In this document: positions 1 to 64,000 of the stretch, piece by piece | How positions within the stretch are numbered: the stretch's first letter is position 1 | How the letters are laid out: each line of letters begins with the position of its first letter | Source of the DNA: an uncultured Acidobacteriota bacterium | Lineage (GTDB): Bacteria; Acidobacteriota; UBA6911; RPQK01; JAPXNP01 | Reading direction: 5' to 3' | DNA length: 64,000 bases | NCBI GenBank assembly: GCA_963777605.1 | Contig: CAVZRV010000006.1 | Span: 32,001-96,000, forward strand | The notes under the pieces: model-generated | What the model saw: the letters and a program-made list of their open reading frames with translations, nothing else | Databases searched by the model: none | What the model was told of the DNA's origin: nothing | Position numbers and translations under genes: made by a program

Positions 1-816
1 CGCCTGGTCGATGTCGTCAAGCACGCTTACTTCGTCGGCGAAGGGGTCGAATATCTCCTCCGAGAAGCTATCGACCGCGTCTACCAGGAGTGCGGCCTTT
101 TCGAAGAAACACCCCGCCAATCGCCCAATTTCTTCCAGGTTCGGGCCTATGTCACGGCCAAGCGGCTTCAGGGCCGTATGTCGCTCTGGAAAGCCTCAGC
201 TGTTCGGGTCCTGGAGAGCCTCTGCTTTACGCACGGGCTGGGACCAGTCGTCAACACGAACGCGCCCTGGGCCCACCGGGAGATTCTGTCCCGGCCCGTC
301 ATTCTGGAACTCGACGCACTTTCCGATGCCGACAAAATCTTCTTCACCGAAGCGCTCATCCTATGGATCTATGAAATGCGCAAGGCCGAGCCCAAGCGGG
401 AGATCTTCAAGCACGCTCTTCTGATCGAAGAAGGACACCACGTGCTCTCCCAGGCCAAGGAGAACCACGAAGGGGTCGAGACGATCATGGAAACGAGCCT
501 TCGTCAGATCCGCGAGTTCGGCGAAGCCGTGATCGTGATCGACCAGGAACCGACCAAGCTCAGCAACTCAATCAAGGCCAATACCTACACCAAGTTCGTC
601 TTCAATCTCGGAAACGGCCGGGACAAGGAGGACATCGCGCGCTGTCTCGGACTCGATGACGAGGAGCGACTCTACATCGACCGCCTGGGCGTAGGCGAAG
701 CCGTCGTCTCGACCAAGCGTCCGGGCCTGGTTCCGCTCCATGTGCGGAACCCTCTGGCCGGAGTCCGCAAAGGAATCATCACAGACCTTCGACTGTCGGA
801 ATCTCGCGAGTCCTGA
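1..816 (+). CDS. HerA/VirB4/TraD-like P-loop ATPase, C-terminal part (5' truncated by window edge)
   Basis: Frame 1 is open from base 1 (RLVDVVKHAYFVGEGVEYLLREAID...). Walker B LLIEEGHH, RQIREFG and VIDQEPTKLS...ANT motifs of HerA/FtsK-clade ATPases. Confidence 0.8.
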   Translation, partial: RLVDVVKHAYFVGEGVEYLLREAIDRVYQECGLFEETPRQSPNFFQVRAYVTAKRLQGRMSLWKASAVRVLESLCFTHGLGPVVNTNAPWAHREILSRPVILELDALSDADKIFFTEALILWIYEMRKAEPKREIFKHALLIEEGHHVLSQAKENHEGVETIMETSLRQIREFGEAVIVIDQEPTKLSNSIKANTYTKFVFNLGNGRDKEDIARCLGLDDEERLYIDRLGVGEAVVSTKRPGLVPLHVRNPLAGVRKGIITDLRLSESRES

Positions 817-1190
817 TTTTGTGCGCTCTCGACTATTCTCTGACTCCTTTCTACTCACGACTTTTGAGTCCGGGCGGCTCCGACCGTCTCAAGGCACGTA
901 GTGCGGACTTCACGACAAAATTGAAGAACTTCCCCTCCCTCCCAGTGGGGGGGTGGGCTGCCCCGAGGCATGGCGAAATACCGAAACGTTGTAGATCGAT
1001 TGTTTTGACAATCGAAGATAAGCTGTCGAACAAGACCTTCACACCGATCGCGGAACAAATCATTCTTTCGGGATCCCGGTGAAAGGTCGAAACAATGACT
1101 CATCCAGTCTCTTCAGTCTGTTGCACTCGAAGAAGGCCGACGTCCGGGTGCACTACAATCCTTAACAACGCCCACGACCGGCCTGGAGGC

Positions 1191-1340
1191 ATGCCCAAAT
1201 CCGATGCCCTGGACAGGGCGCTGGCCGAGTTACCCGAGGAGGAGCGTTTCCTGGCCCGGGAGTTCTTTCGCACGCATCGGCGCGTCAACGGACGATGGTT
1301 CCGCTGTGACGAATCTCCAACCGCCAAGGACCGAGACTAA
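1191..1340 (+). CDS. Small hypothetical protein (49 aa, MPKSDALDRALAEL...)
   Basis: GGAGG directly before ATG 1191; ACAATCCTTAA motif about 30 nt upstream. Confidence 0.45.
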   Translation: MPKSDALDRALAELPEEERFLAREFFRTHRRVNGRWFRCDESPTAKDRD

Positions 1341-1367
1341 GACCGCTGCGCCTCGCCACCGCGCGAA

Positions 1368-1398
1368 GAAGAAAAGAGGTTTCGGGGCCGAGACCCCC
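1368..1398 (-). terminator. Probable intrinsic terminator after the 1400-1876 gene
   Basis: Minus strand reads GGGGTCTCGG-cc-CCGAAACCTC (hairpin with G-U pairs) followed by TTTTCTTC. Confidence 0.45.
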
Positions 1399-1399
1399 G

Positions 1400-1876
1400 T
1401 CACTCGGCCGTCACCACGGCCGCCGGCTCCTCTTCGGCCAGGAGGAGGCGCACCCGGGCCATGACCGCCTCGAAGGTCTCCCCGATGGCCGTGGCCTGGG
1501 CCATCGTTAGGAGCTGGAAGCCGTCCTTCGGCTCGAGCTCGCAGAGGACCTCGGTCAGGTACTCGAGGTTGGTGGCTCGGTCGTGCAGCCACGCCGTCAG
1601 GTCGGACGTGTAGACGTCGACGGCCGCGTCGATGTCCTCGGTCGGATCGTACTCTTCGATGTGTTCGTACTCGTCCAGCCAGGCGTTGATGCTTTCGAGC
1701 GCCCGCAGCAGCCACCGGTAGCTGTAGTCGTTGAACGGGTCGAGGATGTCCTCTTCGCCGCCGAACCACTCCCAGGCCCGGCTGTCGTCAAAGACCACGC
1801 GCTGGCGCTGCTGCTCCCGGATCTCCACGTACCGGGCGCTTCGTTCGATCTCGACCAAAGCCTGTCGTATGTTCAT
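1400..1876 (-). CDS. Acidic hypothetical protein, possibly Ocr-like DNA mimic
   Basis: GAGGTG SD before ATG 1876; D/E-rich; segment EDIDAAVDVYTSDLTAWL. Confidence 0.65.
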   Translation of the reverse strand: MNIRQALVEIERSARYVEIREQQRQRVVFDDSRAWEWFGGEEDILDPFNDYSYRWLLRALESINAWLDEYEHIEEYDPTEDIDAAVDVYTSDLTAWLHDRATNLEYLTEVLCELEPKDGFQLLTMAQATAIGETFEAVMARVRLLLAEEEPAAVVTAE

Positions 1877-1970
1877 GTTCCACACCTCGGTGACCCCGTC
1901 TCTGCGGGGCCTTTCGTGCGATAAAGGCCCCGAACGTCAGAATTCCCGGTCCGTCCGGCGCGGCGGCACA

Positions 1971-2005
1971 ATAAACCTGTCGAGTGTGGAAATCGACAGG
2001 TTTAT
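1971..2005. promoter_or_regulatory. Perfect 13-bp inverted repeat ATAAACCTGTCGA-N9-TCGACAGGTTTAT
   Basis: Seen directly in the intergenic region; each arm ends in an outward-facing GGTTTAT. Confidence 0.6.
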
Positions 2006-2161
2006 GATGACGGTTCGCGCCCTGGACCGGGAATCCCCCAGCGGGCCTCGGGTGCCCAGGGTGGAACGCGTCACTCCTTCTTAAATGTTCCTCCAAAACA
2101 TTCCGCAAACCCGCATGCCCACTCGATCGCAGCATGTCGGGATGGGGAAAAAGGGGCCGAG

Positions 2162-2680
2162 TTACGCCCGCTCTTTATCCCCGGGTTTCTCCCCCTCCCC
2201 AGGTGGTCTCGAAGGAAACGGGGGCCCCACTGGAGGAGACTTCCCTGCCCTTCCTGCCGAACCACTTCTGGCGGGTTCCTTCTGCCCCTCCAGGAGCTGC
2301 ATTCGTTGCACCTGGTCGGCGTGCTGTTTGAGCCAGGAACGGCGTTCCTGGGCCAGCCGGGCAAGATCCGCCCATTCCTTCACGACTTCGGCCCGACGTT
2401 CCCGGACGAGCGTGTCGTGCCGTTGCTCGAGGTTCTGGCGCCGTTGGTCGATATGCGGCGCCGAACCGACCGGCCAGTGCTCCAGCTCCAGCAGGTTGTT
2501 TCGGACCGCCAGGGCATCCTCGTCCAATTCGGTCAGCAACCGTTCGGAGATCGACCGCCGGAGCCGGGCCAGGAACTCGATCTCGGTCAAAATATCCGAG
2601 AGGATCCTCACGCGCTCGCCCATCAGGCGATTAAGTACCGCCGAGGACTGGTTACTGCCGGGCTTCGTCGGTGGGTCCAC
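2162..2680 (-). CDS. Coiled-coil hypothetical protein
   Basis: GGAGG SD before GTG 2680; helical heptad pattern (RRQNLEQRHDTLVRERRAEVVKEWADL); overlaps the upstream RHH gene. Confidence 0.6.
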   Translation of the reverse strand: MDPPTKPGSNQSSAVLNRLMGERVRILSDILTEIEFLARLRRSISERLLTELDEDALAVRNNLLELEHWPVGSAPHIDQRRQNLEQRHDTLVRERRAEVVKEWADLARLAQERRSWLKQHADQVQRMQLLEGQKEPARSGSAGRAGKSPPVGPPFPSRPPGEGEKPGDKERA

Positions 2681-2888
2681 TCCGTCGCCTCCCTTTCCGC
2701 TTTGACGCGTCTCCGAGCAGATGCCGGTGGATCTCGATGATCTTCTCTTCGAGGACGCGGTCCTGGCGCAGTGCGGCATAACGCAGGTACGCGGAGAGTG
2801 ACGAGAACCCTTTGCGTTCCGCAGTGGCACGCAGCTCCTGGTGCTGCGTCCGGGTCATGCGGACCTGGACGGCGCGGTTTTTGACCAT
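2652..2888 (-). CDS. Ribbon-helix-helix (CopG/MobC-like) DNA-binding protein
   Basis: MVKNRAVQVRMTRTQHQELRATAERKGFSSLSAYLRYAAL shows the beta strand-helix-G-x-S-x-S-x-Y-L-R RHH pattern. Confidence 0.7.
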   Translation of the reverse strand: MVKNRAVQVRMTRTQHQELRATAERKGFSSLSAYLRYAALRQDRVLEEKIIEIHRHLLGDASKRKGRRRSGPTDEARQ

Positions 2889-2915
2889 GACTGCGCAGTG
2901 GGAACGCGGTGTCAC

Positions 2916-2931
2916 TATTTAAGAGTTTCGA
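2916..2931 (-). promoter_or_regulatory. Archaeal-type BRE/TATA-like motif (CGAAACTCTTAAATA)
   Basis: Ends 28 nt upstream of ATG 2888, which has no SD. Confidence 0.5.
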
Positions 2932-3194
2932 AAAGAAGTTTGGGAAAGGTTTCCCGACCGCTTCGGCCGGAGGATGAGGCCGAAGTCGTAGCTGGCCCGC
3001 AGTCGCCTCAGGTTGTCGTAGAGCGTGCTGGTCGGATACCCGGTTCGCCGGGACATCTCGACGAGACTCATCCGGCAGTCCTGCTCGAGACAGCGCAGGA
3101 TCGCCCGACAGGCCCGCTCCGACGTGCTGACAGGAACCGGTAACACCAGCCCTTCCGCTATGAGCGACTGCCTTTCGTGCGTTGGGTCTTCCAT
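2919..3194 (-). CDS. Lrp/AsnC-type winged HTH protein (HTH only)
   Basis: ILRCLEQDCRMSLVEMSRRTGYPTSTLYDNLRRL matches the AsnC HTH pattern; GGAGGTG SD before ATG 3194. Confidence 0.75.
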   Translation of the reverse strand: MEDPTHERQSLIAEGLVLPVPVSTSERACRAILRCLEQDCRMSLVEMSRRTGYPTSTLYDNLRRLRASYDFGLILRPKRSGNLSQTSFRNS

Positions 3195-3450
3195 ACAGAC
3201 ACCTCCGGGATCTCCAGCCAGGCTGGGTCCCATCTCCAAGACCCAGCCCCCAGACCCGCGTGCCCCTTCAGCGAACCGTCATTTATGCCTTGAGCCGCCA
3301 GGCGACCCGCCAGGGGCAAGGCTTAAATCAGACGGTTTGCGCGGGGCAGGCGGGCGTTGGTGAAGAGGACACCACAATCCTTAATAGAAGCTTGCCCCTT
3401 CAAGAAGCGTACCGATAGACTGCTGATGATTGGAGAACGAAGGGACGAAT

Positions 3451-5837
3451 ATGCTCGAAGACCGGCTCGGCTGCACGCGAACCAAGTCCAAACGGTGGAT
3501 CCAACGGTACGTACGGAAACTCCCAGGTTGCCTGCTCCCGATAGCTGCGATGGCCTGGTTCGGCGGCGCGTACGCCCAGGAAGCGGCGGACTTTCAATAC
3601 TTCGCACACACCGTCCAGGGTGACGGCAACTCCATTCGTATTCTTCTTCTGAACAACAACTACCATCGGGCCTCCGGTTCGGTCCGGTTCCGCACCCAAG
3701 CAGGCGCCCTCGAAGAAGAGATCCCCTACAACCTCGACGGCTGGGCCACCGCCGACTTCACAACAGCACCCGAAGGCAACCTCGCAGTCCAGAGCGGCAC
3801 CCTCCCCGCCAACGTCCAAGCAGTCGAAAGCTTCAACGTACTCGGAAAATACCTCACCATCCCCTCCGGACGCGCCCTCCACAACCAAACAGTCTACGTC
3901 CACCAAGGCAACGGCGAACAAACCAGCCTCGCACTCTACAACCCACACGACCACAGCATCATCGTCCCACTCACCCTCCGCAACAAGGAAGGAGCAACCA
4001 CCAACCAAACCAGCATCCCCATGGAAGCATACGGACAATTCCCCCGACGGCTCAGCGAAATCTTCCCCACCCTCCCCGCAACGTACGAAGGCACCCTCGA
4101 AATCACCAGCGAAGACGGCGTCGCAGCACTCAGCCTCCTCCAACTCCCAACCGGCGACCTCCTCGCAGCCGGAGCAACAAGCCCGAGCGTCACCCCACAA
4201 AGCCTCGAAGAACGCACCACCTACCTCGCACAAAGCGTCACCGGAGCAAACACGAACACCCGACTCATACTCAGCAACCCATACGACAACCCCATCGAAG
4301 GAGACATCACCTTCAACTACGACGGCGAACCAACCATCGAAGGGAACACCACCCACTACACCCTCCCACCCCGCGGCACCACCACACTCACCACGAAAAA
4401 CACCGGACCACTCCGCGCAGGCCCCATCACCATCACCGGAGGCGCAGAAACCAGCGCCTTCCTCAACCTCCTCTCAAAATACTACGTCAGCATCCGCGCA
4501 AACCAAGCAAGCACCAGCTTCCAAACCTACGCCAGCAGCACACCAGAAGAAGACACCGGCGTCGCACTCTACAACCCGGGCAACGAAGACGCGCACATCA
4601 CCCTCACCATCAGCGACACCACCGGCGTACAAGGACCATACGTCCAAGCAGGACTCACACTCCAACCAGGAGAACACGTCGCCAAATACATCAAAGAACT
4701 CACCGCCAACCTCGACAACGCCAGCACAAGGACTCCTCAGCATCACCAGCGACCAAGACATCGCAGCAACCGGACTCCTCCAAAAAACCAGAGGAGACCT
4801 CATCGGACTCCCAACAGCCTACACCCACTACAACCCCACAGACAACATCACACTCCACCTCATCGCCTACGACCTCGGAACACAACAAACCATGCTCGCA
4901 CAGACCGGCACCGAAGCCACCATCACCATCGACAACGAACACACAGCAAACATCATCACCGGACCAGGACAAACACTCGAAATACTCGTCACACACCCCA
5001 ACTACTGGACCGGCGACCTCCTCGACATCCGCGACGGCAACCCCAACGGAGACACAATCGTGCGCGCCGACGGCAGCACACCCTACGGCACCGCGGCCAG
5101 CCTCATCATCCCCGCGGGCTGGGCGGGCCTGGAGAAAACGCTGTATGCCGGCGCCTTGAACAAAACAGAACTCAACGGAAGCCCGATCATCGTCACGAAA
5201 CCCGGATGGCCCAGCAATCATCCCGATGGACAAAGAGAGTCGCCTTCAGCATGCTTCACATGGAGAAACAACACGGTCTTCAGCCACCCGAATCCAGGCA
5301 ACATCACGACATACCTGAACGACTCGGTTGGCGGAACCGAAGGACAAGCAGTTACTCGACCGTTTCCGCAACGTCATTGCCAACTACATCAACGCGACCA
5401 GCCCAGTCACGCAACTCATCATCACGCCCGGACGAGTACATCTACCAACCGGGCGCTACAAGAACGATCTGGTACTCGGTGCCGCAGGATGGCACACCCA
5501 GCAACAGCATCATTGAATACGACAACAACTCAGCTCATATTTCTCTCGTTTGGCATCCGTCGACCGAGTAAAGGTTCCAGGAAATTTCAGGGAGTTTAGT
5601 GAGGAAATCTTAAATGCCATGGGTTTACGCGATCCAATCGTGAGGAACCCAAACAACCCTGCCGACAAACGCAAGCAAGACTTGCCTGTCACCCTCTATT
5701 CGGACTAAGAACAAAACAGCGTAAATGAACTCTTCCAAGACGAGACCAAAGCAGGCACCTACTTACGCAATCTGAAGCTCGGCGGCGGCATCCGCCCCGG
5801 CACGATTCTCATCTACGACGCCGCACACCCGGACTAA
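3451..5837 (+). pseudogene. Large secreted repeat protein, broken by several frameshifts (about 4720, and several between about 5330 and 5710)
   Basis: Signal peptide (AYA-Q) and internally repeated modules (TSLALYNP/TGVALYNP; YEGTLEITSEDGVAAL versus AQGLLSITSDQDIAAT in the next frame after 4720). Confidence 0.65.
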
Positions 5838-5857
5838 TGAGCGGAAGAGACGCTGAT

Positions 5858-7468
5858 TCAGTACACGCTGACGGTGTTATCGACGCAGGCATACTCCCAG
5901 TCCGTATAGCCGACCTGCTGACCGGGATAACAGCACGCAGTCGTCGTCGCGGCCAACAGGTCGACACACTACCAGGAGGAGTCTGCGGAGCGCAATCAAC
6001 ATGGTCCAATACACTTCCACACACCAAGATTCGAGTCCTGACCCCAAATCTCCCCCGGCTGCGGACAGCAGTGTCCCGGATAATTCGCGTTGTTCGCACA
6101 CCAATAGGGATCACTCCCCCTGCTCGCCTCCGGCGTCCCGAAGGGGCTGCCGCCCGTGCACTCACTCGTCGCAGTAATACTCGTCGCAGCACCACAACAA
6201 ACCTCACCATACGCCCCGCAGCAGCTCGCCGTGTACGGCGACGAGGACTCCTGGTCGCAACTATACCCGCACGAACCCCACGACCACGTCGTGTCAGAAC
6301 CCGTGCACGTACTCACCGTATGACCAACACCGGACCCGCACTCCGCCGTGCGGCAGCCGTCCGTCCGGCCGTCACAAAACGCCTTGAATGTCGCAGAAGA
6401 CGGCAAATACCACTTCCACGACTCATCAAGGAACGAACCATCCTTATCCGTATCGACCCGACGACAATACTTCACACCCTCACTATCAGTACAATTAGCA
6501 CCGCACAGCACCGACGACGAACACGTACTGTCATCGCACAACGACCCGCACTCAGCGAGCGTCCCCTGACGCACCGTCTTCGTCTGATCAGCACCCTCCT
6601 GATACGACTTCGCAGGCTCCACGCTGCACCGGAGCAGCTTGTTCCCCGTCGCACTCGACGACATGGTCACATCATACGTACCCCACTGGGCGTCCCACCC
6701 GGCCCAGGCGATGCCAGAACCACTCTCCATCGTCATCTTGATGCTGTTCGCCCGCACCGGGCCGACCTCGCACCCCACGGACAACACCTCACCAGGACAA
6801 TAAAACGAATCAGCACGCGCACCAGTAATCTCCACCCGGCAAGCCGTGTCGCCATGCAAACCGCACGTGGCACACAAGGCCTGATTGTCATAATCACTCT
6901 CACCATTCCCATCCTCATCACCAGAACCCTGAGAACAAACCTCGGAAGGCGCGGCGATGACCAGCTGCCCCGAGGCCTTCACCTCCGCGTCAGCAGTGCT
7001 TGGAAAGATCGAACTCAAACCAGCACTCGCACGGCAATAGACATCATACGTGCCCGGCGTCCATCCAGACACATCCATCGCCTGCGAATACAACTGGAGA
7101 GGGCCGGGCAAAGCCCAATTCTGAGAAGGAAAATCATAAGTCGAAGGCCCGACAGCGTGCCCATACGCCCCCGAGTCGAAACCACACGTCTTCGCAGTAC
7201 AGGAACTCACCGCCAACGTGTTCGAGATTGAAAAAGAGACCGTGACCGCATCCCCCGAACGAGACCACGCACAGGACCCGATGTACACTCCCGGATACTC
7301 AACGGGATTCAAAAAAGGAATGCAATACCCCTCAGTGACACTCCCAGCAGTCGTATCACAAATCGAACCAGGACCACACTGCCCGACCGTCTGCGTACAC
7401 GCAGCCATAACTGCAGGAACCAAACAGACCGCGGCAACAGCGCACACGAACCACAGCACCAGCCTCAC
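5858..7468 (-). CDS. Cysteine-rich secreted/surface protein; in-frame stop at 5996, C-terminal tail appears frameshifted to 5858
   Basis: GTG start overlaps the upstream TGA; signal peptide; many Cys including CC pairs; other frames continue DHVDCAPQ...TCWP and TACCYPGQQVGYTDWEYACVDNTVSVY*. Confidence 0.7.
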
Positions 7469-7920
7469 ACCCGCACCCCCGGCACCGTCCGGATGACCGG
7501 CAGCATCGGCCCGGGCGAACGCTCCTGGATCGGCCCCGGCACGAGAAGATACCAGCCCGGCGACAACGACAACGACTGGCCATTCCAGTCCGACGAGCAC
7601 CAGACAGGCTCCAACGCCGCCCGGGAATCATCCCAGCGATACACCCGCGCCTCCCACAGGCAGGAGAACGAGACCTCGGAATCGGGAAGCACCTCGAACA
7701 ACGCCGCCGGCGACGAACCAGGCCACTCCACCCCGAGCAGCTCACCACACTCGGCAGGCGACAACGAGCCCGAAGGCCCATCCGCGGAGACCGCGACCGT
7801 GCCGCACGAGACCGAGAACGGCGCCGACTGCATGACCCGATCGTCCGGCACCGCCGGCACATCATCAACAGCCTGCCCGCACGCCGCCAACACGACCAGA
7901 ACCACGAGCAACCACCGCAT
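7465..7920 (-). CDS. Putative lipoprotein
   Basis: MRWLLVVLVVLAAC lipobox-type signal; coupled to the downstream Cys-rich gene. Confidence 0.65.
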   Translation of the reverse strand: MRWLLVVLVVLAACGQAVDDVPAVPDDRVMQSAPFSVSCGTVAVSADGPSGSLSPAECGELLGVEWPGSSPAALFEVLPDSEVSFSCLWEARVYRWDDSRAALEPVWCSSDWNGQSLSLSPGWYLLVPGPIQERSPGPMLPVIRTVPGVRV

Positions 7921-7942
7921 AGCCGTCTCCGCGCGCCAGGGC

Positions 7943-7995
7943 TATTTAAAATTTGTGCTCGGGCGCACTGGCCACTCCGCCGTACGCTTTAAAAA
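7943..7995. promoter_or_regulatory. Divergent archaeal-type TATA boxes (TTTAAATA on minus, TTTAAAAA on plus)
   Basis: First T lies at -30 from ATG 7920 and -26 from ATG 8014; these are the only AT-rich patches in a very GC-rich context. Confidence 0.6.
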
Positions 7996-8013
7996 CAAGG
8001 CCTCCCCACGGCG

Positions 8014-8559
8014 ATGCGCCGCGGCCTCGACGACCGGAACATCCTGGATGAGTTCGTCCTCGACTTCGTCAGGGTGCTCGAACCCCACGCGTACATGATC
8101 GTCTCGGGCTACCTCGCCATCAGCCACGGCCGCGCCACCGAGGACATCGACCTCATCCTCGAACGCCTCGACGAAGCAGCATTCAGCACGCTCCACCGCG
8201 CCCTCGTCGCGGCCGGCTTCACATGCATGCAGGGCGAGGACCCCCACGAGCTGTACACGGACTACCTCAGCCGGTCGACGGCCGTCCGCTACACGCGAAC
8301 GGGCGAGTTCCTCCCCGAGATGGAAGTCAAGTTCGCCAAGGACGCGCTCGACGAGGAGCAGCTGCAACAGCGCGTCAAGCTCCCCCTCACCGGCCTCGAC
8401 GTCTGGTTCGCGCCCGTCGAAGCAGGCATCGCCTTCAAGGAAGCCTACCTCGGAACGCCCAAAGACCAGGAGGACGCGCGCCGCCTCAGACTCATCTACC
8501 AGGACGAACTCGACGAAGAGGAGATCGAACGATGGAAACGACGACTCACGCAACGCTAG
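8014..8559 (+). CDS. Pol-beta superfamily nucleotidyltransferase (AbiEii/DUF6036-like)
   Basis: IVSGYLAISHGRATEDIDLIL (G..A..HG.R.T.DxD) and C-terminal K...PKDQEDA motif. Confidence 0.75.
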   Translation: MRRGLDDRNILDEFVLDFVRVLEPHAYMIVSGYLAISHGRATEDIDLILERLDEAAFSTLHRALVAAGFTCMQGEDPHELYTDYLSRSTAVRYTRTGEFLPEMEVKFAKDALDEEQLQQRVKLPLTGLDVWFAPVEAGIAFKEAYLGTPKDQEDARRLRLIYQDELDEEEIERWKRRLTQR

Positions 8560-8756
8560 ACCCCGACCGCGCAGCCGCCATCGACCGGTGGGCAGCCCAC
8601 GTACGCACCCATCCCGACTGGAAGCGCGAACACACCGCGTTCATCAACGCCCAGTTCGAGAAAGCAGCAGCATTCTACAAACGCCTCGCCGCAACCGAAG
8701 ACGGCCGGAAACGGCTCGCACGGCTCCGGAAGCACCGCGCGGGACAATCCTTATAG
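8532..8756 (+). CDS. Small helical partner protein (putative antitoxin)
   Basis: 74 aa (METTT...IDRWAAHVRTHPDWKREHTAFINAQF), overlapping the NTase 3' end. Confidence 0.6.
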   Translation: METTTHATLDPDRAAAIDRWAAHVRTHPDWKREHTAFINAQFEKAAAFYKRLAATEDGRKRLARLRKHRAGQSL

Positions 8757-8759
8757 GCC

Positions 8760-9290
8760 GTGGCACCAACACGGTTTACCTGCACAGCGTCCAGCGCGCC
8801 ACCGAAGAGGCGCTCGCCTGCGACCCCCACCACCCTCACGGACGAGAGGCTCACACTGGCCAGGCCTCGAACAAGTCCCGACCACGCATCACCTTCTCCT
8901 GAACCCGGCGCGGCAGGCCCCCAACGACCAGGAAGGACTGTCGGGAACGCCCAAGCCACGCACAAGGTGGACCGCGAGGAATGCCGTCTCGACGTCCGCC
9001 GAACGAACCCCCAGATGGCGGCAGCGATGGACAACGACATCGTCGCCCTCCTCGAGTACACCGACCGGCTCGCCGCCAGCACGCCGGAACAGCTCCGCCA
9101 GGCCGGCGTCCGGAACTGGACGCTCGACTACATCCACCAGACCCTCCACGGCGCACCCGCCGAGGACATCCTCCGCACAGTGCCCTCCCGGCCGCCGCCC
9201 ATCAGCTACACCGGCGGCCGCCCCCTCAGCGAGGACCCGAGCCCCGCAACGCCCCAAGAAGCCGGCTACCAACCGGGAGGCCACCACTAG
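8760..9290 (+). CDS. Hypothetical protein (start uncertain)
   Basis: The C-terminal half (MDNDIVALLEYTDRLAASTPEQLRQAGVRNWTLDYIHQTL) looks protein-like; the N-terminal half is doubtful. Confidence 0.35.
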   Translation: MAPTRFTCTASSAPPKRRSPATPTTLTDERLTLARPRTSPDHASPSPEPGAAGPQRPGRTVGNAQATHKVDREECRLDVRRTNPQMAAAMDNDIVALLEYTDRLAASTPEQLRQAGVRNWTLDYIHQTLHGAPAEDILRTVPSRPPPISYTGGRPLSEDPSPATPQEAGYQPGGHH

Positions 9291-9937
9291 GAAGCAAGCG
9301 GACACCCTCACGCCAGGAACACAGCCGAAGCAAGGAAAAAGCCGGATACGCGAGCAGCCGCATGCTCGGAATCCACCCCGAGCGCCACCGCCACGTACCA
9401 GCCGGCGACGTTCCCCCGCCCCCCGCGACCAAGGCCACCGGTCAAAGCAACCGAACGGCCACACCACCAAGCCGAAAGCCCCGACAAGCAGCCAGACGCG
9501 GCACGACGCCGAACCGAGTACCCAGCACGCGAGCAGCACGGCCACATCCACCGCGAACGCCACCCACCGGCGACAAGGCCGGCGCGCCCCACCCTGAACG
9601 CGTACTGCGCCGGCGGCAGCCCGCCTTCCGCGTTCGACGCCCGCGGAACGCGGCCAATACCACGGCCGACCGCCATCCCGGGACAACCACCCAAGGACGG
9701 CCGGAGCACGAACGCAGCCCCCCTTGCATCGCAAGCGCCCGGCCGACAAAGCCCGCGATCCCGGCGCTCACGAGGAAGGTCGACGCGCGAACAGGCAGCA
9801 GAAGGAACGCGCTGCGCACCGCGAATCCCTCCGAATCATAAAGATCCCGGAACCCTCGCCAGACCCACGTCGAGCCCTCGCGCCCAAGCACGCCGCCCGC
9901 GCGAAGACACGTAAGAACCGAAGAACTCGAGGAGCCG

Positions 9938-9967
9938 CCCCCCCCCCCCTCCCCCCCCCCCTCCCCC
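9938..9967 (+). repeat. Poly-C tract interrupted by single T residues
   Basis: About 30 nt of near-pure C, seen directly. Confidence 0.9.
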
Positions 9968-10410
9968 TAGCTCTCGCACGGCTCCCAGGTGTAGACGTTC
10001 AACGTCACGGGCTGGCCCAAATACCGGATGACCCGGGTGAACGAAACCAAGTCCTTCATACACCCGCCCGCCTCGACCGCAGAATCGCACCTTGGGCTTG
10101 TACACCTCGCCGCAGCACTGGACGTAATCCGTGCTGTTGTACGACCGCCACTCGCCCGGCGCCAACAAGATGCTGGAAAGTGGGAAAGCCGAAGTCAACG
10201 CTGAGATGGAACGATTACGGCTGGAACTTGGAAAAGTCAAAGAAGCTGCTTCCGCTGCATTCGCCCGGTCCGGAAAAGCCAATGAAATGGCCGGTCAACT
10301 CGGTCAGAAGTAGCAAGATTGGCTGCTTGGGGCCCGTCACCTCAGGAAGGAGTAACACGCCGAATCCTAGTGCGAACCCTTGCCTAAAATTTATGGACTC
10401 AATATCTCAT

Positions 10411-12490
10411 TCATCGTTCTTCTGTTGAGAGGAACAGCTTCCTCGCAGTGATAGCTTCAATTCTTTCCTGCAAAGTTGGGTAGGAGGGCAAGAGTAGATA
10501 AGGTTCGTAGTTGACCTTCAGTATAGACGACCAGGCAGACAACCACCATGCTCGCCCGCTTCCACTTGTCGGGTAGCCACCATCGGGGCGACCTTGGCTA
10601 TATAAGGCAGGCCCAAGTGAATATAGTGCCTCAATTAACGGATCCACGCTCTTCAGGTGCGAGCACGCAAACTCGTCGGCCCGTTGCTCCATTTCTGAAG
10701 TTTCAATTCCCAAAGCAAGAAATCCCCGTCCCAATCCTACGACAACTGAAAGAAGTGCCAGCCTTCGGACGGTAGACATGTCGTTTACGATATGCCCTAG
10801 TTCATGAAGGATAATTGCACGTAGGGCATTCCGACTCACGACTGTCTCATCAAGCAAAAGCTCACCAAGAACGATCCTCGACCGCCGCGACAGGAGGCTG
10901 CAAGGCTCTGAGTAAGCCACGGCACCGGAAGCTCGGTCAGAAATTTGGAATTCGATCAAACCGGTGAGACCTAGGTCCGCTACATCCGTTTGGACCATCT
11001 CCAAGAGTTGATGTTCGACCCTGTTGTTGCGGTCAAGCTTACGCCAACGCCGGCGTCTTCGATGTCCACTCCAAAGAACCAAGAGGCTCGGAGAATAATG
11101 GCCAAACAGTCCTGTGATTAATAGGATAACTACTGGGATGTCCACGCGCGGAGCAATTGAAAGCGCCCACGACCAGGGCTCAATCAGGACCCACGATGTG
11201 CCTATCTTCCACCATGCCATCCAGAAGCAGCAGATGACGACGACCAAGGTCACACTTTGAATCAAGGCAAATCCGGCCGCAAGATAGAGTTTGCAGCTAC
11301 TGAGAGTCGGCAATTTGGCCTGATCTTCCTTCAGCCTGGATGCGAGAATTTCGTAGCGGTACACGGTCGCGAGCTCCGACTGAACAATCAGGGCAAAGCC
11401 GATCAGGCTAAGCCCACATGCAACCCAACTTATTATCAGAAGTCCTTCGGCCGTCGGCCCAATCATCGAGCGTGGGAGTACATTTAAGGACTCGGCGCAC
11501 CGTTCTCGAAGGGTGGAGGACAAAAATGGATACCACCGTCCTTCACCCGAGGCCAGGAACGGAAATGGTTCCGTCCTGTAGGCCTCTTGCAAACATAGCG
11601 GATTCTCGACACACCCAGCATAATTGCCCGCGATCAGCCAGAAAGAAACGATTGCCAGAAACACGATCAGGACCGGCGCACTCCAACGCCGAGACCAAAG
11701 CAAAGACAGCGAGTACCGCAGATCGTGCCGCCGTCTCCCGGTATTCGTCAGTAAGCTCAAAGGGTCTGGTAAAAGCAGCAGCAACAAAAGCACGCCAAGT
11801 AATATTGGGAAATTGACCCAGCCTAAGACGAGCAGAAGCACCAAACCCTCCAAACCAACCACGAGAAATGTTCGCTGTGAACGCTTCGCTGAATCAGTCA
11901 GAAAGGCTTCAAGTTCAACCTCAAGGTCTGGGCCAAATGCTTGGCTCATTTGCTCGAGTGATATCGTCTCCCGCCGAAAGAGTGTGAGAATCACCGCCAC
12001 AGCACCAATCGACAATAGACGAGCCTAGTAGTCCTGCTATCAGAATTAGAGGACTGTCCGAGTGCGTCTGAAGTAGGATAGCCGCAATAGCCAGTGAAAA
12101 TGCAGTAAAGAAAACCGCGTAGATCCACCGATTCAAAGGCCTCTCGAGATGCCAATCGGTCGTACCATCGTCAGCACGCGTCGTGTGAAGAATAAGCCCA
12201 AGAGGCGAGAGCGCACCGGGCCGTCCCCCCGCAGCAAGATAACGAACGCACTGCCACAGGCAAGGGCAGAGACTTTCAACTCCCAAGGCGATCCCGGACC
12301 CTCCATGAGTAACGCCCCCACCTCTGAAGGCGGAAGCCGAATTCGTCCGAAGATCACGCTTCCCCCTTCACCAGCCTCTCAAACTCGTCGTAAATTCGAG
12401 TACTCTCAGAACGCCCCAAATTCCCCAGGCGGACCAATGCGTCGATTGTTCCTCGCCTCTGACTGGAAGGAAGCCGCAACAGTCCCTCAT
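10411..12490 (-). pseudogene. Multi-TM M48/M56 (HtpX/BlaR1-like) zinc metallopeptidase; N-terminal part frameshifted, 10411-12015 open
   Basis: RAIILHELGH (HExxH), EQRADEFA and SYPTLQERI motifs; upstream hydrophobic fragments in other frames. Confidence 0.7.
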
Positions 12491-12499
12491 CGGCGGTCC

Positions 12500-13005
12500 T
12501 GACCTCCCTTAAGCAACCGGCCGAGGATCAAGACCGACGCAGAAAGCGAGCGATTCGCGGTGACCGACGAAAACCCCAGCCCCTGCTGGAAGGCGAGTCC
12601 CGAATCTGGAGTCCAACTGTCCAAGAGACCTTGCCTCTAAAGCAGGCTCCACAACACCTCAAATTTACCCGGCATCGGCCGTGAAAAAGTGCTGTACAAC
12701 CTCGGTGAGGAGCCCCTTGCGCCGTTCCCAAGGATTCTCAGCTCTATGGCGATCCAACTTCAGCTCCCGCAGTGCGCCCTCGGCGGCTCTCTTCCGACTG
12801 CGTCAATTGCGGTGGGATCTTCATCGGCAATGCAGTCCGTCGACGCGCTTGAGCCGCTTGAAGGTTAAGGAACTCCTCCCAACAGCGCCGGCAGGTTTCG
12901 ACGTGAGCCAAGACGTTCCCGCATCTCTTCGGTCCCAAGTTCTTGCTCGACGAGCTTGGCCAACGTCTCGCTCGACGGGCAATGCGATCGGGTCCTCTCA
13001 GTCAT
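12500..13005 (-). pseudogene. Zinc-finger (zf-HC2) anti-sigma factor, frameshifted
   Basis: MTERTRSHCPSSETLAKLVEQELG then a frameshift to VLAHVETCRRCWEEF (HxxxCxxC); 3' end approximate. Confidence 0.65.
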
Positions 13006-13019
13006 CGAAACTCCCTCCA

Positions 13020-13633
13020 TGGTACGCACCCTTCTTGAGCTTCCTTACGGCATTATCATTGGCCACTCACACCCGTTCGTAGGTTGTACCCAACCTTTTC
13101 AGCAGTCTCCTCAAGAGTCCACCGAAGAATAGCCTCACACATATGATGAGCCGCTCCATCCGGTGAGGCAGATTCGGGTCAAGCAGCAGCGGAATCGATC
13201 AGCTTGCGCAAAGGATCACGGCCAGACGAAATTACATCCTCTTCAATCGATCATTGTCGACTCCAGCACTTCAATGATCCCCTCAAAGTTGATTCGGTCG
13301 GCCGTGCTCCGGTAGATGACCGTATCGTCGGCAACCGTGCCGGCACCAGAAACCTCAAGCCAAGATCGTCTGACCCCAGTTCGTAGAAGTCCGATTTGCC
13401 CGCCGCTTGAGAAATGTCACGGCTCGGTTAACCACAATCCTCTTCGCAAAATACAAGGTCAGTTCAGGATCTTGAATTCGATTGATTCCACGGTAGAGCC
13501 GAATCAGCGATTCCTGAACAATGTCTTCCGCGTCATCCGGATTATTCACAATCGCATATGCCCACCTCGCAAGCGGCTTGCTCAGTGCGCCGAAGACAAA
13601 ATTCCAAAGTCGACTCAGAGTCCTCTGCTTCAT
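13020..13633 (-). pseudogene. ECF sigma-70 factor; region 2 intact, region 4 disrupted
   Basis: WAYAIVNNPDDAEDIVQESLIRLY...RIVVNRAVTFLKRR is the ECF region 2; premature stop at 13355. Confidence 0.7.
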
Positions 13634-13859
13634 TTTGTAATCGCCGAACCGCCTCTCCCAGTGTCACACCGCCATTTAGCCACATTCAGCCTTTCTTGAT
13701 AAGCCCCAGAGTGCGACTTCAAAGGCATTTCGCAACTCGGTCTAACAACCAAAGACCCTGCAAAACCGACCTTGGCGTCCAATCTCCCGATGATTTCTCG
13801 CCCGCAATACTCCCGGTGGGTCCTCCAAGGCGAACTCTCACGAAAGGAGCAGACGCCCC

Positions 13860-14087
13860 ATGAAAGACTCAACCAAAATGCCCGAACCGGTCGCCAAGTT
13901 CGACGGAAGTGCCGCCGATTGTGCGTTCTACCGCCACAACCGGAAATCGCGGCGTCAACTGCCTCTTGACGGTGCCTCCTCTGAACGGCCGGGTCCTGAG
14001 GAACTGGAAAGAGCCCGTCAACGCCACCAGGAAAAGCAGCTCGACCGAGTCGCCGAGTTCGCAGTACAGGACGTTTTGGAACAGTAA
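13860..14087 (+). CDS. Small hypothetical protein
   Basis: AAGGAG upstream; first ORF of the plus-strand run. Confidence 0.4.
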   Translation: MKDSTKMPEPVAKFDGSAADCAFYRHNRKSRRQLPLDGASSERPGPEELERARQRHQEKQLDRVAEFAVQDVLEQ

Positions 14088-14102
14088 AGAAGGAGGTAGC
14101 AG

Positions 14103-14789
14103 ATGGACACCACTAGTCTCAATGGACTGGTCTGGGCGGACGATGATTTTCCCCAGCGGGTCCGCATTCTCATTCGCACCATCGAAATCATCATGCCGGC
14201 ACCGATCGGCGTCAAGCGATCCACTCTGTTCGGGGATGGCTTCCACTCGATCGGAGAGATCTTCGTGGAAGACGCGGTCAACCGCCTTGAGCGGCTGGGG
14301 TTCATTCGGGTAGTCACCAAGGGGCGGGCGACGCTTTACCGCCCGGTCCTCAATGAAGTGACTGAAATTGCGATGAGCTTACAGTTCCACTCTCAATTCA
14401 GGGCAGCCCAGGGTGAGAGGGCTGCCCTGAGGTCCTCCAATCTGACAAGGAGGTACAGAGTTGAATCACAACTGGTTTATTCAAGGGTTAGTGATCCTGA
14501 TCTTGTGCTGGTTCCTCCGGGATCGCGTTCCGTATATCGGCAGACTTCCCGGAGATTTCGACATTGTCTTCGGCAACGTCCGGTTGTTCCTGCCCATCAT
14601 GTCCGGGCTGCTGCTCAGCCTGGCCTGGTCCGTCATCCGGGGGATGCTCGATGGACGGTAAGAAGCTTGCGCCCTTGGCTGCATTTCTTTTGCTCGTTCC
14701 CCCGATCGATCGGGTTTTCAACCGATTCAACCGGGAGTTCTTCGAAGCGGTCGGGCAGGTTGCCGACCTGCTCGGGGAACACTCGGTGA
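14103..14789 (+). CDS. Winged-helix-like protein; probably only the first 95 aa or so are real, with the stop lost
   Basis: AGGAGGT SD; VEDAVNRLERLGFIRVVTKGRATLYR is a wHTH wing motif; the tail overlaps the DUF2905 gene. Confidence 0.5.
   Translation: MDTTSLNGLVWADDDFPQRVRILIRTIEIIMPAPIGVKRSTLFGDGFHSIGEIFVEDAVNRLERLGFIRVVTKGRATLYRPVLNEVTEIAMSLQFHSQFRAAQGERAALRSSNLTRRYRVESQLVYSRVSDPDLVLVPPGSRSVYRQTSRRFRHCLRQRPVVPAHHVRAAAQPGLVRHPGDARWTVRSLRPWLHFFCSFPRSIGFSTDSTGSSSKRSGRLPTCSGNTR
14398..14430. terminator. 12-bp perfect hairpin TCAGGGCAGCCC-N9-GGGCTGCCCTGA
   Basis: Seen directly; no U tract, so function is uncertain. Confidence 0.4.
14461..14661 (+). CDS. DUF2905-family small membrane protein
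   Basis: IGRLPGDFDIVFGNVRLFLPIMSGLLLSL signature; AGGAGGT SD before TTG. Confidence 0.8.
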   Translation: MNHNWFIQGLVILILCWFLRDRVPYIGRLPGDFDIVFGNVRLFLPIMSGLLLSLAWSVIRGMLDGR

Positions 14790-14860
14790 TCACCATTGGT
14801 CTCGTGGCCCTGCTTCTTGGCAGTGGTCCAGACACTAAGGAGGAACAAGATGCCCTTTAA
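14651..14860 (+). CDS. Small membrane protein (MDGKKLAPLAAFLLL...)
   Basis: Two hydrophobic segments; overlaps both neighbours. Confidence 0.5.
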   Translation: MDGKKLAPLAAFLLLVPPIDRVFNRFNREFFEAVGQVADLLGEHSVITIGLVALLLGSGPDTKEEQDAL

Positions 14861-15316
14861 CTTGTTCGACTCCCCCCGCCACTATTCTCCGACGGAGATT
14901 CTCAGCCAGCGCTTAGATCAGTGGGGCTACCCCAGCGGCAATAGCTACTGGTGGCGCCGCTATCCGGACCGGGCGGTCGAGGAACACAAATAAAGATGCT
15001 CAACAGCACCAATGCGGTTCCCGATTTCCAAGGAGACTCCTTGGTCTGGGTCGAGGAAATCGAAACCGATTTCGGGCTCAGTACCTATTGGCAGTCGTTC
15101 GGGCCCGTACTTCCCCTCGGATCGGCCGAAAGCGTTCGCGCCGGAAGTCGACTGCCACAAACACCGCAACTCCGACAAGTCCCTGTGCCTGGCCCACCCC
15201 TCTGAACTCGGCGCGGCACTACCGTCCTCGAGATTAGAAACATGGCGTGTGCATGGTTCTTCGCCTACGACGTGTACTCGAGAACCGGGGAATGGCCCGC
15301 TGCGGAGGCGGATTAG
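14850..15316 (+). pseudogene. Prokaryotic E2 (UBC-like) conjugating enzyme split by about 4 frameshifts
   Basis: AAGGAGG SD and ATG 14850. Stitched frames give WWRRYPDRAVEE / KMLNSTNA...LVWVEEIETDFG / QYLLAVV / PYFPSDRPKAF...HKHRNSDKSLCL / TTVLEIRNMACAWFFAYDVYSRTGEWPAAEAD*. Confidence 0.7.
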
Positions 15317-15325
15317 GAGGATCGG

Positions 15326-15580
15326 ATGCCTTTCAAATTTAGTCTCACTTTCTGGGCTGACCGGCCATTGATCATCACCATCACGGACGGTCAGAGATCG
15401 GTGAGGGTGGACTACTTCCCGGAACCGGAATACGAGTACTACGAAGATTACACGTACTTCCCGGAGACGACCCGCCCACTTACTTCTTTGAGGAAGAACC
15501 CGGACTCCTGCCGGCGCAACGCTACCGGCGAGGAAATCCACGAGAAGGGAGGTGAAAAGAAATGCCCGGTGTCAATCTGA
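15326..15580 (+). CDS. Small Tyr/Glu-rich hypothetical protein
   Basis: AGGAGG SD overlapping the E2 stop; PEPEYEYYEDYTYFPE tract. Confidence 0.5.
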   Translation: MPFKFSLTFWADRPLIITITDGQRSVRVDYFPEPEYEYYEDYTYFPETTRPLTSLRKNPDSCRRNATGEEIHEKGGEKKCPVSI

Positions 15581-15710
15581 ATGCCTTGCGAGACCGTTTA
15601 CAGTCACGGTCAAAAGTCGGAGTCAATAAGAACGGAACTCTGGAACGCGCGATCCGCAAAACGACGGCTCGAAGCAGGGTCCGACGACCCTGCAACCAGC
15701 CCGTTCTTGA
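15562..15710 (+). CDS. Short peptide, about 50 aa if one indel near 15650 is corrected (otherwise reads to 15777)
   Basis: Strong GGAGGTG SD; MPGVNLNALRDRLQSRSKVGVNKNGTLE, then the +2 frame gives DPQNDGSKQGPTTLQPARS*, followed by a hairpin. Confidence 0.5.
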
Positions 15711-15721
15711 GTGGCCGTTCG

Positions 15722-15750
15722 AAGCGGGGGACTCCCGATGGCCCCCGCTT
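15722..15750 (+). promoter_or_regulatory. 9-bp hairpin AAGCGGGGG...CCCCCGCTT between the peptide and JAB genes
   Basis: Seen directly; could be an mRNA stabiliser or partial terminator. Confidence 0.5.
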
Positions 15751-15773
15751 TCAGAAACCAGGAGTCGAAACTC

Positions 15774-16439
15774 ATGAGGAACTATCTCTTTAACCAATCA
15801 TCCGCATCGACCATGCTGGTTGAGTGCTTCCGGCGAGGTGACCAGCGAGAGGCGGGCGGTATCCTCGCCGAACGCGACGGTACGCGGGTGATTACCGACG
15901 CCGTGCCATCCACCGAACATGCCGAGCGCCAACGTTACACCTACTACCAGAGCCCGGAAGACGTCGCCTATCTGAACAACGTTCTCAGAAAGCTCGAGAC
16001 ACAAGGTCGAAGATTCTGCGGCTACTTCCATCGCCACCCCTCCGGTATGACCGGCTTGAGCCAGGGCGATCTGGACAGCTGTCGCCAGATCCTGAAGGAT
16101 CCGCACTATTTTCTGCCGGACGGGCTCTTGATGCTGATCATCACCGATTCGGAACGTTCCCGGATCCCGATTTTCCCGTACCTGGTCCGGCTCGAGGAGG
16201 ACCGTCCGGTGGTCGAACCCGTCACCATGACGATCCTTCCGGATGATCAGGTCGACACGATTCTTTCTTATCTCGAAGTGCCTCAGACAAACCGAAACAG
16301 CAAGGAGTTTTACGATGAAGAAGTGGTTCATTCTGGATCAGGCCCTCTCCGGCCAGTCTTCCGACCTGTACGTCCTGGAAACCGAGGACGGGCATATCAT
16401 CAGTTCGACGCCGCTCGACGCGAGCTTCAAGAAGGTTGA
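15774..16439 (+). CDS. JAB/MPN+ (Mov34) metalloprotease
   Basis: REAGGIL...GYFHRHPSGMTGLSQGD is the JAMM motif E...HxH..x..SxxD; AGGAG SD. Confidence 0.9.
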   Translation: MRNYLFNQSSASTMLVECFRRGDQREAGGILAERDGTRVITDAVPSTEHAERQRYTYYQSPEDVAYLNNVLRKLETQGRRFCGYFHRHPSGMTGLSQGDLDSCRQILKDPHYFLPDGLLMLIITDSERSRIPIFPYLVRLEEDRPVVEPVTMTILPDDQVDTILSYLEVPQTNRNSKEFYDEEVVHSGSGPLRPVFRPVRPGNRGRAYHQFDAARRELQEG

Positions 16440-17459
16440 GCAGGTCCGGGTCCCGTCCCAGACCGATTTTCAGGCTCGCAATGCCGGCCTCGTCGATCCC
16501 TCACGGCTCCAGGAGCATCGCATCCTGATCATCGGTGTCGGCAGCGGCGGTTCGAAGACCGCGACGAGCCTGGTGAGATCGGGGGCGATCAATCTGACAC
16601 TGGTCGATTTCGACCGGGTCGAAGTCTCCAACCTCTGTCGCTCGGAGTACGAACTGCCCGATGTCGGCGAGCTGAAGGTCGAGGCCTTGAAACGGCGCCT
16701 GTTGCGGATCAACCCGATGGCCCGGATCGAGGTCATCAGTAAGAACCTGCATGAGATGAGCCGCACTGAGGTCGAAGAGCTAATCGCGGGGCACGATCTC
16801 TGCTTTGAGTGCACCGACGATCCCAAGACCAAGCTGATCATCAACGCGGTCGCCTACGATCAGATCCCGGTGATCTACCCGGCCGTCTACGACGGGGGCA
16901 AGGGGGCGAGGTGCTCTACACCCTGCCCGGCATCACGCCCTGTTATCAGTGCATCATGGGCTCGATTCTTCCGCAGATGACCGAGGTCAAACGGGGGGAT
17001 TGGGACTATACGACCGGCACGCTGAAGCCGATGGCGGGGCTGAACTCCCACATCGACGTGGTGGTTGCGCGAAGTATCGATATCGCCCTGGCCATTCTGT
17101 CGGCAGGAACCGAGACGGATCGCTCGGACAAAGTCCTGGTGCCGGGTTCTTCCATTCTCTTTATCGGCAACGAGAGTGGGTTCTTCATTTTCGACGAGCC
17201 TTTCCAGGAGATCTGGGGGGAGACGGAAATCGACCCCGACTGTCCCTGTCAGCAAGCCCCCAGCCGGGAACCCGAGGGCAAACGCGATGAAGCGATCGAT
17301 GCCGAGGCTATCGCCTCGAGACCGGAAGATCCTCAACCTGTTGCGGCTGAGCCCGCACACGACGTCCCAGCTCGCCCGTCTCCTGTTTCCGAACCGGAAG
17401 AAGGCGAGTCAGCGGCTTCGGCAACTGACCGCGGCCGGCCACCTGAAACGGTTCAGTAG
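16315..17459 (+). CDS. E1-like ThiF/MoeB adenylyltransferase with one frameshift at the G run near 16900
   Basis: IIGVGSGGS, DFDRVEVSNLCR and KVEALKRRLLRINP; after the shift GEVLYTLPGITPCYQC...DPDCPC (Zn-binding Cys pairs). Confidence 0.85.
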
Positions 17460-18034
17460 CCCAATCGTCCACCCGACCGGCCGGCCCGAGTTCGTCTATA
17501 CGGGCCGGTCGGGTGCCGCGCAGCTATCACCTGATCCGACACGCACTTCAGGTGTCCGAGGTAACCGTGATCCTGCACGAATGGTTAGCTGAGAACCCGG
17601 AATTTACGGGCCGTCTCTACTGGCCGCAACAGGTCATACTGACGGGCGGGATCATTCCGGATGGGATCTTCACCGTGGCCCAAGGTGATCGGATGCTGCT
17701 CTTCCTGATCGAGGTGGATCGGGGCACGGAATCAAAGGCCGGTGCAGACTACAGCGTCCGTCGGAAGCTCATCGCCTATGGCGAATACTTCGATTCGGGA
17801 AGGTTTGCGGAGGATTACGCGATGCTCGGGACGTTCAACTCCTTTCGAGTGGTCTTCGTCTCTGTATCGGAATTGGCGTTGCCGGGGCTGCTCCGAATCG
17901 CCGCGGAAACCCAGACTGATTTCGTCTACTTCAAGCCAATGTCAAAGCTCACTCCCAAGACCTTTCCCGAGTCATGGGCTACGGCAAACCAGGATCGAGC
18001 GGACCTCTTTGGACGCACCGAGAGACAGACATGA
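17287..18034 (+). CDS. Replication-relaxation (Replic_Relax) family protein; frameshift near 17510
   Basis: RDRKILNLL...TTSQLARLLF...ASQRLRQL (wHTH), then IRHALQVSE, IIPDGIF and FLIEVDRGTE...KLIAY. Confidence 0.8.
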
Positions 18035-20313
18035 AAGACACCCGCCCCATCGAACTTGCCCGCCATGCTTTCGAAGGGCTCCTGCACCAGTCTCTGCTCG
18101 CGGAAGGCTCGAAGGGATGCGACGCGACTCTCCACTCCTACCCCGTCGATCTAGAGCCCCATTTCGGGCGCTTTGATCCGTCGCGCATACACGCTTCGAA
18201 GATAAGCCCCGGGATTCCGGAAGATCCGGTTCCCGAACGGGCCTGGTCGTCCTTTCGCCTCCGGCTTCCCCGTCAGTCGATCGCTCCCAATCAGGTCGTT
18301 GCCGCCATCGAGGCCTCGAGCATTCAAACGACCCGCTTCGCGTTCGAGATCGTCGCTGATGCCGGAAAGGCCGACGTGTATCTTGTGGCCGACGATCCCG
18401 AGTCCGCTTCCTTCATGCGGGATGCGTGGCTCAGTCACTGTCCGGGCGTGGTCCTGATTCCCTGGGAGGATCCCTGGAAAGACCTGTTGTCGGAGACTGA
18501 TCTCCGAGTTTGGGAAGCCTATCCCCTCCCCCTTACTCCCGACGGCTGGCCGTTCCCCGCTCGCCGAACTCTTCCCTTGCTTCTGCGCCAGGCGGCACGC
18601 CTTCGCGCGGGAGTCCGTTTGGTCTATCAGATTCTCTTTCAGTCGGTCCGCCACGACTGGCATCGAAACATCTACCTGCTGACGGCGGCCGAAACCACCG
18701 CCCAGGGTCGCATCCCCTGGCGGCATACCACACAAGCAGCGATCAAGCCGCCCGATCAGCCTCTGGTTGCTGCGATTCTCCGGATCGCACTCCTCGGAGG
18801 AGCCGACTCGCCGGCCGTCGATCCGGCACGCTACTGGGCGGGTTTCAGTCAAGGCGGCCGCCCCTTGCAGGTCAGAAGACCTGTCCAGTTCCGGGAGGTT
18901 CTCGACCAGCCTGCTCTCCTCTCGATGCTCTCCCGGCGGCGCACCCATGCACCAGGCGTCCTGCTGACGGCGGAAGAACTGTCGGCCTTCATTCAAGTGC
19001 CTGAGCAGGCAACCACGACACTCCGCATCGACTGGACCCGAGGGCTCGAAGTCCCCACGCGCTTTCAGGCTTCGGGGCGGCTTCTCGGGTTCAACTACTC
19101 GCACGCGGAACCCACGCCGGTTCGCCTGCCCGATACGGAACGAAACCGCAGCATCTATCAGATCGGCTCCTCCCGAAAAGGCAAGAGCAACTCGATCCTG
19201 CATCAATGTCTCGAGCTGGCGCGATCCGGCAGTGGGCTTGCCCTGATCGATCCGCATCGATCAACCGCCTTCGATCTGGTCCGTGCCCTTCCGCCCGAGG
19301 CTCTCGACCGAGTTGTGTGGTGCGACTTTCAAGACCCGGACTTTGTCCTGGACTATAACCCCTTCGATGCTCCCGACAGCTTCGGCCGCCGGGCTACGGA
19401 GTACGTCCACAGTTTCAAGCACCTCTTCGAGGCAGGCTCGTTTCACCGGATGGGTCGCATCCTGGGCTTGGGCGTCCATGCGCTGTTCGACCTCAAGGAG
19501 AATCTCGCCACCTTCTCGCGCCTCTTCGCCGCTACCGCAGAGGGCGAGCGCCTGCGGGCACGCGTCATCGCCCGATCCCAGAATCCCGATGTGCAACGCT
19601 TCTTCGCTGATGAGGTCCGATCGCTTCCCTCAGAAGCCATCACACCGATTCTTAATCGGATTTCGACGCTCTTGCTCGATGAGAGCGCGCGCCGCATTTT
19701 CGAGCGTCGAGAGAACAAGCTCGACATCCCCACCATTCTTCGCGAAGGACGGTTGTTGGTCGTCGCCCTGCCGTCGAATATCGATGTCGCCAACATTGTC
19801 GGGGGGATGCTTCTCGCCCAGATCCAAAAGGCAGGCCTTGCTCGCATCGGGCGTGATGAGCCCGATTTCTACGTCTTTCTCGACGAGTTTCATCGGTTCT
19901 TGAACTCGGCCAAGATCCTGGAGAGCCTCCTCAACGAATGTGCCAAGGCAGGCCTCTTTCTCTGCATGGCGCATCAGGAAACCGGCCAACTGAGTACCGA
20001 GCTCTTCCGAGCGGCCCTGACCGCTCCGCTCCTCATGGTCTTCGGCGTCAACTACGAAGATGCCCGCAAGTTCGTGCCGATCTTCAACGGTCGCATCCAG
20101 GTCGATGATCTCCTGTCGCTCCGGGTCGGAGAGGTCTGCGCCCGGCTCGATCAGGACATCGTGGATTTCCGTTGCCCTCCGCCACCAGCGGATCTCTCGG
20201 AAGAACGCGCCCGTCACGTGATTGAAGCAAGCCGGCGCCTCTACTACACACCGATCCATGAAATCGGGCGGTCCCGAAAGACCACTCAATCTCGACACTT
20301 GGACCATTTCTAA
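18031..20313 (+). CDS. VirD4/TraD-like type IV coupling ATPase
   Basis: Walker A GSSRKGKS, LALIDPH, Walker B FYVFLDEFHRF, AHQETGQL; ATGA overlap with the relaxase. Confidence 0.85.
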   Translation: MKDTRPIELARHAFEGLLHQSLLAEGSKGCDATLHSYPVDLEPHFGRFDPSRIHASKISPGIPEDPVPERAWSSFRLRLPRQSIAPNQVVAAIEASSIQTTRFAFEIVADAGKADVYLVADDPESASFMRDAWLSHCPGVVLIPWEDPWKDLLSETDLRVWEAYPLPLTPDGWPFPARRTLPLLLRQAARLRAGVRLVYQILFQSVRHDWHRNIYLLTAAETTAQGRIPWRHTTQAAIKPPDQPLVAAILRIALLGGADSPAVDPARYWAGFSQGGRPLQVRRPVQFREVLDQPALLSMLSRRRTHAPGVLLTAEELSAFIQVPEQATTTLRIDWTRGLEVPTRFQASGRLLGFNYSHAEPTPVRLPDTERNRSIYQIGSSRKGKSNSILHQCLELARSGSGLALIDPHRSTAFDLVRALPPEALDRVVWCDFQDPDFVLDYNPFDAPDSFGRRATEYVHSFKHLFEAGSFHRMGRILGLGVHALFDLKENLATFSRLFAATAEGERLRARVIARSQNPDVQRFFADEVRSLPSEAITPILNRISTLLLDESARRIFERRENKLDIPTILREGRLLVVALPSNIDVANIVGGMLLAQIQKAGLARIGRDEPDFYVFLDEFHRFLNSAKILESLLNECAKAGLFLCMAHQETGQLSTELFRAALTAPLLMVFGVNYEDARKFVPIFNGRIQVDDLLSLRVGEVCARLDQDIVDFRCPPPPADLSEERARHVIEASRRLYYTPIHEIGRSRKTTQSRHLDHF

Positions 20314-20324
20314 GGAGAACCACC

Positions 20325-20933
20325 ATGCCGGAGATTCAATCCGTCGACCAGATTATGGCCCTCCTCCACATCGACGTCATCGGACAGATCGAGGCGGCGC
20401 ATGACATGATCCGTCAATCCGTACAGATTGAGCCGACCGTTGCGAGCTACCCCGAGTTTCAGGAAACTGTTGGCGACTACGTCCGCTACCACAACGCCAT
20501 GTGGCACGGCGTCGACCCCGGACAGGACCGGGCGTGGGGGCAAGCCCGCGCGGCCATCGATGAGCAGATGCGACCCGAGCCGACGCTTGCGAGAATTCGA
20601 GGTTTTCTCGACGCCCAGGGAAGCTATGTCCAGGCGATCAAGAACGGGCTCACCGGCCGTCACGGAGGGATGATCGGTGTCATCGATACCATCGCTGAGC
20701 AGATCAAAAAGGAAGCCGTCAGCCAGTGGGTTCGCTCGGTCTTTCTGACCCACATCAATCCGCTTGATTTCGACCGGAAGGTGGAATTCGCCCGGGAGTA
20801 TCTCGCAACCTACGGCGCACTCTTGCTTCCCAATGAAACGACGATGTCGCCCTACGAGCTGGCGGCGCAGATCGAGGTCCTCTTGGAGACCCACGTCCGA
20901 TTGGTGAACCAACTGCGGGACCGGTTACAGTAG
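20325..20933 (+). CDS. Hypothetical helical protein
   Basis: AAGGAG SD; clean 202-aa ORF in the operon. Confidence 0.75.
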   Translation: MPEIQSVDQIMALLHIDVIGQIEAAHDMIRQSVQIEPTVASYPEFQETVGDYVRYHNAMWHGVDPGQDRAWGQARAAIDEQMRPEPTLARIRGFLDAQGSYVQAIKNGLTGRHGGMIGVIDTIAEQIKKEAVSQWVRSVFLTHINPLDFDRKVEFAREYLATYGALLLPNETTMSPYELAAQIEVLLETHVRLVNQLRDRLQ

Positions 20934-21217
20934 GTCGCCTTCTTCCGGCCCTACCAGCCGGGTGCTTCCGTACCTAAACGGTTGCAATATCTCACGTTCG
21001 GGAGCATCGCTTTGCTGTTCCCCTCAGGTCGAGGACCGCGATCATTCTGGCGAAGCACAAAGAGCCGAAGGCCATCAGCATGACAACACCCTTCCGACAT
21101 CTGCAATTTCGGCAGAGACTCGGGGATCATCAAGATCCGCCCGACGTCTCGAAACGACGAGATGCGTCAACCTGCACTACAAACCATAAGAACGGGAAGA
21201 CGGAATCCAAAGAGAAC

Positions 21218-22279
21218 ATGGCGGACTATCTGCCGGAGCATGCCGCGGCCACCTACCGGTTACTCTCCCCTGAGTCTTCCGGCTTTCTCGAGCTGAACGC
21301 CTTTCACCCGGACTATCGACCTGGCCGCGAAAACACCGAGTGGAACCGCCAGAGAGACACCTGGCCACGCCTTGCCTATGTGAGTTCGGAGGAAGAGTTT
21401 TTGGACTTCGTCGGACAATACGTCGGCGAACGCATGGTCTGTTGCGGCCTCAATCCCCGGCCCGCCATTCGGCGTAACGACTCCGGGTATCTTCGTCCGT
21501 CGCGTGAGTCGGACATCCAGGAGGGCCGGGCGCTGCTACTCGATCTCGATCCCATCGGTTCCGAGGCTCCGGATGCGGCTAGCCTGGAGCGCCTTCTCGC
21601 GCGGGCAAACACCTACTTCCAGGATTTCGGTCTCAAGAGACCCAGTCAGGCCAGCTCCGGCCGGGGATACCACCTGATGGCGGTCTATTCCCCCATTTCG
21701 ACAGTCGAGACCCCGGACTTGAAGCAACGCGTTCGCGCGTTTTCGGATCAGTTTCGCGACGCACTCGGAAGCGAGATCGGCGATGCCGGCCTTCGGCTTG
21801 ACGGCACCTACGATCTCAGACGACTCGTCAAGGTCTACGGGACCGCGAAGCCCGGCGGACCCGTCAGTCGGCTCCTGCGAGCAGAGTACGGTGCCGATCT
21901 CGCGCTTCGAGAAAAGCTCCTTTCCTACGACGTCTCTTGCCGTTCCAAGAAAGCCGAATCGGCGGCAGAAGCAGTGGATTCCGTCACAGTTCAGCGCAGG
22001 CTCCCAGACTGGTTCCCTTCTCTTCTGGATGATCAACGGGTCGCCAACCTCTGGAACGGAGAAGGAAAGCCGGAAAGTCTCGACTGCTCCCGTTCCGGTT
22101 ATGACTTCAGCCTTGCCCGGACGTTGATCGCTCTCGGCCACAACACGGACGACATCGCCACGATCCTCGCGCTTCGTCCAAAAGGGGCCTTCAAATCCCG
22201 TGGCCGCAGTCCCGAGTATCTCGAGACCACCATCTCCCGCGCCCGTCAAAGCCTTGCTCGTCCCAGGCTTTCTCGTTGA
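21218..22279 (+). CDS. AEP/RepB-type primase-like replication protein
   Basis: LLLDLD (DxD), SSGRGYHL, DLRRLVKVYGT and a C-terminal SRSGYDFSLA helical domain. Confidence 0.7.
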   Translation: MADYLPEHAAATYRLLSPESSGFLELNAFHPDYRPGRENTEWNRQRDTWPRLAYVSSEEEFLDFVGQYVGERMVCCGLNPRPAIRRNDSGYLRPSRESDIQEGRALLLDLDPIGSEAPDAASLERLLARANTYFQDFGLKRPSQASSGRGYHLMAVYSPISTVETPDLKQRVRAFSDQFRDALGSEIGDAGLRLDGTYDLRRLVKVYGTAKPGGPVSRLLRAEYGADLALREKLLSYDVSCRSKKAESAAEAVDSVTVQRRLPDWFPSLLDDQRVANLWNGEGKPESLDCSRSGYDFSLARTLIALGHNTDDIATILALRPKGAFKSRGRSPEYLETTISRARQSLARPRLSR

Positions 22280-22341
22280 TAGAGCACAAGTTCGACGATT
22301 CACCTTCTGATTTCGGGCAAAGGGTGCCAGGAGGTGAATTA

Positions 22342-22587
22342 ATGAACACAAGCCACGAATTAGCCTCAATCTACGAACCGATCGCCGAGCTGCACTCAAC
22401 AGCAAGCGAATCAGAGGCCCCGCAGATTCGGACAGCCGGCGAAGACTCGCCAAGCTCGGATCATCGGTCCCACCAGTCCCGAAGGCAGACTGCCCCTGTC
22501 GATCCCAACCACTCCTTTGTGGAGGCCGTTGCCGTCGCCCTCATCCACGCGGGGATCTGGTGCTGGTTTGCCTGGTGCCTCTGGTAG
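22342..22587 (+). CDS. Small protein with C-terminal TM helix
   Basis: GGAGGTG SD; hydrophobic C-terminus. Confidence 0.45.
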   Translation: MNTSHELASIYEPIAELHSTASESEAPQIRTAGEDSPSSDHRSHQSRRQTAPVDPNHSFVEAVAVALIHAGIWCWFAWCLW

Positions 22588-22657
22588 GCGCTGCTCTCTC
22601 GATTGCCAGAAACCGGTCAACAGCCGCCCGGCGGCTTTCGGTGAAAGGAAGTACAAG

Positions 22658-23782
22658 ATGAGTGGACTCACAAAAACCCTGGAAAGAAATAACGGAAACG
22701 GCGACGGGGCTCCTGCTTCCGGGCAGCCCGGATTCGACGGTGGCGCTCAACTCGATGCCGTAGTGGACTCTGCCGTCCGACCGTCGGAAGACTTGCGGCG
22801 AATCGGCCTCGCCGATTTCCACCTCGTTCTGTACGCCTCAATGGGGCTCGAATTCGACTTCAGCAATCCACTCGAAGACCAGCTGCACGAACTCAGTAAC
22901 GCCGACCTGGGCATCCCGACTCCCATGTTGAATCCGACCAGCCAACGGCCATGGTCCTCGGGCAAAGAAGCCCCGTCGAAACGAAGGAGGGCATCGCTCC
23001 TCGTCTCGGCATTCAATTTAGGCGTGGCATCTTTCAGGTACCCCACGACTCACTACGAGATCGTACGCCGTCTTCTGGAACGGACCGACTACCGGGTAAT
23101 CCTCCGAACCAACGATGCGTCGATTGCAGACAAGGCGTGGCTGGACCTGTTGCTGGCCCATCGTGAGCGGACCACGGTCGGGCTGGTCATCCCGACTCTG
23201 AATGACGACGTCCTCGCAATCCTTGATCCAGACGGTTCGAGCCTGCCGGATCGCTTTCGGGCCTTCAAGTCGCTGCACCAGGCCGGAATTACAACGTGCG
23301 CTTTCCTCTGCCCTGTGCTCCCCGATATTGTGCCGCACCTCGACGCCGTCTTCCGAGAGATTCAGGTCGAACGACTCACGACGATCTGGGCGGCTCCATT
23401 TCACCAGAACTACTGGCAACGGATACAGAAAGCATTCGGCAAAGAATCACCCGAGCATTCCTGGTTCACAGCGGTCTTTAAGCACGGACACGATGAGCGC
23501 TGGAGTCGTTTCGCCGCCGATTTCTACCTGCGCCTCGCTCTCAAGGGCCGGGCCGAAGGGTGGTTCTCGAAAGTGCGGTTCCTCCTCGACGAACAACGGA
23601 TCCGCCCGCTCGATGCACTCCTCTTCGACCAGCTTGAGCGAGTCGTGTTGCTCGGCCCAACCGATGCAGACGGCTACAGCCAGAACCCAAGTATCCGCAG
23701 GCAGCAAGAGAAAGCCGCATTCTGGGACAAGAATGGGCTGGAAGTTCCAAAGGGAAACCCAAAATGGGCACGCCCCTCTTGA
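22658..23782 (+). CDS. SPL-like radical-SAM-fold protein lacking the CxxxCxxC motif
   Basis: VILRTN, VGLVIPTLND...LDPDGSSLPDRFRAFKSLHQAGITTCAFLCPVLP resemble the spore-photoproduct-lyase-like family; no Cys triad. Confidence 0.6.
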   Translation: MSGLTKTLERNNGNGDGAPASGQPGFDGGAQLDAVVDSAVRPSEDLRRIGLADFHLVLYASMGLEFDFSNPLEDQLHELSNADLGIPTPMLNPTSQRPWSSGKEAPSKRRRASLLVSAFNLGVASFRYPTTHYEIVRRLLERTDYRVILRTNDASIADKAWLDLLLAHRERTTVGLVIPTLNDDVLAILDPDGSSLPDRFRAFKSLHQAGITTCAFLCPVLPDIVPHLDAVFREIQVERLTTIWAAPFHQNYWQRIQKAFGKESPEHSWFTAVFKHGHDERWSRFAADFYLRLALKGRAEGWFSKVRFLLDEQRIRPLDALLFDQLERVVLLGPTDADGYSQNPSIRRQQEKAAFWDKNGLEVPKGNPKWARPS

Positions 23783-23898
23783 TGACAGAGGATTCCGTGG
23801 CTGAGAACTGGCCTCACGAAACTTCTCCGACAGTCACCGATTCAGGATCGCCGGCGGCGTCAAAAAGGGTTGACAGAAGGAGGCACAAACTCGACATA

Positions 23899-24216
23899 AT
23901 GTCCCCCGAGGAGGTTGCCCTGTTCCTCCGCAAGAGCTTGAGTTGGGTTTATAAGCACGCTGAGGAATTGGGCGCTGTGAAGCTCGGGGGTTCCTTGCTG
24001 TTCCCCAGCAAGGAGGACCTCTATGAGCGTTTATTCAACGAAAGGCAAGGGGTGGCGATACGACTTCAAGCTGAACGGCCGTCGCTACACCGGAGCCTGG
24101 TTCAAGACAAAGAGAAAGGCCACCGAGTCCGAAGAGGAAAGGAGGAAAGAAGTACTGAAACCCGAGGAGGTCGAAAGTCAGACCCCAACCGACATGGCCT
24201 TCTTGGAACTGGTTAA
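23899..24216 (+). CDS. Excisionase-like HTH protein
   Basis: MSPEEVALFLRKSLSWVYKHAEELGAVKLGGSLLF; overlaps the integrase 5' end. Confidence 0.7.
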   Translation: MSPEEVALFLRKSLSWVYKHAEELGAVKLGGSLLFPSKEDLYERLFNERQGVAIRLQAERPSLHRSLVQDKEKGHRVRRGKEERSTETRGGRKSDPNRHGLLGTG

Positions 24217-25120
24217 TCACCGCCTCGATTTTGTGCAGGCGTTCCGATCGGATCACTACTATCAGGACACCTGTTGCATGGCGAGACGTTGGGTTGTCGA
24301 ATGGGATGGCCGGCTGTGTGGTGAGTTTACCCAGGAAATGATCGAGAGTTTCTTGATGAAGCGTGCCAAGGTATCCCACTATGCGGCAAACATGGATCTG
24401 AAACTGCTCCGGGCGCTGTTCAACCATGGAATCAAGCGCCGGTTCATCCGTGGCAATCCGACGACCGGTGTCGAGTTCTTCCCGGTCGAGAAGCGAATCA
24501 AGTACGTCCCTCCCGCGGAAGATGTGCGGCGGTTGATCTGGAGCGCGGAAAAGGACGATCGCGATTATCTGATCGTGATTGCCGAAACGATGGCCCGGGT
24601 CGGAGAGGTGAACCGCCTGGTCTGGGACGATGTCGATTTCCGGGAACGAACGGTTGTCCTTTACACGCGGAAAAAGCGTGGAGGTCACCTGACGCCTCGC
24701 AAGGTCCCGATGACCGACCTGCTCTACCGAACCCTCCACCGTCGATTCGAACAGCGGGATCAGGCGAAGCCCTGGGTCTTCTGGCATCGCTACAAGGACA
24801 AGAAGAAGGGCGTCCTGGTGGAAGGACCATACCTGAGGCGAAAACGATTTCTCAAGAGCCTCTGTGAGAAGGTGGGCGTCCGCCCGATCGGCTTCCACGC
24901 CCTTCGCCACAGCGGGGCGTCGATACTCGAACACGCCAATGTCTCGATCAGTACGATTCAGCGCTTACTCGGTCACGAGAACCGCACCACGACCGAAATT
25001 TATCTCCACAGCCTGGGACAGCCGGAGCGGGAAGCCATCCGGATTTTCGAAGGTTTGAGAGAAAAGTCCCACACAGAGTCACACACAGAAGCGAACGATG
25101 CGCAGGAGCAATCTGCGTAA
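24023..25120 (+). CDS. int: Tyrosine recombinase / phage-type integrase
   Basis: ARVGE, HALRH, LLGH and TTEIY catalytic motifs; N-terminal arm-binding domain (KGWRYDF). Confidence 0.95.
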   Translation: MSVYSTKGKGWRYDFKLNGRRYTGAWFKTKRKATESEEERRKEVLKPEEVESQTPTDMAFLELVNHRLDFVQAFRSDHYYQDTCCMARRWVVEWDGRLCGEFTQEMIESFLMKRAKVSHYAANMDLKLLRALFNHGIKRRFIRGNPTTGVEFFPVEKRIKYVPPAEDVRRLIWSAEKDDRDYLIVIAETMARVGEVNRLVWDDVDFRERTVVLYTRKKRGGHLTPRKVPMTDLLYRTLHRRFEQRDQAKPWVFWHRYKDKKKGVLVEGPYLRRKRFLKSLCEKVGVRPIGFHALRHSGASILEHANVSISTIQRLLGHENRTTTEIYLHSLGQPEREAIRIFEGLREKSHTESHTEANDAQEQSA

Positions 25121-25134
25121 ACTATTGATTTTAT

Positions 25135-25210
25135 TGGTGGGTCGTGTTGGATTCGAACCAACGGCCCTCTGATTAAAAGTCAGATGCTCTGCCAACTGAG
25201 CTAACGACCC
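25135..25210 (-). tRNA. tRNA-Lys (UUU)
   Basis: GGGTCGTTAGCTCAGTTGGCAGAGCATCTGACTTTTAATCAGAGGGCCGTTGGTTCGAATCCAACACGACCCACCA: cloverleaf, TTT anticodon, encoded CCA. Confidence 0.97.
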
Positions 25211-25514
25211 ACCCGTTGGACGCGCACAGTTTAGCACGCCGGTCCGTGGCGGCAAACTCGGAGCCGTCTCTCGGAGTCCCCGGAACCGATTGACCGCATC
25301 TCAGGGATGCCGGCGGCGCCTCTCAGTCCGTCTTGCCACCGATATCCCGGGCTCGCAGCGGGCGAGTACCTCCAGCAAGGTAGAGCGCTGGAAGTCGGTA
25401 TCGCGTGGGTCGATTCGGCTGGTCCGACGTCACCGTCACAGAGCCCACCAGCAGATCGGCCAGAGACCGTCCGTGGCCAGGACCTGCAACCCCCTGGGCT
25501 CCAACTCCACAGGC

Positions 25515-26810
25515 TTAGCGCGCCAGTAGCGCCGAGACGTCCGCCACCGATGGCCGGTCCTTGCGGTAGGTGACGGGGACCGGGTCCAGCCAGTCCAAAA
25601 GATCGTCCTTGATGGCAAAGGCGAAGAAGTGGTTTCCGGCGGGCGCGTAGTGGCCGTTGTAGTAGCGGTGTACGTACCGATCAGATGGAATGTCGAAATC
25701 CCGGAAGTCCTCGACATGCTTCTGGAGCGAGTCGACAAAAGGAATCTCCGTCTGCCGGAGGAATTCCACAAAGGGTTCGTCAAGACGGGTTCTCCCCTCA
25801 CAGGCGGCGGCGACATCACCTCCCCGGTAGCTGACCAGTATCAGGAGTCTTTTCTCCCGTTCGCCGGCAAACTGCAGGGCCTTGTCCACGAGTTGCTCGC
25901 TGGCTTTCATCCCGGAACGCCAGAAGAGCCGATCCGCCGACTCGGACACGGCTTCAGGACTGTCCCAGCGACCGCCGACGCCCAACAACTCATCCAGGCG
26001 CCGCATCTCCTCCAGCATGGGAGGAGTTCCGCCGCCGATGGCGTATTCGATCTGGACGTAGAGGTCGTCCCTGAAGTGCTCGACAACGTATTCCGGGTCG
26101 CACATCAGGTAGAGCGACTCGGGGCTCGGGTGAGAGTTTTCCAGTTCCAGCAACCGCCCGTCATTGAGATCGAAGCGGACATGGCACCAAGGGTTGGCGT
26201 GAAAGTAGTGGGTGTCCTGACGGTTGTTGATCAGCTCGCGGAAGAACTGGATGTGAAACCAGCGGCAACTCATCAGGCTGCGCCGGTGGTCGTCGATCCA
26301 GATGTTGAAGAGGATGAACGGCGCCGACGCAGCCGTCTTCTCTTCCCGCAGCATTCTTCGATAGGCCTGGTAGACCCCGTAGCCCCCGGTCCCGTAGTTT
26401 CGAATCGGCTCGCCGAAATGGGCCGCCAAGTACTCCTGCCACGTTTCGCCGTCGCTGACCTGGTCGCAGTGGGTGAAGCTGTCCCCGTACGTGTTCATCC
26501 GGCAGGGCGCGTCGGCGAACTGAATCCGCCTGCGCTCTCCGCTGGGTTCCATCCGGTAGAAGCAGTAACTGCCGTCGATCCCGTCCTTTTTGAACGTATT
26601 GGCGTGTCGGTAGCCCAGTTCTGCGTCGAACGTGGCCCAATTCGGTTCTCCAGGATCCAGAAATTCGTCAATCACTTCCCGATTCCACGCCATGCTCGCA
26701 AGAAACCGCTCAAAGCGCGGCGGTTTCTGTAAAAGACTGGCTCGGCTGGAACGGGTGAAAGGCACAGCTCCCAACGCGGCCAAAGCGGCCCTGCGACTGA
26801 TCCGGTTCAT
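25515..26810 (-). CDS. Tat-exported SGNH/GDSL-like protein
   Basis: ISRRAAL twin-arginine signal; YGDSFT, NYGTGGYG and GHYAPAGN blocks. Confidence 0.7.
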   Translation of the reverse strand: MNRISRRAALAALGAVPFTRSSRASLLQKPPRFERFLASMAWNREVIDEFLDPGEPNWATFDAELGYRHANTFKKDGIDGSYCFYRMEPSGERRRIQFADAPCRMNTYGDSFTHCDQVSDGETWQEYLAAHFGEPIRNYGTGGYGVYQAYRRMLREEKTAASAPFILFNIWIDDHRRSLMSCRWFHIQFFRELINNRQDTHYFHANPWCHVRFDLNDGRLLELENSHPSPESLYLMCDPEYVVEHFRDDLYVQIEYAIGGGTPPMLEEMRRLDELLGVGGRWDSPEAVSESADRLFWRSGMKASEQLVDKALQFAGEREKRLLILVSYRGGDVAAACEGRTRLDEPFVEFLRQTEIPFVDSLQKHVEDFRDFDIPSDRYVHRYYNGHYAPAGNHFFAFAIKDDLLDWLDPVPVTYRKDRPSVADVSALLAR

Positions 26811-26848
26811 GGTAATCACTCCTGGTCCCGGGTGTCTTTACCCGGACA

Positions 26849-27283
26849 ATGGTCCTGTCAACTCATGCTACTCCTAGTCTCCTGAGATCTCCATGGTGCT
26901 TGGGCCGGTTTGTGCCGTCGAGGATTCGCAAACCCCCGCACAGTCCCTTGGTGGGCTCGAAAGAAGCGCATCCCTGCTTTCTGGAGCTGTGTCGGCTTGC
27001 CGAAAAAGATTCGTTGGACCTCCCAGGCGACATCCTCACCCGAGACGTGGCCCGCTTCCTGATATCGACGTGGGACGGTATCCTCGATCCCCTCAGAGCC
27101 CTCATCGAGGATAGCGCCCTCTATGACTACGGCAGATCTGCGGCCGTGGGCGCGCTAACGGATCTCGTTCTTCCGGGCCGGATCGACCGATCCATGATGA
27201 TCCTCTACTTCCATTCGCTGAGCCGTCAGCGTTCTTCCGCGAGTCGTTTCTCCGGCTCGTTTCCTGATACTCTTTGCCCTTGA
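26849..27283 (+). pseudogene. DUF1186-like protein fragment
   Basis: GDILTRDVARFL...LRALIEDSALYDYGRSAAVGAL resembles the DUF1186 core; both ends are missing. Confidence 0.45.
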
Positions 27284-27411
27284 AAAACGGGCCGCATCAG
27301 GCGATGATCAGGACCTTTGCTAAAAGGGACACTCTCGAACGACCATCTGGCTGCCCGCCCGATTTTCTCCAGGAGTGTTAGTTGTCCATCATCAGATTGA
27401 AACGTTGAGTC

Positions 27412-30015
27412 ATGCAGCCTGTCGACCGATTGTTAAGCCGTCCCCTTTTGGTCATGCTCCTGATCGGAGTCGTGCTCTCGGGAATCTGCCTGGGAATGGA
27501 GGATTCCAAACAGGAACAGGCAACTCCGCCCGAGCAGGACTCGGCGGAGATCGAGGCGACCGCCCAGCGGAATGAGAACGTCCCGGTCTATCAGCTCGAC
27601 ACCAACGAACAGCGAGAATTGAACAAAAGGATCGGAACCACCCCTGAAGCAATCGAAGAGTTCGAAATTGAAAAGAGCTACTATGCCTCGGAACTCGGCA
27701 ATTCCCCGGAGGACCCGCTTCAGTTGGAGGTCCCCGTGCCGGTCCAGGACTGGCATGGCGAGCTTTTCGCCAATCACCAGAACAGCGTTTTGAACAGCCG
27801 CACCTTTTTCCAGGTCGGCTCGGTCCAGCCCGCCCGGCAGAACAACTACGGATTCACGTTGGGCGGACCCGCGGCCTGGCTGGGAGATGTGACGGTCACA
27901 GCCGGGCAGGACAAAGTCCGGGGCATGGTCAACGGCAACGTCCTGGTTCCCCTCGAATCGGAACGGACCCCGCTCGCCACCGACCCCGAACTCCGGTCGA
28001 TTATCACCGATATCCTTCGCGCTTACCCCGAAGAAGCCCCCAATCGCGTCGACTTTGATCCGCGGGCACTCAACACCAACGCTCCCCAGCGAATCGACAC
28101 CACTCAGGCTACCCTGCGCCTCGACCGCGCCCTCGGGAAGACCCGCAACCTGGCGATTTCCTACTCGGTCGATCGGACCCTCATCGACGCGTTCCAGCTG
28201 GTCGCCGGACAGAATCCCGACACGGAACTTCACACCAACCGGGCTCATATCGCCTACGTATACGCCCCGTCGCCCAAGTCCACCCTTGAACTCGGCGTGA
28301 CCGTCCAGCGCGCCCGTTCCGTCCTCAAGGCAGAGCCGAATGCCTACCAGTCAGAAATTCGAATCAGTCACCAGATCGAAGACCTGGGTCCAAAGAGCGA
28401 GTTCCCCATCGACCGGGCCCAGAACAGCTTCACCTGGGGAGGGCTTTTCAGTCACGCGCCGGGGGCCGGCAACCACATTCTGAAACTGGGCGGCAACCTC
28501 ACCCGGGTTCAGTTGAACGGCATCGAAAGCAACTACCTCCGGGGATCTTTTCAGTTCAGCAACAGCTTTGGCCGAAGCGCCATCGAAAACCTGCGGTACG
28601 GGACCCCCAGCAAGTACATCGTGACTCTCGGAGATCCGTACCGGGCCTTCCGAAATTGGAGAGGGCAACTCTTTTTCGGCGACCAGTGGCGACTGACACC
28701 CAATCTGGAACTCAGCTACGGCCTGCGTTACAGCTTCGAAGCAAAGCCGGTCGAAGTCCACCAGATCAACGCCATCCCTTACTCCTGTGACTGCAACAAT
28801 CTCGCTCCCCGGCTCGCCTTTGCCTACCGTTTTGGTCAGAGTGCCGCAGTTTTGCGAGGTTCCTACACGGTTTCCTTCGGTCAGATTTTCCCGGTGACGT
28901 ATCAGCAGATTAGGAACAACGCCCCGGAACTCCGACAGTATCAGATCCAGAATCCCGATTTCCTTGACCCCCTGGGAGGAGTGGACCTGGGCGGTCTCGA
29001 ACCGCGCGTTGCTCCAACCCAGTTCAGCCCCGACCTGGTCACTCCCTATTCGCACCAGTACAACCTGAGTCTCGAACATCGGCTTGGGGAGTTCCACATC
29101 CGCTGGGCCTACATCGGAAGCCGGACCTTCAAGCTGCTGAAACCGTACGTCCTGAACCGCGCCGAAGTCGTCCCTGGAATCCCGCAGACTACGGAGACGA
29201 TTGACGAGCGCAGACCCGACGCCCGCTACTCGGAGGTATACTCCATCGCCAATGCGGGAGCAGCCTACCTGGATGCCGCACAGACCACGGTTCGGACCCC
29301 GAACGTGAAGGGGCTCGACATGACGGTGACCTACACCTTCAGCAAGGCCCTCGATACGGGGGCGGACTTCACCTCAACCGCGTCCGGAAGCGAGATCCGA
29401 GGCGGTCGAAACCAGAACCAGTACGAGGCGTTCTCCGATCTCAAAGGCCTGAGCACCTACGACTCACCTCACTCGTTCCTCCTTCTGTACACCTACACCA
29501 TCCCGGCCTGGCAAACCGGACTTTCATGGTTTGACGCGACCGTCAACGGCTGGCAAATCTCCGGTACCGCGATGGCCAAAAACGGTACGCCGTTCACGGT
29601 CTACGTCGGCTCCGACTCTCCCGGATATGGCAATGTCGACGGATCGGGAGGAGATCGACCCAGCATCCTCGATCCCGCCATTCTTGGCGGAGCGGCCACA
29701 GATCCCGACGCCTCGATTGCGTTGCTTCGCCCCGACCGGTTCGCTTTCGTTGAACCGGGACAACTGCGGGGCAATATCGGCCGATCCACCTTCCGCAAAG
29801 GTCCGATCAAGAATGTCAATCTCGCCCTAGGGCGGCAGTGGAGCCTGGGACAAAGTGAGACGCGCCTCAGCTTTCGGATGGAGGTTTACAACCTCACCAA
29901 TTCTCCCCAGTTCGATGAACCGCAAAGAATCCTCACCTCTTCCAGCTTTGGACGCATCACCAACACCCTCAACCAGGGGCGGGTCTTCCAGGGTGGTCTG
30001 CGATTGATGTTCTGA
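27412..30015 (+). CDS. Oar-like TonB-dependent outer-membrane receptor
   Basis: QNNYGFTLGGP, FFGDQWRLTPNLELSYGLRY, NNLAPRLAFAY and terminal RVFQGGLRLMF. Confidence 0.88.
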   Translation: MQPVDRLLSRPLLVMLLIGVVLSGICLGMEDSKQEQATPPEQDSAEIEATAQRNENVPVYQLDTNEQRELNKRIGTTPEAIEEFEIEKSYYASELGNSPEDPLQLEVPVPVQDWHGELFANHQNSVLNSRTFFQVGSVQPARQNNYGFTLGGPAAWLGDVTVTAGQDKVRGMVNGNVLVPLESERTPLATDPELRSIITDILRAYPEEAPNRVDFDPRALNTNAPQRIDTTQATLRLDRALGKTRNLAISYSVDRTLIDAFQLVAGQNPDTELHTNRAHIAYVYAPSPKSTLELGVTVQRARSVLKAEPNAYQSEIRISHQIEDLGPKSEFPIDRAQNSFTWGGLFSHAPGAGNHILKLGGNLTRVQLNGIESNYLRGSFQFSNSFGRSAIENLRYGTPSKYIVTLGDPYRAFRNWRGQLFFGDQWRLTPNLELSYGLRYSFEAKPVEVHQINAIPYSCDCNNLAPRLAFAYRFGQSAAVLRGSYTVSFGQIFPVTYQQIRNNAPELRQYQIQNPDFLDPLGGVDLGGLEPRVAPTQFSPDLVTPYSHQYNLSLEHRLGEFHIRWAYIGSRTFKLLKPYVLNRAEVVPGIPQTTETIDERRPDARYSEVYSIANAGAAYLDAAQTTVRTPNVKGLDMTVTYTFSKALDTGADFTSTASGSEIRGGRNQNQYEAFSDLKGLSTYDSPHSFLLLYTYTIPAWQTGLSWFDATVNGWQISGTAMAKNGTPFTVYVGSDSPGYGNVDGSGGDRPSILDPAILGGAATDPDASIALLRPDRFAFVEPGQLRGNIGRSTFRKGPIKNVNLALGRQWSLGQSETRLSFRMEVYNLTNSPQFDEPQRILTSSSFGRITNTLNQGRVFQGGLRLMF

Positions 30016-30039
30016 GTCTCTTGGGCGCGTGGCCGTGTC

Positions 30040-30297
30040 ACAGGCGTCCCCGCCTGTGACCATTGGAATGCATTTCATCGATTATCTGTGGTCACAGCCG
30101 GGATTTTGGTGCCCCCTCGTTGGAGGAGCGCAGACATCTTCACCTGTGACTCTGGGAACGCACTTCATGGTTTCTCTCTGGTCACGGCCGGGATTTTGGT
30201 GCCCCTTCGTTGGGAGGAGTGCAGGCATCCTCGCCTGTGACTCTGGGAACGCACTTTATGGTTTCTCTCTGGTCACGGCCGGGACGGCCGTGCCACC
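30040..30297. repeat. About three tandem, roughly 91-bp REP-like units
   Basis: CCTGTGAC...GGTCAC(A/G)GCCGGGA at about 30053, 30143 and 30234, each with an internal GTGAC/GTCAC palindrome. Confidence 0.85.
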
Positions 30298-33200
30298 TTC
30301 TTCAGCAAGGTTTCTGAAGAGTTTTTCCGGGGGAGTCTCGCGGTTGTTGAAAGGTCTCAAGTAGATCGTGTACTCGTACTTTTGGGGTAGCACCCGGTAG
30401 GGCTTGAGGGTTTTGATGGCCGTGCAGCCGACGCCGGAAACCGCATGGTCAACATTGAGGGTGATCCCCTCCCCCTTCTTCAGTTGATAGGGGTACTCCG
30501 CCCGGTAAAGGTTGTCGGTCGCAAAGTCGTGGGCGCTCACGTTGAGGAGATCGGTTCCCGCGAAGAAAAGCCCAACGCCATCGTCAGCAGTCAGGGTTCC
30601 CCAGCGGACATCAGTTCGATTTCCATAATCCTGGGGGATCAGATAGGGTTCATACATCTTCTCAATCACTGATGAGTAAACGCCTGTTTTTGCACCGCTT
30701 TTTCGATCCGGCCAGGTTTCGAACGGTCCTCGTCCAAACCAGGTCAACCGGCGCAGAGAGCTGTCGAGAATCGCCGAAACACCAACCCTCCCCAGCCAGT
30801 CGGGCATCTCTCCTTCGGGCTCAAGCGTGTGCGTTATCGAGACCCCTCCGTCGGGAAGGAAGCGGTATCGAAAACCGGAACGAAACCGGGTACTCCCCTC
30901 CGGGTTCTTCAACTCGGTTTCCACCCGGACCACCACCGCCCGCTCAGTCCGGGACTCAACCTCGAACTTTCTGACGGTCCGGGCCAGTGAGTCTATCCCG
31001 AGGGAGAACCACTGTTCCGCCATTCGCGGCTCTCCCCACGAGCGTTCGAACTCGTTCGCGACCGGAGGCCGGAATACGCTTTCCTGAAGGCCTCTTACGA
31101 TCAGTTCTCTGCCCTGCCATGTCAAAGATTTCAGAGACCCGGATCGCGGGTCCACGACCCAACGGTAAGACCCTCCTTCGATCGAAAGCCCCTCTGGTCG
31201 CGACATCACCCGGAATCTGGAACCGGGTGCGGAGCCAGGTTCTCCAGCCACCAGGGCGGGCGCGTTGAGAGGGATCTCTTCCCAAGCCACTTCGTGCCCT
31301 TCTCCGGCCCAAGGAGTAGCTTGACTCAGCAGGAACTGAACCAGGAGGCGATCCTGTCGGGCGCGATCGTCGTCAGTGGGGAGTGAAAAGGGGAGGTCAA
31401 TCTCGCGTGACTCTCCCGGTGCGAGGCTCACTTCAAGTTCTCCCGAATCGATCTTTCTTTCGTCGCGGTAAAGCGTCCATCGAGTCTGAAACTCCGAAAG
31501 ATTGGTGAACCCAAACCGGTTGGTAACCCGTATCCGGTTCGGGCGGGAATCGGAATGCGCGACACTGATCGGCTGCGGGCTCTTCTTCAGTTGCTGGAGT
31601 TCGGGTTGCGCCACCCGATCGGGCCAGACCAGTCCGTAACTGCGGGCCCCGATACCGAGCGAAAAGAAATCTCCCAGGTCCTTGAGAGTGTCGAAATTCA
31701 GATCCAGAACAATCTGTTTCTCATTTATTGCAGAACCTTTAGAGATCTCTTCTTCAGTTAAAGCACGAGCATAAATCCGGACGTTGTCGAAAGCGGCATC
31801 GACCAGGTACCCATCATGCTCCTGCCCAATCATGTCCGCCTTTCTCCCCACGTTCACGGCAAATGCCGAGCGGTCGATGGGGCCAGAATGGCTCCTCGTT
31901 GCGGCGGGGTTGCCGTCAATGTAGAGGCAAAGCCCTGTCCCGTCATAGACGCCGCTGAGTCGGTGCCAACCATAGCTCCAGCCGGCGGGAATGGGTGCTT
32001 CCGCAGAAATCTCATTTCCGTCACTTTGGATGTAGAACAGCAGGGTCTGTTCGTCCTTCTGGATCAGGCCGTAGGCTCCCTCTCCCTTGTTCAGAAACCA
32101 CCCGTGTCCGGTCCACTTCCGAGGATAGACCCAGAAATCCAGGGTCAGCCCCGGTTTTCGGATGTCCAGCGCAGGATCCCGGTAGACCTCCAGGAAGTCG
32201 TCCTGTCCGCTCAACGACAGGGCGTTTCCGAACCTGCCGACGACGAGTCGGGCCCGGCCCATCAAGATGCCGTCGTTTTGCCGCGGTGAGGTGTCCGGGG
32301 CAAGTCGCACCTTTTCCCGAATACCAGGACTAACCCAATCCCATATCGCCCCGCCGGTCAGGCGCGGATAGCGCCAAATCAGGTTCCAGTACTCGTCCAA
32401 CCCGCCGAGTCCGTTGCCGGCAACCGAAATGTACTCGTCCATGAATGACGGCCGGGGATCGACCGAAGCCGGTGCCTTGGCGACGACTTCTTCGAGAACT
32501 CGAGGGGTGGGATAGCGGGGACCGACGATGTCCTCACAGCGGGTGGGATGCCAGGCGTTGGGATCGTCGCCCGTGGAGTCGTTGTTGCCACCGTACATCC
32601 AGCCCGGTCGGCTCGGGTCGATCCGCTTTCCCTCGGCAATGAGCGCGCAGATGTTGTCTCCTGATCCACTTTCGTTCCCGGCACTCCAGATGATGACACT
32701 GGGATGGTTGCGGTCGCGAAAGACCATCTGACGAGCCCGATCGACGTACGCATCTCTCCAGGCCGGATCCTCGGAGAGCTCTTCAGTGGCATGGGCCTCG
32801 TCCCCGGTCTCGTCAATAATGTACATTCCCAGTTCGTCGGCCAGTTCCAGGTAGGCGGGAGGCGGCGGGTAGTGGGAGGTTCGAACCAGGTTCACGTTGA
32901 ACTGCTTCATCAGCACGAGATCTTTGCGCATGGTCTCCGGATCCACGGCCCGGCCAGTGTCGGGGTGATGCATGTGGCTGTTCACGCCATTGAACTTCAC
33001 CGCTCTACCGTTGATGAGCACCTGTTGGTCACGAATTTCCACCTCGCGAAAGCCGAACCGAAGCGGTATAGCTTCCAGGGTGCTTCCCCTCTCGTCAACC
33101 AGCTCCGCAACCAGGCGGTAGAGGTTCGGTTTCTCGGCGCTCCACTGCCTGGGTTGGGAAACCAGCGCCTCCCATTTCGCGTGGACCTGGTTTCCCCGAC

Positions 33201-34086
33201 CGCCAACCGCAATTTCCTGGGTCACCCCTTCAACAACGCTCTCTCCGTCCGACAACACCCTGAACCGAAGCGAAATCCGGCGGTCCGCCTCTCCATGGTT
33301 GACCAGCGTCGAATCAATGCTGAGCCTGGCATCCTGATAGCTCGCGTCGAAGTCGGTCACTACGGCGAGATCCCGGAGATAGACCGAGGGACGGGCGACC
33401 AGGGTGACGTCACGGAAGATTCCAGACAACCTCCACATGTCCTGGTCCTCAAGGTAAGTCCCATCGGAGAACCGAAAGACCTGGACCGCGATCAGGTTGG
33501 CGCCCTGGCGAATGTACGGTGTGACGCGAAACTCGGCCGGCTCCATTCCACCTTCGTTGTAGCCGACCATTTTGCCGTTGATCCAGATGTAGGCGGCCGA
33601 TTTCACTCCCTCGAAACGGAGGACGACTTCTCGCCCGTTCCAGTCCGCGGGAATAAAGAAGGTTCGGCGATAGCTGCCCACGGGATTGAACTCGGAAGGG
33701 ACCCGGGGCGGGTCGGCCGGAAACGGCTGGTGTACGTTGCGAAACTTCGGGTAGCCAAAGCCCTGCATCTGCCAGCAGCCCGGAACCTGGATCCCCGGCC
33801 AGAGACCGTCATCGTACCCCTCCCGGTAGAACTCGGCCGGAGCTTCCTCGGGAATTGGCGCCCACTGGAACTTCCACTCCCCGTTGAGAGACTGCACCCG
33901 GTCGGAGCCGGCTGGGCGGGATGCCAGGGCAAGGTCAAGTGACTCGAAAGGAGTCAGGCTTGCGTGAGGCCGCAACTGATTCCGTTCGAAGACGGCGGGA
34001 TTTTCCCAGTCTCTGGGTGGAGCCTGGGCAGCAAGTCCGGCGATTGACGCCAGAAGAAGGAGAGAAAGACCAAGAAGGGCTCGCAT
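30256..34086 (-). CDS. lacZ: GH2 beta-galactosidase with signal peptide and LamG insertion
   Basis: DWENPAVF, LRFEGVKSA, EDQDMWRLSGIFRDV, VRTSHYP, RDRNHPSVIIWSAGNE and PQDYGNRTDVRW. Confidence 0.92.
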   Translation of the reverse strand: MRALLGLSLLLLASIAGLAAQAPPRDWENPAVFERNQLRPHASLTPFESLDLALASRPAGSDRVQSLNGEWKFQWAPIPEEAPAEFYREGYDDGLWPGIQVPGCWQMQGFGYPKFRNVHQPFPADPPRVPSEFNPVGSYRRTFFIPADWNGREVVLRFEGVKSAAYIWINGKMVGYNEGGMEPAEFRVTPYIRQGANLIAVQVFRFSDGTYLEDQDMWRLSGIFRDVTLVARPSVYLRDLAVVTDFDASYQDARLSIDSTLVNHGEADRRISLRFRVLSDGESVVEGVTQEIAVGGRGNQVHAKWEALVSQPRQWSAEKPNLYRLVAELVDERGSTLEAIPLRFGFREVEIRDQQVLINGRAVKFNGVNSHMHHPDTGRAVDPETMRKDLVLMKQFNVNLVRTSHYPPPPAYLELADELGMYIIDETGDEAHATEELSEDPAWRDAYVDRARQMVFRDRNHPSVIIWSAGNESGSGDNICALIAEGKRIDPSRPGWMYGGNNDSTGDDPNAWHPTRCEDIVGPRYPTPRVLEEVVAKAPASVDPRPSFMDEYISVAGNGLGGLDEYWNLIWRYPRLTGGAIWDWVSPGIREKVRLAPDTSPRQNDGILMGRARLVVGRFGNALSLSGQDDFLEVYRDPALDIRKPGLTLDFWVYPRKWTGHGWFLNKGEGAYGLIQKDEQTLLFYIQSDGNEISAEAPIPAGWSYGWHRLSGVYDGTGLCLYIDGNPAATRSHSGPIDRSAFAVNVGRKADMIGQEHDGYLVDAAFDNVRIYARALTEEEISKGSAINEKQIVLDLNFDTLKDLGDFFSLGIGARSYGLVWPDRVAQPELQQLKKSPQPISVAHSDSRPNRIRVTNRFGFTNLSEFQTRWTLYRDERKIDSGELEVSLAPGESREIDLPFSLPTDDDRARQDRLLVQFLLSQATPWAGEGHEVAWEEIPLNAPALVAGEPGSAPGSRFRVMSRPEGLSIEGGSYRWVVDPRSGSLKSLTWQGRELIVRGLQESVFRPPVANEFERSWGEPRMAEQWFSLGIDSLARTVRKFEVESRTERAVVVRVETELKNPEGSTRFRSGFRYRFLPDGGVSITHTLEPEGEMPDWLGRVGVSAILDSSLRRLTWFGRGPFETWPDRKSGAKTGVYSSVIEKMYEPYLIPQDYGNRTDVRWGTLTADDGVGLFFAGTDLLNVSAHDFATDNLYRAEYPYQLKKGEGITLNVDHAVSGVGCTAIKTLKPYRVLPQKYEYTIYLRPFNNRETPPEKLFRNLAEEGGTAVPAVTREKP

Positions 34087-34283
34087 AACCACGGGTGTAA
34101 CACATTCCCAGTGAGGTTGAAATGGTCGAGGTAGTCCTGGTGTCCTGCCTGGTTTGTGCATCGGGCAGCTTGCCCGGTGGTGGAGGTGAGTGTTCCAAGG
34201 GCGCCGGGCAAGGCTGCCCGGCGGAAACTCCAGGCTAGGCAGCCTGGACTACCCTGGTGAGGTGTCGCGCTGGGAAGTGTGGC

Positions 34284-34760
34284 CTATTTTGGTGGCTCGT
34301 TGGAAATTGTGCGGCGAAGCATATAGAGGATCAGGCAACCCATCAGGGCACCTATCAGGGTTTCGAGTCCGATGCCCATGGTGAGATGCCCGATGATGTG
34401 ACGGGAATGGCCGGGGTCACCCGGGACCGAGTACTCGGGTGCCGAGTAGACATTCTGGATTCCGGTCAGGACAGTAAAAGCCACCGCAGCGACGATCAGG
34501 AGTTGCCCCCAGGTCACCAGAAGGAACGCCGCCACGACCACGTTGGTGTAGCCGCCAAAGCGCTTGGTGCGGATGAGCAGTGTCGCCAGGATGATACAGA
34601 TCGGAACGAAGACGCTGATGCTCATTGCCCGAACAACCGCCACGGGCATGCCCGGAATGGCGGCGGTTAGGAGGCGAAGCAGCCAGACTGCGGCAATCAC
34701 CGCAAAGAGGGGAGCCAGGAGCTTAAGATGTTCACGAAAAGCGTGTTGGCCAATTCTCAT
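34284..34760 (-). CDS. Four-TM membrane protein
   Basis: Hydrophobic segments; coupled to the phosphatase gene. Confidence 0.7.
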   Translation of the reverse strand: MRIGQHAFREHLKLLAPLFAVIAAVWLLRLLTAAIPGMPVAVVRAMSISVFVPICIILATLLIRTKRFGGYTNVVVAAFLLVTWGQLLIVAAVAFTVLTGIQNVYSAPEYSVPGDPGHSRHIIGHLTMGIGLETLIGALMGCLILYMLRRTISNEPPK

Positions 34761-35779
34761 CCTTGATTCTCCTCGGAGGCGGCTGGCCCCCCCTGGTCTC
34801 CGGGGTCCGGAGTCCTCCCAGGAACCCGTACCTCCGCTTCCTCCGGCGGTCCCATCAGCCGGACTTCGTCATCGATCCGGACCATCAAAAGAGTCATGTC
34901 ATCGTCCGGGTCCTTTCGCGTCCAATGACTTACCGCTTCCAGCACCGCTTTCTGCATCTCTCTCAGGGCACGATCTCGCGATGACTCCAGGACCGCCTCC
35001 AGCCGCTCAACTCCGAATTCCTCATCTGACTCGTCATGGGCTTCCACGATACCGTCCGAGTAGAGCACGATGGTCTCCCCGGTTCGCAAACCGATCCTCC
35101 CCGACTGGTATTTCACACCCGAGAAGAGACCAAGCGGAGGTCCTCCCTGATCCGGCAGGGTGTCAGTCGCCCCCAGGATGACAGGGAGTTGGTGGCCGGC
35201 GTTTACGTACTCCATCCACGGATCTCCCGGGCGCCACTGGGCAACGAAGAACGTGGCGAACTTTCCGGAATTGGTAAAGCTCGAGATGTGATCGTTGAGT
35301 CGGATGCAAACCTCGGAAAGGGACTCGTGGGTCTCGATGAGGGCTCGGAAATGGGCCTGGACGTTGGCCATCAGGATGGCCGCCGAGACGCCCTTTCCGC
35401 TGATGTCGGCAAGGCAGACCGCGATCCGGCCATCCGGGCACTCCACGATGTCATAGAAGTCTCCGCTGATACTCTGGGCTGGGATGCAGATCGCCGAGAA
35501 GCTGAGACCCCGGTCGCTCGGAAAGGAACGGGGAAAGAGGGCGGCCTGCACTTCACGGGCGAAGGTCAACTCGGCGTCCTTTCGAGCCAGTTCGCGGCGG
35601 CTGTGTTTGAGCTCGAGTTGAACCCGGTAGAGGGAAACCAGCAACACGGCTACCGCGGCCGTGGCACCGAAAGTGATCCCCCAGGTGAGAACAATAGATG
35701 ACGGAAGCTGGTCCCGGCCAACGATGAGCAGGGCACCGGAGATCAGCAGAAAACCAAGCAAGTATGCAGTGTCTTTCAC
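34757..35779 (-). CDS. Membrane-anchored PP2C/SpoIIE (RsbU-like) phosphatase
   Basis: ISGDFYD, LADISGKGVSAA, VNAGH, LYSDGIVEA and DDMT. Confidence 0.92.
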   Translation of the reverse strand: MKDTAYLLGFLLISGALLIVGRDQLPSSIVLTWGITFGATAAVAVLLVSLYRVQLELKHSRRELARKDAELTFAREVQAALFPRSFPSDRGLSFSAICIPAQSISGDFYDIVECPDGRIAVCLADISGKGVSAAILMANVQAHFRALIETHESLSEVCIRLNDHISSFTNSGKFATFFVAQWRPGDPWMEYVNAGHQLPVILGATDTLPDQGGPPLGLFSGVKYQSGRIGLRTGETIVLYSDGIVEAHDESDEEFGVERLEAVLESSRDRALREMQKAVLEAVSHWTRKDPDDDMTLLMVRIDDEVRLMGPPEEAEVRVPGRTPDPGDQGGPAASEENQG

Positions 35780-35791
35780 CGGATTCCGCCC

Positions 35792-36148
35792 TCATCAAAG
35801 CTGTCGATGTGGAAAACCAGGTCTCCGATCTGGCGGTGCATCTCGGCGATTGCCCGCCGCGAGACCGACACGTAGTCCCGACCCTGAGTTAACCGGTTGG
35901 ACAGCGTGTCGGAGGCAAACTCGAGATCAGGCATGTAATTATCCACTATGCCTTCGAGTCACCTAAGGTTTCCCGCCGGCTCGTATCCCGATTCCACAAT
36001 TTCCCGCTTCGTCCCGGAGTCGGCGGGTTCTGCAACTCCGGGGACACAGGGAACAGTTCTCGATCCGCTCGACGGCCCGATCACGCCGCCGGGCGAGTTC
36101 TCCGGACCAGCTCAATTCGATGTACCCGAGCGATGACCGGCTTTCCAT
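35792..36148 (-). pseudogene. PflX-like radical SAM remnant with large internal deletion
   Basis: [13 protein letters not shown]...CSLCPRSC...GNCGIG, stop, then [16 protein letters not shown]...AAIAEMHRQIGDL. Confidence 0.7.
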
Positions 36149-36213
36149 TCCACCCACTCTATTGGACTCCGGGCGCTGTTGAAATAAGCGCACCGCTACA
36201 ATATATTCCTGAC

Positions 36214-39066
36214 GTGAGAACGCAAGACACGACATCCAGCGCATTTGCTTCCCGACATATTGGCCCCCGCGAACGGGACATCCACGAGATGCTCCGCCTT
36301 CTCGGAGTTTCGTCCCTGGAAGAGCTCACCGAACAGGCGGTTCCGGAATCGATTCGGCTCACCGCTCGCCTGGACCTCCCTGCCCCGCTCAGCGAGACGG
36401 AAGCCCTCGCCGCGTTGCGCAGAATGGCGGACAAGAACGAGTGTTACCGGTCGCTTATCGGCCAGGGTTATTTCAACTGCATCACCCCACCGGTAATCCA
36501 GCGCAATATCCTGGAGTCCCCCGGCTGGTACACCCAGTACACTCCCTACCAGGCCGAGATTTCCCAGGGTCGCCTGGAAGCGCTCCTGAATTTCCAGACT
36601 ATGATTTGTGATCTCACGGGGATGGAATTGGCAAACTCCTCCCTGCTCGACGAGGGAACAGCTGCCGGAGAGTCCCTCTCCATGGCGTATTCCGCAAGGG
36701 GAGACGAAACCCGAAATCGTTTCTTTGTTTCTTCCGACTGCCACCCGCAGACTATCGACGTGATGAAAACCCGGGCTCACGGGCTTCCGGTGGAGATCGT
36801 TGTTGGAGAGATCGACGAATTGATTCCCGACTCGAGGCTGTTCGGTGTACTCATTCAGTACCCCGGAAGCGACGGTGTCCTCCGCGACTACGAATCGATT
36901 GCACGGCGCGTCCGCGAGGCGGGAGCCCTGGTTGTGGTGGCATCCGACCTGCTCAGTCTCACCCTCCTCCGGACACCGGCGGCCTGGGGGGCCGACATCG
37001 TTTTGGGGAACAGCCAGCGCTTTGGAGTCCCACTCGGATTCGGTGGCCCGCACGCCGCCTTCTTTGCGACTCGTGACGAATTCAAGCGCCTGCTTCCGGG
37101 CCGGATCGTCGGAGTTTCCCGCGATTCTCAGGATCGCCCGTCGTTGCGGCTGGCCCTGCAGACCCGAGAACAGCACATTCGCCGGGAGAAGGCGACGAGC
37201 AATATCTGCACGGCCCAGGTCCTGCTCGCCATCATGGCCTCGATGTACGCGGTCTATCACGGGCCCGACGGGCTTCGCGCAATCGCCCGCCGTGTCCACC
37301 AACTGACTTCCCGGCTGGCACGAAAACTTGAAGAACTGGGAGTGGAGATCGTCCACCGGGAGTTTTTCGATACCCTGCGGCTCCGCCGGGTTGATTCGGA
37401 AGGAGTCCGGCAACGTTGCCGGGAGCGGAAGGTCAACCTTCGCTATTTTGATGACGGGACGGTCGGAGTCTCTCTCGATGAAACGGTCACGGAGGCCGAA
37501 CTCTCGGCGCTGACCTGGGTCTTGACCGCCCAGGAATCGAACGTACCCGACGTCGAACCCGATTTCGCGATCCCCGAGACTCTGCGGCGCACCTCCGATC
37601 TCCTCACCCACCCCGTGTTCAACCGCTACCACTCCGAGACCGAGTTCCTTCGCTACGTCAACCGGCTGCAGCGCCGGGACCTCTCCCTCACTTCGTCCAT
37701 GATCCCGCTTGGATCCTGCACGATGAAGCTCAACGCCACGGCGGAAATGATGCCCATCTCGTGGCCGGAGTGGAGTTCCATTCACCCCTTCGCACCGGCC
37801 GACCAGACCGCCGGGTACCGGGAACTGATCGAGGACCTGGAAAGACTGCTTGCCAAGATTACCGGCATGGACGCGGTATCGCTTCAGCCCAACTCGGGCG
37901 CCCAGGGCGAGTACGCGGGACTCATGACGATCGCCGGCTACCTCGAGGCGAAGGGGGATGGTCACCGCCGGATCTGCCTCATCCCGCAGTCGGCACACGG
38001 AACGAACCCGGCCAGCGCCGTAATGGCCGGGATGAAGGTCGTCACCGTCCGCTGTCGAGAAAACGGCGACATCGACGTTGAACACCTTACCCAGATGGCC
38101 GACCGCCATGCGTCTGAACTGGCCGCTCTGATGGTGACTTATCCGTCGACTCACGGGGTCTTCGAGGAGTCGATCCGGGATATCTGCTCGATCATTCACG
38201 ACCGCGGTGGACAGGTCTACCTGGACGGAGCCAACATGAACGCCTTGGTGGCGGTCTGCTCGCCAGGTGATTTTGGTGCCGACGTCTGCCACTTGAACTT
38301 GCACAAAACGTTTGCCATTCCCCACGGCGGCGGAGGTCCCGGGGTCGGTCCCATCGCGGCCAAGGTTCACCTTGCCCCATTCCTCCCTGGCCATCGCGAT
38401 CTTCCCCGGAAAGAAGGTGCCGTCTGCTCGGCGCCCTACGGCTCCGCCGGTGTACTCCCGATCTCCTGGGCCTACATTCGCATGATGGGGGAGAGCGGCC
38501 TTCGGCGGGCGACTCAGGTAGCGATTCTCAATGCAAACTACCTGGTCCGGCGCCTGGACACCTATTTCCCGGTTCTCTTCAAGGGCCGTAACGGGATGGT
38601 AGCGCACGAATGCATCCTCGATTGCCGGAACTTCAAGAAGACTGTGGGAATCACCGTCTCGGACATCGCGAAGCGGTTGATGGACTACGGCTTCCACGCC
38701 CCGACGATTTCCTGGCCGGTCGTCGAAACCGTCATGGTGGAACCAACCGAAAGCGAGTCAACGGAGGAGCTTGATCGCTTTTGCGAAGCCATGATTTCGA
38801 TTCGGAACGAGATTGAGGAAATCGCACAGGGTGTGGCCGACCCCCACAACAACGTGCTCAAGAACGCACCCCACACTGCGACCATGGTGACGGCCGACGA
38901 CTGGCAGCATCCCTACTCCCGGGAGAAAGCCGCTTTCCCGGTTGAAGCCCTGCGGGAAAATAAGTTCTGGACGGTGTGTGGGCGGATTGACGACACTTAC
39001 GGCGATCGGCACCTGTTCTGTGCATGCGTCCCGGTTCAGGGATTTGCCGCCGTCGATGCGGAGTAA
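36214..39066 (+). CDS. gcvP: Glycine dehydrogenase (decarboxylating), P protein
   Basis: [52 protein letters not shown] and HLNLHKTF; start approximate. Confidence 0.97.
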
Positions 39067-39073
39067 CGGTCGG

Positions 39074-39147
39074 TTCCTGGTTCCGGGTTTCGGGTTCCTG
39101 GTCAACTTGTCCCCCAAACCCGAAACTCGAAACCCGCGACCCGGAAT
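39074..39147. repeat. Inverted heptamer repeat hairpin after gcvP
   Basis: TTCCGGG-TTTCGGG-type units facing AAACCCG-AAACTCG-AAACCCG units. Confidence 0.6.
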
Positions 39148-39247
39148 CAGTCTCGGTGCGACCGAGTTTGGAACAAGATCTCGTTCACTGTCGTAATCTA
39201 GTTATCGACAATACTGGAGCTTTGAAGGGCCGGCGTCAGCGAGAACC

Positions 39248-40498
39248 ATGAAAAGACCCCGACTGGGATTCATCATAGAGGCAACCTGGATCGCGTTGCA
39301 CTCGATCTTTGCCCACAAGATGCGCACCTTCCTGACTCTACTTGGGATCATCATCGGGGTCGCTTCGGTGATGCTCGTGGGAGCCAGCATCGAGGGCCTG
39401 CAAACCTACGTTCTGGACACCGTTTCCAAGGCACTGGGCAGCGATTCGTTCATCCTCGCCAAGTTTGCCCGCCTCGGTGAGGTCAGCCAGGAAGAGTGGG
39501 AGGAGATGGTCCGTCACAATAAGAACATCTATTACAAGGATCTTGAGTTCATCCGCAGTCATTGCCCGGATTGCAAGGAGATTGTTGGGCAATTGAACAC
39601 GCGCCAGACGGTCTACGCTGGTTCCGCGGAACTGTACAACACCGATGTTCAGGGGGTGACCGCCAACCGGATTCTCCTGGGGAGCCAGGAAATCGAGGAG
39701 GGCCGATTCTTCACCGACGAGGAAGTTCGCCGTTCCCGGTTCGTGGCCGTTATCGGGTCGGATGTCTACGACAAGTTCTTCCAGGGACGGGACCCGCTCG
39801 GAGAGATCGTCAAGGTGGGCCCGGAGCCATTTCGAGTTGTTGGAGTCCTCGAGAAACTGGGATCCAGCTTCGGCCAGAGCATGGACAATGTCATGTTCAT
39901 TCCCATCACCGCCTACCAGAAGATATACGGCACCCGAAGCAGTATCACGGTCCGGGGCACCGCCATTTCCCGGGACCGCTTCGAACAGGCGGTAGACGAA
40001 GTCCGGGTCGCGATGAGGATTCGCCACAAGCTCGAGCCCGGCGAAGAGGACACTTTTGGAATCATCTCGACCGAGGACATCAACTCCAGTGTCGATCAGT
40101 TCGTCGGGGTCATCGCCATGGTCGTCGTTCCGATTACGGCGATTTCCCTGCTAGTAGGTGGAATCGTGGTGATGAACATCATGCTGGTCTCGGTCACCGA
40201 GCGGACCTTCGAAATCGGCCTCCGCAAGTCACTTGGGGCGCGCCGCAGAGACATCATGAACCAGTTCCTGATTGAGGCCTTCGTGGTGGCTGCCGCAGGA
40301 GGCATTGTGGGGCTCCTGCTGGCCTGGGGGGCCGCTCTTCTGATCGAGGCTGCCACTCCGATGACGATGACGATCCGCATGAGCTACATCCTCCTTTCGG
40401 TCGGAGTCTCGGGCGGAATCGGAATCGTTTTCGGGATCTACCCGGCCTACACGGCCTCCAAACTGGATCCGATCGAGGCATTGGGGCGAGACCTATGA
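39248..40498 (+). CDS. MacB/FtsX-family ABC permease
   Basis: HKMRTFLTLLGIIIGV, GGIVVMNIMLVSVTERTFEIGLRKSLGA and LDPIEAL. Confidence 0.93.
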   Translation: MKRPRLGFIIEATWIALHSIFAHKMRTFLTLLGIIIGVASVMLVGASIEGLQTYVLDTVSKALGSDSFILAKFARLGEVSQEEWEEMVRHNKNIYYKDLEFIRSHCPDCKEIVGQLNTRQTVYAGSAELYNTDVQGVTANRILLGSQEIEEGRFFTDEEVRRSRFVAVIGSDVYDKFFQGRDPLGEIVKVGPEPFRVVGVLEKLGSSFGQSMDNVMFIPITAYQKIYGTRSSITVRGTAISRDRFEQAVDEVRVAMRIRHKLEPGEEDTFGIISTEDINSSVDQFVGVIAMVVVPITAISLLVGGIVVMNIMLVSVTERTFEIGLRKSLGARRRDIMNQFLIEAFVVAAAGGIVGLLLAWGAALLIEAATPMTMTIRMSYILLSVGVSGGIGIVFGIYPAYTASKLDPIEALGRDL

Positions 40499-41739
40499 AT
40501 CTCAACAGCTACCTGGAAAACATCTGGATGGGGCTCGATACCCTTCGCTCTCACAAGATGCGGAGCCTCCTCACGGTACTCGGAGTGATCATCGGAGTCC
40601 TGACGGTCATCGTGATCTCGTCAATCCTCACCGGAATGCGTCAAAGCATCATCAACCTGGTCGAGGAGTACGGGACCCACAACATCTACGCTTTTCATCT
40701 TTCCACCGGCCCCCAGTTTGGCCCTCGCGACCGCCAGGAGTGGCAGCGGAAGCCGCTAACCGTCGCCGATGCCGAGGCGATCAGAACCGAAGCGCCTTCG
40801 GTCGAAGAAGTGAGTTACCAGGCCTTCTACCGCGGCAGTCCCAACATGAAGTACCGGGACCGCTCATACCGTCAAGCCCAACTGCTGGGAGTAGCGCCTA
40901 CTCATGCAGAACTGACCAACATTGCTCTTTCCGAAGGCCGTTTCATTACTCGGGTCGATGACACCCGGCGGAACAACGTCGCCGTAATCGGCGTGAATGT
41001 AGCAGAGGCCCTCTTCCCCTTCTACGACAAGGTTGTGGGCCGGTTCATCGAGATCGACGGAAACCGGTTCGCCGTCATCGGGACGCTGGAAAAGCGCAAA
41101 TCAACCTTCTTTGGGGGAGGCGACGAGGACAATGTCGTCTACATCCCTTACCGAACGTTTAGAAAAATCTCGCCTAAAAGTGAGTTCCTGATGATCCTGT
41201 CCGAGGCAAAGGAAGGTCAACTCGCGCGGGCACTAAGCCAGATCGAATCGATCCTGCGCCGGCAGCGTGGAGTTCGGTACAACGAAGAGAGCAATTTTGA
41301 CCTGACGACGGCCGATCGCTTGATCGAGCAATTTGACGCGATCACCTCTTCGGTCGGCTTGATCGCGATCGCGGTGTCAGGGGTCGGCCTGCTGGTTGGA
41401 GGAATCGGCGTCATGAACATCATGCTCGTTTCCGTGACTGAACGAACCCGGGAAATCGGCGTCCGCAAGGCCGTCGGCGCCAAGCGCAGGGATATTGTCT
41501 TTCAGTTCCTGTTCGAAGCTATGACGCTGACCACGAGCGGAGGCCTGATTGGAGTACTAGCCGCCGTCGGCGTCAGCTACCTCCTTCTCTGGCTCCTGCC
41601 AAACCTGCCGGCTACGATCCCGATGTGGGCAGTTATGTCCGGAATCCTGGTGTCGATCTCGGTCGGCCTGATCTTCGGCGTCTGGCCCGCAGTGAAGGCG
41701 GCCCGATTGGACCCGATCGAATCACTTCGATACGAGTGA
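40495..41739 (+). CDS. MacB/FtsX-family ABC permease
   Basis: GGIGVMNIMLVSVTERTREIGVRKAVGA and LDPIESLRYE. Confidence 0.93.
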   Translation: MNLNSYLENIWMGLDTLRSHKMRSLLTVLGVIIGVLTVIVISSILTGMRQSIINLVEEYGTHNIYAFHLSTGPQFGPRDRQEWQRKPLTVADAEAIRTEAPSVEEVSYQAFYRGSPNMKYRDRSYRQAQLLGVAPTHAELTNIALSEGRFITRVDDTRRNNVAVIGVNVAEALFPFYDKVVGRFIEIDGNRFAVIGTLEKRKSTFFGGGDEDNVVYIPYRTFRKISPKSEFLMILSEAKEGQLARALSQIESILRRQRGVRYNEESNFDLTTADRLIEQFDAITSSVGLIAIAVSGVGLLVGGIGVMNIMLVSVTERTREIGVRKAVGAKRRDIVFQFLFEAMTLTTSGGLIGVLAAVGVSYLLLWLLPNLPATIPMWAVMSGILVSISVGLIFGVWPAVKAARLDPIESLRYE

Positions 41740-41841
41740 GTCCAGGCGACCACTTCGGGCTGTCACCTCTCAATCCAGCGCCGGGACCTGCCGTTTCAGC
41801 GCAGCCTGGCTGGTCCAGCACACCCTAACGGATAGATCTAT

Positions 41842-42867
41842 ATGAACCGTCTCAGCCTTCTGAAGTTCCTCTTCACCATCACATCAACGTTCGCTCTCTT
41901 CCGGCCGGTCTTCCCGGCGGTGATCGAGATGAAGAACGGCGACCGGATTTCAGGGACCGTCAAGGCCCTCGCTTCCGGAGAACTGACCGTCGAAACAGCT
42001 TACGCCGGCACTCTCGACATCAAGTGGGACCTGGTTCAGGGTTTCGCGTCAGACGAATCTGTTCTGGTGAAGTTCAGCCAGGGGAAGTCATTGGAAGGAC
42101 AGCTTCAACTCGATGCAAGCGGGGAGGTCGTCGTCCGGTCGCCCCAGCGCACGGAGACCTTTCCCCGGTCGCAATTGCACGAGTTCGGCCCTCCCCCCAG
42201 GGAAGAACACTACAAACCCTGGCAGGCCTGGCACGGAGACCTCAAGTTTGGTCTCAATTTGAGTCGCGGAAATACCGATATAAGCACGATTTCCTTCATT
42301 GCGGACCCTGCCCGGGTGACTCCCGAGGACCGGATAAGCATCCACTACGCATCCCTTCAGAGCCATGAAGACGGACGCCAGCTCGGCGCAGTCTACCGGC
42401 TCTCGGGTCGCTACGACCGGTTCTTCTCCGAGCGAAAGTTCGTCTTTGCGCAGGGGCGCTTTGAGCGCGACGGCAAGGCGACGCTCGACTACCGGTTTCG
42501 GGAGGGGGGTGGACTCGGCTACGACGTTCTCTCGCGGAGCGACGTCTCACTCGCATTGACGGGAGGCTTCTTTCTCTCCCAGGAGCGCTTCTACGAAGAG
42601 CCGATCAACCGCGGGGCAGAAGGTTCAGTGGGAATCGAGTTGGAGACTTCACTGCTCAATCCTGTGCACCTGACGTCGCGAGGTGAATTCAACCCGGTGG
42701 TTTCCGAGAACCGCTTTTTTGCGAACTGGTCAAGTGCCATCACCATGCCTCTTTTCGGCAACCTCCGGTTCGGATTCCAGTTCCTCGATTCCTACGACTC
42801 TTCTCCTGCCCAGGAAACCCGGAAGAATGACCTGCAGTTCCTCTCGACGCTGACCTGGGGATTCTAG
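41842..42867 (+). CDS. DUF481 (YdiY-like) outer-membrane protein
   Basis: MKNGDRISG, SRGNT, beta-barrel pattern and terminal Phe. Confidence 0.8.
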   Translation: MNRLSLLKFLFTITSTFALFRPVFPAVIEMKNGDRISGTVKALASGELTVETAYAGTLDIKWDLVQGFASDESVLVKFSQGKSLEGQLQLDASGEVVVRSPQRTETFPRSQLHEFGPPPREEHYKPWQAWHGDLKFGLNLSRGNTDISTISFIADPARVTPEDRISIHYASLQSHEDGRQLGAVYRLSGRYDRFFSERKFVFAQGRFERDGKATLDYRFREGGGLGYDVLSRSDVSLALTGGFFLSQERFYEEPINRGAEGSVGIELETSLLNPVHLTSRGEFNPVVSENRFFANWSSAITMPLFGNLRFGFQFLDSYDSSPAQETRKNDLQFLSTLTWGF

Positions 42868-42948
42868 TGTCCGGTCACGCACCATATGACGTTTCCTAGC
42901 CCCGCGAACATGCCAGGACAAGGCGCAGTTGGCAGGGAATGGCACTAA

Positions 42949-43332
42949 CTAGGCTGGATCCTCAAGCTTGGTCTGGACGTCCGAAACCGAATAGGGCTTC
43001 ACTACCAGTTCATCGGCACCAGCCGCGCGGATCTCGTCCTCGGAGTACGGCACCGCGTCGGCGGTGATGGCCAGAATCTTTACAGGAGGCGGACAGAGGT
43101 GGCGAACCGCCTTCAGCAGATCCAGGGAATCCGCCCCGGGCACCATCATGTCAACAATTACGATATCGGGCTTAAGCTTCTCGAGAGAGGCCGCGAACCG
43201 GGCGTTGACCTCCATCCCGACCGCGTTGTAGCCGAGGCTCTGGAGGATGAACCGGAACGAGTAGATATTGTCCGTGCTCTCTTCGATAACGACAACAGTG
43301 CGCGACTCTTCCGATTTTGAAAGCTTTCCCAT
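42949..43332 (-). CDS. Single-domain response regulator
   Basis: PDIVIVDMMVPG, ILAITAD and VVKPY. Confidence 0.88.
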   Translation of the reverse strand: MGKLSKSEESRTVVVIEESTDNIYSFRFILQSLGYNAVGMEVNARFAASLEKLKPDIVIVDMMVPGADSLDLLKAVRHLCPPPVKILAITADAVPYSEDEIRAAGADELVVKPYSVSDVQTKLEDPA

Positions 43333-44783
43333 CACTCGGCCTTCAGTCTTTCTGCAAGTAGTTCATTGACCAGTTTCGGGTTTGCCTGCCCCCGGGTTTC
43401 ACGCATCACCTGCCCTACGAAGAACCCGATCAGCCCGACCTTCCCTTCCTGGAACTGTTTGACCTTGTCGGGGTTCACCGCCAGGATCCTATCGACGATT
43501 ACTTCGAGTTCACTGGAATTGCTGATCTGCTTAAGGCCAGACTCCTCGACAATTTCAACCGGGTCCCGACCCGTTTCGTACATTTTCACGAAAACATCTT
43601 TCGCGATCTTGCCAGTGATCTCACCCTTCTCAATCAACTCAACCAGGCATCCGAGATGAGCGGGAGGAACTGGACTGCTCACGATCTCCAGGCCATCCCG
43701 TTTCAAATCACGCGTCAGGTCCCCGAGAATCCAGTTGGCCACCTTGACGGGAGGACCCGAGCGGGTGGCTTCTTCGAAATAGTCGGCAGTCGATCGAGTC
43801 TGGGTCAGCAGGTCGGCCACTTCGGGCTCCAGATCATAGTCGGCAGCCAGGCGATCACGACGTTGATAAGGCATCTCGGGAATCGAGTTGCGCAGTTCTT
43901 CGAACCACTCCTCGCTGACGACCACCGGCAGGAGATCGGGTTCGGGAAAATAGCGGTAGTCGTGTGCTTCTTCCTTGCTCCTCATGCTAAACGTCGCCTG
44001 TTCGGCTTCGTCCCAGAGGCGGGTTTCCTGTACGACTCTCCCCCCTGAGGCGATCAGCGCTTTCTGGCGTTCGATTTCGTACTCGAGTGCCTTGCCCAGG
44101 AAGCGGATCGAATTCATGTTCTTGATCTCGGTCTTGGTCCCGAAGCGCTCTTCGCCGACGGGCCGAATCGATATGTTGGCGTCGCAGCGGAGACTTCCCT
44201 CCTCCATGTTCCCGTCGCAGACCTCAAGGTAGAGCAGCACCTGTCGGAGATAGCTCAGAAACTCCTGGGCCTCGCCCGGAGAGCGAAAATCCGCTTCAGT
44301 CACGATTTCAATAAGGGGTGTGCCGGTCCGATTAAGGTTGACCTGAGTCCAGTTCCCGGCCGTATGGATCGACTTTCCGGCATCGTCTTCCATGTGAATT
44401 CGGTTGATCCGAAACCGCTTCCGCCTTCTCTTTTGCCGGGCATCCTCTTCCGTATTCAAATGAAGTTCCAGGCTGCCGCCGCCGACCAGGGGTTCGTCGT
44501 ACTGGGAAATCTGGTACCCCTTCGGAAGGTCGGGATAGAAGTAGTTCTTGCGGGCAAATACCGACTTTCGGTTTATCTTGCAGCCGAGTGCGAGTCCCAT
44601 CCGGACGGCCATCCCGACCGCTTCGCGGTTGAGCACCGGGAGTGCCCCGGGGAGTCCCAGGCAGACCGGACAGGTGTTCGAATTGGGGTCGGCGCCGAAC
44701 TTGGTGCTGCACCCACAGAAGATCTTGCTCTGGGTCAGCAGTTGAGCATGGACCTCAAGGCCGATGACGGGTTCGAATTCCAT
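43332..44783 (-). CDS. gatB: Asp/Glu-tRNA amidotransferase subunit B
   Basis: VIGLEVHAQL, RKNYFYPDLPKGYQISQ and DYRYFPEPDL. Confidence 0.98.
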   Translation of the reverse strand: MEFEPVIGLEVHAQLLTQSKIFCGCSTKFGADPNSNTCPVCLGLPGALPVLNREAVGMAVRMGLALGCKINRKSVFARKNYFYPDLPKGYQISQYDEPLVGGGSLELHLNTEEDARQKRRRKRFRINRIHMEDDAGKSIHTAGNWTQVNLNRTGTPLIEIVTEADFRSPGEAQEFLSYLRQVLLYLEVCDGNMEEGSLRCDANISIRPVGEERFGTKTEIKNMNSIRFLGKALEYEIERQKALIASGGRVVQETRLWDEAEQATFSMRSKEEAHDYRYFPEPDLLPVVVSEEWFEELRNSIPEMPYQRRDRLAADYDLEPEVADLLTQTRSTADYFEEATRSGPPVKVANWILGDLTRDLKRDGLEIVSSPVPPAHLGCLVELIEKGEITGKIAKDVFVKMYETGRDPVEIVEESGLKQISNSSELEVIVDRILAVNPDKVKQFQEGKVGLIGFFVGQVMRETRGQANPKLVNELLAERLKAE

Positions 44784-45720
44784 GTCGCTCCTTTGCCTCT
44801 TCAACTACCCGCAATGCCTCGGTCAGCGCCACAGGATCGTCTCCGGCACAATCCAACCAGGTCACATTCTCTTCTTTCCGAAACCAGGTGAGCTGGCGCT
44901 TCGCATAACGCCGCGTATCTCTCTGGGTCAACTCCACGGCCTCGTCCACCGTCAATTCACCCCGGATTGCCTGAAGTGCATGTCGATATCCAAGAGCCTC
45001 AAACCCCTTTGCAGACGGGGAATAGCCCCTTTCAAGCAACGCTCTGACCTCGTCGATCAGCCCCAGATGAAACATCTGCTCGACGCGGCGGTTGATTCTA
45101 TCATAGAGCCTCGCACGGGGGACATTCAGCCCAATCACCGACAGCGTAAACCCTATCAACGGTTCGATTTCCGCCTGTACCTCACTCATCTTTCGACCGG
45201 TCTGGATCATCACTTCGAGTGCCCGGACGATCCGAACCGAGTCCTGCGGCTGAAGGGAGCCGGCCAAGGCAGGATCTCTTCGGGACAGAATGCGATAAAG
45301 CGCCGCCAACCCTCCCCGCTTGACGATCCCCTCCAGCCGGTCCCGCAACTCGGGTGAGCGCCCCGGTCCCGTGAAGATTCCCTTCACCAGAGCCCTGAAG
45401 TAGAGTCCCGTCCCGCCAACAACAATCGGAACTTTTCCGAGAGCGACAATTTCGCGGCTCGTCGCCCGAGCCTGCGCCATGTAGGCACCGGCGCTGAAGT
45501 ACTCGTCGGGGTCCAGGACGTCAAAAAGGTGGTGGGGAACCTTCCGCCGATCCTCGGAACTGGGTTTCGCAGTCCCGATCTCGAGGTAGCGCACCATCTG
45601 CATGGAGTCACAATTGACGATTTCTCCGTCAACTCGAACCGCCAGGTCAAGCGCCAGAGTGCTCTTGCCCGACGCTGTGGGGCCCAGAATCGCAATCATC
45701 AGTGAGTCTGGCCTGGCCAT
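44755..45720 (-). CDS. miaA: tRNA dimethylallyltransferase
   Basis: GPTASGKS, DSMQ, IGTAKP, VGGTGLY and YAKRQLTW. Confidence 0.97.
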   Translation of the reverse strand: MARPDSLMIAILGPTASGKSTLALDLAVRVDGEIVNCDSMQMVRYLEIGTAKPSSEDRRKVPHHLFDVLDPDEYFSAGAYMAQARATSREIVALGKVPIVVGGTGLYFRALVKGIFTGPGRSPELRDRLEGIVKRGGLAALYRILSRRDPALAGSLQPQDSVRIVRALEVMIQTGRKMSEVQAEIEPLIGFTLSVIGLNVPRARLYDRINRRVEQMFHLGLIDEVRALLERGYSPSAKGFEALGYRHALQAIRGELTVDEAVELTQRDTRRYAKRQLTWFRKEENVTWLDCAGDDPVALTEALRVVEEAKERHGIRTRHRP

Positions 45721-45863
45721 AATCGTTTAACAACCACGCTGCTCACCTGGCCACGGGAGAGCTCAGTGCGAAGGATGATCTCAGGCGGTCAAACACTTCG
45801 TGGCCAACTCCAGGAGAGTCCCCCAGGATCAACCGCCCGATCCACACTCTCATGAAACCCGGG

Positions 45864-47111
45864 TCACCGGTACCAGCGCTTCAAGGCCACACCCTGGTAG
45901 TAGTGGTGCAGGATTTCGTCGTATTTCTTGCCGCTTTCCGCCATTTCAACCGCCCCAATCTGGCAGAGCCCGACCCCATGCCCCCACCCCCTTCCTTTGA
46001 CATGGATCTTCTCAATGTAGCCGTCCCGGTCCCGATTCAAGTCGAGGGAAAGCAGCCAGTTGCTCCTGAGCCCCAAGGCAAATCGAAGATCGTTTCCCTC
46101 GAGAACGGATTCCCGGCCATCCCCAAAAAATTTCATCCGGATCACCCGCCCTCGTGAACTGCGGGCGAGGATCTTCAGATCTTTCACTCTCCCGAATCCG
46201 GCATAGCGTGTGATCTCCGGTACCCGCGTCCGCAAGTCGATCCACTCGTCCCAGCTGTGGTACGGGCTCAATTCATCCGAGCAGGAGGCCCCTCCCCGCA
46301 AGTAATCGATGGGTCCTCCTTTAAAGATCACGTCGAAGCTCTCAGTCATTCCTCCACAGGTCGAACAGTAAAGCGAGACAATCGGCTTTCCCTGGTAGGA
46401 GGCAACCATTCCCCGGGTCTCCCACACTGCACGGTTGGAGAGTGCATCCTCGGAGTCGAATCCACCGTAGGCCTGAGAACGGGAATCGAGATACATGTCG
46501 AAGCCCTTTTCGGCATTTCGTCCAAGCGATTCCACCGCGAACGTGCGGGCAGCTACCGACTGTGCTTTGAGCGCTTCCAGTTCAGGATACTTCTTTGGGC
46601 CCAGTTCCCGGGGAACTACGCCCTGCAAGTACTCCTCCATCGGGAGATCATTGACCAGCGTAGGCCTTCCGATCGGGTTGACGAAGACGTCCACGACGCC
46701 GCGGTACTCCTTTCCAGCGATTCGGAGAACATCCTTTGCCGGAACGAGCCGGAAACCGCTTCCCTGCCCTAACGATTCGGGCAACCCGCCGGCCTGGCGC
46801 AACAGCTGGATTTCCGATCCTTTCGAAATCACCCGGAGCCGCGGAGCACGTTGGGAACCTTCGACCGTGACTTCGTCGAAATTCTCCGCCAAGAGGATAC
46901 GAACGCGCGGTTCTGCGGCCAGCCGTACCTGCCGACTGGTTCCGGGGGGTGTGGGCACGGTAACGCTTTTGGCCCTTTTACAGCCGGTCCCTTGGACCAG
47001 AATCAGGAGCAGGGCGCCGCATATCAACAGCTGCAAGCGCTGGCCAGAGGCCGGGGTATACTTCATCGCCTCCAAGTCTACGTGGTGACGGTGTCGATTT
47101 TTCCCGCTCAT
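45864..47111 (-). CDS. SpoIID/LytB-domain lytic transglycosylase
   Basis: EEYLQGVVPRE, ALKAQSVAART and GRGWGHGVGLCQ. Confidence 0.92.
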   Translation of the reverse strand: MSGKNRHRHHVDLEAMKYTPASGQRLQLLICGALLLILVQGTGCKRAKSVTVPTPPGTSRQVRLAAEPRVRILLAENFDEVTVEGSQRAPRLRVISKGSEIQLLRQAGGLPESLGQGSGFRLVPAKDVLRIAGKEYRGVVDVFVNPIGRPTLVNDLPMEEYLQGVVPRELGPKKYPELEALKAQSVAARTFAVESLGRNAEKGFDMYLDSRSQAYGGFDSEDALSNRAVWETRGMVASYQGKPIVSLYCSTCGGMTESFDVIFKGGPIDYLRGGASCSDELSPYHSWDEWIDLRTRVPEITRYAGFGRVKDLKILARSSRGRVIRMKFFGDGRESVLEGNDLRFALGLRSNWLLSLDLNRDRDGYIEKIHVKGRGWGHGVGLCQIGAVEMAESGKKYDEILHHYYQGVALKRWYR

Positions 47112-48049
47112 AGCGGTCCACGACGGGAGGCGGTCAGCACGTCGAGTGCGGTCGCCAGGGCAGTCCGCCCCTCCTGGCCGGTGCAGAGCGTGTCGGAGTT
47201 CTCGCCGCGAATTGCGGAAACGAATGCGGCCAGCTCTTCCCTGAGGGGTTCAACATCACGGACTTCCGGACGTCTCTCGACGATGGCCCGGGCACCGTTT
47301 TCCTCGGCGAGCCCGAACATCTCGAGCGAACGGCTGTGAAAATCGAGCGATACGTATTCCTGGGCCTGGAAGAAACGAAACTTGCGAACTCGCTCCCTGC
47401 TTACGCGGCTTGCCGTGACGTTGGCCACCGATCCGTCCTGGAACTCGATCCGGGCGTTGGCAATGTCGATTCGCGGGGTCAGTACCGGAATTCCGACTGA
47501 TCGAATCTCGGCTACCGGCTGTCCCGTCAGCCAGAGGACCAGGTCCAAGTCGTGGATCATCAGGTCGAGCACGACGTCCACGTCGAGGCTGCGAGCTACG
47601 AAGACTCCGAGCCGGTGCGCCTCAAAAAAACGAGGCTTCCTGACATACGGCCGAACGGCCTGGAGAACCGGATTGAACCGTTCAATGTGTCCCACATAAA
47701 GGAGCCTTCCGGCCATATCGGCTTCCTGGATGAGCCGATCGGCGCTCGCCAGGTCGCCGGCGATCGGTTTCTCCACCAGGAGGTGGGCGCCCCTGCGAAC
47801 CACTTCGATGCCGAGCTCGGCGTGTGCCTCGGTCGGCACTGCAAGGCTCACGGCTTCGACCGTTTCCAACAGCTCCTCTGCGGAGCCGAAGGCCGGACAG
47901 CCCAATTTCTCCGCAACTTCCCGTGCCCTCTCCGGACGTCGATCGCAAACTCCCGCCAGCTCGACACCTTCCAGCTCCGAGTAAACCCGGGCGTGGTGCT
48001 GCCCCAGAGAACCGACGCCAATTACACCCACTTGAACATTCTTCATCAT
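47108..48049 (-). CDS. Gfo/Idh/MocA oxidoreductase (GnnA-like)
   Basis: GVGSLGQHH, LVEKP, GHIERFNP and DLMIHD; adjacent to lpxI/lpxA. Confidence 0.88.
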   Translation of the reverse strand: MMKNVQVGVIGVGSLGQHHARVYSELEGVELAGVCDRRPERAREVAEKLGCPAFGSAEELLETVEAVSLAVPTEAHAELGIEVVRRGAHLLVEKPIAGDLASADRLIQEADMAGRLLYVGHIERFNPVLQAVRPYVRKPRFFEAHRLGVFVARSLDVDVVLDLMIHDLDLVLWLTGQPVAEIRSVGIPVLTPRIDIANARIEFQDGSVANVTASRVSRERVRKFRFFQAQEYVSLDFHSRSLEMFGLAEENGARAIVERRPEVRDVEPLREELAAFVSAIRGENSDTLCTGQEGRTALATALDVLTASRRGPL

Positions 48050-48906
48050 GGAAATCCCACGACCGTCAACTTGAGGTCAGCTGCCCGCCTGAGGAAGGCG
48101 GGCTTGTCTATGAGCAAGGTCTTTCCGGCATCGAGTCCCAATGCCGACACATTGCACTCCGAGAGCACATCGAGGGTGCGGTCCCCCACGACCGGAACGT
48201 CGTACCGCATTTCCCGGTTCGGGCGGCTCGCCTTGACTACGGTCAGGCGTTCCCCCTTGACCATTTCGGCCGCCCGACGAATGGTAGCATCCGTGCCTTC
48301 CATGGCCTCCACCGCTACCACGGCCTGATCCTTTACCACGATCGTCTGCCCCACATCGAGCCGGGCAATTTCCTTCGCCACTTCCCTCCCGTAGGAAAGG
48401 TCGCGAGATTCAACTTCGTCAGGGGCCCTGGCGGTCAATACGCCTTCCCCGGCGAGCAGGTCCTGGAGGAAAAGTGTGGAGTCGATGATCTGCATTCCTT
48501 CTCCGGCCAGATCGTCGATGATTGCCTGAATCAGGGAACCGGTGTTTCTCTTCCGCAGGGAGGCCAGCAAGCGAATCATACGAAGGTCGGGGAGTTGCTT
48601 CAGCTGGTCGAACGGAGACCGGGAGCCCGGGGCGAAGATTCGGACGTGCTTGACTTGCCCGACCATTAGCACCGACTCAACACCGGCTCCCCGGAACGTC
48701 TTGATCAAACGACCGAGTTGCCCCACTCCCATCCAGTGAACCGACGAGCCCTTCGCCGCCCGGCCGACCTCCTCTTCGATTCCCGGGTCGGTTTCCTCCA
48801 TGATCGCGGCGACCGTGACGGGAATTCCCTGGCGGCCGGCTTCCCGAACCACTTCCAAAGGAAGCGGGCCATTGCCAGCGATCAAGCCCAGTCGTTCTGG
48901 CTTCAT
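48046..48906 (-). CDS. lpxI: UDP-2,3-diacylglucosamine pyrophosphatase LpxI
   Basis: GLIAGNG, DVGQT, AVEAMEGTD and RYDVPVVG. Confidence 0.93.
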   Translation of the reverse strand: MKPERLGLIAGNGPLPLEVVREAGRQGIPVTVAAIMEETDPGIEEEVGRAAKGSSVHWMGVGQLGRLIKTFRGAGVESVLMVGQVKHVRIFAPGSRSPFDQLKQLPDLRMIRLLASLRKRNTGSLIQAIIDDLAGEGMQIIDSTLFLQDLLAGEGVLTARAPDEVESRDLSYGREVAKEIARLDVGQTIVVKDQAVVAVEAMEGTDATIRRAAEMVKGERLTVVKASRPNREMRYDVPVVGDRTLDVLSECNVSALGLDAGKTLLIDKPAFLRRAADLKLTVVGFP

Positions 48907-48921
48907 GAACGGGGTACCTCC

Positions 48922-49722
48922 TCAGCGAACGAAACCTCGCCGGGAGGCTTCCACGAAGTTCAGGAGGATCTCGACATCACTGGTCAGGTCGGGGGAATCC
49001 CGAAGCTCACGGACGGAAGCAGCCAGTCTTGGCCCTCGCCGGCAGATCAATCGATAGGCCGCCTGAAGCGCATCGATGCGCACCTTCGAGAAACCCTTTC
49101 TTTCCAACCCAACCGTGTTGACGCCGTAGGTCTTGGCGTCGTTGCGACTGCCTACCGTCTTGATGAACGGCAGGGCGTCCCGGGTGAGGACGCTGTACCC
49201 GCCGATGAAGGCATGCGACCCGACACTGCAGAACTGGTGAACGCCGGTGAATGCTCCAACGGTAGCGAAATCACCGACATCGACGTGTCCAGCGAGCGTG
49301 GCCGCGTTTTCCAGGATCGTATGATCGCCCACCACGCAGTCGTGGGCCACGTGCACGCCCGTCATGATCAGGTTGTGGTTGCCGATCCGGGTGTTGGACG
49401 TACCCGCCCCGGTTCCACGGTTCAGGGTGACGAACTCACGAATCCAGTTGTCGTCACCGATCGTCAGATAGGTCTCTTCGCCGCGAAATTTGAGGTCCTG
49501 GGGATCGGTTCCGATCGAGGCGTGGCCGGTAATCCGGTTCCTGGTTCCAATGATGGTCGGACCTTCGATCAGGGTCGAAGGGCCGACACGGGTACCGTCC
49601 CCGATCTGCACCTTCTCCCCGATTACGCAATGGGGTCCGATGACTACGCCCCGCCCAAGGACCGCATCGGGGGAGACAACAGCGCTCGGATGAATGACAG
49701 GTCCAGAAAGTTCCGCCGACAT
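48922..49722 (-). CDS. lpxA: UDP-GlcNAc O-acyltransferase
   Basis: Hexapeptide repeats, PQDLKF, HVAHDC and LAGHV. Confidence 0.97.
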   Translation of the reverse strand: MSAELSGPVIHPSAVVSPDAVLGRGVVIGPHCVIGEKVQIGDGTRVGPSTLIEGPTIIGTRNRITGHASIGTDPQDLKFRGEETYLTIGDDNWIREFVTLNRGTGAGTSNTRIGNHNLIMTGVHVAHDCVVGDHTILENAATLAGHVDVGDFATVGAFTGVHQFCSVGSHAFIGGYSVLTRDALPFIKTVGSRNDAKTYGVNTVGLERKGFSKVRIDALQAAYRLICRRGPRLAASVRELRDSPDLTSDVEILLNFVEASRRGFVR

Positions 49723-49734
49723 TGATGTTTCAAA

Positions 49735-50202
49735 TCAGGACGCCATTGCGGCGTCTTTCTCCACCAGCGAGAACATCACCTCTGCCTCGGCAACTACGGC
49801 GCCATCGACATAGGCTTTGCCCTTCAACCGGCCAACCCGGGACTTGATCCGGATCACTTCCATTTCAAAACGAAGCTGGTCGCCGGGACGCACCGGCTTT
49901 CGGAACCGGGCATTTTCAATCCCTATGAAATAGACCAACTTGTTCTCCCGGTCAGCGAGCGTCTTGAAGACCAGCACCCCGCCAGCCTGAGCCATGGCCT
50001 CGACGATCAGGACACCGGGCATGATGGGCACTCCCGGAAAGTGCCCCGGGAAAAAAGGTTCGTTGATCGTGACATTCTTAAGCGCGACGATTCGCTCATT
50101 CGGCACGTACTCGATGATCCGGTCGATCATGAGAAACGGGTACCGATGGGGCAAATAATTCAGGACTTCCTGGATGCTCAGCACTTGGCCGGAATTCTCC
50201 AT
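49735..50202 (-). CDS. fabZ: 3-hydroxyacyl-ACP dehydratase
   Basis: LPHRYPFL and [20 protein letters not shown]. Confidence 0.97.
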
Positions 50203-50216
50203 ATGTCGGTCCTCCG

Positions 50217-50804
50217 TCAAGGATTCTGGGGTGCGGTGGCACCGCCCGAAGCCGGAGCGGATGCAGCGGCGGCGACCGGGTTCTTCTGGTCGTAGAGTTT
50301 AATAATATCCGCAGTAATGTCGAGGGCAGGCGAAAAGAAAGGAAGAGTCGGGGTCTCCATGAAGACCGCACCGTAGCCGTTGGTCTCAGCGTATTCCGCA
50401 ATTACAGCCTGGATTTTCTCGCTCATCCGGGTCAAAACTTCATTCCGGCGCCGGTTGATATCCATCTCGAGGTCCTCCTGGGCGCGGCGGACCGTCCGGT
50501 CCTTCTCCGTGATTGAGCGCTGCATTTCCGCTGCGGTATCCGGGTTCAACATTCTGGATTGACTGTCATATTGTCGGCGGAGTTCCTGCAACTTGGTCTG
50601 CTCGGCCTCAAGGGCTTGCTGCCGCTCGTTGACGTAGGCCTCCAGCGCGGTCAGTTCCTTCTTTCCCTCGGCCGTGCCCTGGAGGATTGCCGTTGTATTG
50701 ACAAAGGCAATCTTGGAACTCGCAGGTGCGGCGCCCTGTGTGGCGCCGCCGAACAAAAGTCCACCGGCGAGCATGCTCGTAACAGCGGTCAATATTACTT
50801 TCAT
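50217..50804 (-). CDS. skp: OmpH/Skp chaperone
   Basis: Signal peptide, KIAFVN, coiled coil and DITADII. Confidence 0.9.
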   Translation of the reverse strand: MKVILTAVTSMLAGGLLFGGATQGAAPASSKIAFVNTTAILQGTAEGKKELTALEAYVNERQQALEAEQTKLQELRRQYDSQSRMLNPDTAAEMQRSITEKDRTVRRAQEDLEMDINRRRNEVLTRMSEKIQAVIAEYAETNGYGAVFMETPTLPFFSPALDITADIIKLYDQKNPVAAAASAPASGGATAPQNP

Positions 50805-50897
50805 ATCTATCTCCCCCTTCGGCAGGCATCCCAAGTCGTGGAACCGGCAACTACCCCGGAATGCCTGAGTTTCAATCGTTCCATTCTCGGCCCGGGG

Positions 50898-51467
50898 CTA
50901 CTGTTGCGGTTGAGGTGCAGGTTGAGCCGCCGTAGCGCCCTCGCTGGGATGCTTCTCATTGTAGAGGCGGATAATGTCCTGCGTCACGTCAAGGCTCGGA
51001 GAAACCCAAACCTGGGACTGGTCCCGCATAAAGACAACATCGAAAGAGTTGATCTTGGCGTACTCCTCAATCACTCCCTGCACTTTCTGGCTGATCACGC
51101 CGAGCAACTGTTCCTGCCGGTCGTTCAGATCGGTCTGGATGTCTTCCTGGAAACGGCGGATCTCCAACTGAAGCTGCTCGATGTCGCGCTGCATTTTGGC
51201 GGCGGCATCCGGGTTCAGTGTTCCCTGCTTGGTCTGATACTCCTGCTGCAGGTCAGCCAGGGCCTTGTTCTTGCCGTCGAATTCCTGCCGCTTCTGCGTC
51301 ATGTAGCGCTCAAGCTGCTCGACGCCCAATTTACCCTCGTTCGTTTGATAGAGGATTTCCTGACTGTTCACGAAACCGATTTTCCCTGCCTGGGCAAAAA
51401 GGGAGCCGGTTCCTGTCAACAACAGCAAGGCTCCTACCGTGGCAAGCAAAGACTTGTGATTTCCCAT
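50898..51467 (-). CDS. skp: OmpH/Skp chaperone (second copy)
   Basis: KIGFVN and DVTQDII. Confidence 0.9.
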   Translation of the reverse strand: MGNHKSLLATVGALLLLTGTGSLFAQAGKIGFVNSQEILYQTNEGKLGVEQLERYMTQKRQEFDGKNKALADLQQEYQTKQGTLNPDAAAKMQRDIEQLQLEIRRFQEDIQTDLNDRQEQLLGVISQKVQGVIEEYAKINSFDVVFMRDQSQVWVSPSLDVTQDIIRLYNEKHPSEGATAAQPAPQPQQ

Positions 51468-51498
51468 GTAATTCCTCAGCTCCTTCTCCATTCAACGG

Positions 51499-54132
51499 CT
51501 AGAAATTATACCCGACTGTAAATCTCACGTTGTGGTTCGGTTCGCGAAGCGGAAACTTGACTCCACCGACGACCACATCCGAATCCAGTCGCATCGGGTT
51601 GTAGGCAAATATCAGCCGAAATGGCTGGTTGATCACTGGCAGCAGGAACTGCACCTCAGCGCCAGTCGACATTCGCCAAATGTTGTTGGTCCGATCGAGC
51701 AAATCAATGTACGTGTTCGGACCGAAAAGCGTCAAGTTGTCCTTTCGAAGAATCGTCGATGTTCCCATGTCGACAAAACCCGAAACCTGGAGCGGACCGG
51801 CAATCGGGATTCGGTACTCCCCGTTCACAATCACGCTGGTGTCTCCCCCAACCGGAATCAACTGTTCAGAGACCGAGGGGAGACCGGTCCCGGGGTTGAT
51901 GATCGGATTCCCGTTGCTATCCACCAACGCCGATCGGGTGAATGCCCACGGGCTGACCGATCGGATGTCGAAACCTCTCAGGGAGAACTCTCCCCCGGAG
52001 AAAATCCGTTCGAAGAACGGCGCCGTCATTGGATCCCCCGATGGAAGGTTCCCGAACGGGACGATGTGCATGAGTCGGGCCCGGACCGCAAAGCTGTTCC
52101 TGCCACCACTGAGGAATCGATCAGGCCGAAACCACTGGTACTCCACAAAGGGGCGGATCAGGTTGAAGTCGCCGCCCAGGATGCCACCTGATACCGGCAT
52201 TTCAACGGTCAACTGCGACCCATCGGTCGCCGTGAAAAAGGCGTTCTTCGAATTGTAGATCAAGCTTGGGGTAACTTCACTGCGAATGATCCCGCTCTTG
52301 GCATCCTCGAGACTGCCCCCGGGCACAAAACCGATCAACTGGTTGAACGCGAAGTCCCCGTAAATGTCGTTGACATTGTCGATGCTGATGTTCTGGAGGG
52401 AATAGCTCAGGCCGGAGCGCATCCAGCGCCCCACCGGACGCGATCCGGACACAGTAAAACCGGTACTGCGCCTGGTGTATAGCGGGATGTTGTTGTCCGG
52501 ACCCACCAGTCCAAAATAGAGGGTGTAGGTATCAAACCGGTAGCGCTGGCTAAACACCGAAAGACCAAGAGTGGTCCGGGTGTCCAGGAAGTAGGGCTGG
52601 GTGTAAGAGAACATGTAGTTGGAACTGCGCGTCCCAGTGAGGAGTTGAACGTCGATCCGCTCGCCACGTCCCCGGAAGTTGTTGGTGGCGTAATTGATCC
52701 CGAAGAATCCTCCGCTGTAACCCGAAACTCCTCCAGTCAAGCCAATCGACTGCTGGCTGCGCTCCTTGACCTTGACCAGGATGTCCACATCGCCTTCGGT
52801 TGGCCGCTTGATGACTTCGTAGTCCTTCTCCTCTATGTTCTCGAAGAACCCGAGTTGGTTCAGTCGCCTGATGGAAATGTCGAGCAACTGACCGTTGAAC
52901 TCCATCTTCTCTTCGAGCAGGAATTCCCGGCGCAGCACCTTGTCCCGGGTCTTCGTGTTCCCGGAAAAGTTAATCTGGTTGACCAGGTAGCGCTTGCCTT
53001 CCGTGACGCTGACGTTGATGTCAACCGTTTGGGTGTCCACGTGGGGCTGGATGTCGGGCCGGGCATCCATGTCAAGGAATCCGAGCGTCGAGTAAAGCTC
53101 CTTCAGCTTGTCGGTCGATTCCTTCAGGCGGCTGTAATTGACCACCGCGCCTTCCTGAATGTTGAAGCCCCGCTTGACGATTTCCTGATCGAACGTCTGA
53201 ACCCCGTTCACCTCGAACTTGCCGACCCGGTACTGCTCCCCTTCCTCGATCGGAATCGTGATGTAGTACTGCTGTTTGGTCTTGCGGAACCCGATCAGCG
53301 GGCCCCGCGGACCTTCAACAATCTCCACCTTGGGACTGCCCGCCTTGGCCATGATGTAACCGATCTCGCGGTATTTCGCGAGGAGGTTCACCTGGACGTC
53401 GTACTCGAGCTTGTCCGCGATGTACTTGTCCTGGCCCTTGAACATCACGATCGGACCGCGCTCCTTGTTGAGTTCGAGCGCACCCCTCAAGGCGTCGTCA
53501 GAAAGCACCGTGTTGCCTTCGAATTGGAGCTTCCCAATACGGACCTTCGGCCCCTCCGTCAGCTTGAAAATGATCCTGACCGACGAAGAAGTGATCGGCT
53601 CGACAGCGATGTCCACGGTCCCCAGCGGCTTACCGTTGAGGTCGAGGAGCAGACGAAGAGCCTTCCGGGCCTTGGGAAGCTTGGATTCGTCAAAAGGGGA
53701 GTCGACCGTCAGGCCAACTTTCAGGTCCCGAAACTTCTCGAGGACGTCCGATTCCTTGAACGACTTCATCCCCTCGTACTCGATGGCGCGGACAAGCGGC
53801 CTTTCCGTGACCTCGAAAATGACGATGTAGCCGGTCTCTCCCTGTTCAAGGAGAACGTGTGCGTCCGAAAAGAAATTCGTGTTGAGCAGGTTGCGGAAAT
53901 CTCGCAGTACCTGCTGTTCATTGTAGGGGTCGTTCTCCTTGGACTGGACGTAGTAAAGAATCGTGCTCTCCGGAATTCTCCGATTTCCGACGACCCGGAT
54001 TTCTTCGATTCTTTGAGGCGGATTTTCGCCCTGAGCCAACATCGGGCCCACCTGGGCCAGGAAACATAACAACAGGCAGGAAAGAGCACGCCCGCGAGTT
54101 CGCCACAGCAACTTCAATATCGACTCCCGCAT
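51499..54132 (-). CDS. bamA: Outer-membrane assembly factor BamA
   Basis: POTRA repeats, GNTKTRDKVLRRE, LRGF and terminal Phe. Confidence 0.96.
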   Translation of the reverse strand: MRESILKLLWRTRGRALSCLLLCFLAQVGPMLAQGENPPQRIEEIRVVGNRRIPESTILYYVQSKENDPYNEQQVLRDFRNLLNTNFFSDAHVLLEQGETGYIVIFEVTERPLVRAIEYEGMKSFKESDVLEKFRDLKVGLTVDSPFDESKLPKARKALRLLLDLNGKPLGTVDIAVEPITSSSVRIIFKLTEGPKVRIGKLQFEGNTVLSDDALRGALELNKERGPIVMFKGQDKYIADKLEYDVQVNLLAKYREIGYIMAKAGSPKVEIVEGPRGPLIGFRKTKQQYYITIPIEEGEQYRVGKFEVNGVQTFDQEIVKRGFNIQEGAVVNYSRLKESTDKLKELYSTLGFLDMDARPDIQPHVDTQTVDINVSVTEGKRYLVNQINFSGNTKTRDKVLRREFLLEEKMEFNGQLLDISIRRLNQLGFFENIEEKDYEVIKRPTEGDVDILVKVKERSQQSIGLTGGVSGYSGGFFGINYATNNFRGRGERIDVQLLTGTRSSNYMFSYTQPYFLDTRTTLGLSVFSQRYRFDTYTLYFGLVGPDNNIPLYTRRSTGFTVSGSRPVGRWMRSGLSYSLQNISIDNVNDIYGDFAFNQLIGFVPGGSLEDAKSGIIRSEVTPSLIYNSKNAFFTATDGSQLTVEMPVSGGILGGDFNLIRPFVEYQWFRPDRFLSGGRNSFAVRARLMHIVPFGNLPSGDPMTAPFFERIFSGGEFSLRGFDIRSVSPWAFTRSALVDSNGNPIINPGTGLPSVSEQLIPVGGDTSVIVNGEYRIPIAGPLQVSGFVDMGTSTILRKDNLTLFGPNTYIDLLDRTNNIWRMSTGAEVQFLLPVINQPFRLIFAYNPMRLDSDVVVGGVKFPLREPNHNVRFTVGYNF

Positions 54133-54295
54133 TTTCAATCGACTTAGCTCCAACTCTCGGCCGCAACCATCCGCCCATGAACGCCAAGCGCCCGTCCCAG
54201 CGTCCCAAAACGAAGTCCCCATTTAAGTGAGAGACGACGGTCTTTTCAAGAGCCCGGGGAAAAAACTGCAAGAACGACTGGTGTCGATACCCGGC

Positions 54296-56737
54296 TCAGG
54301 CCAGGTCGCAAGAGAACAGAGCTCCTTCCACCAGGGACCCATCGTTCCGATAATACAGCGCATCCTCTTTCCAATAGACGGTCAAGGCCTCATTGTCTTT
54401 CAATTTCCCCTGAATTATCAGTTCGGAAACAGGGTCCTCAATATACTTCTGGATCGCTCTCCGTAACGGCCGCGCTCCGTAGGAGCGATCGCGGCAGGTC
54501 ACATCGATAATCCATTTCTTAGCATCTTCCGTCAGCTGAATGTGTATCCGCTTCGAGGCCAAGTTCTCATTGCCCTGCAACAAGAGCAGATCGACAATCT
54601 CCCGCAAGTCCTCTTCACTCAGGGACTCAAAGATAATCGTCTCGTCGAGCCGGTTCAGAAACTCCGGGTTAAAAACCCGCTTGACCTCTCCCAGAATCGC
54701 CTCCTCGGCCTGGATACGGGTTTGGTCCCCATCAGGCGTGAATCCCATCTTGCCCCGAGACATCAGGTGTCGGGCACCCAGGTTCGAAGTCATGATCAAG
54801 ATGGTGTTCTTGAAATCAATGGTATTCCCATGAGAATCGGTCAGTTGTCCGTCCTCAAAAACCTGCAACAGCAGATTGTACAGGTCCTGGTGTGCCTTTT
54901 CGATTTCATCCAGCAGTACCACTGAGTACGGATTCCGACGAATCTTCTCAGTCAGCTGACCGCCTTCCTCGTGCCCGACATAGCCCGGCGGCGAACCGAT
55001 AAGCTTCGAAACGGCGTGCTTTTCCATGTACTCAGACATGTCAAAGCGGACCAGCGCCTTCTCGCTCCCGAAGAGAAATTCCGCCAGCGACTTGGCGAGT
55101 TCCGTTTTCCCGACTCCCGTCGGTCCAAGGAACAAGAAGGAGCCCACAGGTCGATTCGGGTGCTTCATTCCGGCCCGGCTCCGACGAATCGCCCTCGCCA
55201 GCGCGGACACCGCCTTGTTCTGGCTGACCACCCGGCGATGGAGGTAATCCTCCATGAGGAGCAGCTTCTGCATTTCCTCTTCCTGGAGGGACTCGACCGG
55301 AATTCCCGTCCACCGGGAAATCACCTTTTCAACGTGGGACTTCTCAACCACCGGAGTCGTCGCCCGAGAGGCACTCCAATCCTGCTTTTGCGCCTCCAGC
55401 CTTTCCCTCTCAGCCTGTTCGGCCTCCTTCAGGCGGGCGGCCTCTTCGAAGTCCTTCGCCGAGATCGCCTCGTCCATCTCCCGTACGATCCCCTTGATGC
55501 GGCTCTGCGCCTCGGCCACCTCTTTTGGAAGAGAGGTGTTGTCCAACTTGACCCTGGCCCCTGCCTCATCGAGAACATCGATTGCCTTGTCCGGCAGAAA
55601 CCGGTCGGGGATGTAACGGCTGGACTGGTAAACCGCGGCCAGAATGGCTTCTTCGCGGTACTCCACCTGGTGAAAGGCCTCGTAGCGCTCCTTGATGCCC
55701 CGGATGATCTCGATGGTCTCCTGCTCGGTCGGAGGGCTCACGCGTACGGTCTGGAAACGACGCTCCAGCGCCCGGTCCTTCTCGATCGAACGGCGGTACT
55801 CATAAGGAGTTGTCGCCCCAACGCACTGAAGCTCTCCTCGAGAAAGAGCCGGCTTCAGGATGTTGGCCGCATCCAGGGACCCTTCCGCCGATCCCGCACC
55901 GACGAGGGTATGCAACTCATCGACAAAGACGATGAAGTTGGGATTCTCGGCCAGCTCCTTCATGATCGACTTGAGGCGTTCCTCGAACTGGCCCCGATAC
56001 TTGGTTCCGGCAACAATCAGAGAGATGTCGAGGGCCACGATCCGCTTGTCGCTCAGCATCGAGGGAACCTGCCCGACCACAATGCGCTGGGCCAGGCCTT
56101 CGACGATCGCCGTCTTGCCGACGCCGGGTTCACCGATCAAGACCGGATTGTTTTTGGTTCTCCGGCAGAGTATCTGGATGACCCGCTCAACTTCGTCTTC
56201 CCTTCCAATCAGGGGATCGAGGGAACCGTTCATCGCCGATTCCGTCAAATCGCGACTAAACTCCGTCAGAACCAGCCCGTCCTTCGACTTGTTGGAAGGC
56301 TTCTCGGGAGCGGTTCCGGCAAGCTCTTCACGAACCCGTGAAAGGCGGAGCCCCTTCTGTTGAAGAATGTCCGCGGCAAGGGAGTCCTCGGCTCGCAGAA
56401 GCCCGAGCAGGATGTGCTCAGTTCCGATGTAATTGTGCAGAAGGCGGTCAGCTTCCTCGCTGGCGTAGGTCAGAACCCGCTTGGACTGGTCGCTCAGGGG
56501 AAGTTCGACCGAGGTCGAGACCTTCTCCCGTTTCTGGCTTCGTCCCTCGATCTCCTTACGAATCCCGTCGAGGGTCGCCTGCGCACGGGGAAAGAACCGT
56601 CCGGCAAGCGCCTTGTCTTCCCGCAGCAGGCCCAAAAGGAGGTGCTCCGTCTCGATACAGCGCGACCCCAGTTGGCTTGCCTCATAGCGGGCGAAGAAGA
56701 TTACTCGCCTTGCCTTTTCTGTGTATCGTTCGAACAT
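54296..56737 (-). CDS. clpC: Clp protease ATP-binding subunit ClpC
   Basis: Clp_N repeats, [19 protein letters not shown] segment and GARPLRR. Confidence 0.96.
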
Positions 56738-56812
56738 GTGAAGAAATCAGCCGTACAGGTCTACTTAATTAAATCAGAATTTCTCGATCTATCGCAAATG
56801 ACGGACCAGACT

Positions 56813-57493
56813 CTAATCTACTCCGTGGAGCCGACCATCTACCATTCGGCAGCGTCTTCCGCACAGCAGCGCCAACTCAGGATTGTGGGTAACGATGACC
56901 GACGTCAGAGCGTAGCGGCGATGAATGCGGACGATCAGTTCGTGGATAGCCCCGGACGTCTTTTCGTCAAGATTTCCGCTTGGCTCGTCGGCGAGAAGGA
57001 GGCTTGGCCTGCCGACGAGGGCCCGCGCTATTGCCACTCTCTGTTGCTCGCCTCCGGATAGCTCCCCCGGCTGATGACCCATCCGGTGTGACAGCCCAAC
57101 TTCTCCCAGGATCTCCTTTGCACGCGTCTCGGCTTCCCGAAATCCCACTCCCCCGAGCAGCAGGGGGAACATGGTGTTCTCGAGAGCAGTGAACTCCGGC
57201 AGGAGATGGTGGAACTGGAACACAAAACCGATCGACTCGTTCCTGAAGACCGCCAACTCCCGGTTGTTGAGCGTGCCCAGGTTTTGACCATTGAAAAGAA
57301 TCCGCCCCGCATCAGGACGTTCCATCGCCCCGACCATGTGCAGGAACGTGCTCTTTCCGGAACCGCTTTCCCCCATGACAGCCAGCATCACCCCCGACTC
57401 CAATTCCAGGGACAGACTCCGGAGGATGTCGATGGTATCTTCCCCGGAACGAAATGACTTCGACAGGTTCTCCACGCTGAGGAGGCTACTCAT
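56813..57493 (-). CDS. lolD: Lipoprotein-release ABC ATPase
   Basis: [17 protein letters not shown] and [12 protein letters not shown]. Confidence 0.92.
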
Positions 57494-58706
57494 AGCGCAG
57501 TGCCTCCACCGGGTCGAGTCTCGAAGCCGCCCTCGCCGGATAAAGAGTGGCCAGGAAGCTGATCAGCAGGGCCGCCGCAGAAACCAGGGCCAGATCGCTC
57601 AGCGTCCAGCGAAAGGGCACGTAGGGAATTGAATAGACCTGGGGCTCGAGCCGGAAAATGCGGTAGGCGTCCAGATACCAGGAGATCCCGATTCCGAGGA
57701 CGTCTCCCATCACGGTTCCCACCAGGCCTATCAGGAGTCCCTGGAGCATGAATACCTTGTTGAAGACCTTCGAAGAGCCACCCATCGCGTGGATGATCGC
57801 GATATCCCGGTTCTTCTCCATCACCATCAGAGTCAGCGTACTGATGATGTTCAGAGACGCCACCAGGACGATCAGTCCGATGGCCACGAACATGGCCAGT
57901 TTCTCCAGCTGAAGGGCCGAAAAGAGCGGCCGGTTCAACTCGATCCAGGTGCTCGTTGTGTACCCGGGCCCAGCGAGCTTGCGCACTACGCCGGCCACTT
58001 CCGGAGCCTGATAGAGGTCCTCGAGCCGGAACTCGATCGTAGACACCTCGTCCGGTCCAAACCCGGCGAATTTCTGGGCCGCATCGAGAGGGACCAGCAC
58101 CCAGTGGGCATCGTAGTCCCACAGGCCCGATTCGAAGATCCCGGCCACCTGAAAATTCTGAAACCGGGCCATTTGACCCATCGGCGAAAGCTCGCCGCCA
58201 AACCCCACCGCCCGAACAAACTCACCGGTTGAGACGGCAAGCGAATTCGCCAGGTCTCGCCCCAGGACCATCACCGGTGGATTGCCGTTTTTATGGAAGT
58301 TGGCCCATGAACCCTCCACTAGCGGTGGTTCCGCCGTTGCCGCGATCGTGGGGTCAACACCCTTGATAACAGCCGGGTCCTGAAGGCCCGAACTCTGGAT
58401 CAGGCACTGGGTGTAGACCGTCGGCGTGATGCTGACGACTCCCGGCGCTTGGGAGACTCGCTCGATCAGCTTCTCGTACTGCGAAACCGGAGCCCCCCCC
58501 TGGCCAAGCAGGTTGACGTGGGAGGTCGCACCCAGGATCCGACTCTGGAATTCCTCCTGGAAGCCGGTATTGAGGGCCAGTGCGATGATTAGCGCCGCCA
58601 CGCCGGCCGCCACCCCGAGTACCGAGATCAGCGTGATCACGGAGACCACCGCCTGTTTCCGGCGGGCACGAAGGTAGCGAAGCGCGACGAAAAGCTCAAA
58701 TTTCAC
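57486..58706 (-). CDS. lolE: Lipoprotein-release permease LolC/E
   Basis: [20 protein letters not shown] and [10 protein letters not shown]. Confidence 0.9.
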
Positions 58707-60199
58707 TCTTGCGTCACCTGCGGCCTCAAGTGCGGGAACAGGATGACCTCCCGAATCGAATTCGAGTCGGTCAGGATCATCGTCAACCGGTCAATACCTA
58801 TTCCCTCCCCCGCCGTGGGAGGCATTCCATAGCGGAGCGCCCGAACGTAGTCCAGGTCCATCTCGTGGGCCTCGTCATCCCCCTTCTCCCGTTGCTGAAG
58901 CTGTGATTCAAAACGTCGCTGCTGCTCTTCGGGGTCGTTCAACTCACTGTAAGCGTTGGCCAGCTCCATGCCGCCGATGAAAAGCTCGAATCGCTCCACG
59001 AAACGTGGATCGCTGTCCTTTCGCTTGGACAGCGGAGAGACTTCCACCGGGAAGTCATAGATGAAAGTCGGCTGGATCAGCTTTTGCTCGACAACGGTCT
59101 CAAAGAGAAGGCCGAGCAGGTTGCCCCACAACGCTCCATCCTCGGCTTCAACCCCCGCTTCGGCGAGAAGGGACTTCAGCGAGTCGGCGCCATCGAGTTG
59201 CTCCAGTGTGAGCGGTTCACCTTCCCAGAACTCGATAATCGATTCCTGCATGGTCAGCCGGCGGAACTGCCCGAAGTCGATCTCTTCTTCGCGAAATGGG
59301 ACCTTCAACGATCCGGTCACCGCCGGCACAATGGTCCGGAAAAGATCTTCGCTGAGATCCATCAGGTCCACATAATCACTGTAGGCCTGGTAGAACTCCA
59401 GCATCGTAAACTCGGGATTGTGCTGGGTCGAGATGCCCTCGTTGCGAAAGTTCCGGTTGATCTCGAAGACCCGCTCAAACCCGCCAACGACAAGCCGCTT
59501 GAGGTAAAGTTCGGGGGCGATCCGCAGAAAGAGCGGAATCCCCAGCGCCTCGTGAAACGTCCGGAAAGGCCTCGCCGTCGCCCCTCCGGCGATCGGCTGC
59601 ATCATCGGTGTTTCGACCTCGAGGTAGCCTCGGTCCTCGAAAAAGTGTCGCATCTCGGATATCAGCCGACTTCTCCGCTCGAAGATCGTGCGCACGTCCG
59701 GGTTCGCAATCAGGTCCAGATAGCGCTGGCGGTAACGCGTCTCTACGTCGGCCAGTCCGTGCCACTTCTCGGGAAGCGGCAACAACGCCTTGGCCAGAAA
59801 CTGAAGCCGGTCAACGAATACCGTCAGTTCACCGGTCCGGGTTCGCGCCAGGATTCCTTCGACCCCAATAAAGTCACCCAGATCGAGCAACCCGTACAGT
59901 TCGTACGCTTCGTCCCCGACCCGGTCCTTGCGAACGTAGATCTGAAGCCGGTTCCCGCCGCCGGAGAGGTGTCCAAAGCTGGCTTTGCCGTGACCGCGAA
60001 TGGCAGTAAGTCTTCCCGCGATCGTGACCCGTACCTGGGATTCATCGAGCTCTTCCGTGCTCTTGGACTGGTATTCCTCGACTATCCCGGGAATCGTGTG
60101 GGTATAGCTGAACTTGTGTGGATAGACGTCGTAACCGGCTTTCTCAATCGCCGCCAGCTTTTCGTACCGCTGTTGGACGTGGTCGGCACCAACACTCAT
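58703..60199 (-). CDS. lysS: Lysyl-tRNA synthetase (class II)
   Basis: [21 protein letters not shown] and [11 protein letters not shown]. Confidence 0.98.
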
Positions 60200-60606
60200 A
60201 CTTCACTCCGTTGCGGACCGGTCAACACCCGGTCCAGGATTCCATTGACAAACTCGGGCGACTTTTCACCGCCGAACTTCCGCGCAATCTCGATAGCCTC
60301 GTCGATCAGCACAGGCTTGGCAGTCCCGGTCGAGAGCGACTCGGCAATGGCCGCGCGCAGGATGCATCGATCGACCGCAGCCATCCGCTCGAGCTTCCAA
60401 CTCCTCGCGGTCTCGCGGATCATCTCATCGATGACCTCCCGCCTTTTGACCGCCGCCCGAAAGATTTTCTCGGCGAGTTCCCGGGTGCCTGTTTCGGCGC
60501 GGTGGCTCTCCCAGAAGAGTTCCACCACTTCTTCCGGAGAGGCTCCGCTCTGTTCTTCCTGGAAGAGCATCTGCATCGCCATCTCCCTTCCCTTTCGACG
60601 ACTCAC
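60196..60606 (-). CDS. nusB: Transcription antitermination factor NusB
   Basis: [21 protein letters not shown] and FVNGILD. Confidence 0.96.
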
Positions 60607-61073
60607 TGGCGCCCCATCTCCCGAAACAGGTTCGCCATTTCAATCGCCGCAATGGTGGCTTCGCCTCCTTTGTTGCCGAACTTGATTCCAGCCCGATTCA
60701 TGGCCTGCTCAACCGTCTCTGTCGTCAGCACCCCATAGCTGACCGGCAGACCGAACTCAAGAGCGACCTGATCGATCCCTCTCGTCACCTCAGACGACAA
60801 GTAATCAAAGTGGGGCGTCTCGCCCCGGATCAGGCAACCAAGGCAGACGATCGCATCCAGTTTCTCCGAGGAAGCCAGTTTGTGGGCCGCGATCGGAATT
60901 TCGAAGCTTCCGGGGACCCGCACGACAACAACATGGTCCTCCCGTCCCCCACATCGTGTAAAGGTGGAGAGTGCCCCCTCGAGAAGCTTCTCGGTGATCA
61001 TGCTGTTGAACCGGCTGACTACGAATCCGATACTCAAGCCGTCTGCTGTGAGCGTTCCCGACCACTCTTTCAT
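60603..61073 (-). CDS. ribH: Lumazine synthase
   Basis: SRFNS, VPGSFEIP and IRGETPHFDY. Confidence 0.97.
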   Translation of the reverse strand: MKEWSGTLTADGLSIGFVVSRFNSMITEKLLEGALSTFTRCGGREDHVVVVRVPGSFEIPIAAHKLASSEKLDAIVCLGCLIRGETPHFDYLSSEVTRGIDQVALEFGLPVSYGVLTTETVEQAMNRAGIKFGNKGGEATIAAIEMANLFREMGRQ

Positions 61074-61082
61074 TGCATCACC

Positions 61083-61868
61083 TTACTTTCCATTGAAACG
61101 GGGAGGACGCTTTTCCAGGAATGCGGTCATCCCTTCCTTCGAGTCCTCGGCTGCAAACGCGAGTCCGAACGCCATCCCCTCGAACGCAAGACCTTCAGGC
61201 AGCGGCATCTCCAAACCGGCCCGAACCGCCCTGAGACACCCGCGGACTGCAACGCGGCTGTTGGCCAAAATCTTCCGCGCCAGCTCCCGGCACTCCGCCT
61301 GGAGTCGAGCCGCTTCCACAACTCGGTTGACGAGGCCCCACTCACAGGCCATCTCCGCCGTGATCATCTCGCCGGTCAGCAGCATTTCGCAGGCCCGACC
61401 GGCGCCAATCAACCGAGGCAGCCGCTGAGTAGCCCCAAATCCCGGGATTATGCCAAGCTTTACCTCCGGCTGCGCAAACCGCGCGGACGTCGCCGCGATC
61501 CGAAGGTGGCATGCCAGAGCCAATTCACAACCACCACCGAGGCAGTACCCATTTACTGCTGCTATTGCCGGAATCCCCAGGCGTTCGATCCGGTTGAACA
61601 GGCCTTGGGCGAATTCAGACAAGTGAACGGCACCGGCCGGATCGAGCGCAAGCAATTCCCGGATGTCCGCTCCAGCCACGAACGCTTTCTCTCCGGCCCC
61701 TGTAACAATCAAGGCACCGACATCCCTTCTCTCCTCGAGTTCATCCAGGAAGGCGCCCAGTTCCCGCAGAACCTCCTCACTGAGGGCATTCAGAGCATCG
61801 GGACGACGGACGGTCAGGAGACCAATCCCTTCGTCGAGGCTGAAATCGATGGTGGAAAAATCTGCCAT
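61083..61868 (-). CDS. Enoyl-CoA hydratase / crotonase
   Basis: AFVAGADI, LGGGCELA and PEVKLGIIPGFG. Confidence 0.94.
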   Translation of the reverse strand: MADFSTIDFSLDEGIGLLTVRRPDALNALSEEVLRELGAFLDELEERRDVGALIVTGAGEKAFVAGADIRELLALDPAGAVHLSEFAQGLFNRIERLGIPAIAAVNGYCLGGGCELALACHLRIAATSARFAQPEVKLGIIPGFGATQRLPRLIGAGRACEMLLTGEMITAEMACEWGLVNRVVEAARLQAECRELARKILANSRVAVRGCLRAVRAGLEMPLPEGLAFEGMAFGLAFAAEDSKEGMTAFLEKRPPRFNGK

Positions 61869-61923
61869 TTGGCGCTTCCCGACCGGCTTGGGCCTGTCGA
61901 AACGGGCCCCGTCGGTCTGCTCT

Positions 61924-62517
61924 CTAACGGGGTTCGTTCAAGTTCGACACCGACGCGCCTCTCGATTCCCTCCCCACCAAGGTCATTCCCTGGACCATGT
62001 AGTGGAGGCCGGAAGCAACGGTAATCACCAGTGCCACGAAAACCAGAATATTCATGCCGGGTAAAGCCCGGCCAACGAAGTTGCTGCTCAGCACCAGGAG
62101 GACCAGGGCCAGTTGTACAACGGTGGTGCACTTTCCCAGTATGGATGGAGAAAACGCTCGGCGATCAATCGTCAGATTGAACACCAGGACGCTCAGTACG
62201 AGCAGGAGATCCCGACTGATCACGGTGATCGTCAGCCAGAGGGGGATTCGCACCACCAGGTCGAGAGACCCGAAGGTGAGGGCAGCAAAGGAACTCACCA
62301 GCAACAATTTGTCCGCAATCGGGTCAAGCAAGGTCCCGAGGGGAGTTTTCTTGCCCCATCTTCGCGCGATCAACCCGTCCAGGCCGTCGGTGATCCCCGC
62401 AATAACGAAGGCCCCGATCGCCCATCCAAAATGGCCGTAGACGATCAGCAGAATGAAGACGGGGACCAGGGCCATTCTCAAGACCGTCAATTGATTTGGG
62501 GATATGGGGGGCGCCAT
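61924..62517 (-). CDS. CDP-alcohol phosphatidyltransferase (PgsA-like)
   Basis: PNQLT and TDGLDGLIAR...G..LDPIADK. Confidence 0.93.
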   Translation of the reverse strand: MAPPISPNQLTVLRMALVPVFILLIVYGHFGWAIGAFVIAGITDGLDGLIARRWGKKTPLGTLLDPIADKLLLVSSFAALTFGSLDLVVRIPLWLTITVISRDLLLVLSVLVFNLTIDRRAFSPSILGKCTTVVQLALVLLVLSSNFVGRALPGMNILVFVALVITVASGLHYMVQGMTLVGRESRGASVSNLNEPR

Positions 62518-62538
62518 CAGGTCAATCTCCGATTCTCG

Positions 62539-64000
62539 TCACTGAGACCGCAACTCAGCAAAATCTCCACCAACTTCCGGCAACAGGTGATTGTCCACGA
62601 AGGCCCCAACCTCGGCCAGGGATCGCTGGACCACCAGTTCGCGACAGAGTTCGCTCAAAACCATTGCCGAAGTGCCCCGCAGCACCTCCTTCAAGCGGGG
62701 AATCGCAAACGACGTCATCGAAAGCTTTCTATAACCCAGCCCGACAAGGACAGCTGCGTAAAGCGGGTTCGCCGCCATCTCGCCACAGACCGCCACCTCT
62801 CTTCCGAATTCAGTAGCCACCCGGTGAATTCGCACGAGGCTCTTGAGAATAGCCGGGTGCAGCGGGTTGTACAGTTCGGCGACTTCATCATTCAGGCGGC
62901 CGGCCGCGAGAGTGTACTGGATCAGATCGTTCGTTCCAACCGCCAGAAACTCACACAGTGGTGCGATCGCCTCCAACGTCCAGACCGCCGCCGGAGTCTC
63001 AATCAAAACGCCGACCGGAATCGGCCCGCCGTCCGCAGTTCCGACATGCCGTTCCGCCTCGTCGATCAGCGCTCTCGCCTTGATCAACTCGTCCACGCTC
63101 GAGACCATGGGGAGGACGATGCGCAAGTCGCCATACTTCCGGGCCCGAACAATAGCACGGACCTGTTCCTGAAACCGCACGCGATCCGAAAGACTGTATC
63201 GGATTCCACGAAGCCCGAGAACCCCGGCCTCGTCACCCGCTGCAAAACGGGAATCATGGCCGCGCGCGACATCCAGCGTTCGAACGTCCGCCGTAAGAGG
63301 AGACACCGTCATGGCCAGCTTCTGGTACCACCGGAACTGCCTCTCCTCCTCTTCACCACCCTGGGCATCGCTCATGAAGAGGAATTCGGTCCGAAACAGC
63401 CCGATGCCTTCGGCTCCAAAACGGAGGGCAGATTCGACCTCGGCTCCGAATTCGGTGTTGGCAAGCAGGCGCACCCGCTGCCCGTCCAGAGTCAGGCACG
63501 GCTCTTCGTCAACCGAGTGCCCGCTTGGCTCGCTGCGTTCGAGAATTCGAACCCGCGTCTCCTGCAGAAACTCCCTTGACGTTCCAATTTCGACAACACC
63601 CCGGAAACCGTCCACACACAGGTAATCCCCGGTTCTGATCCGGTCTCGAAGATCGTCCACACCGGTGACCAGAGGAATCTGCAGCGAGCGGGCAATGATC
63701 GCCAAATGAGAATTCACCCCGGAACGGGCCGAAACCAGTCCCTGGACCCGTCCGAGCGGAAAACGGGCCAGCGTTGAAAGCCCGATCTCGGAACCCACCA
63801 GGATCACATCTTCCGATGGTTGAGACTCCGCCTCACTGACCAACTTCAGAAGATTGGCAAGAATCCGGTCGATCACTTCCTGGAAATCGAAGCCGCGATC
63901 CTTGAAAAACTCGTCTTCCAGGGATTCGTATGCTGAGAGGAGTTTCTCTGCCACATGACAAACGGCGTTTTCGGCGGTGTCGAGCCGCTCAGTAATCCGG
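62539..64000 (-). CDS. ptsI: PEP-protein phosphotransferase (PTS enzyme I), 5' truncated by window edge
   Basis: NSHLAIIAR phospho-His, GIGLFRTEFL, LGLRGIR, GTNDLIQY and CGEMA. Confidence 0.93.
   Translation of the reverse strand, partial: RITERLDTAENAVCHVAEKLLSAYESLEDEFFKDRGFDFQEVIDRILANLLKLVSEAESQPSEDVILVGSEIGLSTLARFPLGRVQGLVSARSGVNSHLAIIARSLQIPLVTGVDDLRDRIRTGDYLCVDGFRGVVEIGTSREFLQETRVRILERSEPSGHSVDEEPCLTLDGQRVRLLANTEFGAEVESALRFGAEGIGLFRTEFLFMSDAQGGEEEERQFRWYQKLAMTVSPLTADVRTLDVARGHDSRFAAGDEAGVLGLRGIRYSLSDRVRFQEQVRAIVRARKYGDLRIVLPMVSSVDELIKARALIDEAERHVGTADGGPIPVGVLIETPAAVWTLEAIAPLCEFLAVGTNDLIQYTLAAGRLNDEVAELYNPLHPAILKSLVRIHRVATEFGREVAVCGEMAANPLYAAVLVGLGYRKLSMTSFAIPRLKEVLRGTSAMVLSELCRELVVQRSLAEVGAFVDNHLLPEVGGDFAELRSQ

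What the first reader, a model, noticed from the sequence alone, without database searches (positions are those of the whole stretch)
1100..8760. Archaeal-looking (DPANN-like) gene block with TATA-type promoters inside a bacterial island
Seen: TATA-like boxes sit at archaeal spacing before several starts. CGAAACTCTTAAATA ends 28 nt before ATG 2888, TTTAAATA starts at -30 of 7920 and TTTAAAAA at -26 of 8014; the 2888 and 8014 starts have no SD. Established: archaeal promoters are BRE+TATA centred near -26, often with leaderless mRNA, and bacterial RNAP does not use them. Recall, unverified: the NTase/small-protein pair, lone AsnC HTH, RHH, coiled-coil and Cys-rich surface proteins resemble families common in Woesearchaeota/Pacearchaeota. 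Inference: interdomain transfer carried by the element, or a chimeric join.
Basis: partly seen in the sequence, partly recalled or inferred. Interest (0 to 1): 0.85.

Follow-up and report, generated by a model that had tools for sequence, protein, structure and literature searches.

The report
Bacterial island carrying one archaeal-type toxin cassette
This stretch is part of a bacterial mobile island, not an archaeal gene block, but it holds one two-gene toxin-like cassette otherwise seen almost only in archaea, and it lies in DNA with an extreme, unexplained one-strand base bias.

Summary
The "archaeal block" reading holds for only 0.75 kb of 7.7 kb.

**Archaeal part.** Genes 8014-8559 and 8532-8756 (a nucleotidyltransferase plus a small partner) belong to a family found in 80 of 80 best genome loci from archaea (DPANN, Methanoperedens). 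It was not found in 400 genomes of the host's phylum. The fold matches MenT1/AbiEii toxins. Its codon use is fully host-like, so the transfer is old.

**Bacterial part.**
- The RHH (NikA-like), coiled-coil and DUF87 ATPase genes, plus ArdC and an ECF sigma just upstream of the window, have homologues in same-order bacteria. ArdC, sigma, NikA and coiled-coil lie in that order in one of them.
- The large secreted-protein gene has paralogues across the host genome and is a frameshifted pseudogene.
- Two minus-strand genes encode lipobox proteins without close relatives.

**Promoters.** The same BRE/TATA-like motif precedes clearly bacterial genes, including the island's own sigma gene. The assembly has no TBP or TFB. 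The boxes are best read as bacterial promoter elements.

**Unexplained.** In 3.7-9.9 kb, four-fold sites almost lack T on the + strand (0-3%) whichever way a gene points, and one tract has sharp edges. No reads were available to test the poly-C junction at 9937-9968.

The parts
1..816 (+). C-terminal 271 aa of a 450-aa DUF87/HerA-TraG-like ATPase (starts at C6:31464, upstream of the window); island backbone
   Evidence: Pfam DUF87, P-loop_TraG, TrwB_AAD_bind. 1033 homologues at 55-71% identity, the two organism-named ones Acidobacteria and Thermodesulfobacteriota. 62% aa homologue in same-order genome G426.
1400..1885 (-). Acidic 161-aa protein of unknown family
   Evidence: No Pfam, NCBIfam or PHROG family above threshold. 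0 of 250 other genomes of the host phylum match. Codon score at the 99.7th percentile of host ORFs.
1942..2034 (.). Imperfect 42-nt inverted repeat with a 9-nt loop; a conserved element of unknown role (oriT, terminator or RNA)
   Evidence: the repeat finder pair I1. Bases 1955-2019 are 85% identical in two same-order genomes, G426 and G230.
2165..2650 (-). Coiled-coil protein downstream of the RHH gene; island backbone
   Evidence: 34% (228 aa) and 38% (149 aa) homologues in same-order bacteria: in L169 downstream of the NikA-like gene, in L164 downstream of the ATPase homologue.
2652..2888 (-). NikA-like ribbon-helix-helix mobilisation protein (78 aa from ATG 2888)
   Evidence: Pfam PF21983 at 31.1 bits, cut-off 27. 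NCBIfam MobA weak. 54% aa homologues in G230 and G426, and 74% DNA identity over 100 nt.
2916..2930 (-). CGAAAC-TC-TTAAATA motif; overlaps the TAA stop of the HTH gene
   Evidence: Read. It is one of 12 genome-wide hits of the 'CGAAAC, 0-3 nt, T plus five or more A/T' pattern, and two of those lie in this island, both before an ATG.
2919..3239 (-). Small HTH protein (AsnC/HTH_24 type); likely start ATG 3194 behind GGAGG
   Evidence: Pfam HTH_24 and HTH_AsnC-type. HTH core matches 69 of 201 DPANN-phylum genomes (best 33 bits) against 3 of 250 host-phylum genomes (best 23.7 bits).
3430..5835 (+). Large secreted beta-sandwich-repeat protein gene, now a pseudogene: frame changes near 4728, 5345, 5440 and 5570, and a stop near 5706
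   Evidence: Three-frame reading and codon-score frame plot. Weak DUF5719 hit. 23-30% paralogues on at least 12 contigs of the host genome.
3721..5089 (.). Tract 1 of extreme strand bias, with sharp edges inside the large gene
   Evidence: Third codon positions: T 0 of 317 pyrimidine-ending codons, A 132 against G 18. 30-codon bins switch at 3721 and 5090. Leu is CTC in 50 of 50 codons, Ser is AGC in 24 of 26.
5996..7472 (-). Cys-rich predicted lipoprotein (about 491 aa; probable GTG start overlapping the stop of the gene before it)
   Evidence: Lipobox-like ...VMAAC. No homologue by word-indexed search. 4 weak hits (E 3e-9 to 4e-7) among 1.84 billion representatives.
7465..7920 (-). 151-aa predicted lipoprotein (signal ...VVLAAC), GGAG at -10..-7
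   Evidence: ORF and translation, upstream read. No family found.
7943..7995 (.). Divergent spacer with two A/T boxes (7943-7954 and 7988-7995) either side of a TGGCCA palindrome (7969-7974)
8014..8559 (+). 181-aa nucleotidyltransferase of an archaeal (DPANN/Methanoperedens) family with a MenT1/AbiEii-like fold
   Evidence: distribution. AF2 model mean pLDDT 86. Foldseek best match MenT1/MenAT1, E 2.6e-6, TM 0.61. All 47 invariant columns of the 17-row alignment are kept.
8532..8756 (+). 74-aa helical partner protein; overlaps the NTase stop by 28 nt
   Evidence: A homologue lies directly downstream of the NTase in 76 of 80 archaeal loci. Alignment A2. Complex prediction gave weak support only.
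8760..9935 (.). GC 0.65-0.71 stretch with a 91-aa ORF (9015-9290, +) and membrane-protein-like minus-strand pieces in three frames (about 9300-9890)
   Evidence: About 95%-like contigs cover 8865-9247 in two runs of one study. No family or relatives found.
9937..9968 (.). Poly-C tract (C13 T C12 T C5) at the right-hand end of the biased DNA
   Evidence: Base bias returns to normal right after it. A relative's contig on 9969-10164 continues leftwards with unlike sequence.

Best explanation
The stretch is part of a bacterial integrative mobile island of at least 57 kb. The island runs from the contig start to a tyrosine integrase beside tRNA-Lys, in a host that is probably an Acidobacteriota member (inferred from best hits).

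**Backbone, 1-3.4 kb.** Together with the DNA just upstream, this is a backbone shared with same-order bacteria: ArdC, an ECF sigma factor, a DUF87 ATPase, a NikA-like RHH protein and a coiled-coil protein.

**Cargo, 3.4-9.9 kb.**
- A decayed gene for a large secreted repeat protein that has host paralogues.
- Two lipoprotein genes.
- One intact two-gene cassette (8014-8756) whose family is otherwise almost confined to archaea.

**The cassette.** It encodes a MenT/AbiEii-like nucleotidyltransferase plus a small helical partner. It most likely works as a toxin-antitoxin or abortive-infection pair: the enzyme blocks translation by adding nucleotides to tRNA 3' ends, and the partner holds it in check. 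This mechanism is inferred from fold likeness, not shown. The cassette reached bacterial mobile DNA by interdomain transfer long ago, because its codon use and amino-acid make-up now fit a high-GC bacterial setting.

**The A/T-rich boxes.** They are real promoter-like elements, but of the island. The CGAAAC-plus-T/A-box motif also precedes backbone genes, including the island's own sigma gene. It is most simply a bacterial promoter, possibly read by that sigma factor. The box before the NTase gene may descend from the family's archaeal TATA box, but it sits 3-4 nt too close for that use.
For: **Bacterial host and island.**
- TonB-dependent receptor, GH2 and GcvP genes lie in the window.
- A tyrosine integrase at 24023-25120 lies next to tRNA-Lys at 25135-25210.
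- ArdC, DUF5131, SNF2, AAA ATPases, a sigma-54 activator and HTH_3 lie upstream. The ECF sigma scores TIGR02937 48.1 bits against a cut-off of 42.9.
- There is no TBP or TFIIB in the assembly, while 4 of 4 archaeal control genomes ring.

**Backbone shared with bacteria.**
- ATPase: 1033 homologues at 55-71% identity.
- NikA at 54% in G230 and G426, coiled-coil at 34-38% in G230 and in a second G426 locus.
- G230 has ArdC-like, sigma-like (31%), NikA-like and coiled-coil genes in that order.

**Cassette archaeal in distribution.**

**Fold.** Foldseek best match is MenT1/MenAT1, E 2.6e-6, TM 0.61. The model's mean pLDDT is 86.

**Partner binding.** Predicted complex score 0.37 (runs 0.34, 0.65, 0.37), best control 0.00.
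- The mark was reached by 58 of 80 solved complexes and 2 of 110 mismatched pairs.
- At 0.60 or under it was reached by only 7 of those 80, and by both mismatches that passed.
- The runs agree in at least 4% of contacts, and the partner's pLDDT is at least 68.
- The tool's verdict is weak support.

**Old transfer.**
- The codon score of the NTase gene is at the 99.7th percentile of 738 host ORFs, and its GC is 0.65. The archaeal loci have GC 0.25-0.56.
- Amino acids: K 3.3% and R 9.9%, against family means of 10.9% and 6.4%.
- The nearest relative is only 63% identical.

**Motif on bacterial genes.** It occurs at C6:28354, C6:30334 and window 2930. A TTAAAAA box starts 29 nt before the ATG of the NikA homologues in G230 and G426.
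Against: - No transcript starts are known, so the promoter type is not shown either way. The consensus scan found no sigma-70-type site at any of the three starts.
- Box geometry before 7920, before 2888 and before the 373-aa gene at C6:28392 is compatible with archaeal BRE/TATA and very short leaders. Geometry alone does not favour the bacterial reading.
- The ECF reading of the motif is mine and was not tested statistically.
- The HTH core resembles DPANN proteins more than host-phylum ones.
- The acidic protein, both lipoproteins and the 9015 ORF have no informative relatives, so their origin is open.
- The organism of the nearest NTase relative (P0002) could not be looked up, so the direction and route of transfer are inferred from distribution only. 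The family tree is unresolved: 43 of 89 inner branches are open.
- The NTase has no Pfam AbiEii hit at E up to 0.1. Its partner lies downstream, unlike menA1.
- The extreme strand bias of 3.7-9.9 kb is not explained by this account.
Confidence: 0.6

Rival explanations
1. The whole biased segment (about 3.4-9.9 kb) is DNA of an archaeal plasmid or virus of unusually high GC. The bacterial island captured it, and it still carries its own BRE/TATA promoters and leaderless genes.
For: - The cassette family is archaeal, and its members have a sharp BRE/TATA signal with leaderless geometry.
- The box before 7920 (A-run at -34..-32, box at -31..-23) fits that profile.
- The segment's base make-up is unique in the genome.
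- Most of its genes have no bacterial relatives.
Against: - The large gene in the segment has 23-30% paralogues on at least 12 host contigs.
- Both minus-strand genes have bacterial-style lipoboxes, and one has a GGAG at -10..-7.
- Apart from the cassette, no gene of window 1-26000 matches within the segment's range in about 150 archaeal loci with flanks.
- No relative was found in viral contigs.
- GC of 0.57-0.71 exceeds every archaeal locus fetched, the highest being 0.56.
- The NTase's own box is 3-4 nt off the archaeal position and lacks the A-run.
Confidence: 0.1
2. The segment is joined to the bacterial contig by an assembly error, for instance through the poly-C tract. No transfer took place.
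For: - The right end is a 32-nt poly-C tract, a kind of sequence that attracts artefacts: the two runs laid hold poly-C contigs at summed depth of about 9000-10000.
- A relative's contig on 9969-10164 continues leftwards with unlike sequence.
- The assembly's contamination estimate is 5.68%.
- The source reads could not be found.
Against: - A false join at the poly-C would only detach the right part. The cassette would still be joined, without any homopolymer, to the NikA, ATPase, sigma and ArdC genes on its left.
- The bias starts inside an open reading frame that runs on in frame across 3721.
- A 1079-nt contig from another sample lies on 3256-3353, 3607-3736 and 4084-4172 in one piece, and runs on with A+C-rich letters (laid at 85% likeness, so it is a relative).
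- The NTase gene's codon use is host-like.
- No TBP or TFIIB is anywhere in the bin.
Confidence: 0.07
3. The cassette was not transferred from archaea. The family is an old, mobile toxin-antitoxin family present in both domains, or it moved from bacteria to archaea, and its bacterial carriers are simply undersampled or unnamed.
For: - DUF1814/AbiEii-type enzymes are described as widespread in bacteria and archaea (PMC7450476, passages read).
- The Atlas lists bacterial AbiEii/DUF6036 clusters at feature scores of 0.94.
- One named hit is bacterial (Sphaerochaetaceae).
- The window's copy and P0002 form their own long branch.
- Within the DPANN phylum sampled the family is patchy: 48 of 201 genomes, with up to 3 copies.
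Against: - 80 of 80 best genome loci, 13 of 14 named proteins and 10 of 10 plasmid hits are archaeal.
- 0 of 400 host-phylum genomes hold a close relative.
- The two-gene arrangement is kept in 76 of 80 archaeal loci.
Confidence: 0.15

Closest known systems
MenT1-MenA1 (MenAT1) and AbiEii: DUF1814 nucleotidyltransferase toxins
   Same: - The predicted fold of the 181-aa enzyme matches MenT1 best (Foldseek E 2.6e-6, TM 0.61).
- Similar size, with Pol-beta-type G-S ... D-x-D residues kept (my reading).
- It is paired with a short protein of about 70 aa, as MenT1 is with the 68-aa MenA1 (PMC7450476 and PMC10435456, passages read).
   Different: - 18-21% identity only.
- No Pfam AbiEii hit at E up to 0.1, and the profile search of PDB sequences gave E 0.22.
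- The partner gene lies downstream here, in 76 of 80 loci. menA1 lies upstream of menT in 15 of 21 cases (PMC10435456).
- The partner is predicted helical and shows no detected likeness to MenA1.
- Activity on tRNA is untested.
The uncharacterised archaeal NTase plus small-protein cassette (DPANN, Methanoperedens/ANME-2, more distantly haloarchaeal megaplasmids)
   Same: - 48-63% identity over the full length.
- All 47 invariant columns are kept.
- The partner lies directly downstream.
   Different: - It lies in a bacterial contig.
- GC is 0.65 against 0.25-0.56 for the archaeal loci.
- K-to-R and I-poor make-up.
- A two-residue gap in the loop before the D-x-D motif.
- The A/T box starts at -26 instead of -29/-30 and has no A-run before it.
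- It may be the DPANN cluster called 'MNT fused to HEPN' in PMC6393860 (passages read). I could not check this: the family lists are in files I could not see.
Archaeal BRE/TATA promoters with leaderless mRNA
   Same: - An 8-nt A/T box 23-31 nt before the ATG, in two cases behind a purine/A-rich stretch.
- No Shine-Dalgarno motif at 2888 and 8014.
   Different: - The host assembly has no TBP or TFB.
- The same motif precedes bacterial backbone genes, and a similar box precedes NikA homologues in other bacteria.
- 7920 has a GGAG that a leaderless mRNA would lack.
ECF sigma-factor promoters (autoregulated)
   Same: - The CGAAA[CG] element lies just upstream of the island's own ECF sigma gene and of two other island genes.
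- ECF sigmas commonly read a -35 element containing AAC followed by T-rich spacer, and often drive their own gene (recalled, not from a call).
   Different: - The downstream element (CGT/GTC, 14-19 nt away) is my reading, and its spacing is variable.
- The two boxes at 7943-7995 lack the CGAAA element.
- No experimental or statistical test was made.
tRNA-integrated mobilisable islands with NikA/MobA-type relaxosome proteins
   Same: - An integrase beside tRNA-Lys.
- A NikA-like RHH protein, ArdC and a TraG/HerA-like ATPase.
   Different: - No relaxase was identified in the parts I scanned.
- No att repeat was found on the contig.
- The left end lies beyond the contig start.
Strand asymmetry of vertebrate mitochondrial DNA
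   Same: - One strand is A+C-rich at neutral sites whichever way a gene points. This is the pattern expected if the other strand suffers C-to-T and A-to-G changes while single-stranded (recalled comparison).
   Different: - Here it is a 6-kb piece of a bacterial island.
- T, rather than G, is the letter that almost vanishes.
- One tract has sharp edges inside a gene.
- No replication mechanism is known for it.

Membership tests
Archaeal BRE/TATA promoter with leaderless transcript | TATA-like 8-mer starting about 29-30 nt before a leaderless start codon | tested here: inconclusive
   Yardstick: 135 archaeal upstreams of the same gene family, of which 117 start at -27..-33. Window boxes: 7920 at -31 (fits), 2888 at -34 (needs a short leader), 8014 at -26 (1 of 135 archaeal cases).
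Archaeal BRE/TATA promoter with leaderless transcript | Purine/A-rich BRE directly upstream of the box | tested here: inconclusive
   GAAA lies before the 2888 box and AAA before the 7920 box. None lies before the 8014 box. The family profile has A/T at -34..-32.
Archaeal BRE/TATA promoter with leaderless transcript | TBP and TFB present in the organism that reads it | tested here: not met
   PF00352 and PF00382: 0 hits in the 96.7%-complete assembly. 4 of 4 archaeal control genomes ring.
Archaeal BRE/TATA promoter with leaderless transcript | Transcript start 22-28 nt downstream of the box | not testable with these tools
   No RNA data could be laid on the stretch.
MenT/AbiEii (DUF1814) nucleotidyltransferase toxins | Sequence match to the family model (Pfam PF08843) | tested here: not met
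   No Pfam hit at E up to 0.1. PDB sequence profile search: 8an4 at E 0.22. Atlas feature score 0.94 to AbiEii clusters, a lead only.
MenT/AbiEii (DUF1814) nucleotidyltransferase toxins | MenT-type two-lobed NTase fold | tested here: met
   Foldseek: 8an5_A at E 2.6e-6, TMq 0.61. The best 12 matches are all MenT1 or MenT3/TglT, using a model with pLDDT 86.
MenT/AbiEii (DUF1814) nucleotidyltransferase toxins | Pol-beta motifs I and II (G-S, D-x-D) and C-terminal motifs III and IV | tested here: inconclusive
   S31, G32, D44 and D46 are invariant in alignment A1, and K142, K150, D151 and D154 are invariant in the C-terminal helices. Their equivalence to motifs III and IV was not checked residue by residue.
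MenT/AbiEii (DUF1814) nucleotidyltransferase toxins | Cognate antitoxin encoded upstream; toxicity neutralised by it | tested here: not met
   The partner lies downstream in 76 of 80 loci. Toxicity cannot be tested here. Binding prediction gave weak support (0.37 against control 0.00).
Archaeal NTase plus small-partner cassette | Full-length likeness and all family-invariant residues | tested here: met
   48-63% identity at 90-100% coverage. 47 invariant columns include the window's protein.
Archaeal NTase plus small-partner cassette | Small helical partner directly downstream | tested here: met
   Window 8532-8756. Homologues lie in 76 of 80 loci. Alignment A2 has W19 and G57 invariant.
NikA-like RHH mobilisation proteins (PF21983) | Score above Pfam's gathering cut-off | tested here: met
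   31.1 bits against 27.
tRNA-integrated genomic island | Tyrosine integrase next to a tRNA gene | tested here: met
   PF00589 at E 5e-23 on 24023-25120. tRNA-Lys(ttt) at 25135-25210.
tRNA-integrated genomic island | Direct repeat of the tRNA end at the far boundary | tested here: not met
   No repeat longer than 13 nt on contig C6. The island may run past the contig start.

The most novel reading that the evidence does not exclude
The 6-kb segment carrying the archaeal-type cassette bears the footprint of a strongly strand-asymmetric process not described for bacterial islands.

At four-fold sites the + strand has 0-3% T in seven genes of both orientations. Tract 1 (3721-5089) switches on and off inside one gene.

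T persists at first and second codon positions, so this looks like a long mutation-selection balance rather than one burst. The minus strand has repeatedly suffered A-to-G and C-to-T change. That would fit a replicon or transfer intermediate in which that strand is single-stranded, or a strand-targeted deaminase.

Such an element could be the vehicle that moved the cassette between domains.
Probability: 0.3. Interest if true: 0.75.

Novelty: new variant of a known kind. Interest (0 to 1): 0.5.

Why it matters
- **A dated transfer.** This is a concrete case of an archaea-associated toxin-like cassette living in a bacterial mobile island. It has been there long enough to take on bacterial codon use. 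Transfers in this direction are reported less often than the reverse.
- **A caution.** A BRE/TATA-looking motif at about -30 in GC-rich DNA is not evidence of archaeal transcription. Here the same motif precedes bacterial backbone genes, including an ECF sigma gene.
- **An untested family.** The cassette family is common in DPANN genomes and untested. A MenT-like activity with a downstream partner would be a new arrangement of a known toxin type.
- **The strand bias.** It is the part a genome-evolution specialist would find odd. If it marks a single-strand phase or a strand-targeted mutator, it gives a sequence signature by which to find such elements elsewhere.

Tried and rejected
**Led nowhere**
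- Cys-rich protein: no homologue in the word-indexed search. Only 4 weak partial hits in the exhaustive search.
- Viral contigs: no relatives of the NTase alignment, the large gene, the Cys-rich gene or ORF 9015.
- Metagenome contigs: 71 loci with the NTase, none above 60% identity, so no closer relative or shared context.
- Atlas search of ORF 9015: no usable hit.
- PHROGs and NCBIfam gave nothing for the cargo genes.
- Rfam found only the tRNA.
- No flanking repeats around the biased segment. No att repeat.
- The sigma-70 consensus scan found 2 sites in 12.5 kb, as many as in shuffles, and none at the starts in question.
- The NTase tree (92 rows: 80 loci, the window, and 11 of the 120 listed proteins) was unresolved. 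It placed the window only beside P0002.

**Reads**
- The look-up of sequencing runs listed 2 runs of one study with 5-6% of the words. No RNA holder is listed.
- Laid at 85% likeness, their contigs lie on 2508-3353, parts of 3607-4172, 8865-9247 and 9969-10164 only. The rest of the stretch had no cover, which shows nothing.
- The source reads were not available, so the joins could not be tested.

**Considered and rejected**
- Translational selection as the cause of the bias. Genes on opposite strands show mirror-image codon choice.
- A single hypermutation burst. T remains at codon positions 1 and 2 while it is 0 of 317 at position 3.
- A context-specific deaminase. No clear dependence on neighbouring bases was seen.
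- A recent transfer from a low-GC DPANN genome.
- A filamentous-phage remnant. No Rep or Zot-like gene was seen, and genes lie on both strands (my reading).

**Limits**
- Alignment A1 used 17 of the 120 listed proteins. A2 used 22 of 100 extracted partner ORFs.
- The upstream analysis used 144 of 151 archaeal or metagenome loci (135 distinct). Its tie-break favoured -30.
- The host control used 156 genes picked for an unambiguous ATG on contigs of at least 50 kb.
The family lists of PMC6393860 and the menA1 neighbour table of PMC10435456 might bear on family identity and gene order.

Full report
**Context**

The window is C6:32001-96000 of a 6.73-Mb assembly of 53 contigs. Its GC is 0.588, completeness 96.7% and contamination 5.68%.

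The contig is bacterial. It holds a TonB-dependent outer-membrane receptor, a GH2 glycosidase and GcvP. The assembly has no TBP or TFIIB gene, although the same searches ring in 4 of 4 archaeal control genomes.

A tyrosine integrase (24023-25120) lies beside tRNA-Lys (25135-25210). The 32 kb of contig before the window hold ArdC, DUF5131, SNF2 helicases, AAA ATPases, a sigma-54 activator, an HTH_3 protein and an ECF sigma factor. No att repeat was found.

The finding therefore lies inside an island of at least 57 kb. That the host is an Acidobacteriota member is my inference from best hits.

**The observation**

- The 2930->2916 motif ends 28 nt from ATG 2888.
- TTTAAATA on the minus strand starts 31 nt before ATG 7920.
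- TTTAAAAA starts 26 nt before ATG 8014.
- No Shine-Dalgarno 4-mer precedes 2888 or 8014. Start 7920 has GGAG at -10..-7.

They are not chance by this genome's standards. A/T runs of 8 or more occur at 0.19 per kb, and two sit in the 93-nt spacer 7921-8013 (P about 1.5e-4). Among 156 host genes with an unambiguous ATG, only 6 A/T runs of 6 or more start at -35..-21, and there is no positional peak.

**Gene by gene**

| Coordinates | Strand | What it is | Key evidence |
|---|---|---|---|
| 1-816 | + | End of a 450-aa DUF87/TraG-like ATPase | 1033 homologues at 55-71%; the two organism-named ones are Acidobacteria and Thermodesulfobacteriota |
| 1400-1885 | - | Acidic 161-aa protein | No relatives in 250 host-phylum genomes |
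| 2165-2650 | - | Coiled-coil protein | 34-38% homologues in same-order bacteria |
| 2652-2888 | - | NikA-like RHH protein | Pfam 31.1 bits against 27 |
| 2919-3239 | - | Small AsnC/HTH_24-type HTH protein | |
| 3430-5835 | + | One gene for a secreted repeat protein, now broken | |
| 5996-7472 | - | Cys-rich predicted lipoprotein, about 491 aa | |
| 7465-7920 | - | 151-aa predicted lipoprotein | |

- **Backbone.** Same-order genomes G230 and G426 hold 54% homologues of the RHH gene. In G230 a 34% homologue of the coiled-coil gene follows it. A second G426 locus holds a 62% ATPase homologue followed by a 38% coiled-coil homologue. In G230 the order is ArdC-like, sigma-like (31%), NikA-like, coiled-coil. 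This is the backbone of a bacterial mobile-element family.
- **HTH protein.** Its 36-aa core finds 69 of 201 genomes of a DPANN phylum (best 33 bits) against 3 of 250 host-phylum genomes (best 23.7 bits). This is a weak lean only, because the hits are 150-190-aa proteins and E-values scale with genome size.
- **Large gene.** The frame changes near 4728, 5345, 5440 and 5570, and a stop lies near 5706 (three-frame reading, codon-score frame plot). Its repeat domain has 23-30% paralogues on at least 12 host contigs.
- **Cys-rich protein.** It has only 4 weak partial relatives among 1.84 billion representatives.

**The archaeal-type cassette**

Gene 8014-8559 (181 aa) has 315 homologues. The best 120 are 48-63% identical over the full length.

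Distribution:
- Of the 14 rows that name an organism, 13 are archaeal (Pace-, Woese-, Nanoarchaeota, Diapherotrites, one 'Euryarchaeota') and 1 is bacterial.
- In species-representative genomes, 295 stretches encode a relative, and all 80 best loci are archaeal by record title. They are DPANN lineages plus Methanoperedens, ANME-2 and Methanosarcinales.
- A homologue of the small gene 8532-8756 lies directly downstream in 76 of these 80 loci.
- The plasmid collection gives 10 hits, all haloarchaeal, at 31-35%.
- The top Atlas clusters are 100% Archaea.
- 48 of 201 genomes of a DPANN phylum have the gene at E up to 1e-10, some with 2-3 copies.
- In 400 other genomes of the host's phylum, the best matches are E 2e-4 or worse.

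Structure and function:
- The protein keeps all 47 invariant columns of a 17-row alignment.
- Its model (pLDDT 86) matches MenT1/MenAT1 best (E 2.6e-6, TM 0.61), then MenT3/TglT.
- MenT toxins add nucleotides to tRNA acceptor ends. MenT1 is blocked by the 68-aa MenA1, which is encoded upstream (PMC7450476 and PMC10435456, passages read). Here the partner is downstream.
- A complex prediction gave weak support: 0.37 against a best control of 0.00. See Best explanation for the calibration counts.

I read the pair as a MenT-like toxin-antitoxin or abortive-infection module. That function is inferred.

**Age of the transfer**

- The NTase gene has GC 0.65 and a host-codon score at the 99.7th percentile of 738 host ORFs.
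- The archaeal loci have GC 0.25-0.56.
- Its make-up has shifted: K 3.3% and R 9.9% against family means of 10.9% and 6.4%.
- Its nearest relative is 63% identical, and that relative's organism is unknown.

This is not a recent import from a typical DPANN genome.

**Promoters**

The archaeal homologues show a textbook signal. In 135 distinct upstreams, the TATA-like 8-mer starts at -29 or -30 in 75 and at -27..-33 in 117. An A-rich stretch lies at -34..-32. This implies leaderless transcripts.

The window's box starts at -26, as in 1 of 135, and has no A-run. It may be a displaced relic, but it cannot serve that start in the archaeal way.

The BRE/TATA-looking motif at 2930 is not special to the 'archaeal' part.
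- CGAAA[CG], then 1-2 nt, then a T/A box also lies 23 nt before the ATG of a 373-aa gene at C6:28392.
- It also lies 31 nt before ATG C6:30379 of the island's ECF sigma gene.
- The stricter CGAAAC pattern has only 12 hits in the whole genome, and two of them are in this island.
- The NikA homologues of G230 and G426 have a TTAAAAA box starting at -29.

So boxes at about -30 are a habit of this family of bacterial elements. The ECF sigma is a candidate reader of the CGAAAC motif, but that is my reading and is untested. Geometry cannot tell the two promoter types apart. The absence of TBP and TFB can.

**The strand bias**

From about 3.7 to 9.94 kb the + strand is A+C-rich. GC skew reaches -0.43 and AT skew reaches +0.67. 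It is the longest and strongest such stretch in the genome.

The bias follows the strand, not the gene. The share of T at four-fold sites, written as + strand letters, is:

| Gene | Strand | T at four-fold sites |
|---|---|---|
| Large gene, tract 1 (two frames) | + | 0 of 191 and 0 of 65 |
| Cys-rich gene | - | 0.03 |
| Lipoprotein gene | - | 0 of 100 |
| NTase | + | 0 of 92 |
| Small partner | + | 0.02 |
| ORF 9015 | + | 0 of 54 |
| Four host genes | both | 0.10-0.14 |

Codon choice is mirror-image between the strands.
- In tract 1, Leu is CTC in 50 of 50 codons, Ser is AGC in 24 of 26, and Glu is GAA in 25 of 26.
- In the minus-strand genes, Tyr is TAT in 19 of 21, Glu is GAG in 29 of 29, and Leu is mostly TTG.

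Tract 1 has sharp edges inside the large gene, at 3721 and 5090.

T survives at first and second codon positions. This looks like long mutation-selection balance under A-to-G and C-to-T pressure on the minus strand, not a single burst. No neighbour-base context stands out.

A contig from another sample that lies on 3256-4172 continues with A+C-rich letters, so the bias is not peculiar to this assembly.

I have no tested explanation. Candidates are a past life in a replicon or transfer intermediate whose minus strand is single-stranded, or a strand-targeted mutator. The cassette shares the T-free state, so it has been in this setting for a long time.

**Assembly**

The source reads could not be found.

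Evidence against a false join on the left:
- The reading frame is continuous across 3721.
- The bridging contig of a relative covers 3256-4172.
- The cassette's codon use is host-like.

The right end is a poly-C tract (9937-9968), and a relative's sequence diverges exactly there. That junction remains open. Even if it is false, the cassette stays linked to the bacterial backbone on its left.

**Verdict**

One old archaea-to-bacteria transfer of a MenT-like cassette is well supported by distribution. An archaeal block with working TATA promoters is not.

Noticed in passing
window 3700-9936 (tract 1: 3721-5089): Extreme bias that follows the strand and not the gene. Four-fold sites have 0-3% T on the + strand in seven genes of both orientations. 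Tract 1 has sharp edges inside one gene. This is the only such stretch in the 6.7-Mb genome.
   Followed up: yes
window 3430-5835: The large secreted-protein gene is broken by four frame changes (near 4728, 5345, 5440 and 5570) and a stop (near 5706). Minus-strand membrane-protein-like pieces at about 9300-9890 also sit in three frames.
   Followed up: partly
C6:28354-28368, C6:30334-30347 and window 2916-2930 (-): A shared motif of CGAAA[CG], 1-2 nt, then a T/A box, lying 23-31 nt before the ATGs of a 373-aa gene, the island's ECF sigma gene and the NikA-like gene. It may be an island-specific (ECF-type?) promoter.
   Followed up: partly
window 1942-2034: An imperfect 42-nt inverted repeat. 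Its core (1955-2019) is 85% identical in two same-order genomes (L165, L168). It could be an oriT, a terminator or a small RNA.
   Followed up: no
window 9937-9968: A poly-C tract (C13 T C12 T C5) exactly where the biased DNA ends. A relative's contig diverges at this point.
   Followed up: partly
L026:4136-7587: In one archaeal locus, a 609-aa DUF87/HerA-like ATPase (30% identical to the window's ATPase C-terminus) lies directly before the NTase pair. An RHH-plus-PIN pair follows, and the whole lies next to grpE-dnaK-dnaJ.
   Followed up: no
window 7969-7974: A TGGCCA palindrome midway between the two A/T boxes of the divergent spacer. It may be an operator.
   Followed up: no
window 1628-1642 and 8137-8151: A 15-nt perfect inverted match. 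Both copies encode T-E-D-I-D, in the acidic protein and in the NTase's catalytic motif. Probably chance.
   Followed up: no
window 15711-23782: The right half of the island holds JAB-like, ThiF/E1-like and radical-SAM-like genes, which may form a defence or modification module.
   Followed up: no
G000:C31:262251-263750: A 1.5-kb stretch with 78% T. It is the only other place in the genome with under 10% A or T per kb.
   Followed up: no

Follow-up and report, generated by a model that had tools for sequence, protein, structure and literature searches.

A candidate cassette of four genes, encoding an E2-like protein, a peptide of about 53 amino acids, a JAB/JAMM metalloprotease and a ThiF-type E1 adenylating enzyme, was found on the + strand at 14850..17459 of the window, the stretch of 64,000 nucleotides analysed here. 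The cassette, a relative of the Cap2/Cap3 accessory module of type II CBASS, probably conjugates the peptide; we estimate the probability of this reading at roughly 0.6. At slightly less than even odds, the peptide would be a new prokaryotic modifier: a free-standing mini-tag without a beta-grasp fold, derived from or mimicking the E2-recruiting motif and the E1-binding tail of a CBASS cyclase. The precursor of this tag would be trimmed; an E1 lacking the cysteine would then activate the tag, and an E2 of CBASS type would attach it to targets chosen by the mobile element that carries the cassette.

Composition of the cassette

The first-pass annotation of this region listed an E2, two short ORFs, a JAMM protease and a ThiF-type E1, all linked by Shine-Dalgarno sites. 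This set is confirmed by profile, Pfam and PADLOC matches, and GGAGG-like Shine-Dalgarno sites indeed lie 5' of the E2 gene, both short ORFs, the JAB gene and the E1 gene.

The order E2, peptide of about 53 amino acids, JAB, E1 is conserved in an intact copy from another Acidobacteriota genome (G270) and in further loci. In the intact G270 locus, and in 10 of the 11 related loci, the peptide gene is flanked by E2 and JAB; the contig of the eleventh stops within E2. JAB followed by E1 was observed downstream in all seven loci with enough 3' sequence. Two of the loci, L008 and L017, are near-identical records. E2, the peptide, JAB and E1 are the only families common to all loci, and in every locus two genes stand between the ORFs of E2 (147-196 aa) and E1 (343-365 aa), which are not fused.

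No CD-NTase family was reported among the 15, 19 and 43 ORFs scanned in the window and in G270, or among 52 flank ORFs of seven other loci. Likewise, no Ubl or beta-grasp family was reported in the scanned window ORFs or in the scanned flanks of the related loci. Thus the earlier observation that neither substrate is recognisable here holds, and none was reported in the flanks of the homologous loci that might have been lost from the window. PADLOC models of cyclic-nucleotide-activated effectors produce just weak partial matches overlapping the JAB region. Across the compared loci, the surroundings of the cassette have no effector, target, exporter or immunity gene in common, and so no neighbouring effector or target gene points to its function.

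When a sample of 400 genomes of the phylum was scanned with JAB, one genome matched besides the window's own. The window JAB had no match in a genome-contig collection, nor did the E2 alignment in a viral-contig collection. With the cassette proteins, every NCBIfam model of a named system scores under its cut-off, so that by this measure the locus does not match a described system. A published description of an E2-peptide-JAB-E1 cassette was not found in the literature searched; the supplements of the CBASS and Bil papers might list such operons.

The E2 gene

The E2-like gene (14850..15315, + strand) belongs to the UBC-fold type of PF26395, named E2-CBASS in the Atlas, and is broken into four frame pieces by three frameshifts. 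It was confirmed with a profile of 13 intact relatives, compared with the window in all six frames, cut into 1800 stop-to-stop pieces. The profile matches exactly four consecutive pieces of the + strand, in profile order: 14790-14990 (profile positions 14-41, E 1.2e-5), 14945-15202 (44-72, E 5.3e-5), 14994-15368 (83-119, E 1.2e-3) and 15206-15313 (123-152, E 1.7e-14). Among all remaining pieces of the window, no score was better than E 3.8. The frames follow each other as 0, 2, 0 and 2, with shifts near 14985, 15095 and 15210. The first-pass annotation had proposed an E2 recoverable across about four indels, with its catalytic cysteine in SLCL; the E2 and the cysteine stand, and the four ordered matches reduce the frame changes to three.

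The window E2 retains the histidine and the catalytic Cys of SLCL, and every conserved residue covered by the pieces is intact. In a UBC-fold E2 the catalytic Cys is expected behind the fourth strand, with a His a few residues before it; C115 and H107 are invariant in the alignment. PADLOC E2 models match the cassette E2 at E 3e-6, and one fragment of the window E2 at E 0.004. In precomputed annotation, PF26395 is present on all five of the E2 family matches. The AlphaFold2 model of the intact orthologue P0001 has a UBC fold (pLDDT 87.5), and in a Foldseek search of the PDB with the intact E2 the top 50 rows are all E2, UEV or UFC1 proteins, which speaks against the objection that the E2 might lack this fold. 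The best solved match is 8hsb_B, the E2 of a CdnG-E2 CBASS complex (E 4.7e-4, TM 0.56).

The JAB and E1 genes

The JAB/JAMM metalloprotease gene (15774..16439, + strand) is Cap3-like and has an intact motif. The window JAB carries E-x-GG and HxHx7Sx2D, and the JAMM residues E, HxH, S and D do not vary across the aligned family, the window copy included. PADLOC JAB models match the window protein at E 7.4e-10 and the cassette JAB at E 3.5e-13. The 3' end of the gene overlaps the start of the E1 gene by 125 nt.

The ThiF-type E1 gene (16315..17459, + strand) encodes an N-terminal extra domain and a CxxC...CxC pattern, and a gap of one base at 16899 breaks it in two; with the intact G270 E1, tblastn finds it as two pieces. 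The window E1 matches Pfam ThiF at E 1.8e-30, in agreement with the earlier description of a ThiF/E1 with zinc-binding Cys pairs, and the PADLOC Cap2-type model PDLC00855 at E 1.7e-31. For the cassette E1 the Pfam ThiF match is above cut-off (E 1.9e-33), and among the PADLOC models a Cap2-type E1-E2 model fits best (E 1.2e-34). All NCBIfam equivalogs stay under their cut-offs.

The E1 alignment contains GxGxxG, CxxC and CxC, a single ThiF domain, and an N-terminal extension of 60-100 aa; it has the Gly-rich loop and zinc cysteines expected of ThiF/MoeB/E1 enzymes, whose adenylation domain is of Rossmann type. No crossover-loop cysteine was observed in it between CxxC and the following helix. 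The cysteine of an EPGC motif is present in all five aligned E1s that reach this position, and is replaced by Ser in the window. Against solved enzymes, the E1 profile scored E 1.4e-19 with MoeB, 1.1e-13 with PaaA, 2.4e-12 with Cap2 and 3.8e-12 with MccB; thus, judged by sequence, this E1 is no nearer to solved Cap2 than to MoeB, PaaA or MccB. Comparison of the N-terminal domain with the JAB family by hhalign yielded a probability of 0.7%.

The short ORFs and the candidate tag

Two short ORFs lie between E2 and JAB. The upstream one (15326..15580, + strand, 84 aa as assembled) is lineage-specific and not conserved in the other loci; the ORFs that take its place in L014 and L011 show no relation to it. 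The downstream one, 15562-15777 as assembled, holds the broken gene of the conserved peptide (15562..15710, + strand), preceded by a strong Shine-Dalgarno site, as are the peptide genes of the related loci. The peptide profile matches it in two pieces of the + strand, 15556-15774 (profile positions 3-27, E 1.1e-5) and 15630-15707 (28-50, E 8.7e-5). The frameshift near 15645 cuts the C-terminal motif short, leaving the end ...LQPARS; in contigs of relatives, the peptide end reads ...RFYE or ...SFYE. It is this second short ORF specifically that we consider the candidate tag.

The peptide has no Pfam family. Its family comprises 60 clusters at 90% identity, with 36 representatives among 1.84 billion proteins. 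The most conserved part is a C-terminal motif: [PT][KQ]RF occurs near the end of 59 of the 60 members and is always followed by 1-5 variable residues. The residue after RF is F in 42 cases, Y in 9, A or G in 3 each, and S in the other 2. The candidate mature end is either after RF or after RF and one further residue. A bulky Phe or Tyr is thus usually at or beside the presumed ligation site, which speaks against the peptide being a tag; the E1 substrates known to us end in Gly or Ala.

Some members have unusual architectures. In 3 of the 36 representatives (P0068, P0073, P0077) the peptide is fused in frame with JAB, and the JAB domain was confirmed. P0092 is a tandem double peptide. In P0091, three repeats of the N-terminal half of the peptide precede an E2 domain, which the PADLOC E2 model matches at E 2.4e-9 despite an hhalign probability of 0.15% against the E2 family.

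AlphaFold2 predicts a helix followed by three short strands and a tail, the best model having pLDDT 84 and the other four 67-71. In a Foldseek search of the PDB with the peptide model the best E was 0.26 and the CdnG chain was absent; the VIA wide search gave one row, HK97 portal, at Z 2.5. A profile search of PDB sequences gave only EF-hand loops of lanmodulin-like proteins at E 3.7 and 9.4, which we take as chance matches, and no CD-NTase was matched. Prediction of the complex of E1 (alignment of 7 rows) with the peptide (57 rows), made with no control runs, scored 0.02, a value that we count neither for nor against binding.

Frame breaks

At least six frame breaks were observed in the 14.85-17.6 kb region: three in E2, at least one in the peptide gene, one in E1 and one in the adjoining Replic_Relax family gene. 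A further one lies in the lineage-specific short ORF. The frameshifts in E1, the second short ORF and the Replic_Relax gene had not been seen in the first-pass annotation. Programmed frameshifting was rejected, because the orthologues are unbroken single open frames.

The indels were compared with contigs (not raw reads) of four public runs; the source sample is not clearly among them, and 14896-15143 is uncovered. In run X10, an extra C after 15465 turns the lineage-specific frame into a short ORF of 76 aa, which stops within the Shine-Dalgarno site that precedes the peptide gene. Runs X10, X1 and X3 have an extra A after 16899 in E1, and X10 and X3 have one base fewer at 17502 in Replic_Relax. 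Otherwise these contigs are 99-100% identical to the window over 100-325 nt, with 0-1 substitutions per piece in four pieces.

Since three of the indels are absent from near-identical contigs, the breaks are assembly errors or recent decay, and mis-assembly of the window copy is more likely than its recent inactivation. Alternatively, the cassette and the adjoining relaxase gene may be genuine pseudogenes of an integrated element in decay, and nothing would then function here. The clustering of at least six breaks, together with that in the short ORF, would agree with this, and so would the clean long ORFs over 18-64 kb, which show that the window assembly is not uniformly noisy, and a second att copy was not found within the window. 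We consider such a dead remnant rather unlikely, although its chances are appreciable: the frame is restored at 15465, 16899 and 17502 in near-identical contigs of other runs, and the ratio of indels to substitutions is higher than ordinary decay would leave. Moreover, the conserved residues of the E2 pieces and the JAMM motif are all intact, and the breaks lie at short homopolymers, as expected of an unpolished long-read consensus. In any case, decay would concern the window copy alone, as the family is intact elsewhere.

Genomic context

A gene for a small membrane protein of the DUF2905 family (66 aa, 14461..14661, + strand, Pfam E 2.5e-11) lies upstream of the cassette. It is 67% identical to its G270 homologue by tblastn and is common to the window and G270 only; thus it is outside the conserved core. 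Downstream, the Replic_Relax family gene (17287..18034, + strand, Pfam E 1.8e-8, two tblastn pieces, frameshifted near 17502) is followed by an intact gene for a TraD/VirD4/HerA-like coupling ATPase of 779 aa (17974..20313, + strand), which has a weak match to TraG-D_C and a match to PADLOC mad8; its G270 homologue matches the VirD4-like model NF045973 at E 3.4e-5, under the cut-off. A tyrosine integrase gene (24023..25120, + strand, Pfam Phage_integrase E 5e-23) adjoins a tRNA-Lys gene found by ARAGORN (25135-25210, - strand). No second att copy of the 3' part of tRNA-Lys was found within the window. Other loci of the cassette contain toxin-antitoxin pairs, and the flank proteins of L009, L010, L014 and L016 had no tblastn match in the window. 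In our reading, the cassette is carried on small tRNA-Lys integrative elements.

Comparison with known systems

In type II CBASS, according to the preprint 10.1101/2022.03.31.486616, Cap2 binds and adenylates the disordered tail of the CD-NTase, which in the E. cloacae crystal ends in ...GRFA, and the E1 cysteine of Cap2 is dispensable in vitro, as the E2 cysteine can substitute for it. The cassette resembles this system in having an E2 of PF26395, a JAB of Cap3 type, and an E1 whose best PADLOC model is of Cap2 type, with a match reaching into the linker region. The RF-x tail of the peptide is similar to the ...GRFA tail of E. cloacae CdnD given there, and both systems reside on mobile DNA. 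On the other hand, the scanned flanks contain no reported CD-NTase or effector, Cap2 is an E2-linker-E1 fusion whereas E2 and E1 are split in the cassette, the presumed substrate is a free 53-aa peptide instead of the CD-NTase C-terminus, and the E1 crossover-loop cysteine was not seen. The earlier placement as a conjugation system is supported; the E2-CBASS Pfam family and the CD-NTase-like tail of the peptide set it closer to type II CBASS than had been implied.

In E2-only CBASS, a C-terminal motif of the CD-NTase, 47 residues forming a helix and a three-stranded sheet, recruits E2 (PMC12948482). The E2 of this system from Serratia marcescens (CdnG-E2, PDB 8HSB/8YJY; PMC12948482) is the best solved match of the cassette E2. 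The predicted structure of the peptide appears similar to the CdnG motif, as described in the same text, in size and order of elements; this likeness is one of secondary-structure order alone, since the peptide matches no solved fold. The system differs, in the same account, in having no E1 and JAB, and in that the motif lies within a 46-kDa cyclase ending in Gly.

BilABCD (family 6d of Iyer et al.) also has the Ubl, E2, JAB and E1 roles on separate genes; its JAB both processes and deconjugates, as we propose here, and Bil is an antiviral mobile cassette (PMC10557695 and PMC1779556). However, its Ubl has a beta-grasp fold and its E1 is large, combining inactive and active adenylation domains with a Cys domain that is mobile (PMC10557695), whereas the cassette E1 is a single ThiF unit of 343-365 aa and the peptide has no significant ubiquitin match. 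The Bil E2 lacks the classical His (PMC1779556), which the cassette E2 retains. Bub (family 6e) is described in PMC11601596 as a peptidase-E1 fusion with no JAB, 1-3 beta-grasp Ubl domains and the serine protease BubE; in contrast, the cassette has a separate JAB, and neither a polyUbl nor a serine protease is common to the loci.

The 6A-MBL system is an E2-E1-JAB triple fusion with a metallo-beta-lactamase, and no such lactamase was found in the cassette flanks. Its model NF058523 gives 61.6 bits with the E1 and 16.2 bits with the JAB, against a cut-off of 320. The PRTRC cassette consists of a ThiF family protein, ParB and proteins A-F; its ThiF model TIGR03736 gives 25.2 bits against a cut-off of 144.75, and other PRTRC models have no match. 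Pup of Actinobacteria, like the proposed tag, is a small peptide without a beta-grasp fold, about 60 aa long and serving as a protein tag, but it is ligated by a glutamine-synthetase-like ligase via a side-chain carboxylate and not by E1/E2.

Proposed mechanism and alternatives

The earlier suggestion of a distinct conjugation system, with a non-ubiquitin peptide tag and on a mobile element, agrees with the comparative evidence; we infer every biochemical step, including conjugation itself, as well as which protein is the tag and what biological role it has, as follows. The first product would be a precursor of the peptide, with [PT][KQ]RF and 1-5 variable residues at its end. The tail would be trimmed by JAB, which in some relatives would cut the peptide off its own N-terminus. 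The exposed C-terminal carboxylate would be adenylated by the ThiF-type E1, and the peptide would then move to the conserved cysteine of E2, probably straight from the adenylate, since the E1 crossover loop has no Cys. Attachment to lysines of targets would follow, and JAB could reverse it. Most likely the cassette would act in defence, against phages or rival elements, or in controlling its own element.

Other roles of the peptide and the enzymes were considered. One possibility is that the peptide is a regulator, adaptor or inhibitor, for example an E2-binding decoy, and that E1 and E2 conjugate the C-terminus of another protein, either a host protein of ThiS/MoaD type or one of the element. 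The usual C-terminal Phe or Tyr, atypical of an E1 substrate, fits this, as does P0091, where the N-terminal half of the peptide, devoid of the tail, precedes an E2 domain as if binding it; an endogenous ThiS/MoaD protein was proposed for Ubl-less cassettes by Iyer et al. 2006 (PMC1779556). Still, we regard this role as unlikely: a conserved C-terminal motif followed by a variable, dispensable tail is what one expects of a modifier that is processed, in the peptide-JAB fusions the motif sits exactly at the expected protease cut, the tail is like the Cap2-bound tail of CD-NTase, and there is no other conserved partner gene.

A RiPP-like pathway, in which the E1 homologue modifies the peptide C-terminus in the style of MccB-MccA or PaaA-PaaP and JAB acts as a leader or tail peptidase, so that a small bioactive product results, seems improbable. 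PaaA (E 1.1e-13) and MccB (E 3.8e-12) do match the E1 profile with scores similar to that of Cap2, a short peptide of ribosomal origin is the substrate, and the cassette E1 has an N-terminal extra domain of 60-100 aa, the position at which MccB has its peptide-binding domain. However, a UBC-fold E2 with invariant His and Cys, which would be roleless in such a pathway, is present in every locus, JAB and E2 are of CBASS type, and no exporter or immunity gene is conserved. The least probable role, for which we see hardly any chance, is counter-defence: a JAB of the Cap3 kind, together with a decoy tail peptide that E1/E2 would charge, would interfere with a host type II CBASS by competing for its CD-NTase conjugates or stripping them. 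The location on mobile elements and the CD-NTase-like tail are compatible with it, and over-expressed Cap3 antagonises CBASS (10.1101/2022.03.31.486616). Yet a decoy needs neither E2 nor E1, no precedent was found, and a query of the rest of the genome with E1, the sole CBASS component sought, gave just a 32%-identical ThiF gene on contig 7.

Implications

Conjugation of the peptide by the cassette thus remains our preferred reading. In the characterised systems of E1/E2 tagging that the papers cited here describe, it is a beta-grasp protein that is moved (Bil, Bub), or a whole cyclase by its tail (CBASS). If our reading is true, a dedicated 53-residue peptide with the same enzymes would constitute a minimal form of ubiquitin-like tagging, and the E1/E2/DUB machinery could work without any ubiquitin fold. 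The cassette would then be a plausible intermediate between tagging by enzyme tails and a dedicated small modifier, which bears on the origin of dedicated modifiers from enzyme tails. The system should be easy to reconstitute, as it has just four small genes and its peptide is accessible to synthesis. Finally, the constant place of the cassette on small integrative elements of sediment and soil bacteria suggests an unexplored route by which mobile elements may defend or regulate themselves.

Conservation of the cassette

The cassette, consisting of genes for an E2, a peptide of about 53 amino acids, a JAB (a Cap3-like JAMM protease) and a ThiF-type E1, was found intact in another genome of the same class as the window genome, an uncultured Acidobacteriota MAG (G270), which is its closest cassette-bearing relative. 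The gene order is the same and all cassette genes are open, encoding an E2 of 159 aa, a 53-aa ORF, a JAB of 240 aa and an E1 of 343 aa. Downstream are genes for a Replic_Relax protein, an ATPase (in two pieces), a 206-aa protein, an HTH_17 protein and an integrase.

Scans with patterns taken from the E2 alignment yielded nine metagenome loci and two more genome loci, labelled as Desulfobacterium sp. and Patescibacteria group MAGs. The 53-aa ORF lies immediately 3' of the E2 gene in 10 of the 11 loci (tblastn), the remaining contig ending within the E2. All seven loci of sufficient extent continue with JAB and then E1. The number of independent loci is one lower, since two of them, L008 and L017, are near-identical. 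In all-against-all clustering, E2, peptide, JAB and E1 are the only families common to all loci. The flanking genes vary, including HerA/FtsK-like ATPases, MazE-PIN and ParE pairs, an excisionase-like HTH protein, integrases, an M48 peptidase and ECF sigma factors. No conserved effector was observed beside the cassette among the loci compared. No ORF in the scanned flanks was assigned to a CD-NTase or ThiS/MoaD/ubiquitin family, and the original observation that neither substrate is recognisable holds in the window and in these flanks.

The copy in the window

The window copy (14850-17459, plus strand) is broken or mis-assembled. Its E2 gene, which the ORF track had missed, is real. A profile of 13 intact relatives, searched against the window in all six frames (1800 pieces), matches four consecutive pieces in profile order (E 1.2e-5, 5.3e-5, 1.2e-3 and 1.7e-14), and no other piece scores better than E 3.8. 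The pieces lie in frames 0, 2, 0 and 2, giving three shifts near 14985, 15095 and 15210; thus the first-pass annotation was right about the frame breaks and wrong about their number, which it had put at about four. The conserved residues WW..YP.RA, TNA, His, IRN.ACAW and WPAAE are kept across the pieces, and so is SLCL, proposed to hold the catalytic cysteine.

Both short ORFs reported after the E2 exist, and each is affected by indels. The second, at 15562-15777, is the peptide gene. The first, at 15326-15580, is lineage-specific and, with the additional C seen in public sequencing run X10, would encode 76 aa; close relatives have it in their contigs, but loci L014 and L011 have unrelated short ORFs in its place and the other loci lack it. 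The JAMM protease was identified correctly, the motif E..HxHx7Sx2D being intact in the JAB gene (15774-16439). The E1 gene (16315-17459) has the CxxC and CxC pairs described for it, together with a frameshift at 16899 that had escaped notice. Ribosome-binding sites of the GGAGG type precede all five genes, as claimed.

In most loci the JAB frame extends 125-190 nt into the E1 gene (window 16315-16439; 7281-7468 in L005, the G270 locus; also L008, L009, L010 and L016). The overlapping JAB tail is not conserved, whereas the N-terminal domain of the E1 is. This domain (60-100 aa) faintly resembles a degenerate JAB, but the hhalign probability is 0.7%.

The frame breaks may reflect assembly error or decay. 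Contigs of four public runs were compared with window positions 14400-18100, of which 14896-15143, within the E2, is covered by none. At 16899, every contig piece that spans the site (runs X10, X1 and X3) contains one A more than the window; at 17502, X10 and X3 are one base shorter; and after 15465 a C is inserted in X10. Each of these changes restores the frame of the intact orthologues. The break sites are short homopolymers, and the pieces with these changes show 0-1 substitutions per 100-325 nt, or 9 per 769 nt, relative to the window. With indels this frequent relative to substitutions, a locally unpolished consensus is favoured, such as strain-variable mobile DNA may leave in assemblies of long reads, and judging from the sites that the runs cover we consider it the probable cause (about 65-70%). 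True decay of the cassette is the unlikelier explanation, though one to be taken seriously. Between 18 and 64 kb the ORFs of the window are clean, the longest reaching 1301 aa, and the damage has the look of poor consensus or decay in one local patch, restricted to a part of the mobile element. In a comparison of 12000-17600 with 18000-64000, all frame breaks found were inside approximately 14.85-17.6 kb. An ECF sigma factor fragment at 13355-13633 on the minus strand contains region 2 only.

The mobile element

A single integrated mobile element occupies the plus strand between 14.4 and 25.2 kb, in a source genome of 6.7 Mb in 53 contigs. Its first gene, ahead of the cassette, encodes a DUF2905 membrane protein (14461-14661). 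The cassette is followed by genes for a Replic_Relax protein (split near 17502), a 779-aa TraD/VirD4/HerA-like ATPase, a conserved 202-aa protein, a primase-like protein, a radical-SAM-like protein (22517-23782; a weak match below the cut-off, E 7.8e-5) and a tyrosine integrase (24023-25120) abutting tRNA-Lys(UUU) (25135-25210, minus strand). The left end has no defined boundary, because no further copy of the 3' part of the tRNA was found anywhere in the 64-kb window. The cassette accounts for about a quarter of the small tRNA-integrated elements concerned, which fall under at least three phylum-level labels.

Two elements, that of the window and L008 (2978-4231), encode radical-SAM proteins, the one in L008 also having a SPASM domain. 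The TraD-like ATPase, a single ORF in the window, is represented in G270 by two overlapping ORFs of 309 and 480 aa (L005 3121-5399); the broken genes of the shared element thus differ between the two genomes. Elsewhere in the window, region 4001-10000 is strongly skewed in base composition (GC skew to -0.43, AT skew to +0.54; GC 0.70 at 9-10 kb), and its ORFs read as low-complexity, without family assignment except for a sub-threshold DUF5719 match of a 713-aa ORF (E 1.2e-5).

The peptide family

The peptide forms 60 clusters at 90% identity among 5.8 billion proteins, and 36 representatives among 1.84 billion. No cluster among the 60 is assigned to a Pfam family, and in the few cases where a source supplies a name it is 'hypothetical'. 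The peptides are 48-75 aa long (median 54), with VDLNK near the start, a GV.RDG turn, a DP.NDG motif, a variable stretch and TTL.P[KQ]RF near the end. The motif [PT][KQ]RF is followed by 1-5 more residues in 59 of 60 members, 14 of which end one residue past RF; the residue after RF is F in 42, Y in nine, A in three, G in three and S in two. Ubiquitin-type modifiers show this same layout, being made as a conserved motif with a disposable tail.

In three of the 36 representatives the peptide is fused in frame to a JAB, with linkers of 4-25 residues and confirmed JAB domains. Protein P0092 (123 aa) is a tandem double peptide with KPTRWF ending each copy, reminiscent of polyubiquitin precursors. 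P0091 (352 aa) contains the N-terminal half of the peptide three times, followed by a domain called E2 by PADLOC (E 2.4e-9). The AF2 model of the peptide has a helix (5-13), three short strands and a tail (best pLDDT 84, the other four 67-71); structure searches found no solved fold matching it. The DP.NDG motif (profile positions 25-40) bears a non-significant resemblance (E 3.7) to the metal-binding EF-hand loops of lanmodulin-type proteins.

E2 and E1

The model of an intact E2 is confident (pLDDT 87.5), and its PDB neighbours, among the matches listed, are all UBC-fold proteins, which bears out the fold proposed for the window gene. The best is 8hsb_B, the E2 of the Serratia CdnG-E2 complex (E 4.7e-4, TM 0.56), followed by Ube2W, SCE1, UbcH7 and UFC1. 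In a profile search of PDB sequences the core YP..P.vF...H....G.lCL aligns with eukaryotic E2s (E about 0.01). The family carries Pfam PF26395 (Atlas name E2-CBASS) and is small, as a word-based search finds only five clusters. Contigs of the four public runs with 95-100% flank identity stop at the E2 gene (at 14818 and about 15220-15250), and what is encoded in their loose ends resembles a diverged E2. Compared with the surrounding genes, the E2 seems to vary far more between close strains, which would suit a fast-evolving, target-recognising component.

The best PADLOC model for the E1 is the Cap2-type 'E1-E2' (E 1.2e-34), which in the window protein also matches the region ahead of the adenylation domain. 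All NCBIfam models, including ThiF, MoeB, 6A-MBL cap2_3 and PRTRC ThiF, are far below their cut-offs for the cassette proteins. No aligned E1 has a cysteine in the crossover region, from CxxC to the next helix, which makes direct transfer from adenylate to the E2 cysteine the simplest route. Indeed, a preprint on Cap2 reports that its E1 cysteine is dispensable in vitro and that the E2 cysteine can substitute (10.1101/2022.03.31.486616).

Comparison with known systems and possible function

In its proposed mode of working the cassette is closest to Cap2/Cap3. The same preprint describes Cap2 as binding only the last residues of its CD-NTase, and the E. cloacae tail in its crystal structures ends in ...GRFA (10.1101/2022.03.31.486616), to be compared with ...P[KQ]RF[FYAGS] of the cassette peptide. 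In E2-only CBASS, whose E2 is nearest to the cassette E2 among solved structures, the last 47 residues of CdnG are described as a helix and a three-stranded sheet that recruit the E2 (PMC12948482). Given these two published cases, we infer from size, element order and motif that the peptide resembles a detached cyclase tail; sequence and fold searches gave no confirmation.

On the other hand, the cassette differs from type II CBASS in having no cyclase, no effector and no E2-E1 fusion, and from Bil in having no beta-grasp match, a small E1 and an E2 with the classical His. Compared with the features of Bub, 6A-MBL and PRTRC, it fits none of them. In the literature searched, we found no description of an E2-peptide-JAB-E1 cassette. 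The conserved four-gene set, with no Ubl or CD-NTase recognised in the scanned flanks and matching none of the systems compared, supports the initial interpretation as a distinct conjugation system with a non-ubiquitin peptide tag.

Judging from family membership and gene architecture, the most likely working is as follows. The JAB would trim the precursor peptide, and the E1 would adenylate the product and hand it to the E2 cysteine, from which it would be joined to lysines of target proteins; the JAB may reverse the mark as well. Such a system could mark proteins of phages or rival elements, as Bil does, or could control the relaxase or ATPase of the element itself.

What the first reader, a model, noticed from the sequence alone, without database searches (positions are those of the whole stretch)
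15548..15750. Candidate modifier/precursor peptide between E2 and JAB
Seen: a very strong SD (GGAGGTG) precedes MPGVNLNALRDRLQSRSKVGVNKNGTLE. One indel gives DPQNDGSKQGPTTLQPARS* ending at 15710, immediately before a 9-bp hairpin, a layout typical of abundant small substrates placed ahead of their enzymes. There is no beta-grasp pattern or terminal Gly-Gly. Inference: a Pup-like or RiPP-like tag whose C-terminus is trimmed by JAB and activated by E1. The exact C-terminus is uncertain because of indels.
Basis: inference. Interest (0 to 1): 0.72.

Follow-up and report, generated by a model that had tools for sequence, protein, structure and literature searches.

The report
Conserved peptide gene inside bacterial E2-JAB-E1 operon
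A small gene for a floppy peptide of about 50 residues sits between the ubiquitin-type enzymes of a mobile element, is conserved in every related locus found, and may be a new kind of protein tag, though the copy in this window is frame-broken.

Summary
A GGGAGGTG ribosome-binding site (15547-15554) precedes ATG 15562. The reading runs in one frame to 15645, then in a second frame to TGA 15708-15710. A 9-bp hairpin follows (15722-15750).

All 8 related loci fetched carry an unbroken 52-56 aa ORF at this position, between a UBC-fold E2 and a JAB peptidase, with a ThiF-type E1 downstream. A profile search of 1.84 billion proteins found 35 members. One is a 51-aa intact near-twin of the window peptide. 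Three are peptide-JAB fusions.

The family has an N-terminal helix, a variable middle and a near-invariant C-terminal TTLEPxRF[F/Y] motif, followed by 0-4 variable residues. It has no beta-grasp fold, no Gly-Gly and no known family.

My best reading (0.55) is a disordered, free-standing tag. JAB would trim its tail and the E1 would activate the exposed end, as Cap2 activates the disordered tail of CBASS cyclases. Conjugation itself is not shown. E1-peptide co-folding gave only weak support.

The window copy, along with its E2, E1 and Replic_Relax genes, carries local indels. Independent contigs lack several of them, so this is either local assembly error or decay.

The parts
14461..14661 (+). 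DUF2905 small membrane protein, first gene of the conserved block in the window and in G078
   Evidence: 67% identical to the G078 homologue, which matches Pfam DUF2905 at 2.2e-12.
14651..14860 (+). Small two-TM protein upstream of E2
   Evidence: 30% identical to the G078 64-aa protein. I read similar small hydrophobic ORFs directly upstream of E2 in L007 and L010 by eye.
14850..15313 (+). UBC-fold E2-like gene, read in four pieces (three frame switches, near 14985, 15100 and 15200)
   Evidence: Pieces align to the intact 159-aa G078 E2 in alternating frames. In the family, His and Cys are invariant. The AF2 model has pLDDT 92 and its top Foldseek hit is a CBASS E2, 8hsb_B. PADLOC E2 models match at 1e-6.
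15326..15580 (+). ORF84, an acidic and aromatic small ORF present only in this lineage; status uncertain
   Evidence: No family hit. It is absent from the other 8 loci. One otherwise identical contig has an extra C behind 15465, which changes its frame. A related strain keeps a similar N-terminus.
15547..15554 (+). Shine-Dalgarno GGGAGGTG of the peptide gene
   Evidence: An AGGAGG-type SD lies 5-9 nt before the start in 8 of 8 loci that include the start.
15562..15710 (+). The peptide gene. Frame A runs 15562-15645 and frame B runs 15645-15710 (stop TGA 15708-15710). The frame breaks in the A-run at 15644-15645
   Evidence: P0027 is the intact near-twin. The window's C-terminus (..QPARS) lacks the family's R-F-[F/Y] motif.
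15722..15750 (+). 9-bp G+C-rich hairpin after the peptide stop, with no T-run
   Evidence: A hairpin lies at this position in 9 of 9 loci. Seven of the 9 have z <= -2.8, and the sequence is not conserved. The scan does not call it an intrinsic terminator, and there is no Rfam match.
15774..16439 (+). JAB/JAMM peptidase, intact, with E...HxH...S..D present
   Evidence: Prok-JAB at 0.0036. PADLOC JAB models reach 7.6e-10. The catalytic residues are invariant in the alignment.
16315..17459 (+). ThiF-type E1 adenylating enzyme, with one frame break near 16899
   Evidence: ThiF at 1.8e-30. The two frames align to the G078 E1. Contigs of 4 of 4 runs carry an extra A behind 16899.
17287..18034 (+). 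Replic_Relax protein of the mobile element, with one frame break near 17502
   Evidence: Contigs of 2 of the 3 runs that cover the site lack one base at 17502.
17974..20313 (+). TraD/HerA-like ATPase of the element
   Evidence: Weak TraG-D_C hit. The same PADLOC ATPase model (mad8) matches the ATPases of L009 and L013.

Best explanation
The small ORF is a real, translated gene. It is the fourth constant member of an E2 / peptide / JAB / E1 module that rides on mobile elements. In the window the element is integrative, with an integrase beside tRNA-Lys.

I propose that the peptide is the module's modifier: a largely unstructured tag of about 50 aa that takes the place of a beta-grasp Ubl. The proposed steps, all inferred, are:
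1. The peptide is made in excess. It has a strong SD, and the hairpin after its stop may damp or stabilise transcription ahead of the enzymes.
2. JAB removes the 0-4 variable residues that follow the conserved ...TTLEPxRF[F/Y] end.
3. The E1 adenylates the exposed carboxylate.
4. The tag passes to the invariant Cys of the E2 and then to an unknown target.
5. JAB can also reverse the conjugation.

Shown here: the gene is conserved and shows a coding signature; its position is fixed; the enzymes carry catalytic residues; fusions to JAB exist; and no canonical Ubl gene was detected in the loci scanned.

The window's own copy is frame-broken and its C-terminal motif is damaged. Here it is either mis-assembled or decayed.
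For: Position and conservation:
- The same ORF lies between E2 and JAB in 8 of 8 related loci, plus the window.
- The profile search found 35 family members at E<=1e-3.
- Codon positions differ at 0.44/0.29/0.67, with 365 synonymous against 558 non-synonymous codon differences over 1105 codon pairs.

C-terminus:
- The best conserved part is at the C-terminus. Of 38 sequences, R is at -3 in 34 and F at -2 in 35.
- A variable tail follows. Among 35 free-standing members its length is 0 (3), 1 (6), 2 (19), 3 (5), 4 (1) or 12 (1) residues. I recall this as the pattern of Ubl precursors.

Link to JAB:
- Three of 35 representatives are peptide-JAB fusions with intact HxH..S..D. P0021 and P0023 have linkers of 5-10 aa. 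P0014 looks like read-through of the spacer.

Enzymes:
- E2 has invariant His and Cys and a UBC fold.
- E1 keeps its nucleotide-binding and Zn-site residues.
- JAB keeps its metal site.
- All three match CBASS-type E2, JAB and E1-E2 models in PADLOC.

No rival modifier detected:
- No Pfam Ubl family matched among 77 + strand ORFs of 45-260 aa in 8 loci.

Precedent:
- Cap2's E1 site binds only the last 7 residues of a disordered cyclase tail that has no Ubl fold (passages of bioRxiv 10.1101/2022.03.31.486616).

Co-folding of L009 E1 + ATP + Mg + peptide:
- The verdict was weak support: median score 0.37 (runs 0.29, 0.47, 0.37) against a best control of 0.00.
- That mark was reached by 58 of 80 solved complexes and 2 of 110 mismatched pairs. 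At 0.60 or under it was reached by only 7 of those 80 and by both mismatches.
- The runs agree in at least 79% of contacts, and the partner's pLDDT is at least 58.
- My own alignments and riding ligands differ from the calibration.
Against: - No conjugate, cleavage or adenylate has been observed. Every mechanistic step is inference.
- The presumed mature end is a bulky Phe or Tyr (30 of 38) and rarely Gly (3 of 38). To my recollection, known E1 substrates end in small residues.
- The co-folding pass is of the weak class, which the tool says is 'more often wrong than right unless the guess was likely beforehand'.
- The three fusions are each seen on a single contig. Because the peptide gene precedes JAB, an N-terminal fusion is what any stop-codon loss would give.
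- AF2 of the peptide alone has low confidence (pLDDT 61.5). That fits disorder but also fits a poor model.
- No target is known.
- The window copy lacks the R-F motif and is frame-broken.
Confidence: 0.55

Rival explanations
1. The peptide is a non-conjugated partner of the enzymes, for example a pro-segment or inhibitor of JAB, or an adaptor that recruits targets to E2 or E1. The true modifier would be something else, such as a host ThiS/MoaD protein or the C-terminus of a target protein.
For: - The fixed position next to JAB and the fusions to JAB fit a JAB regulator just as well.
- Iyer et al. 2006 proposed that such mobile E1/E2/JAB clusters may use an endogenous ThiS/MoaD (section 16 passages of PMC1779556).
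- The bulky aromatic end is unusual for an E1 substrate.
Against: - The strongest conservation is at the extreme C-terminus and is followed by a variable tail. That is typical of a processed end rather than a binding helix.
- The gene has the expression layout of an abundant product.
- No other candidate modifier is conserved in the loci.
Confidence: 0.22
2. The peptide is a RiPP-like precursor. The E1-like enzyme would modify its C-terminal residue, as MccB or PaaA do, JAB would cut it, and the product would be a free modified peptide rather than a tag.
For: - The E1 profile matches PaaA (4.9e-16) and MccB (5.8e-14) among solved structures.
- The gene is a small precursor-like ORF placed ahead of its enzymes, with a hairpin after it.
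Against: - MoeB, UBA5 and ThiF score better than MccB and PaaA.
- An E2 with invariant Cys and His has no role in known E1-type RiPP routes (recalled).
- The C-terminal 'core' is the conserved part and the middle is variable.
- No exporter or immunity gene is conserved.
Confidence: 0.08
3. This rival concerns the window copy only. The locus here is a decaying remnant and the peptide gene is a pseudogene. The indels would be real lesions, not assembly errors.
For: - There are frame breaks in E2 (3), the peptide (1, plus a damaged C-terminus), E1 (1) and Replic_Relax (1), all within about 2.8 kb.
- ORFs of 797-1330 aa elsewhere in the window are unbroken. So the breaks are local and not a genome-wide error rate.
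Against: - Contigs of 4 of 4 runs carry the extra A behind 16899. One of them is otherwise identical to the window over 150 bases.
- Another contig identical over 275 bases differs only by one extra C behind 15465.
- Contigs of 2 of the 3 runs that cover the site lack a base at 17502.
- The peptide and E1 breaks are one-base changes in A-runs.
- No in-frame stop substitutions are seen.
- JAB and the ATPase are intact.
- Several variants of the element co-occur in the runs, and that can spoil a consensus.
Confidence: 0.4
4. The ORF is a leader peptide of a transcription attenuator. The hairpin would control JAB-E1 expression and the peptide would have no function of its own.
For: The hairpin follows the stop in 9 of 9 loci.
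Against: - Amino-acid sequence is conserved over the whole length in 35 cluster representatives, with third-position divergence.
- The hairpin lacks a T-run.
- Fusions to JAB exist.
Confidence: 0.04

Closest known systems
Type II CBASS Cap2 (E1-E2) / Cap3 (JAB) acting on the CD-NTase C-terminal tail
   Same: The E2, JAB and E1 match CBASS-type PADLOC models. The nearest solved fold to the E2 is a CBASS E2 (8hsb_B). In CBASS the substrate is not a beta-grasp protein, and only a disordered tail with a conserved end enters the E1 site.
   Different: - No cyclase or effector was found among the ORFs scanned.
- E2 and E1 are separate genes.
- The 'tail' is a free-standing peptide of about 50 aa.
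- The conserved end is RF[F/Y] plus a short tail, not Gly.
Bil operons (BilA Ubl, BilB E2, BilC JAB, BilD E1)
   Same: There are four separate genes encoding an E2, a JAB peptidase, an E1 and a small substrate protein (passages of PMC11601603).
   Different: [quoted passage not shown] This peptide has none.
- The gene order differs. Here the substrate gene lies between E2 and JAB.
- I could not see that paper's Table S1 catalogue. Supplements are closed, so I cannot exclude that such loci are listed there.
Pup (prokaryotic ubiquitin-like protein)
   Same: It is a small, probably disordered tag without a beta-grasp fold.
   Different: Recalled features of Pup are a GGQ/GGE end and ligation by PafA after Dop. 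Here there is no GG[QE] and no Pup family hit. The neighbouring enzymes are E1/E2/JAB.
Atg8/LC3 with ATG7 and ATG4 (recalled)
   Same: A short C-terminal extension is removed after an aromatic-Gly end before E1 activation. Cap2-type E1s are related to ATG7. Three family members end in RFG.
   Different: Atg8 is a beta-grasp protein and its exposed residue is Gly. Here most members have F or Y at that place.
6A-MBL-like E2/E1/JAB + metallo-beta-lactamase clusters (Iyer et al. 2006, type 6a)
   Same: A distant E2 relative in G290 sits in an E2-E2-E1-JAB-MBL cluster. That cluster is preceded by its own conserved small ORF, which ends ...LGGE plus a tail.
   Different: It is a different peptide family (hhalign probability 0.2) with different accessory genes.

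Membership tests
Beta-grasp ubiquitin-like modifiers (ubiquitin, ThiS/MoaD, BilA/BubA) | Beta-grasp fold | tested here: not met
   Members are 37-82 aa. AF2 with 30 sequences gives one helix (residues 5-13) and no sheet, at pLDDT 61.5. There is no Pfam or NCBIfam hit.
Beta-grasp ubiquitin-like modifiers (ubiquitin, ThiS/MoaD, BilA/BubA) | Conserved C-terminal Gly or Gly-Gly | tested here: not met
   The last conserved position is F 19, Y 11, G 3, A 3, S 1, W 1 of 38.
Beta-grasp ubiquitin-like modifiers (ubiquitin, ThiS/MoaD, BilA/BubA) | Encoded with E1, E2 and JAB enzymes | tested here: met
   9 of 9 loci, counting the window.
Pup | C-terminal GGQ/GGE and similarity to the Pup family | tested here: not met
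   One search shows no GG[QE]. There is no Pfam hit.
Pup | PafA/Dop-type ligase nearby | tested here: not met
   No such family appears among 77 ORFs of 8 loci or among the window ORFs scanned. The rest of the genome was not searched.
Type II CBASS (Cap2/Cap3 with CD-NTase substrate) | Cap2-like E1, E2 and Cap3-like JAB | tested here: met
   PADLOC E1-E2 models reach 1.2e-34, JAB models 3.5e-13 and E2 models 1.2e-6. The top E2 fold hit is 8hsb_B.
Type II CBASS (Cap2/Cap3 with CD-NTase substrate) | CD-NTase cyclase and an effector in the operon | tested here: not met
   No cyclase hit among the neighbours scanned.
Type II CBASS (Cap2/Cap3 with CD-NTase substrate) | E2 fused to E1 | tested here: not met
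   They are separate genes in all loci.
Bil operon | Separate E2, JAB and E1 with a beta-grasp BilA | tested here: not met
   The enzymes are separate, but the substrate gene has no beta-grasp fold. Bil-specific models were not available to me.
RiPP precursor of E1-like enzymes (MccA/MccB, PaaP/PaaA) | Conserved leader, variable core, and export or immunity genes | tested here: not met
   The C-terminus is the most conserved part. No transporter family appears among the 77 ORFs.
   AF2 gives pLDDT 92.2. The Foldseek hits listed are E2, UEV or UFC1 chains; the best has E 2.2e-3 and TM 0.61, and none reaches E 1e-3. H102 and C110 are invariant in 42 sequences.

The most novel reading that the evidence does not exclude
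This is the first free-standing peptide tag without a beta-grasp fold that a ubiquitin-type E1-E2 cascade conjugates and a JAB peptidase matures and removes. It would be Pup-like in form and ubiquitin-like in chemistry. Mobile elements in several bacterial phyla carry it. A second, unrelated small-ORF family ending in LGGE upstream of a related E2-E1-JAB-MBL cluster hints that peptide tags of this kind are a wider, overlooked class.
Probability: 0.45. Interest if true: 0.85.

Novelty: new variant of a known kind. Interest (0 to 1): 0.72.

Why it matters
Bacterial E1/E2/JAB systems are currently understood to conjugate either beta-grasp Ubls (Bil, Bub) or the tail of a large enzyme (CBASS cyclases).

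A dedicated, disordered 50-residue tag would be a third solution. It would show that the E1-E2 chemistry needs only a short C-terminal motif. It would also offer a minimal, genetically compact tagging system.

The reading is directly testable with four small genes. I found no description of this peptide family in Pfam, NCBIfam, PADLOC or PHROGs, or in five full-text searches.

Tried and rejected
Searches that found nothing:
- The peptide has no match in Pfam, NCBIfam, PADLOC or PHROGs.
- The peptide profile against PDB sequences gave only weak EF-hand/lanmodulin matches at DPxNDG (E 0.09 and 0.24). I rejected these as chance.
- The ESM Atlas gave no usable hit for P0007.
- The E2 profile found no relative in viral contigs.
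- Rfam gave one sub-threshold match elsewhere and nothing at the hairpin.
- The terminator scan did not call the hairpin.
- No RNA holder was listed for the stretch, so expression could not be examined.

Labels and supplements:
- The database marks the E2 homologues with PF26395. That accession is not in the local Pfam or in any paper searched, so I do not know its name.
- I could not see the supplements of the Bil/Bub papers.

Other checks:
- hhalign of the peptide family against the LGGE small ORF of G290 was not significant. I claim no homology.
- The 71-aa frame is rejected, because its second half has no relatives.
- A canonical Ubl gene in the neighbourhood is rejected for the 77 ORFs scanned.
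- Genome-wide indel noise as the cause of the frame breaks is rejected. ORFs of 797-1330 aa elsewhere in the window are intact.
The E1 was therefore not folded, and JAB-peptide co-folding was not tried.
Full report
WHAT IS IN THE WINDOW

GGGAGGTG lies at 15547-15554 and ATG at 15562. One frame reads MPGVNLNALRDRLQSRSKVGVNKNGTLE, up to 15645. A second frame reads DPQNDGSKQGPTTLQPARS and stops at TGA 15708-15710. A 9-bp G+C-rich stem follows, 15722-15730 paired with 15742-15750.

Taken literally, the DNA gives a 71-aa ORF, 15562-15777.

The neighbours, all on the + strand, are:
- a DUF2905 membrane protein (14461-14661) and a small two-TM protein (14651-14860);
- an E2-like gene (14850-15313), read in four pieces;
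- a lineage-specific ORF of 84 aa (15326-15580);
- the peptide gene;
- an intact JAB peptidase (15774-16439);
- a ThiF-type E1 (16315-17459) with one frame break;
- a Replic_Relax gene (about 17287-18034) with one frame break;
- a TraD/HerA-like ATPase (17974-20313).

Further on lie a RepB-primase-like gene and a tyrosine integrase (23981-25117) next to tRNA-Lys (25135-25210, - strand). The module therefore rides on an integrated mobile element.

THE PEPTIDE IS CONSERVED AND THE TWO-FRAME READING IS RIGHT

The JAB protein has few relatives. Four proteins matched among 279 candidates. Four of 101 related genomes matched, and only G078 matched strongly.

G078 is an Acidobacteriota MAG by its record title. 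It has the same gene order with every gene intact. Between its E2 and JAB it has a 53-aa ORF, MPVDLNQIAQRLKQQQPVGVKKDGRIEPEDPHNDGTRETQSGNTTLQPKRFFH. This ORF aligns to both window pieces in their two frames.

Seven metagenome loci found with a JAB profile all carry the same ORF at the same place. L008 is cut by its contig start.

A profile of seven members, searched against 1.84 billion representatives, gave 35 proteins at E<=1e-3 and 22 at E<=1e-10. Most are free-standing and 37-82 aa long.

One of them is P0027 (51 aa, MPNVDLNALRSRLKSRSKVAVNRDGTLDTRDPQNDGSKQGPTTLQPTSFYE). It is the intact near-twin of the window peptide. Residues 1-28 match frame A and residues 29-46 match frame B exactly. 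Its contig has the same length (1279 bases) as the contig of the 94%-identical JAB protein P0001. That they are the same contig is my inference.

Between seven homologous genes, differences fall 0.44/0.29/0.67 on codon positions 1/2/3, with 365 synonymous codon differences over 1105 codon pairs. So the ORF is under selection as a protein.

ANATOMY OF THE FAMILY

The family has four parts:
- an N-terminal amphipathic stretch (DLNKLAEKL...);
- VGVxxDGxL, followed by DPxNDG;
- a variable middle;
- a near-invariant end, TTLEPxRF[F/Y].

Of 38 sequences, R is at -3 in 34 and F at -2 in 35. The last motif position is F 19, Y 11, G 3, A 3, S 1, W 1.

After the motif come variable residues. Among 35 free-standing members the tail is 0 (3), 1 (6), 2 (19), 3 (5), 4 (1) or 12 (1) residues long. 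Those 35 are 29 database representatives and 6 loci, and L008 may duplicate P0022. P0031 and P0034 did not fit the pattern and are left out of these counts.

AF2 with 30 sequences gives a single helix (residues 5-13) and otherwise low confidence, with pLDDT 61.5 and pTM 0.25. There is no beta-grasp fold.

Every locus that includes the start has an AGGAGG-type SD (8 of 8). Every locus has a hairpin between the peptide stop and the JAB start (9 of 9). Seven of the nine have z <= -2.8; the window has -1.5 and L013 has -0.76. The hairpin sequences are unrelated.

The hairpin is not a canonical terminator and not a known RNA family. Its role is unproven. It may act in attenuation or in transcript stabilisation.

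THE ENZYMES

- E2. The E2 has no hit in the local Pfam. Its profile finds ubiquitin-conjugating enzymes and UEV domains in the PDB, best E 0.0053. Its AF2 model is confident, with pLDDT 92.2. The best Foldseek hit is the stand-alone E2 of an E2-CBASS system (8hsb_B, E 2.2e-3, TM 0.61), followed by eukaryotic E2s. No hit reached E 1e-3. His and Cys are invariant in 42 sequences.
- JAB. JAB keeps E...HxH...S..D.
- E1. The E1 keeps its glycine-rich loop, Arg/Lys/Asp and two Cys pairs. By sequence it is a general E1-like adenylating domain: MoeB 9.7e-24, UBA5, ThiF, PaaA, Cap2 2.7e-15, MccB.
- PADLOC. All three enzymes match the models that PADLOC uses for CBASS accessory proteins: E1-E2 up to 1.2e-34, JAB 3.5e-13, E2 1.2e-6. 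The peptide matches none.
- Neighbours. No cyclase or effector is present among the neighbours scanned.
- Spread. The family is sparse. The E2 profile matched 4 of 401 genomes of the phylum, two of them only distantly. Source names on E1 and E2 homologues include Deltaproteobacteria, Desulfobacterium and Candidatus Scalindua MAGs. No relative was found in viral contigs.

WHAT THE PEPTIDE MOST LIKELY DOES

Four facts point to a substrate that is processed at its C-terminus and handed to the E1:
1. Conservation peaks at the extreme C-terminus and is followed by a disposable tail.
2. Three of 35 representatives are fused through that end to JAB. P0021 and P0023 have linkers of 5-10 aa, and P0014 looks like read-through of the spacer.
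3. No canonical Ubl gene was found among 77 ORFs of 8 loci.
4. Cap2-type E1s are known to accept a disordered, non-Ubl tail, binding only its last seven residues (passages of bioRxiv 10.1101/2022.03.31.486616).

Co-folding of the L009 E1 with ATP, Mg and its own peptide gave weak support:
- The median score was 0.37 (runs 0.29, 0.47, 0.37) against a best control of 0.00.
- That mark was reached by 58 of 80 solved complexes and 2 of 110 mismatched pairs. At 0.60 or below it was reached by only 7 of the 80 and by both mismatches.
- The runs agree in at least 79% of contacts, and the partner's pLDDT is at least 58.
- My own alignments and the ligands depart from the calibration.

Against this reading:
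- Nothing biochemical is shown.
- The exposed residue would usually be Phe or Tyr rather than Gly.
- The fusions are single-contig observations.
- The target is unknown.

I put the tag reading at 0.55. A non-conjugated regulator or adaptor gets 0.22, a RiPP-like product 0.08 and a mere leader peptide 0.04.

STATE OF THE WINDOW COPY

Compared with intact homologues, the window has frame breaks in E2 (3), the peptide (1), E1 (1) and Replic_Relax (1). Its peptide also ends ..QPARS without the R-F motif.

Independent contigs of four public runs were laid on 14800-17600:
- All four carry an extra A behind 16899. One contig is otherwise identical to the window over 150 bases.
- Two of the three runs that cover 17502 lack a base there.
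- A contig identical over 275 bases has an extra C behind 15465, inside ORF84.
- Related-strain contigs read through the peptide in one frame and end with the family motif. They have two more bases than the window before the stop.

The E1 and peptide breaks are one-base differences in A-runs. ORFs of 797-1330 aa elsewhere in the window are unbroken, so the indels are local.

Either the consensus is poor here, perhaps because several variants of the element co-occur in the samples, or this copy is decaying. I cannot decide between these, and I put decay at 0.4.

COMPARISON AND NOVELTY

- Mechanistically, the closest system is the Cap2/Cap3-cyclase arm of type II CBASS.
- Architecturally, the closest is Bil, with four separate genes (passages of PMC11601603).
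- In form, the closest tag is Pup.

It fails the defining tests of each: no cyclase and no E1-E2 fusion; no beta-grasp fold; no GG[QE] and no Pup ligase.

The five operon types of Iyer et al. 2006 (section 14 of PMC1779556, read in full) do not include an E2 / small non-Ubl peptide / JAB / E1 arrangement.

Five full-text searches found no description of it.

I rate it a new variant of a known kind.

Noticed in passing
L019:5304-5498 (+) and L018:6541-6723 (-): This is a second, unrelated small-ORF family of 60-64 aa that ends ...PLTMRE[ND]LGGE plus a short tail. The two copies, from Acidobacteriota genomes of different families, are 58% identical. Each lies directly upstream of a distant relative of the E2. 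In G290 the ORF is followed by E2, a second E2-like gene, E1, JAB and an MBL-fold gene. In G434 the E2 is flanked by transposase-like ORFs, and no E1 or JAB is seen. hhalign against the main peptide family is not significant.
   Followed up: partly
window 15326-15580 (+): ORF84 is an acidic, Tyr/Glu/Pro-rich small ORF between E2 and the peptide gene. It is absent from the other 8 loci. An otherwise identical contig has an extra C behind 15465, which would end the ORF in the peptide's SD region. A related strain keeps a similar N-terminus at divergent DNA, which hints that it is a real gene.
   Followed up: partly
window 14800-17600: One-base indels cluster in about 2.8 kb of the mobile element (E2, ORF84, peptide, E1, Replic_Relax). 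JAB, the ATPase and long ORFs elsewhere in the window are intact. Several 88-99% variants of the stretch co-occur in the same public runs.
   Followed up: partly
window 23981-25210: A tyrosine integrase (Phage_integrase, 5.5e-23) lies directly beside tRNA-Lys(ttt) at 25135-25210 (- strand). This is probably the right end of the integrated element that carries the module. The left end was not sought.
   Followed up: no
proteins P0101-P0142 (E2 homologues): The database marks all 42 E2 homologues with Pfam accession PF26395. That accession is missing from the local Pfam copy and from the papers searched, so a curated family for this E2 may already exist under a name I could not see.
   Followed up: partly
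window 17974-20313; L009:6379-7380; L013:5985-7334: The ATPases downstream of the module in three loci all match the same PADLOC model (mad8). Replic_Relax or a similar wHTH/nuclease-like protein accompanies them. The module seems tied to one kind of mobile-element backbone.
   Followed up: partly
L009:2990-3196, L012:911-1282, L013:2802-2984: A small Cys-rich protein (C-L-G-N-[FW]-C-T-L...D-P-D-C-x-x-C-x-I-D-[EK]-A-L) is conserved upstream of E2 in three loci. These loci lack the DUF2905/two-TM pair seen in the window and G078. This suggests two subtypes of the neighbourhood.
   Followed up: no
protein P0039 (352 aa): This is a weak hit (E 7.7e-4) with five repeats of ..MTQPVGVDETGKLYT.., which resemble the peptide's VGVxxDGxL segment. 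It is probably a shared short hairpin motif rather than homology.
   Followed up: no
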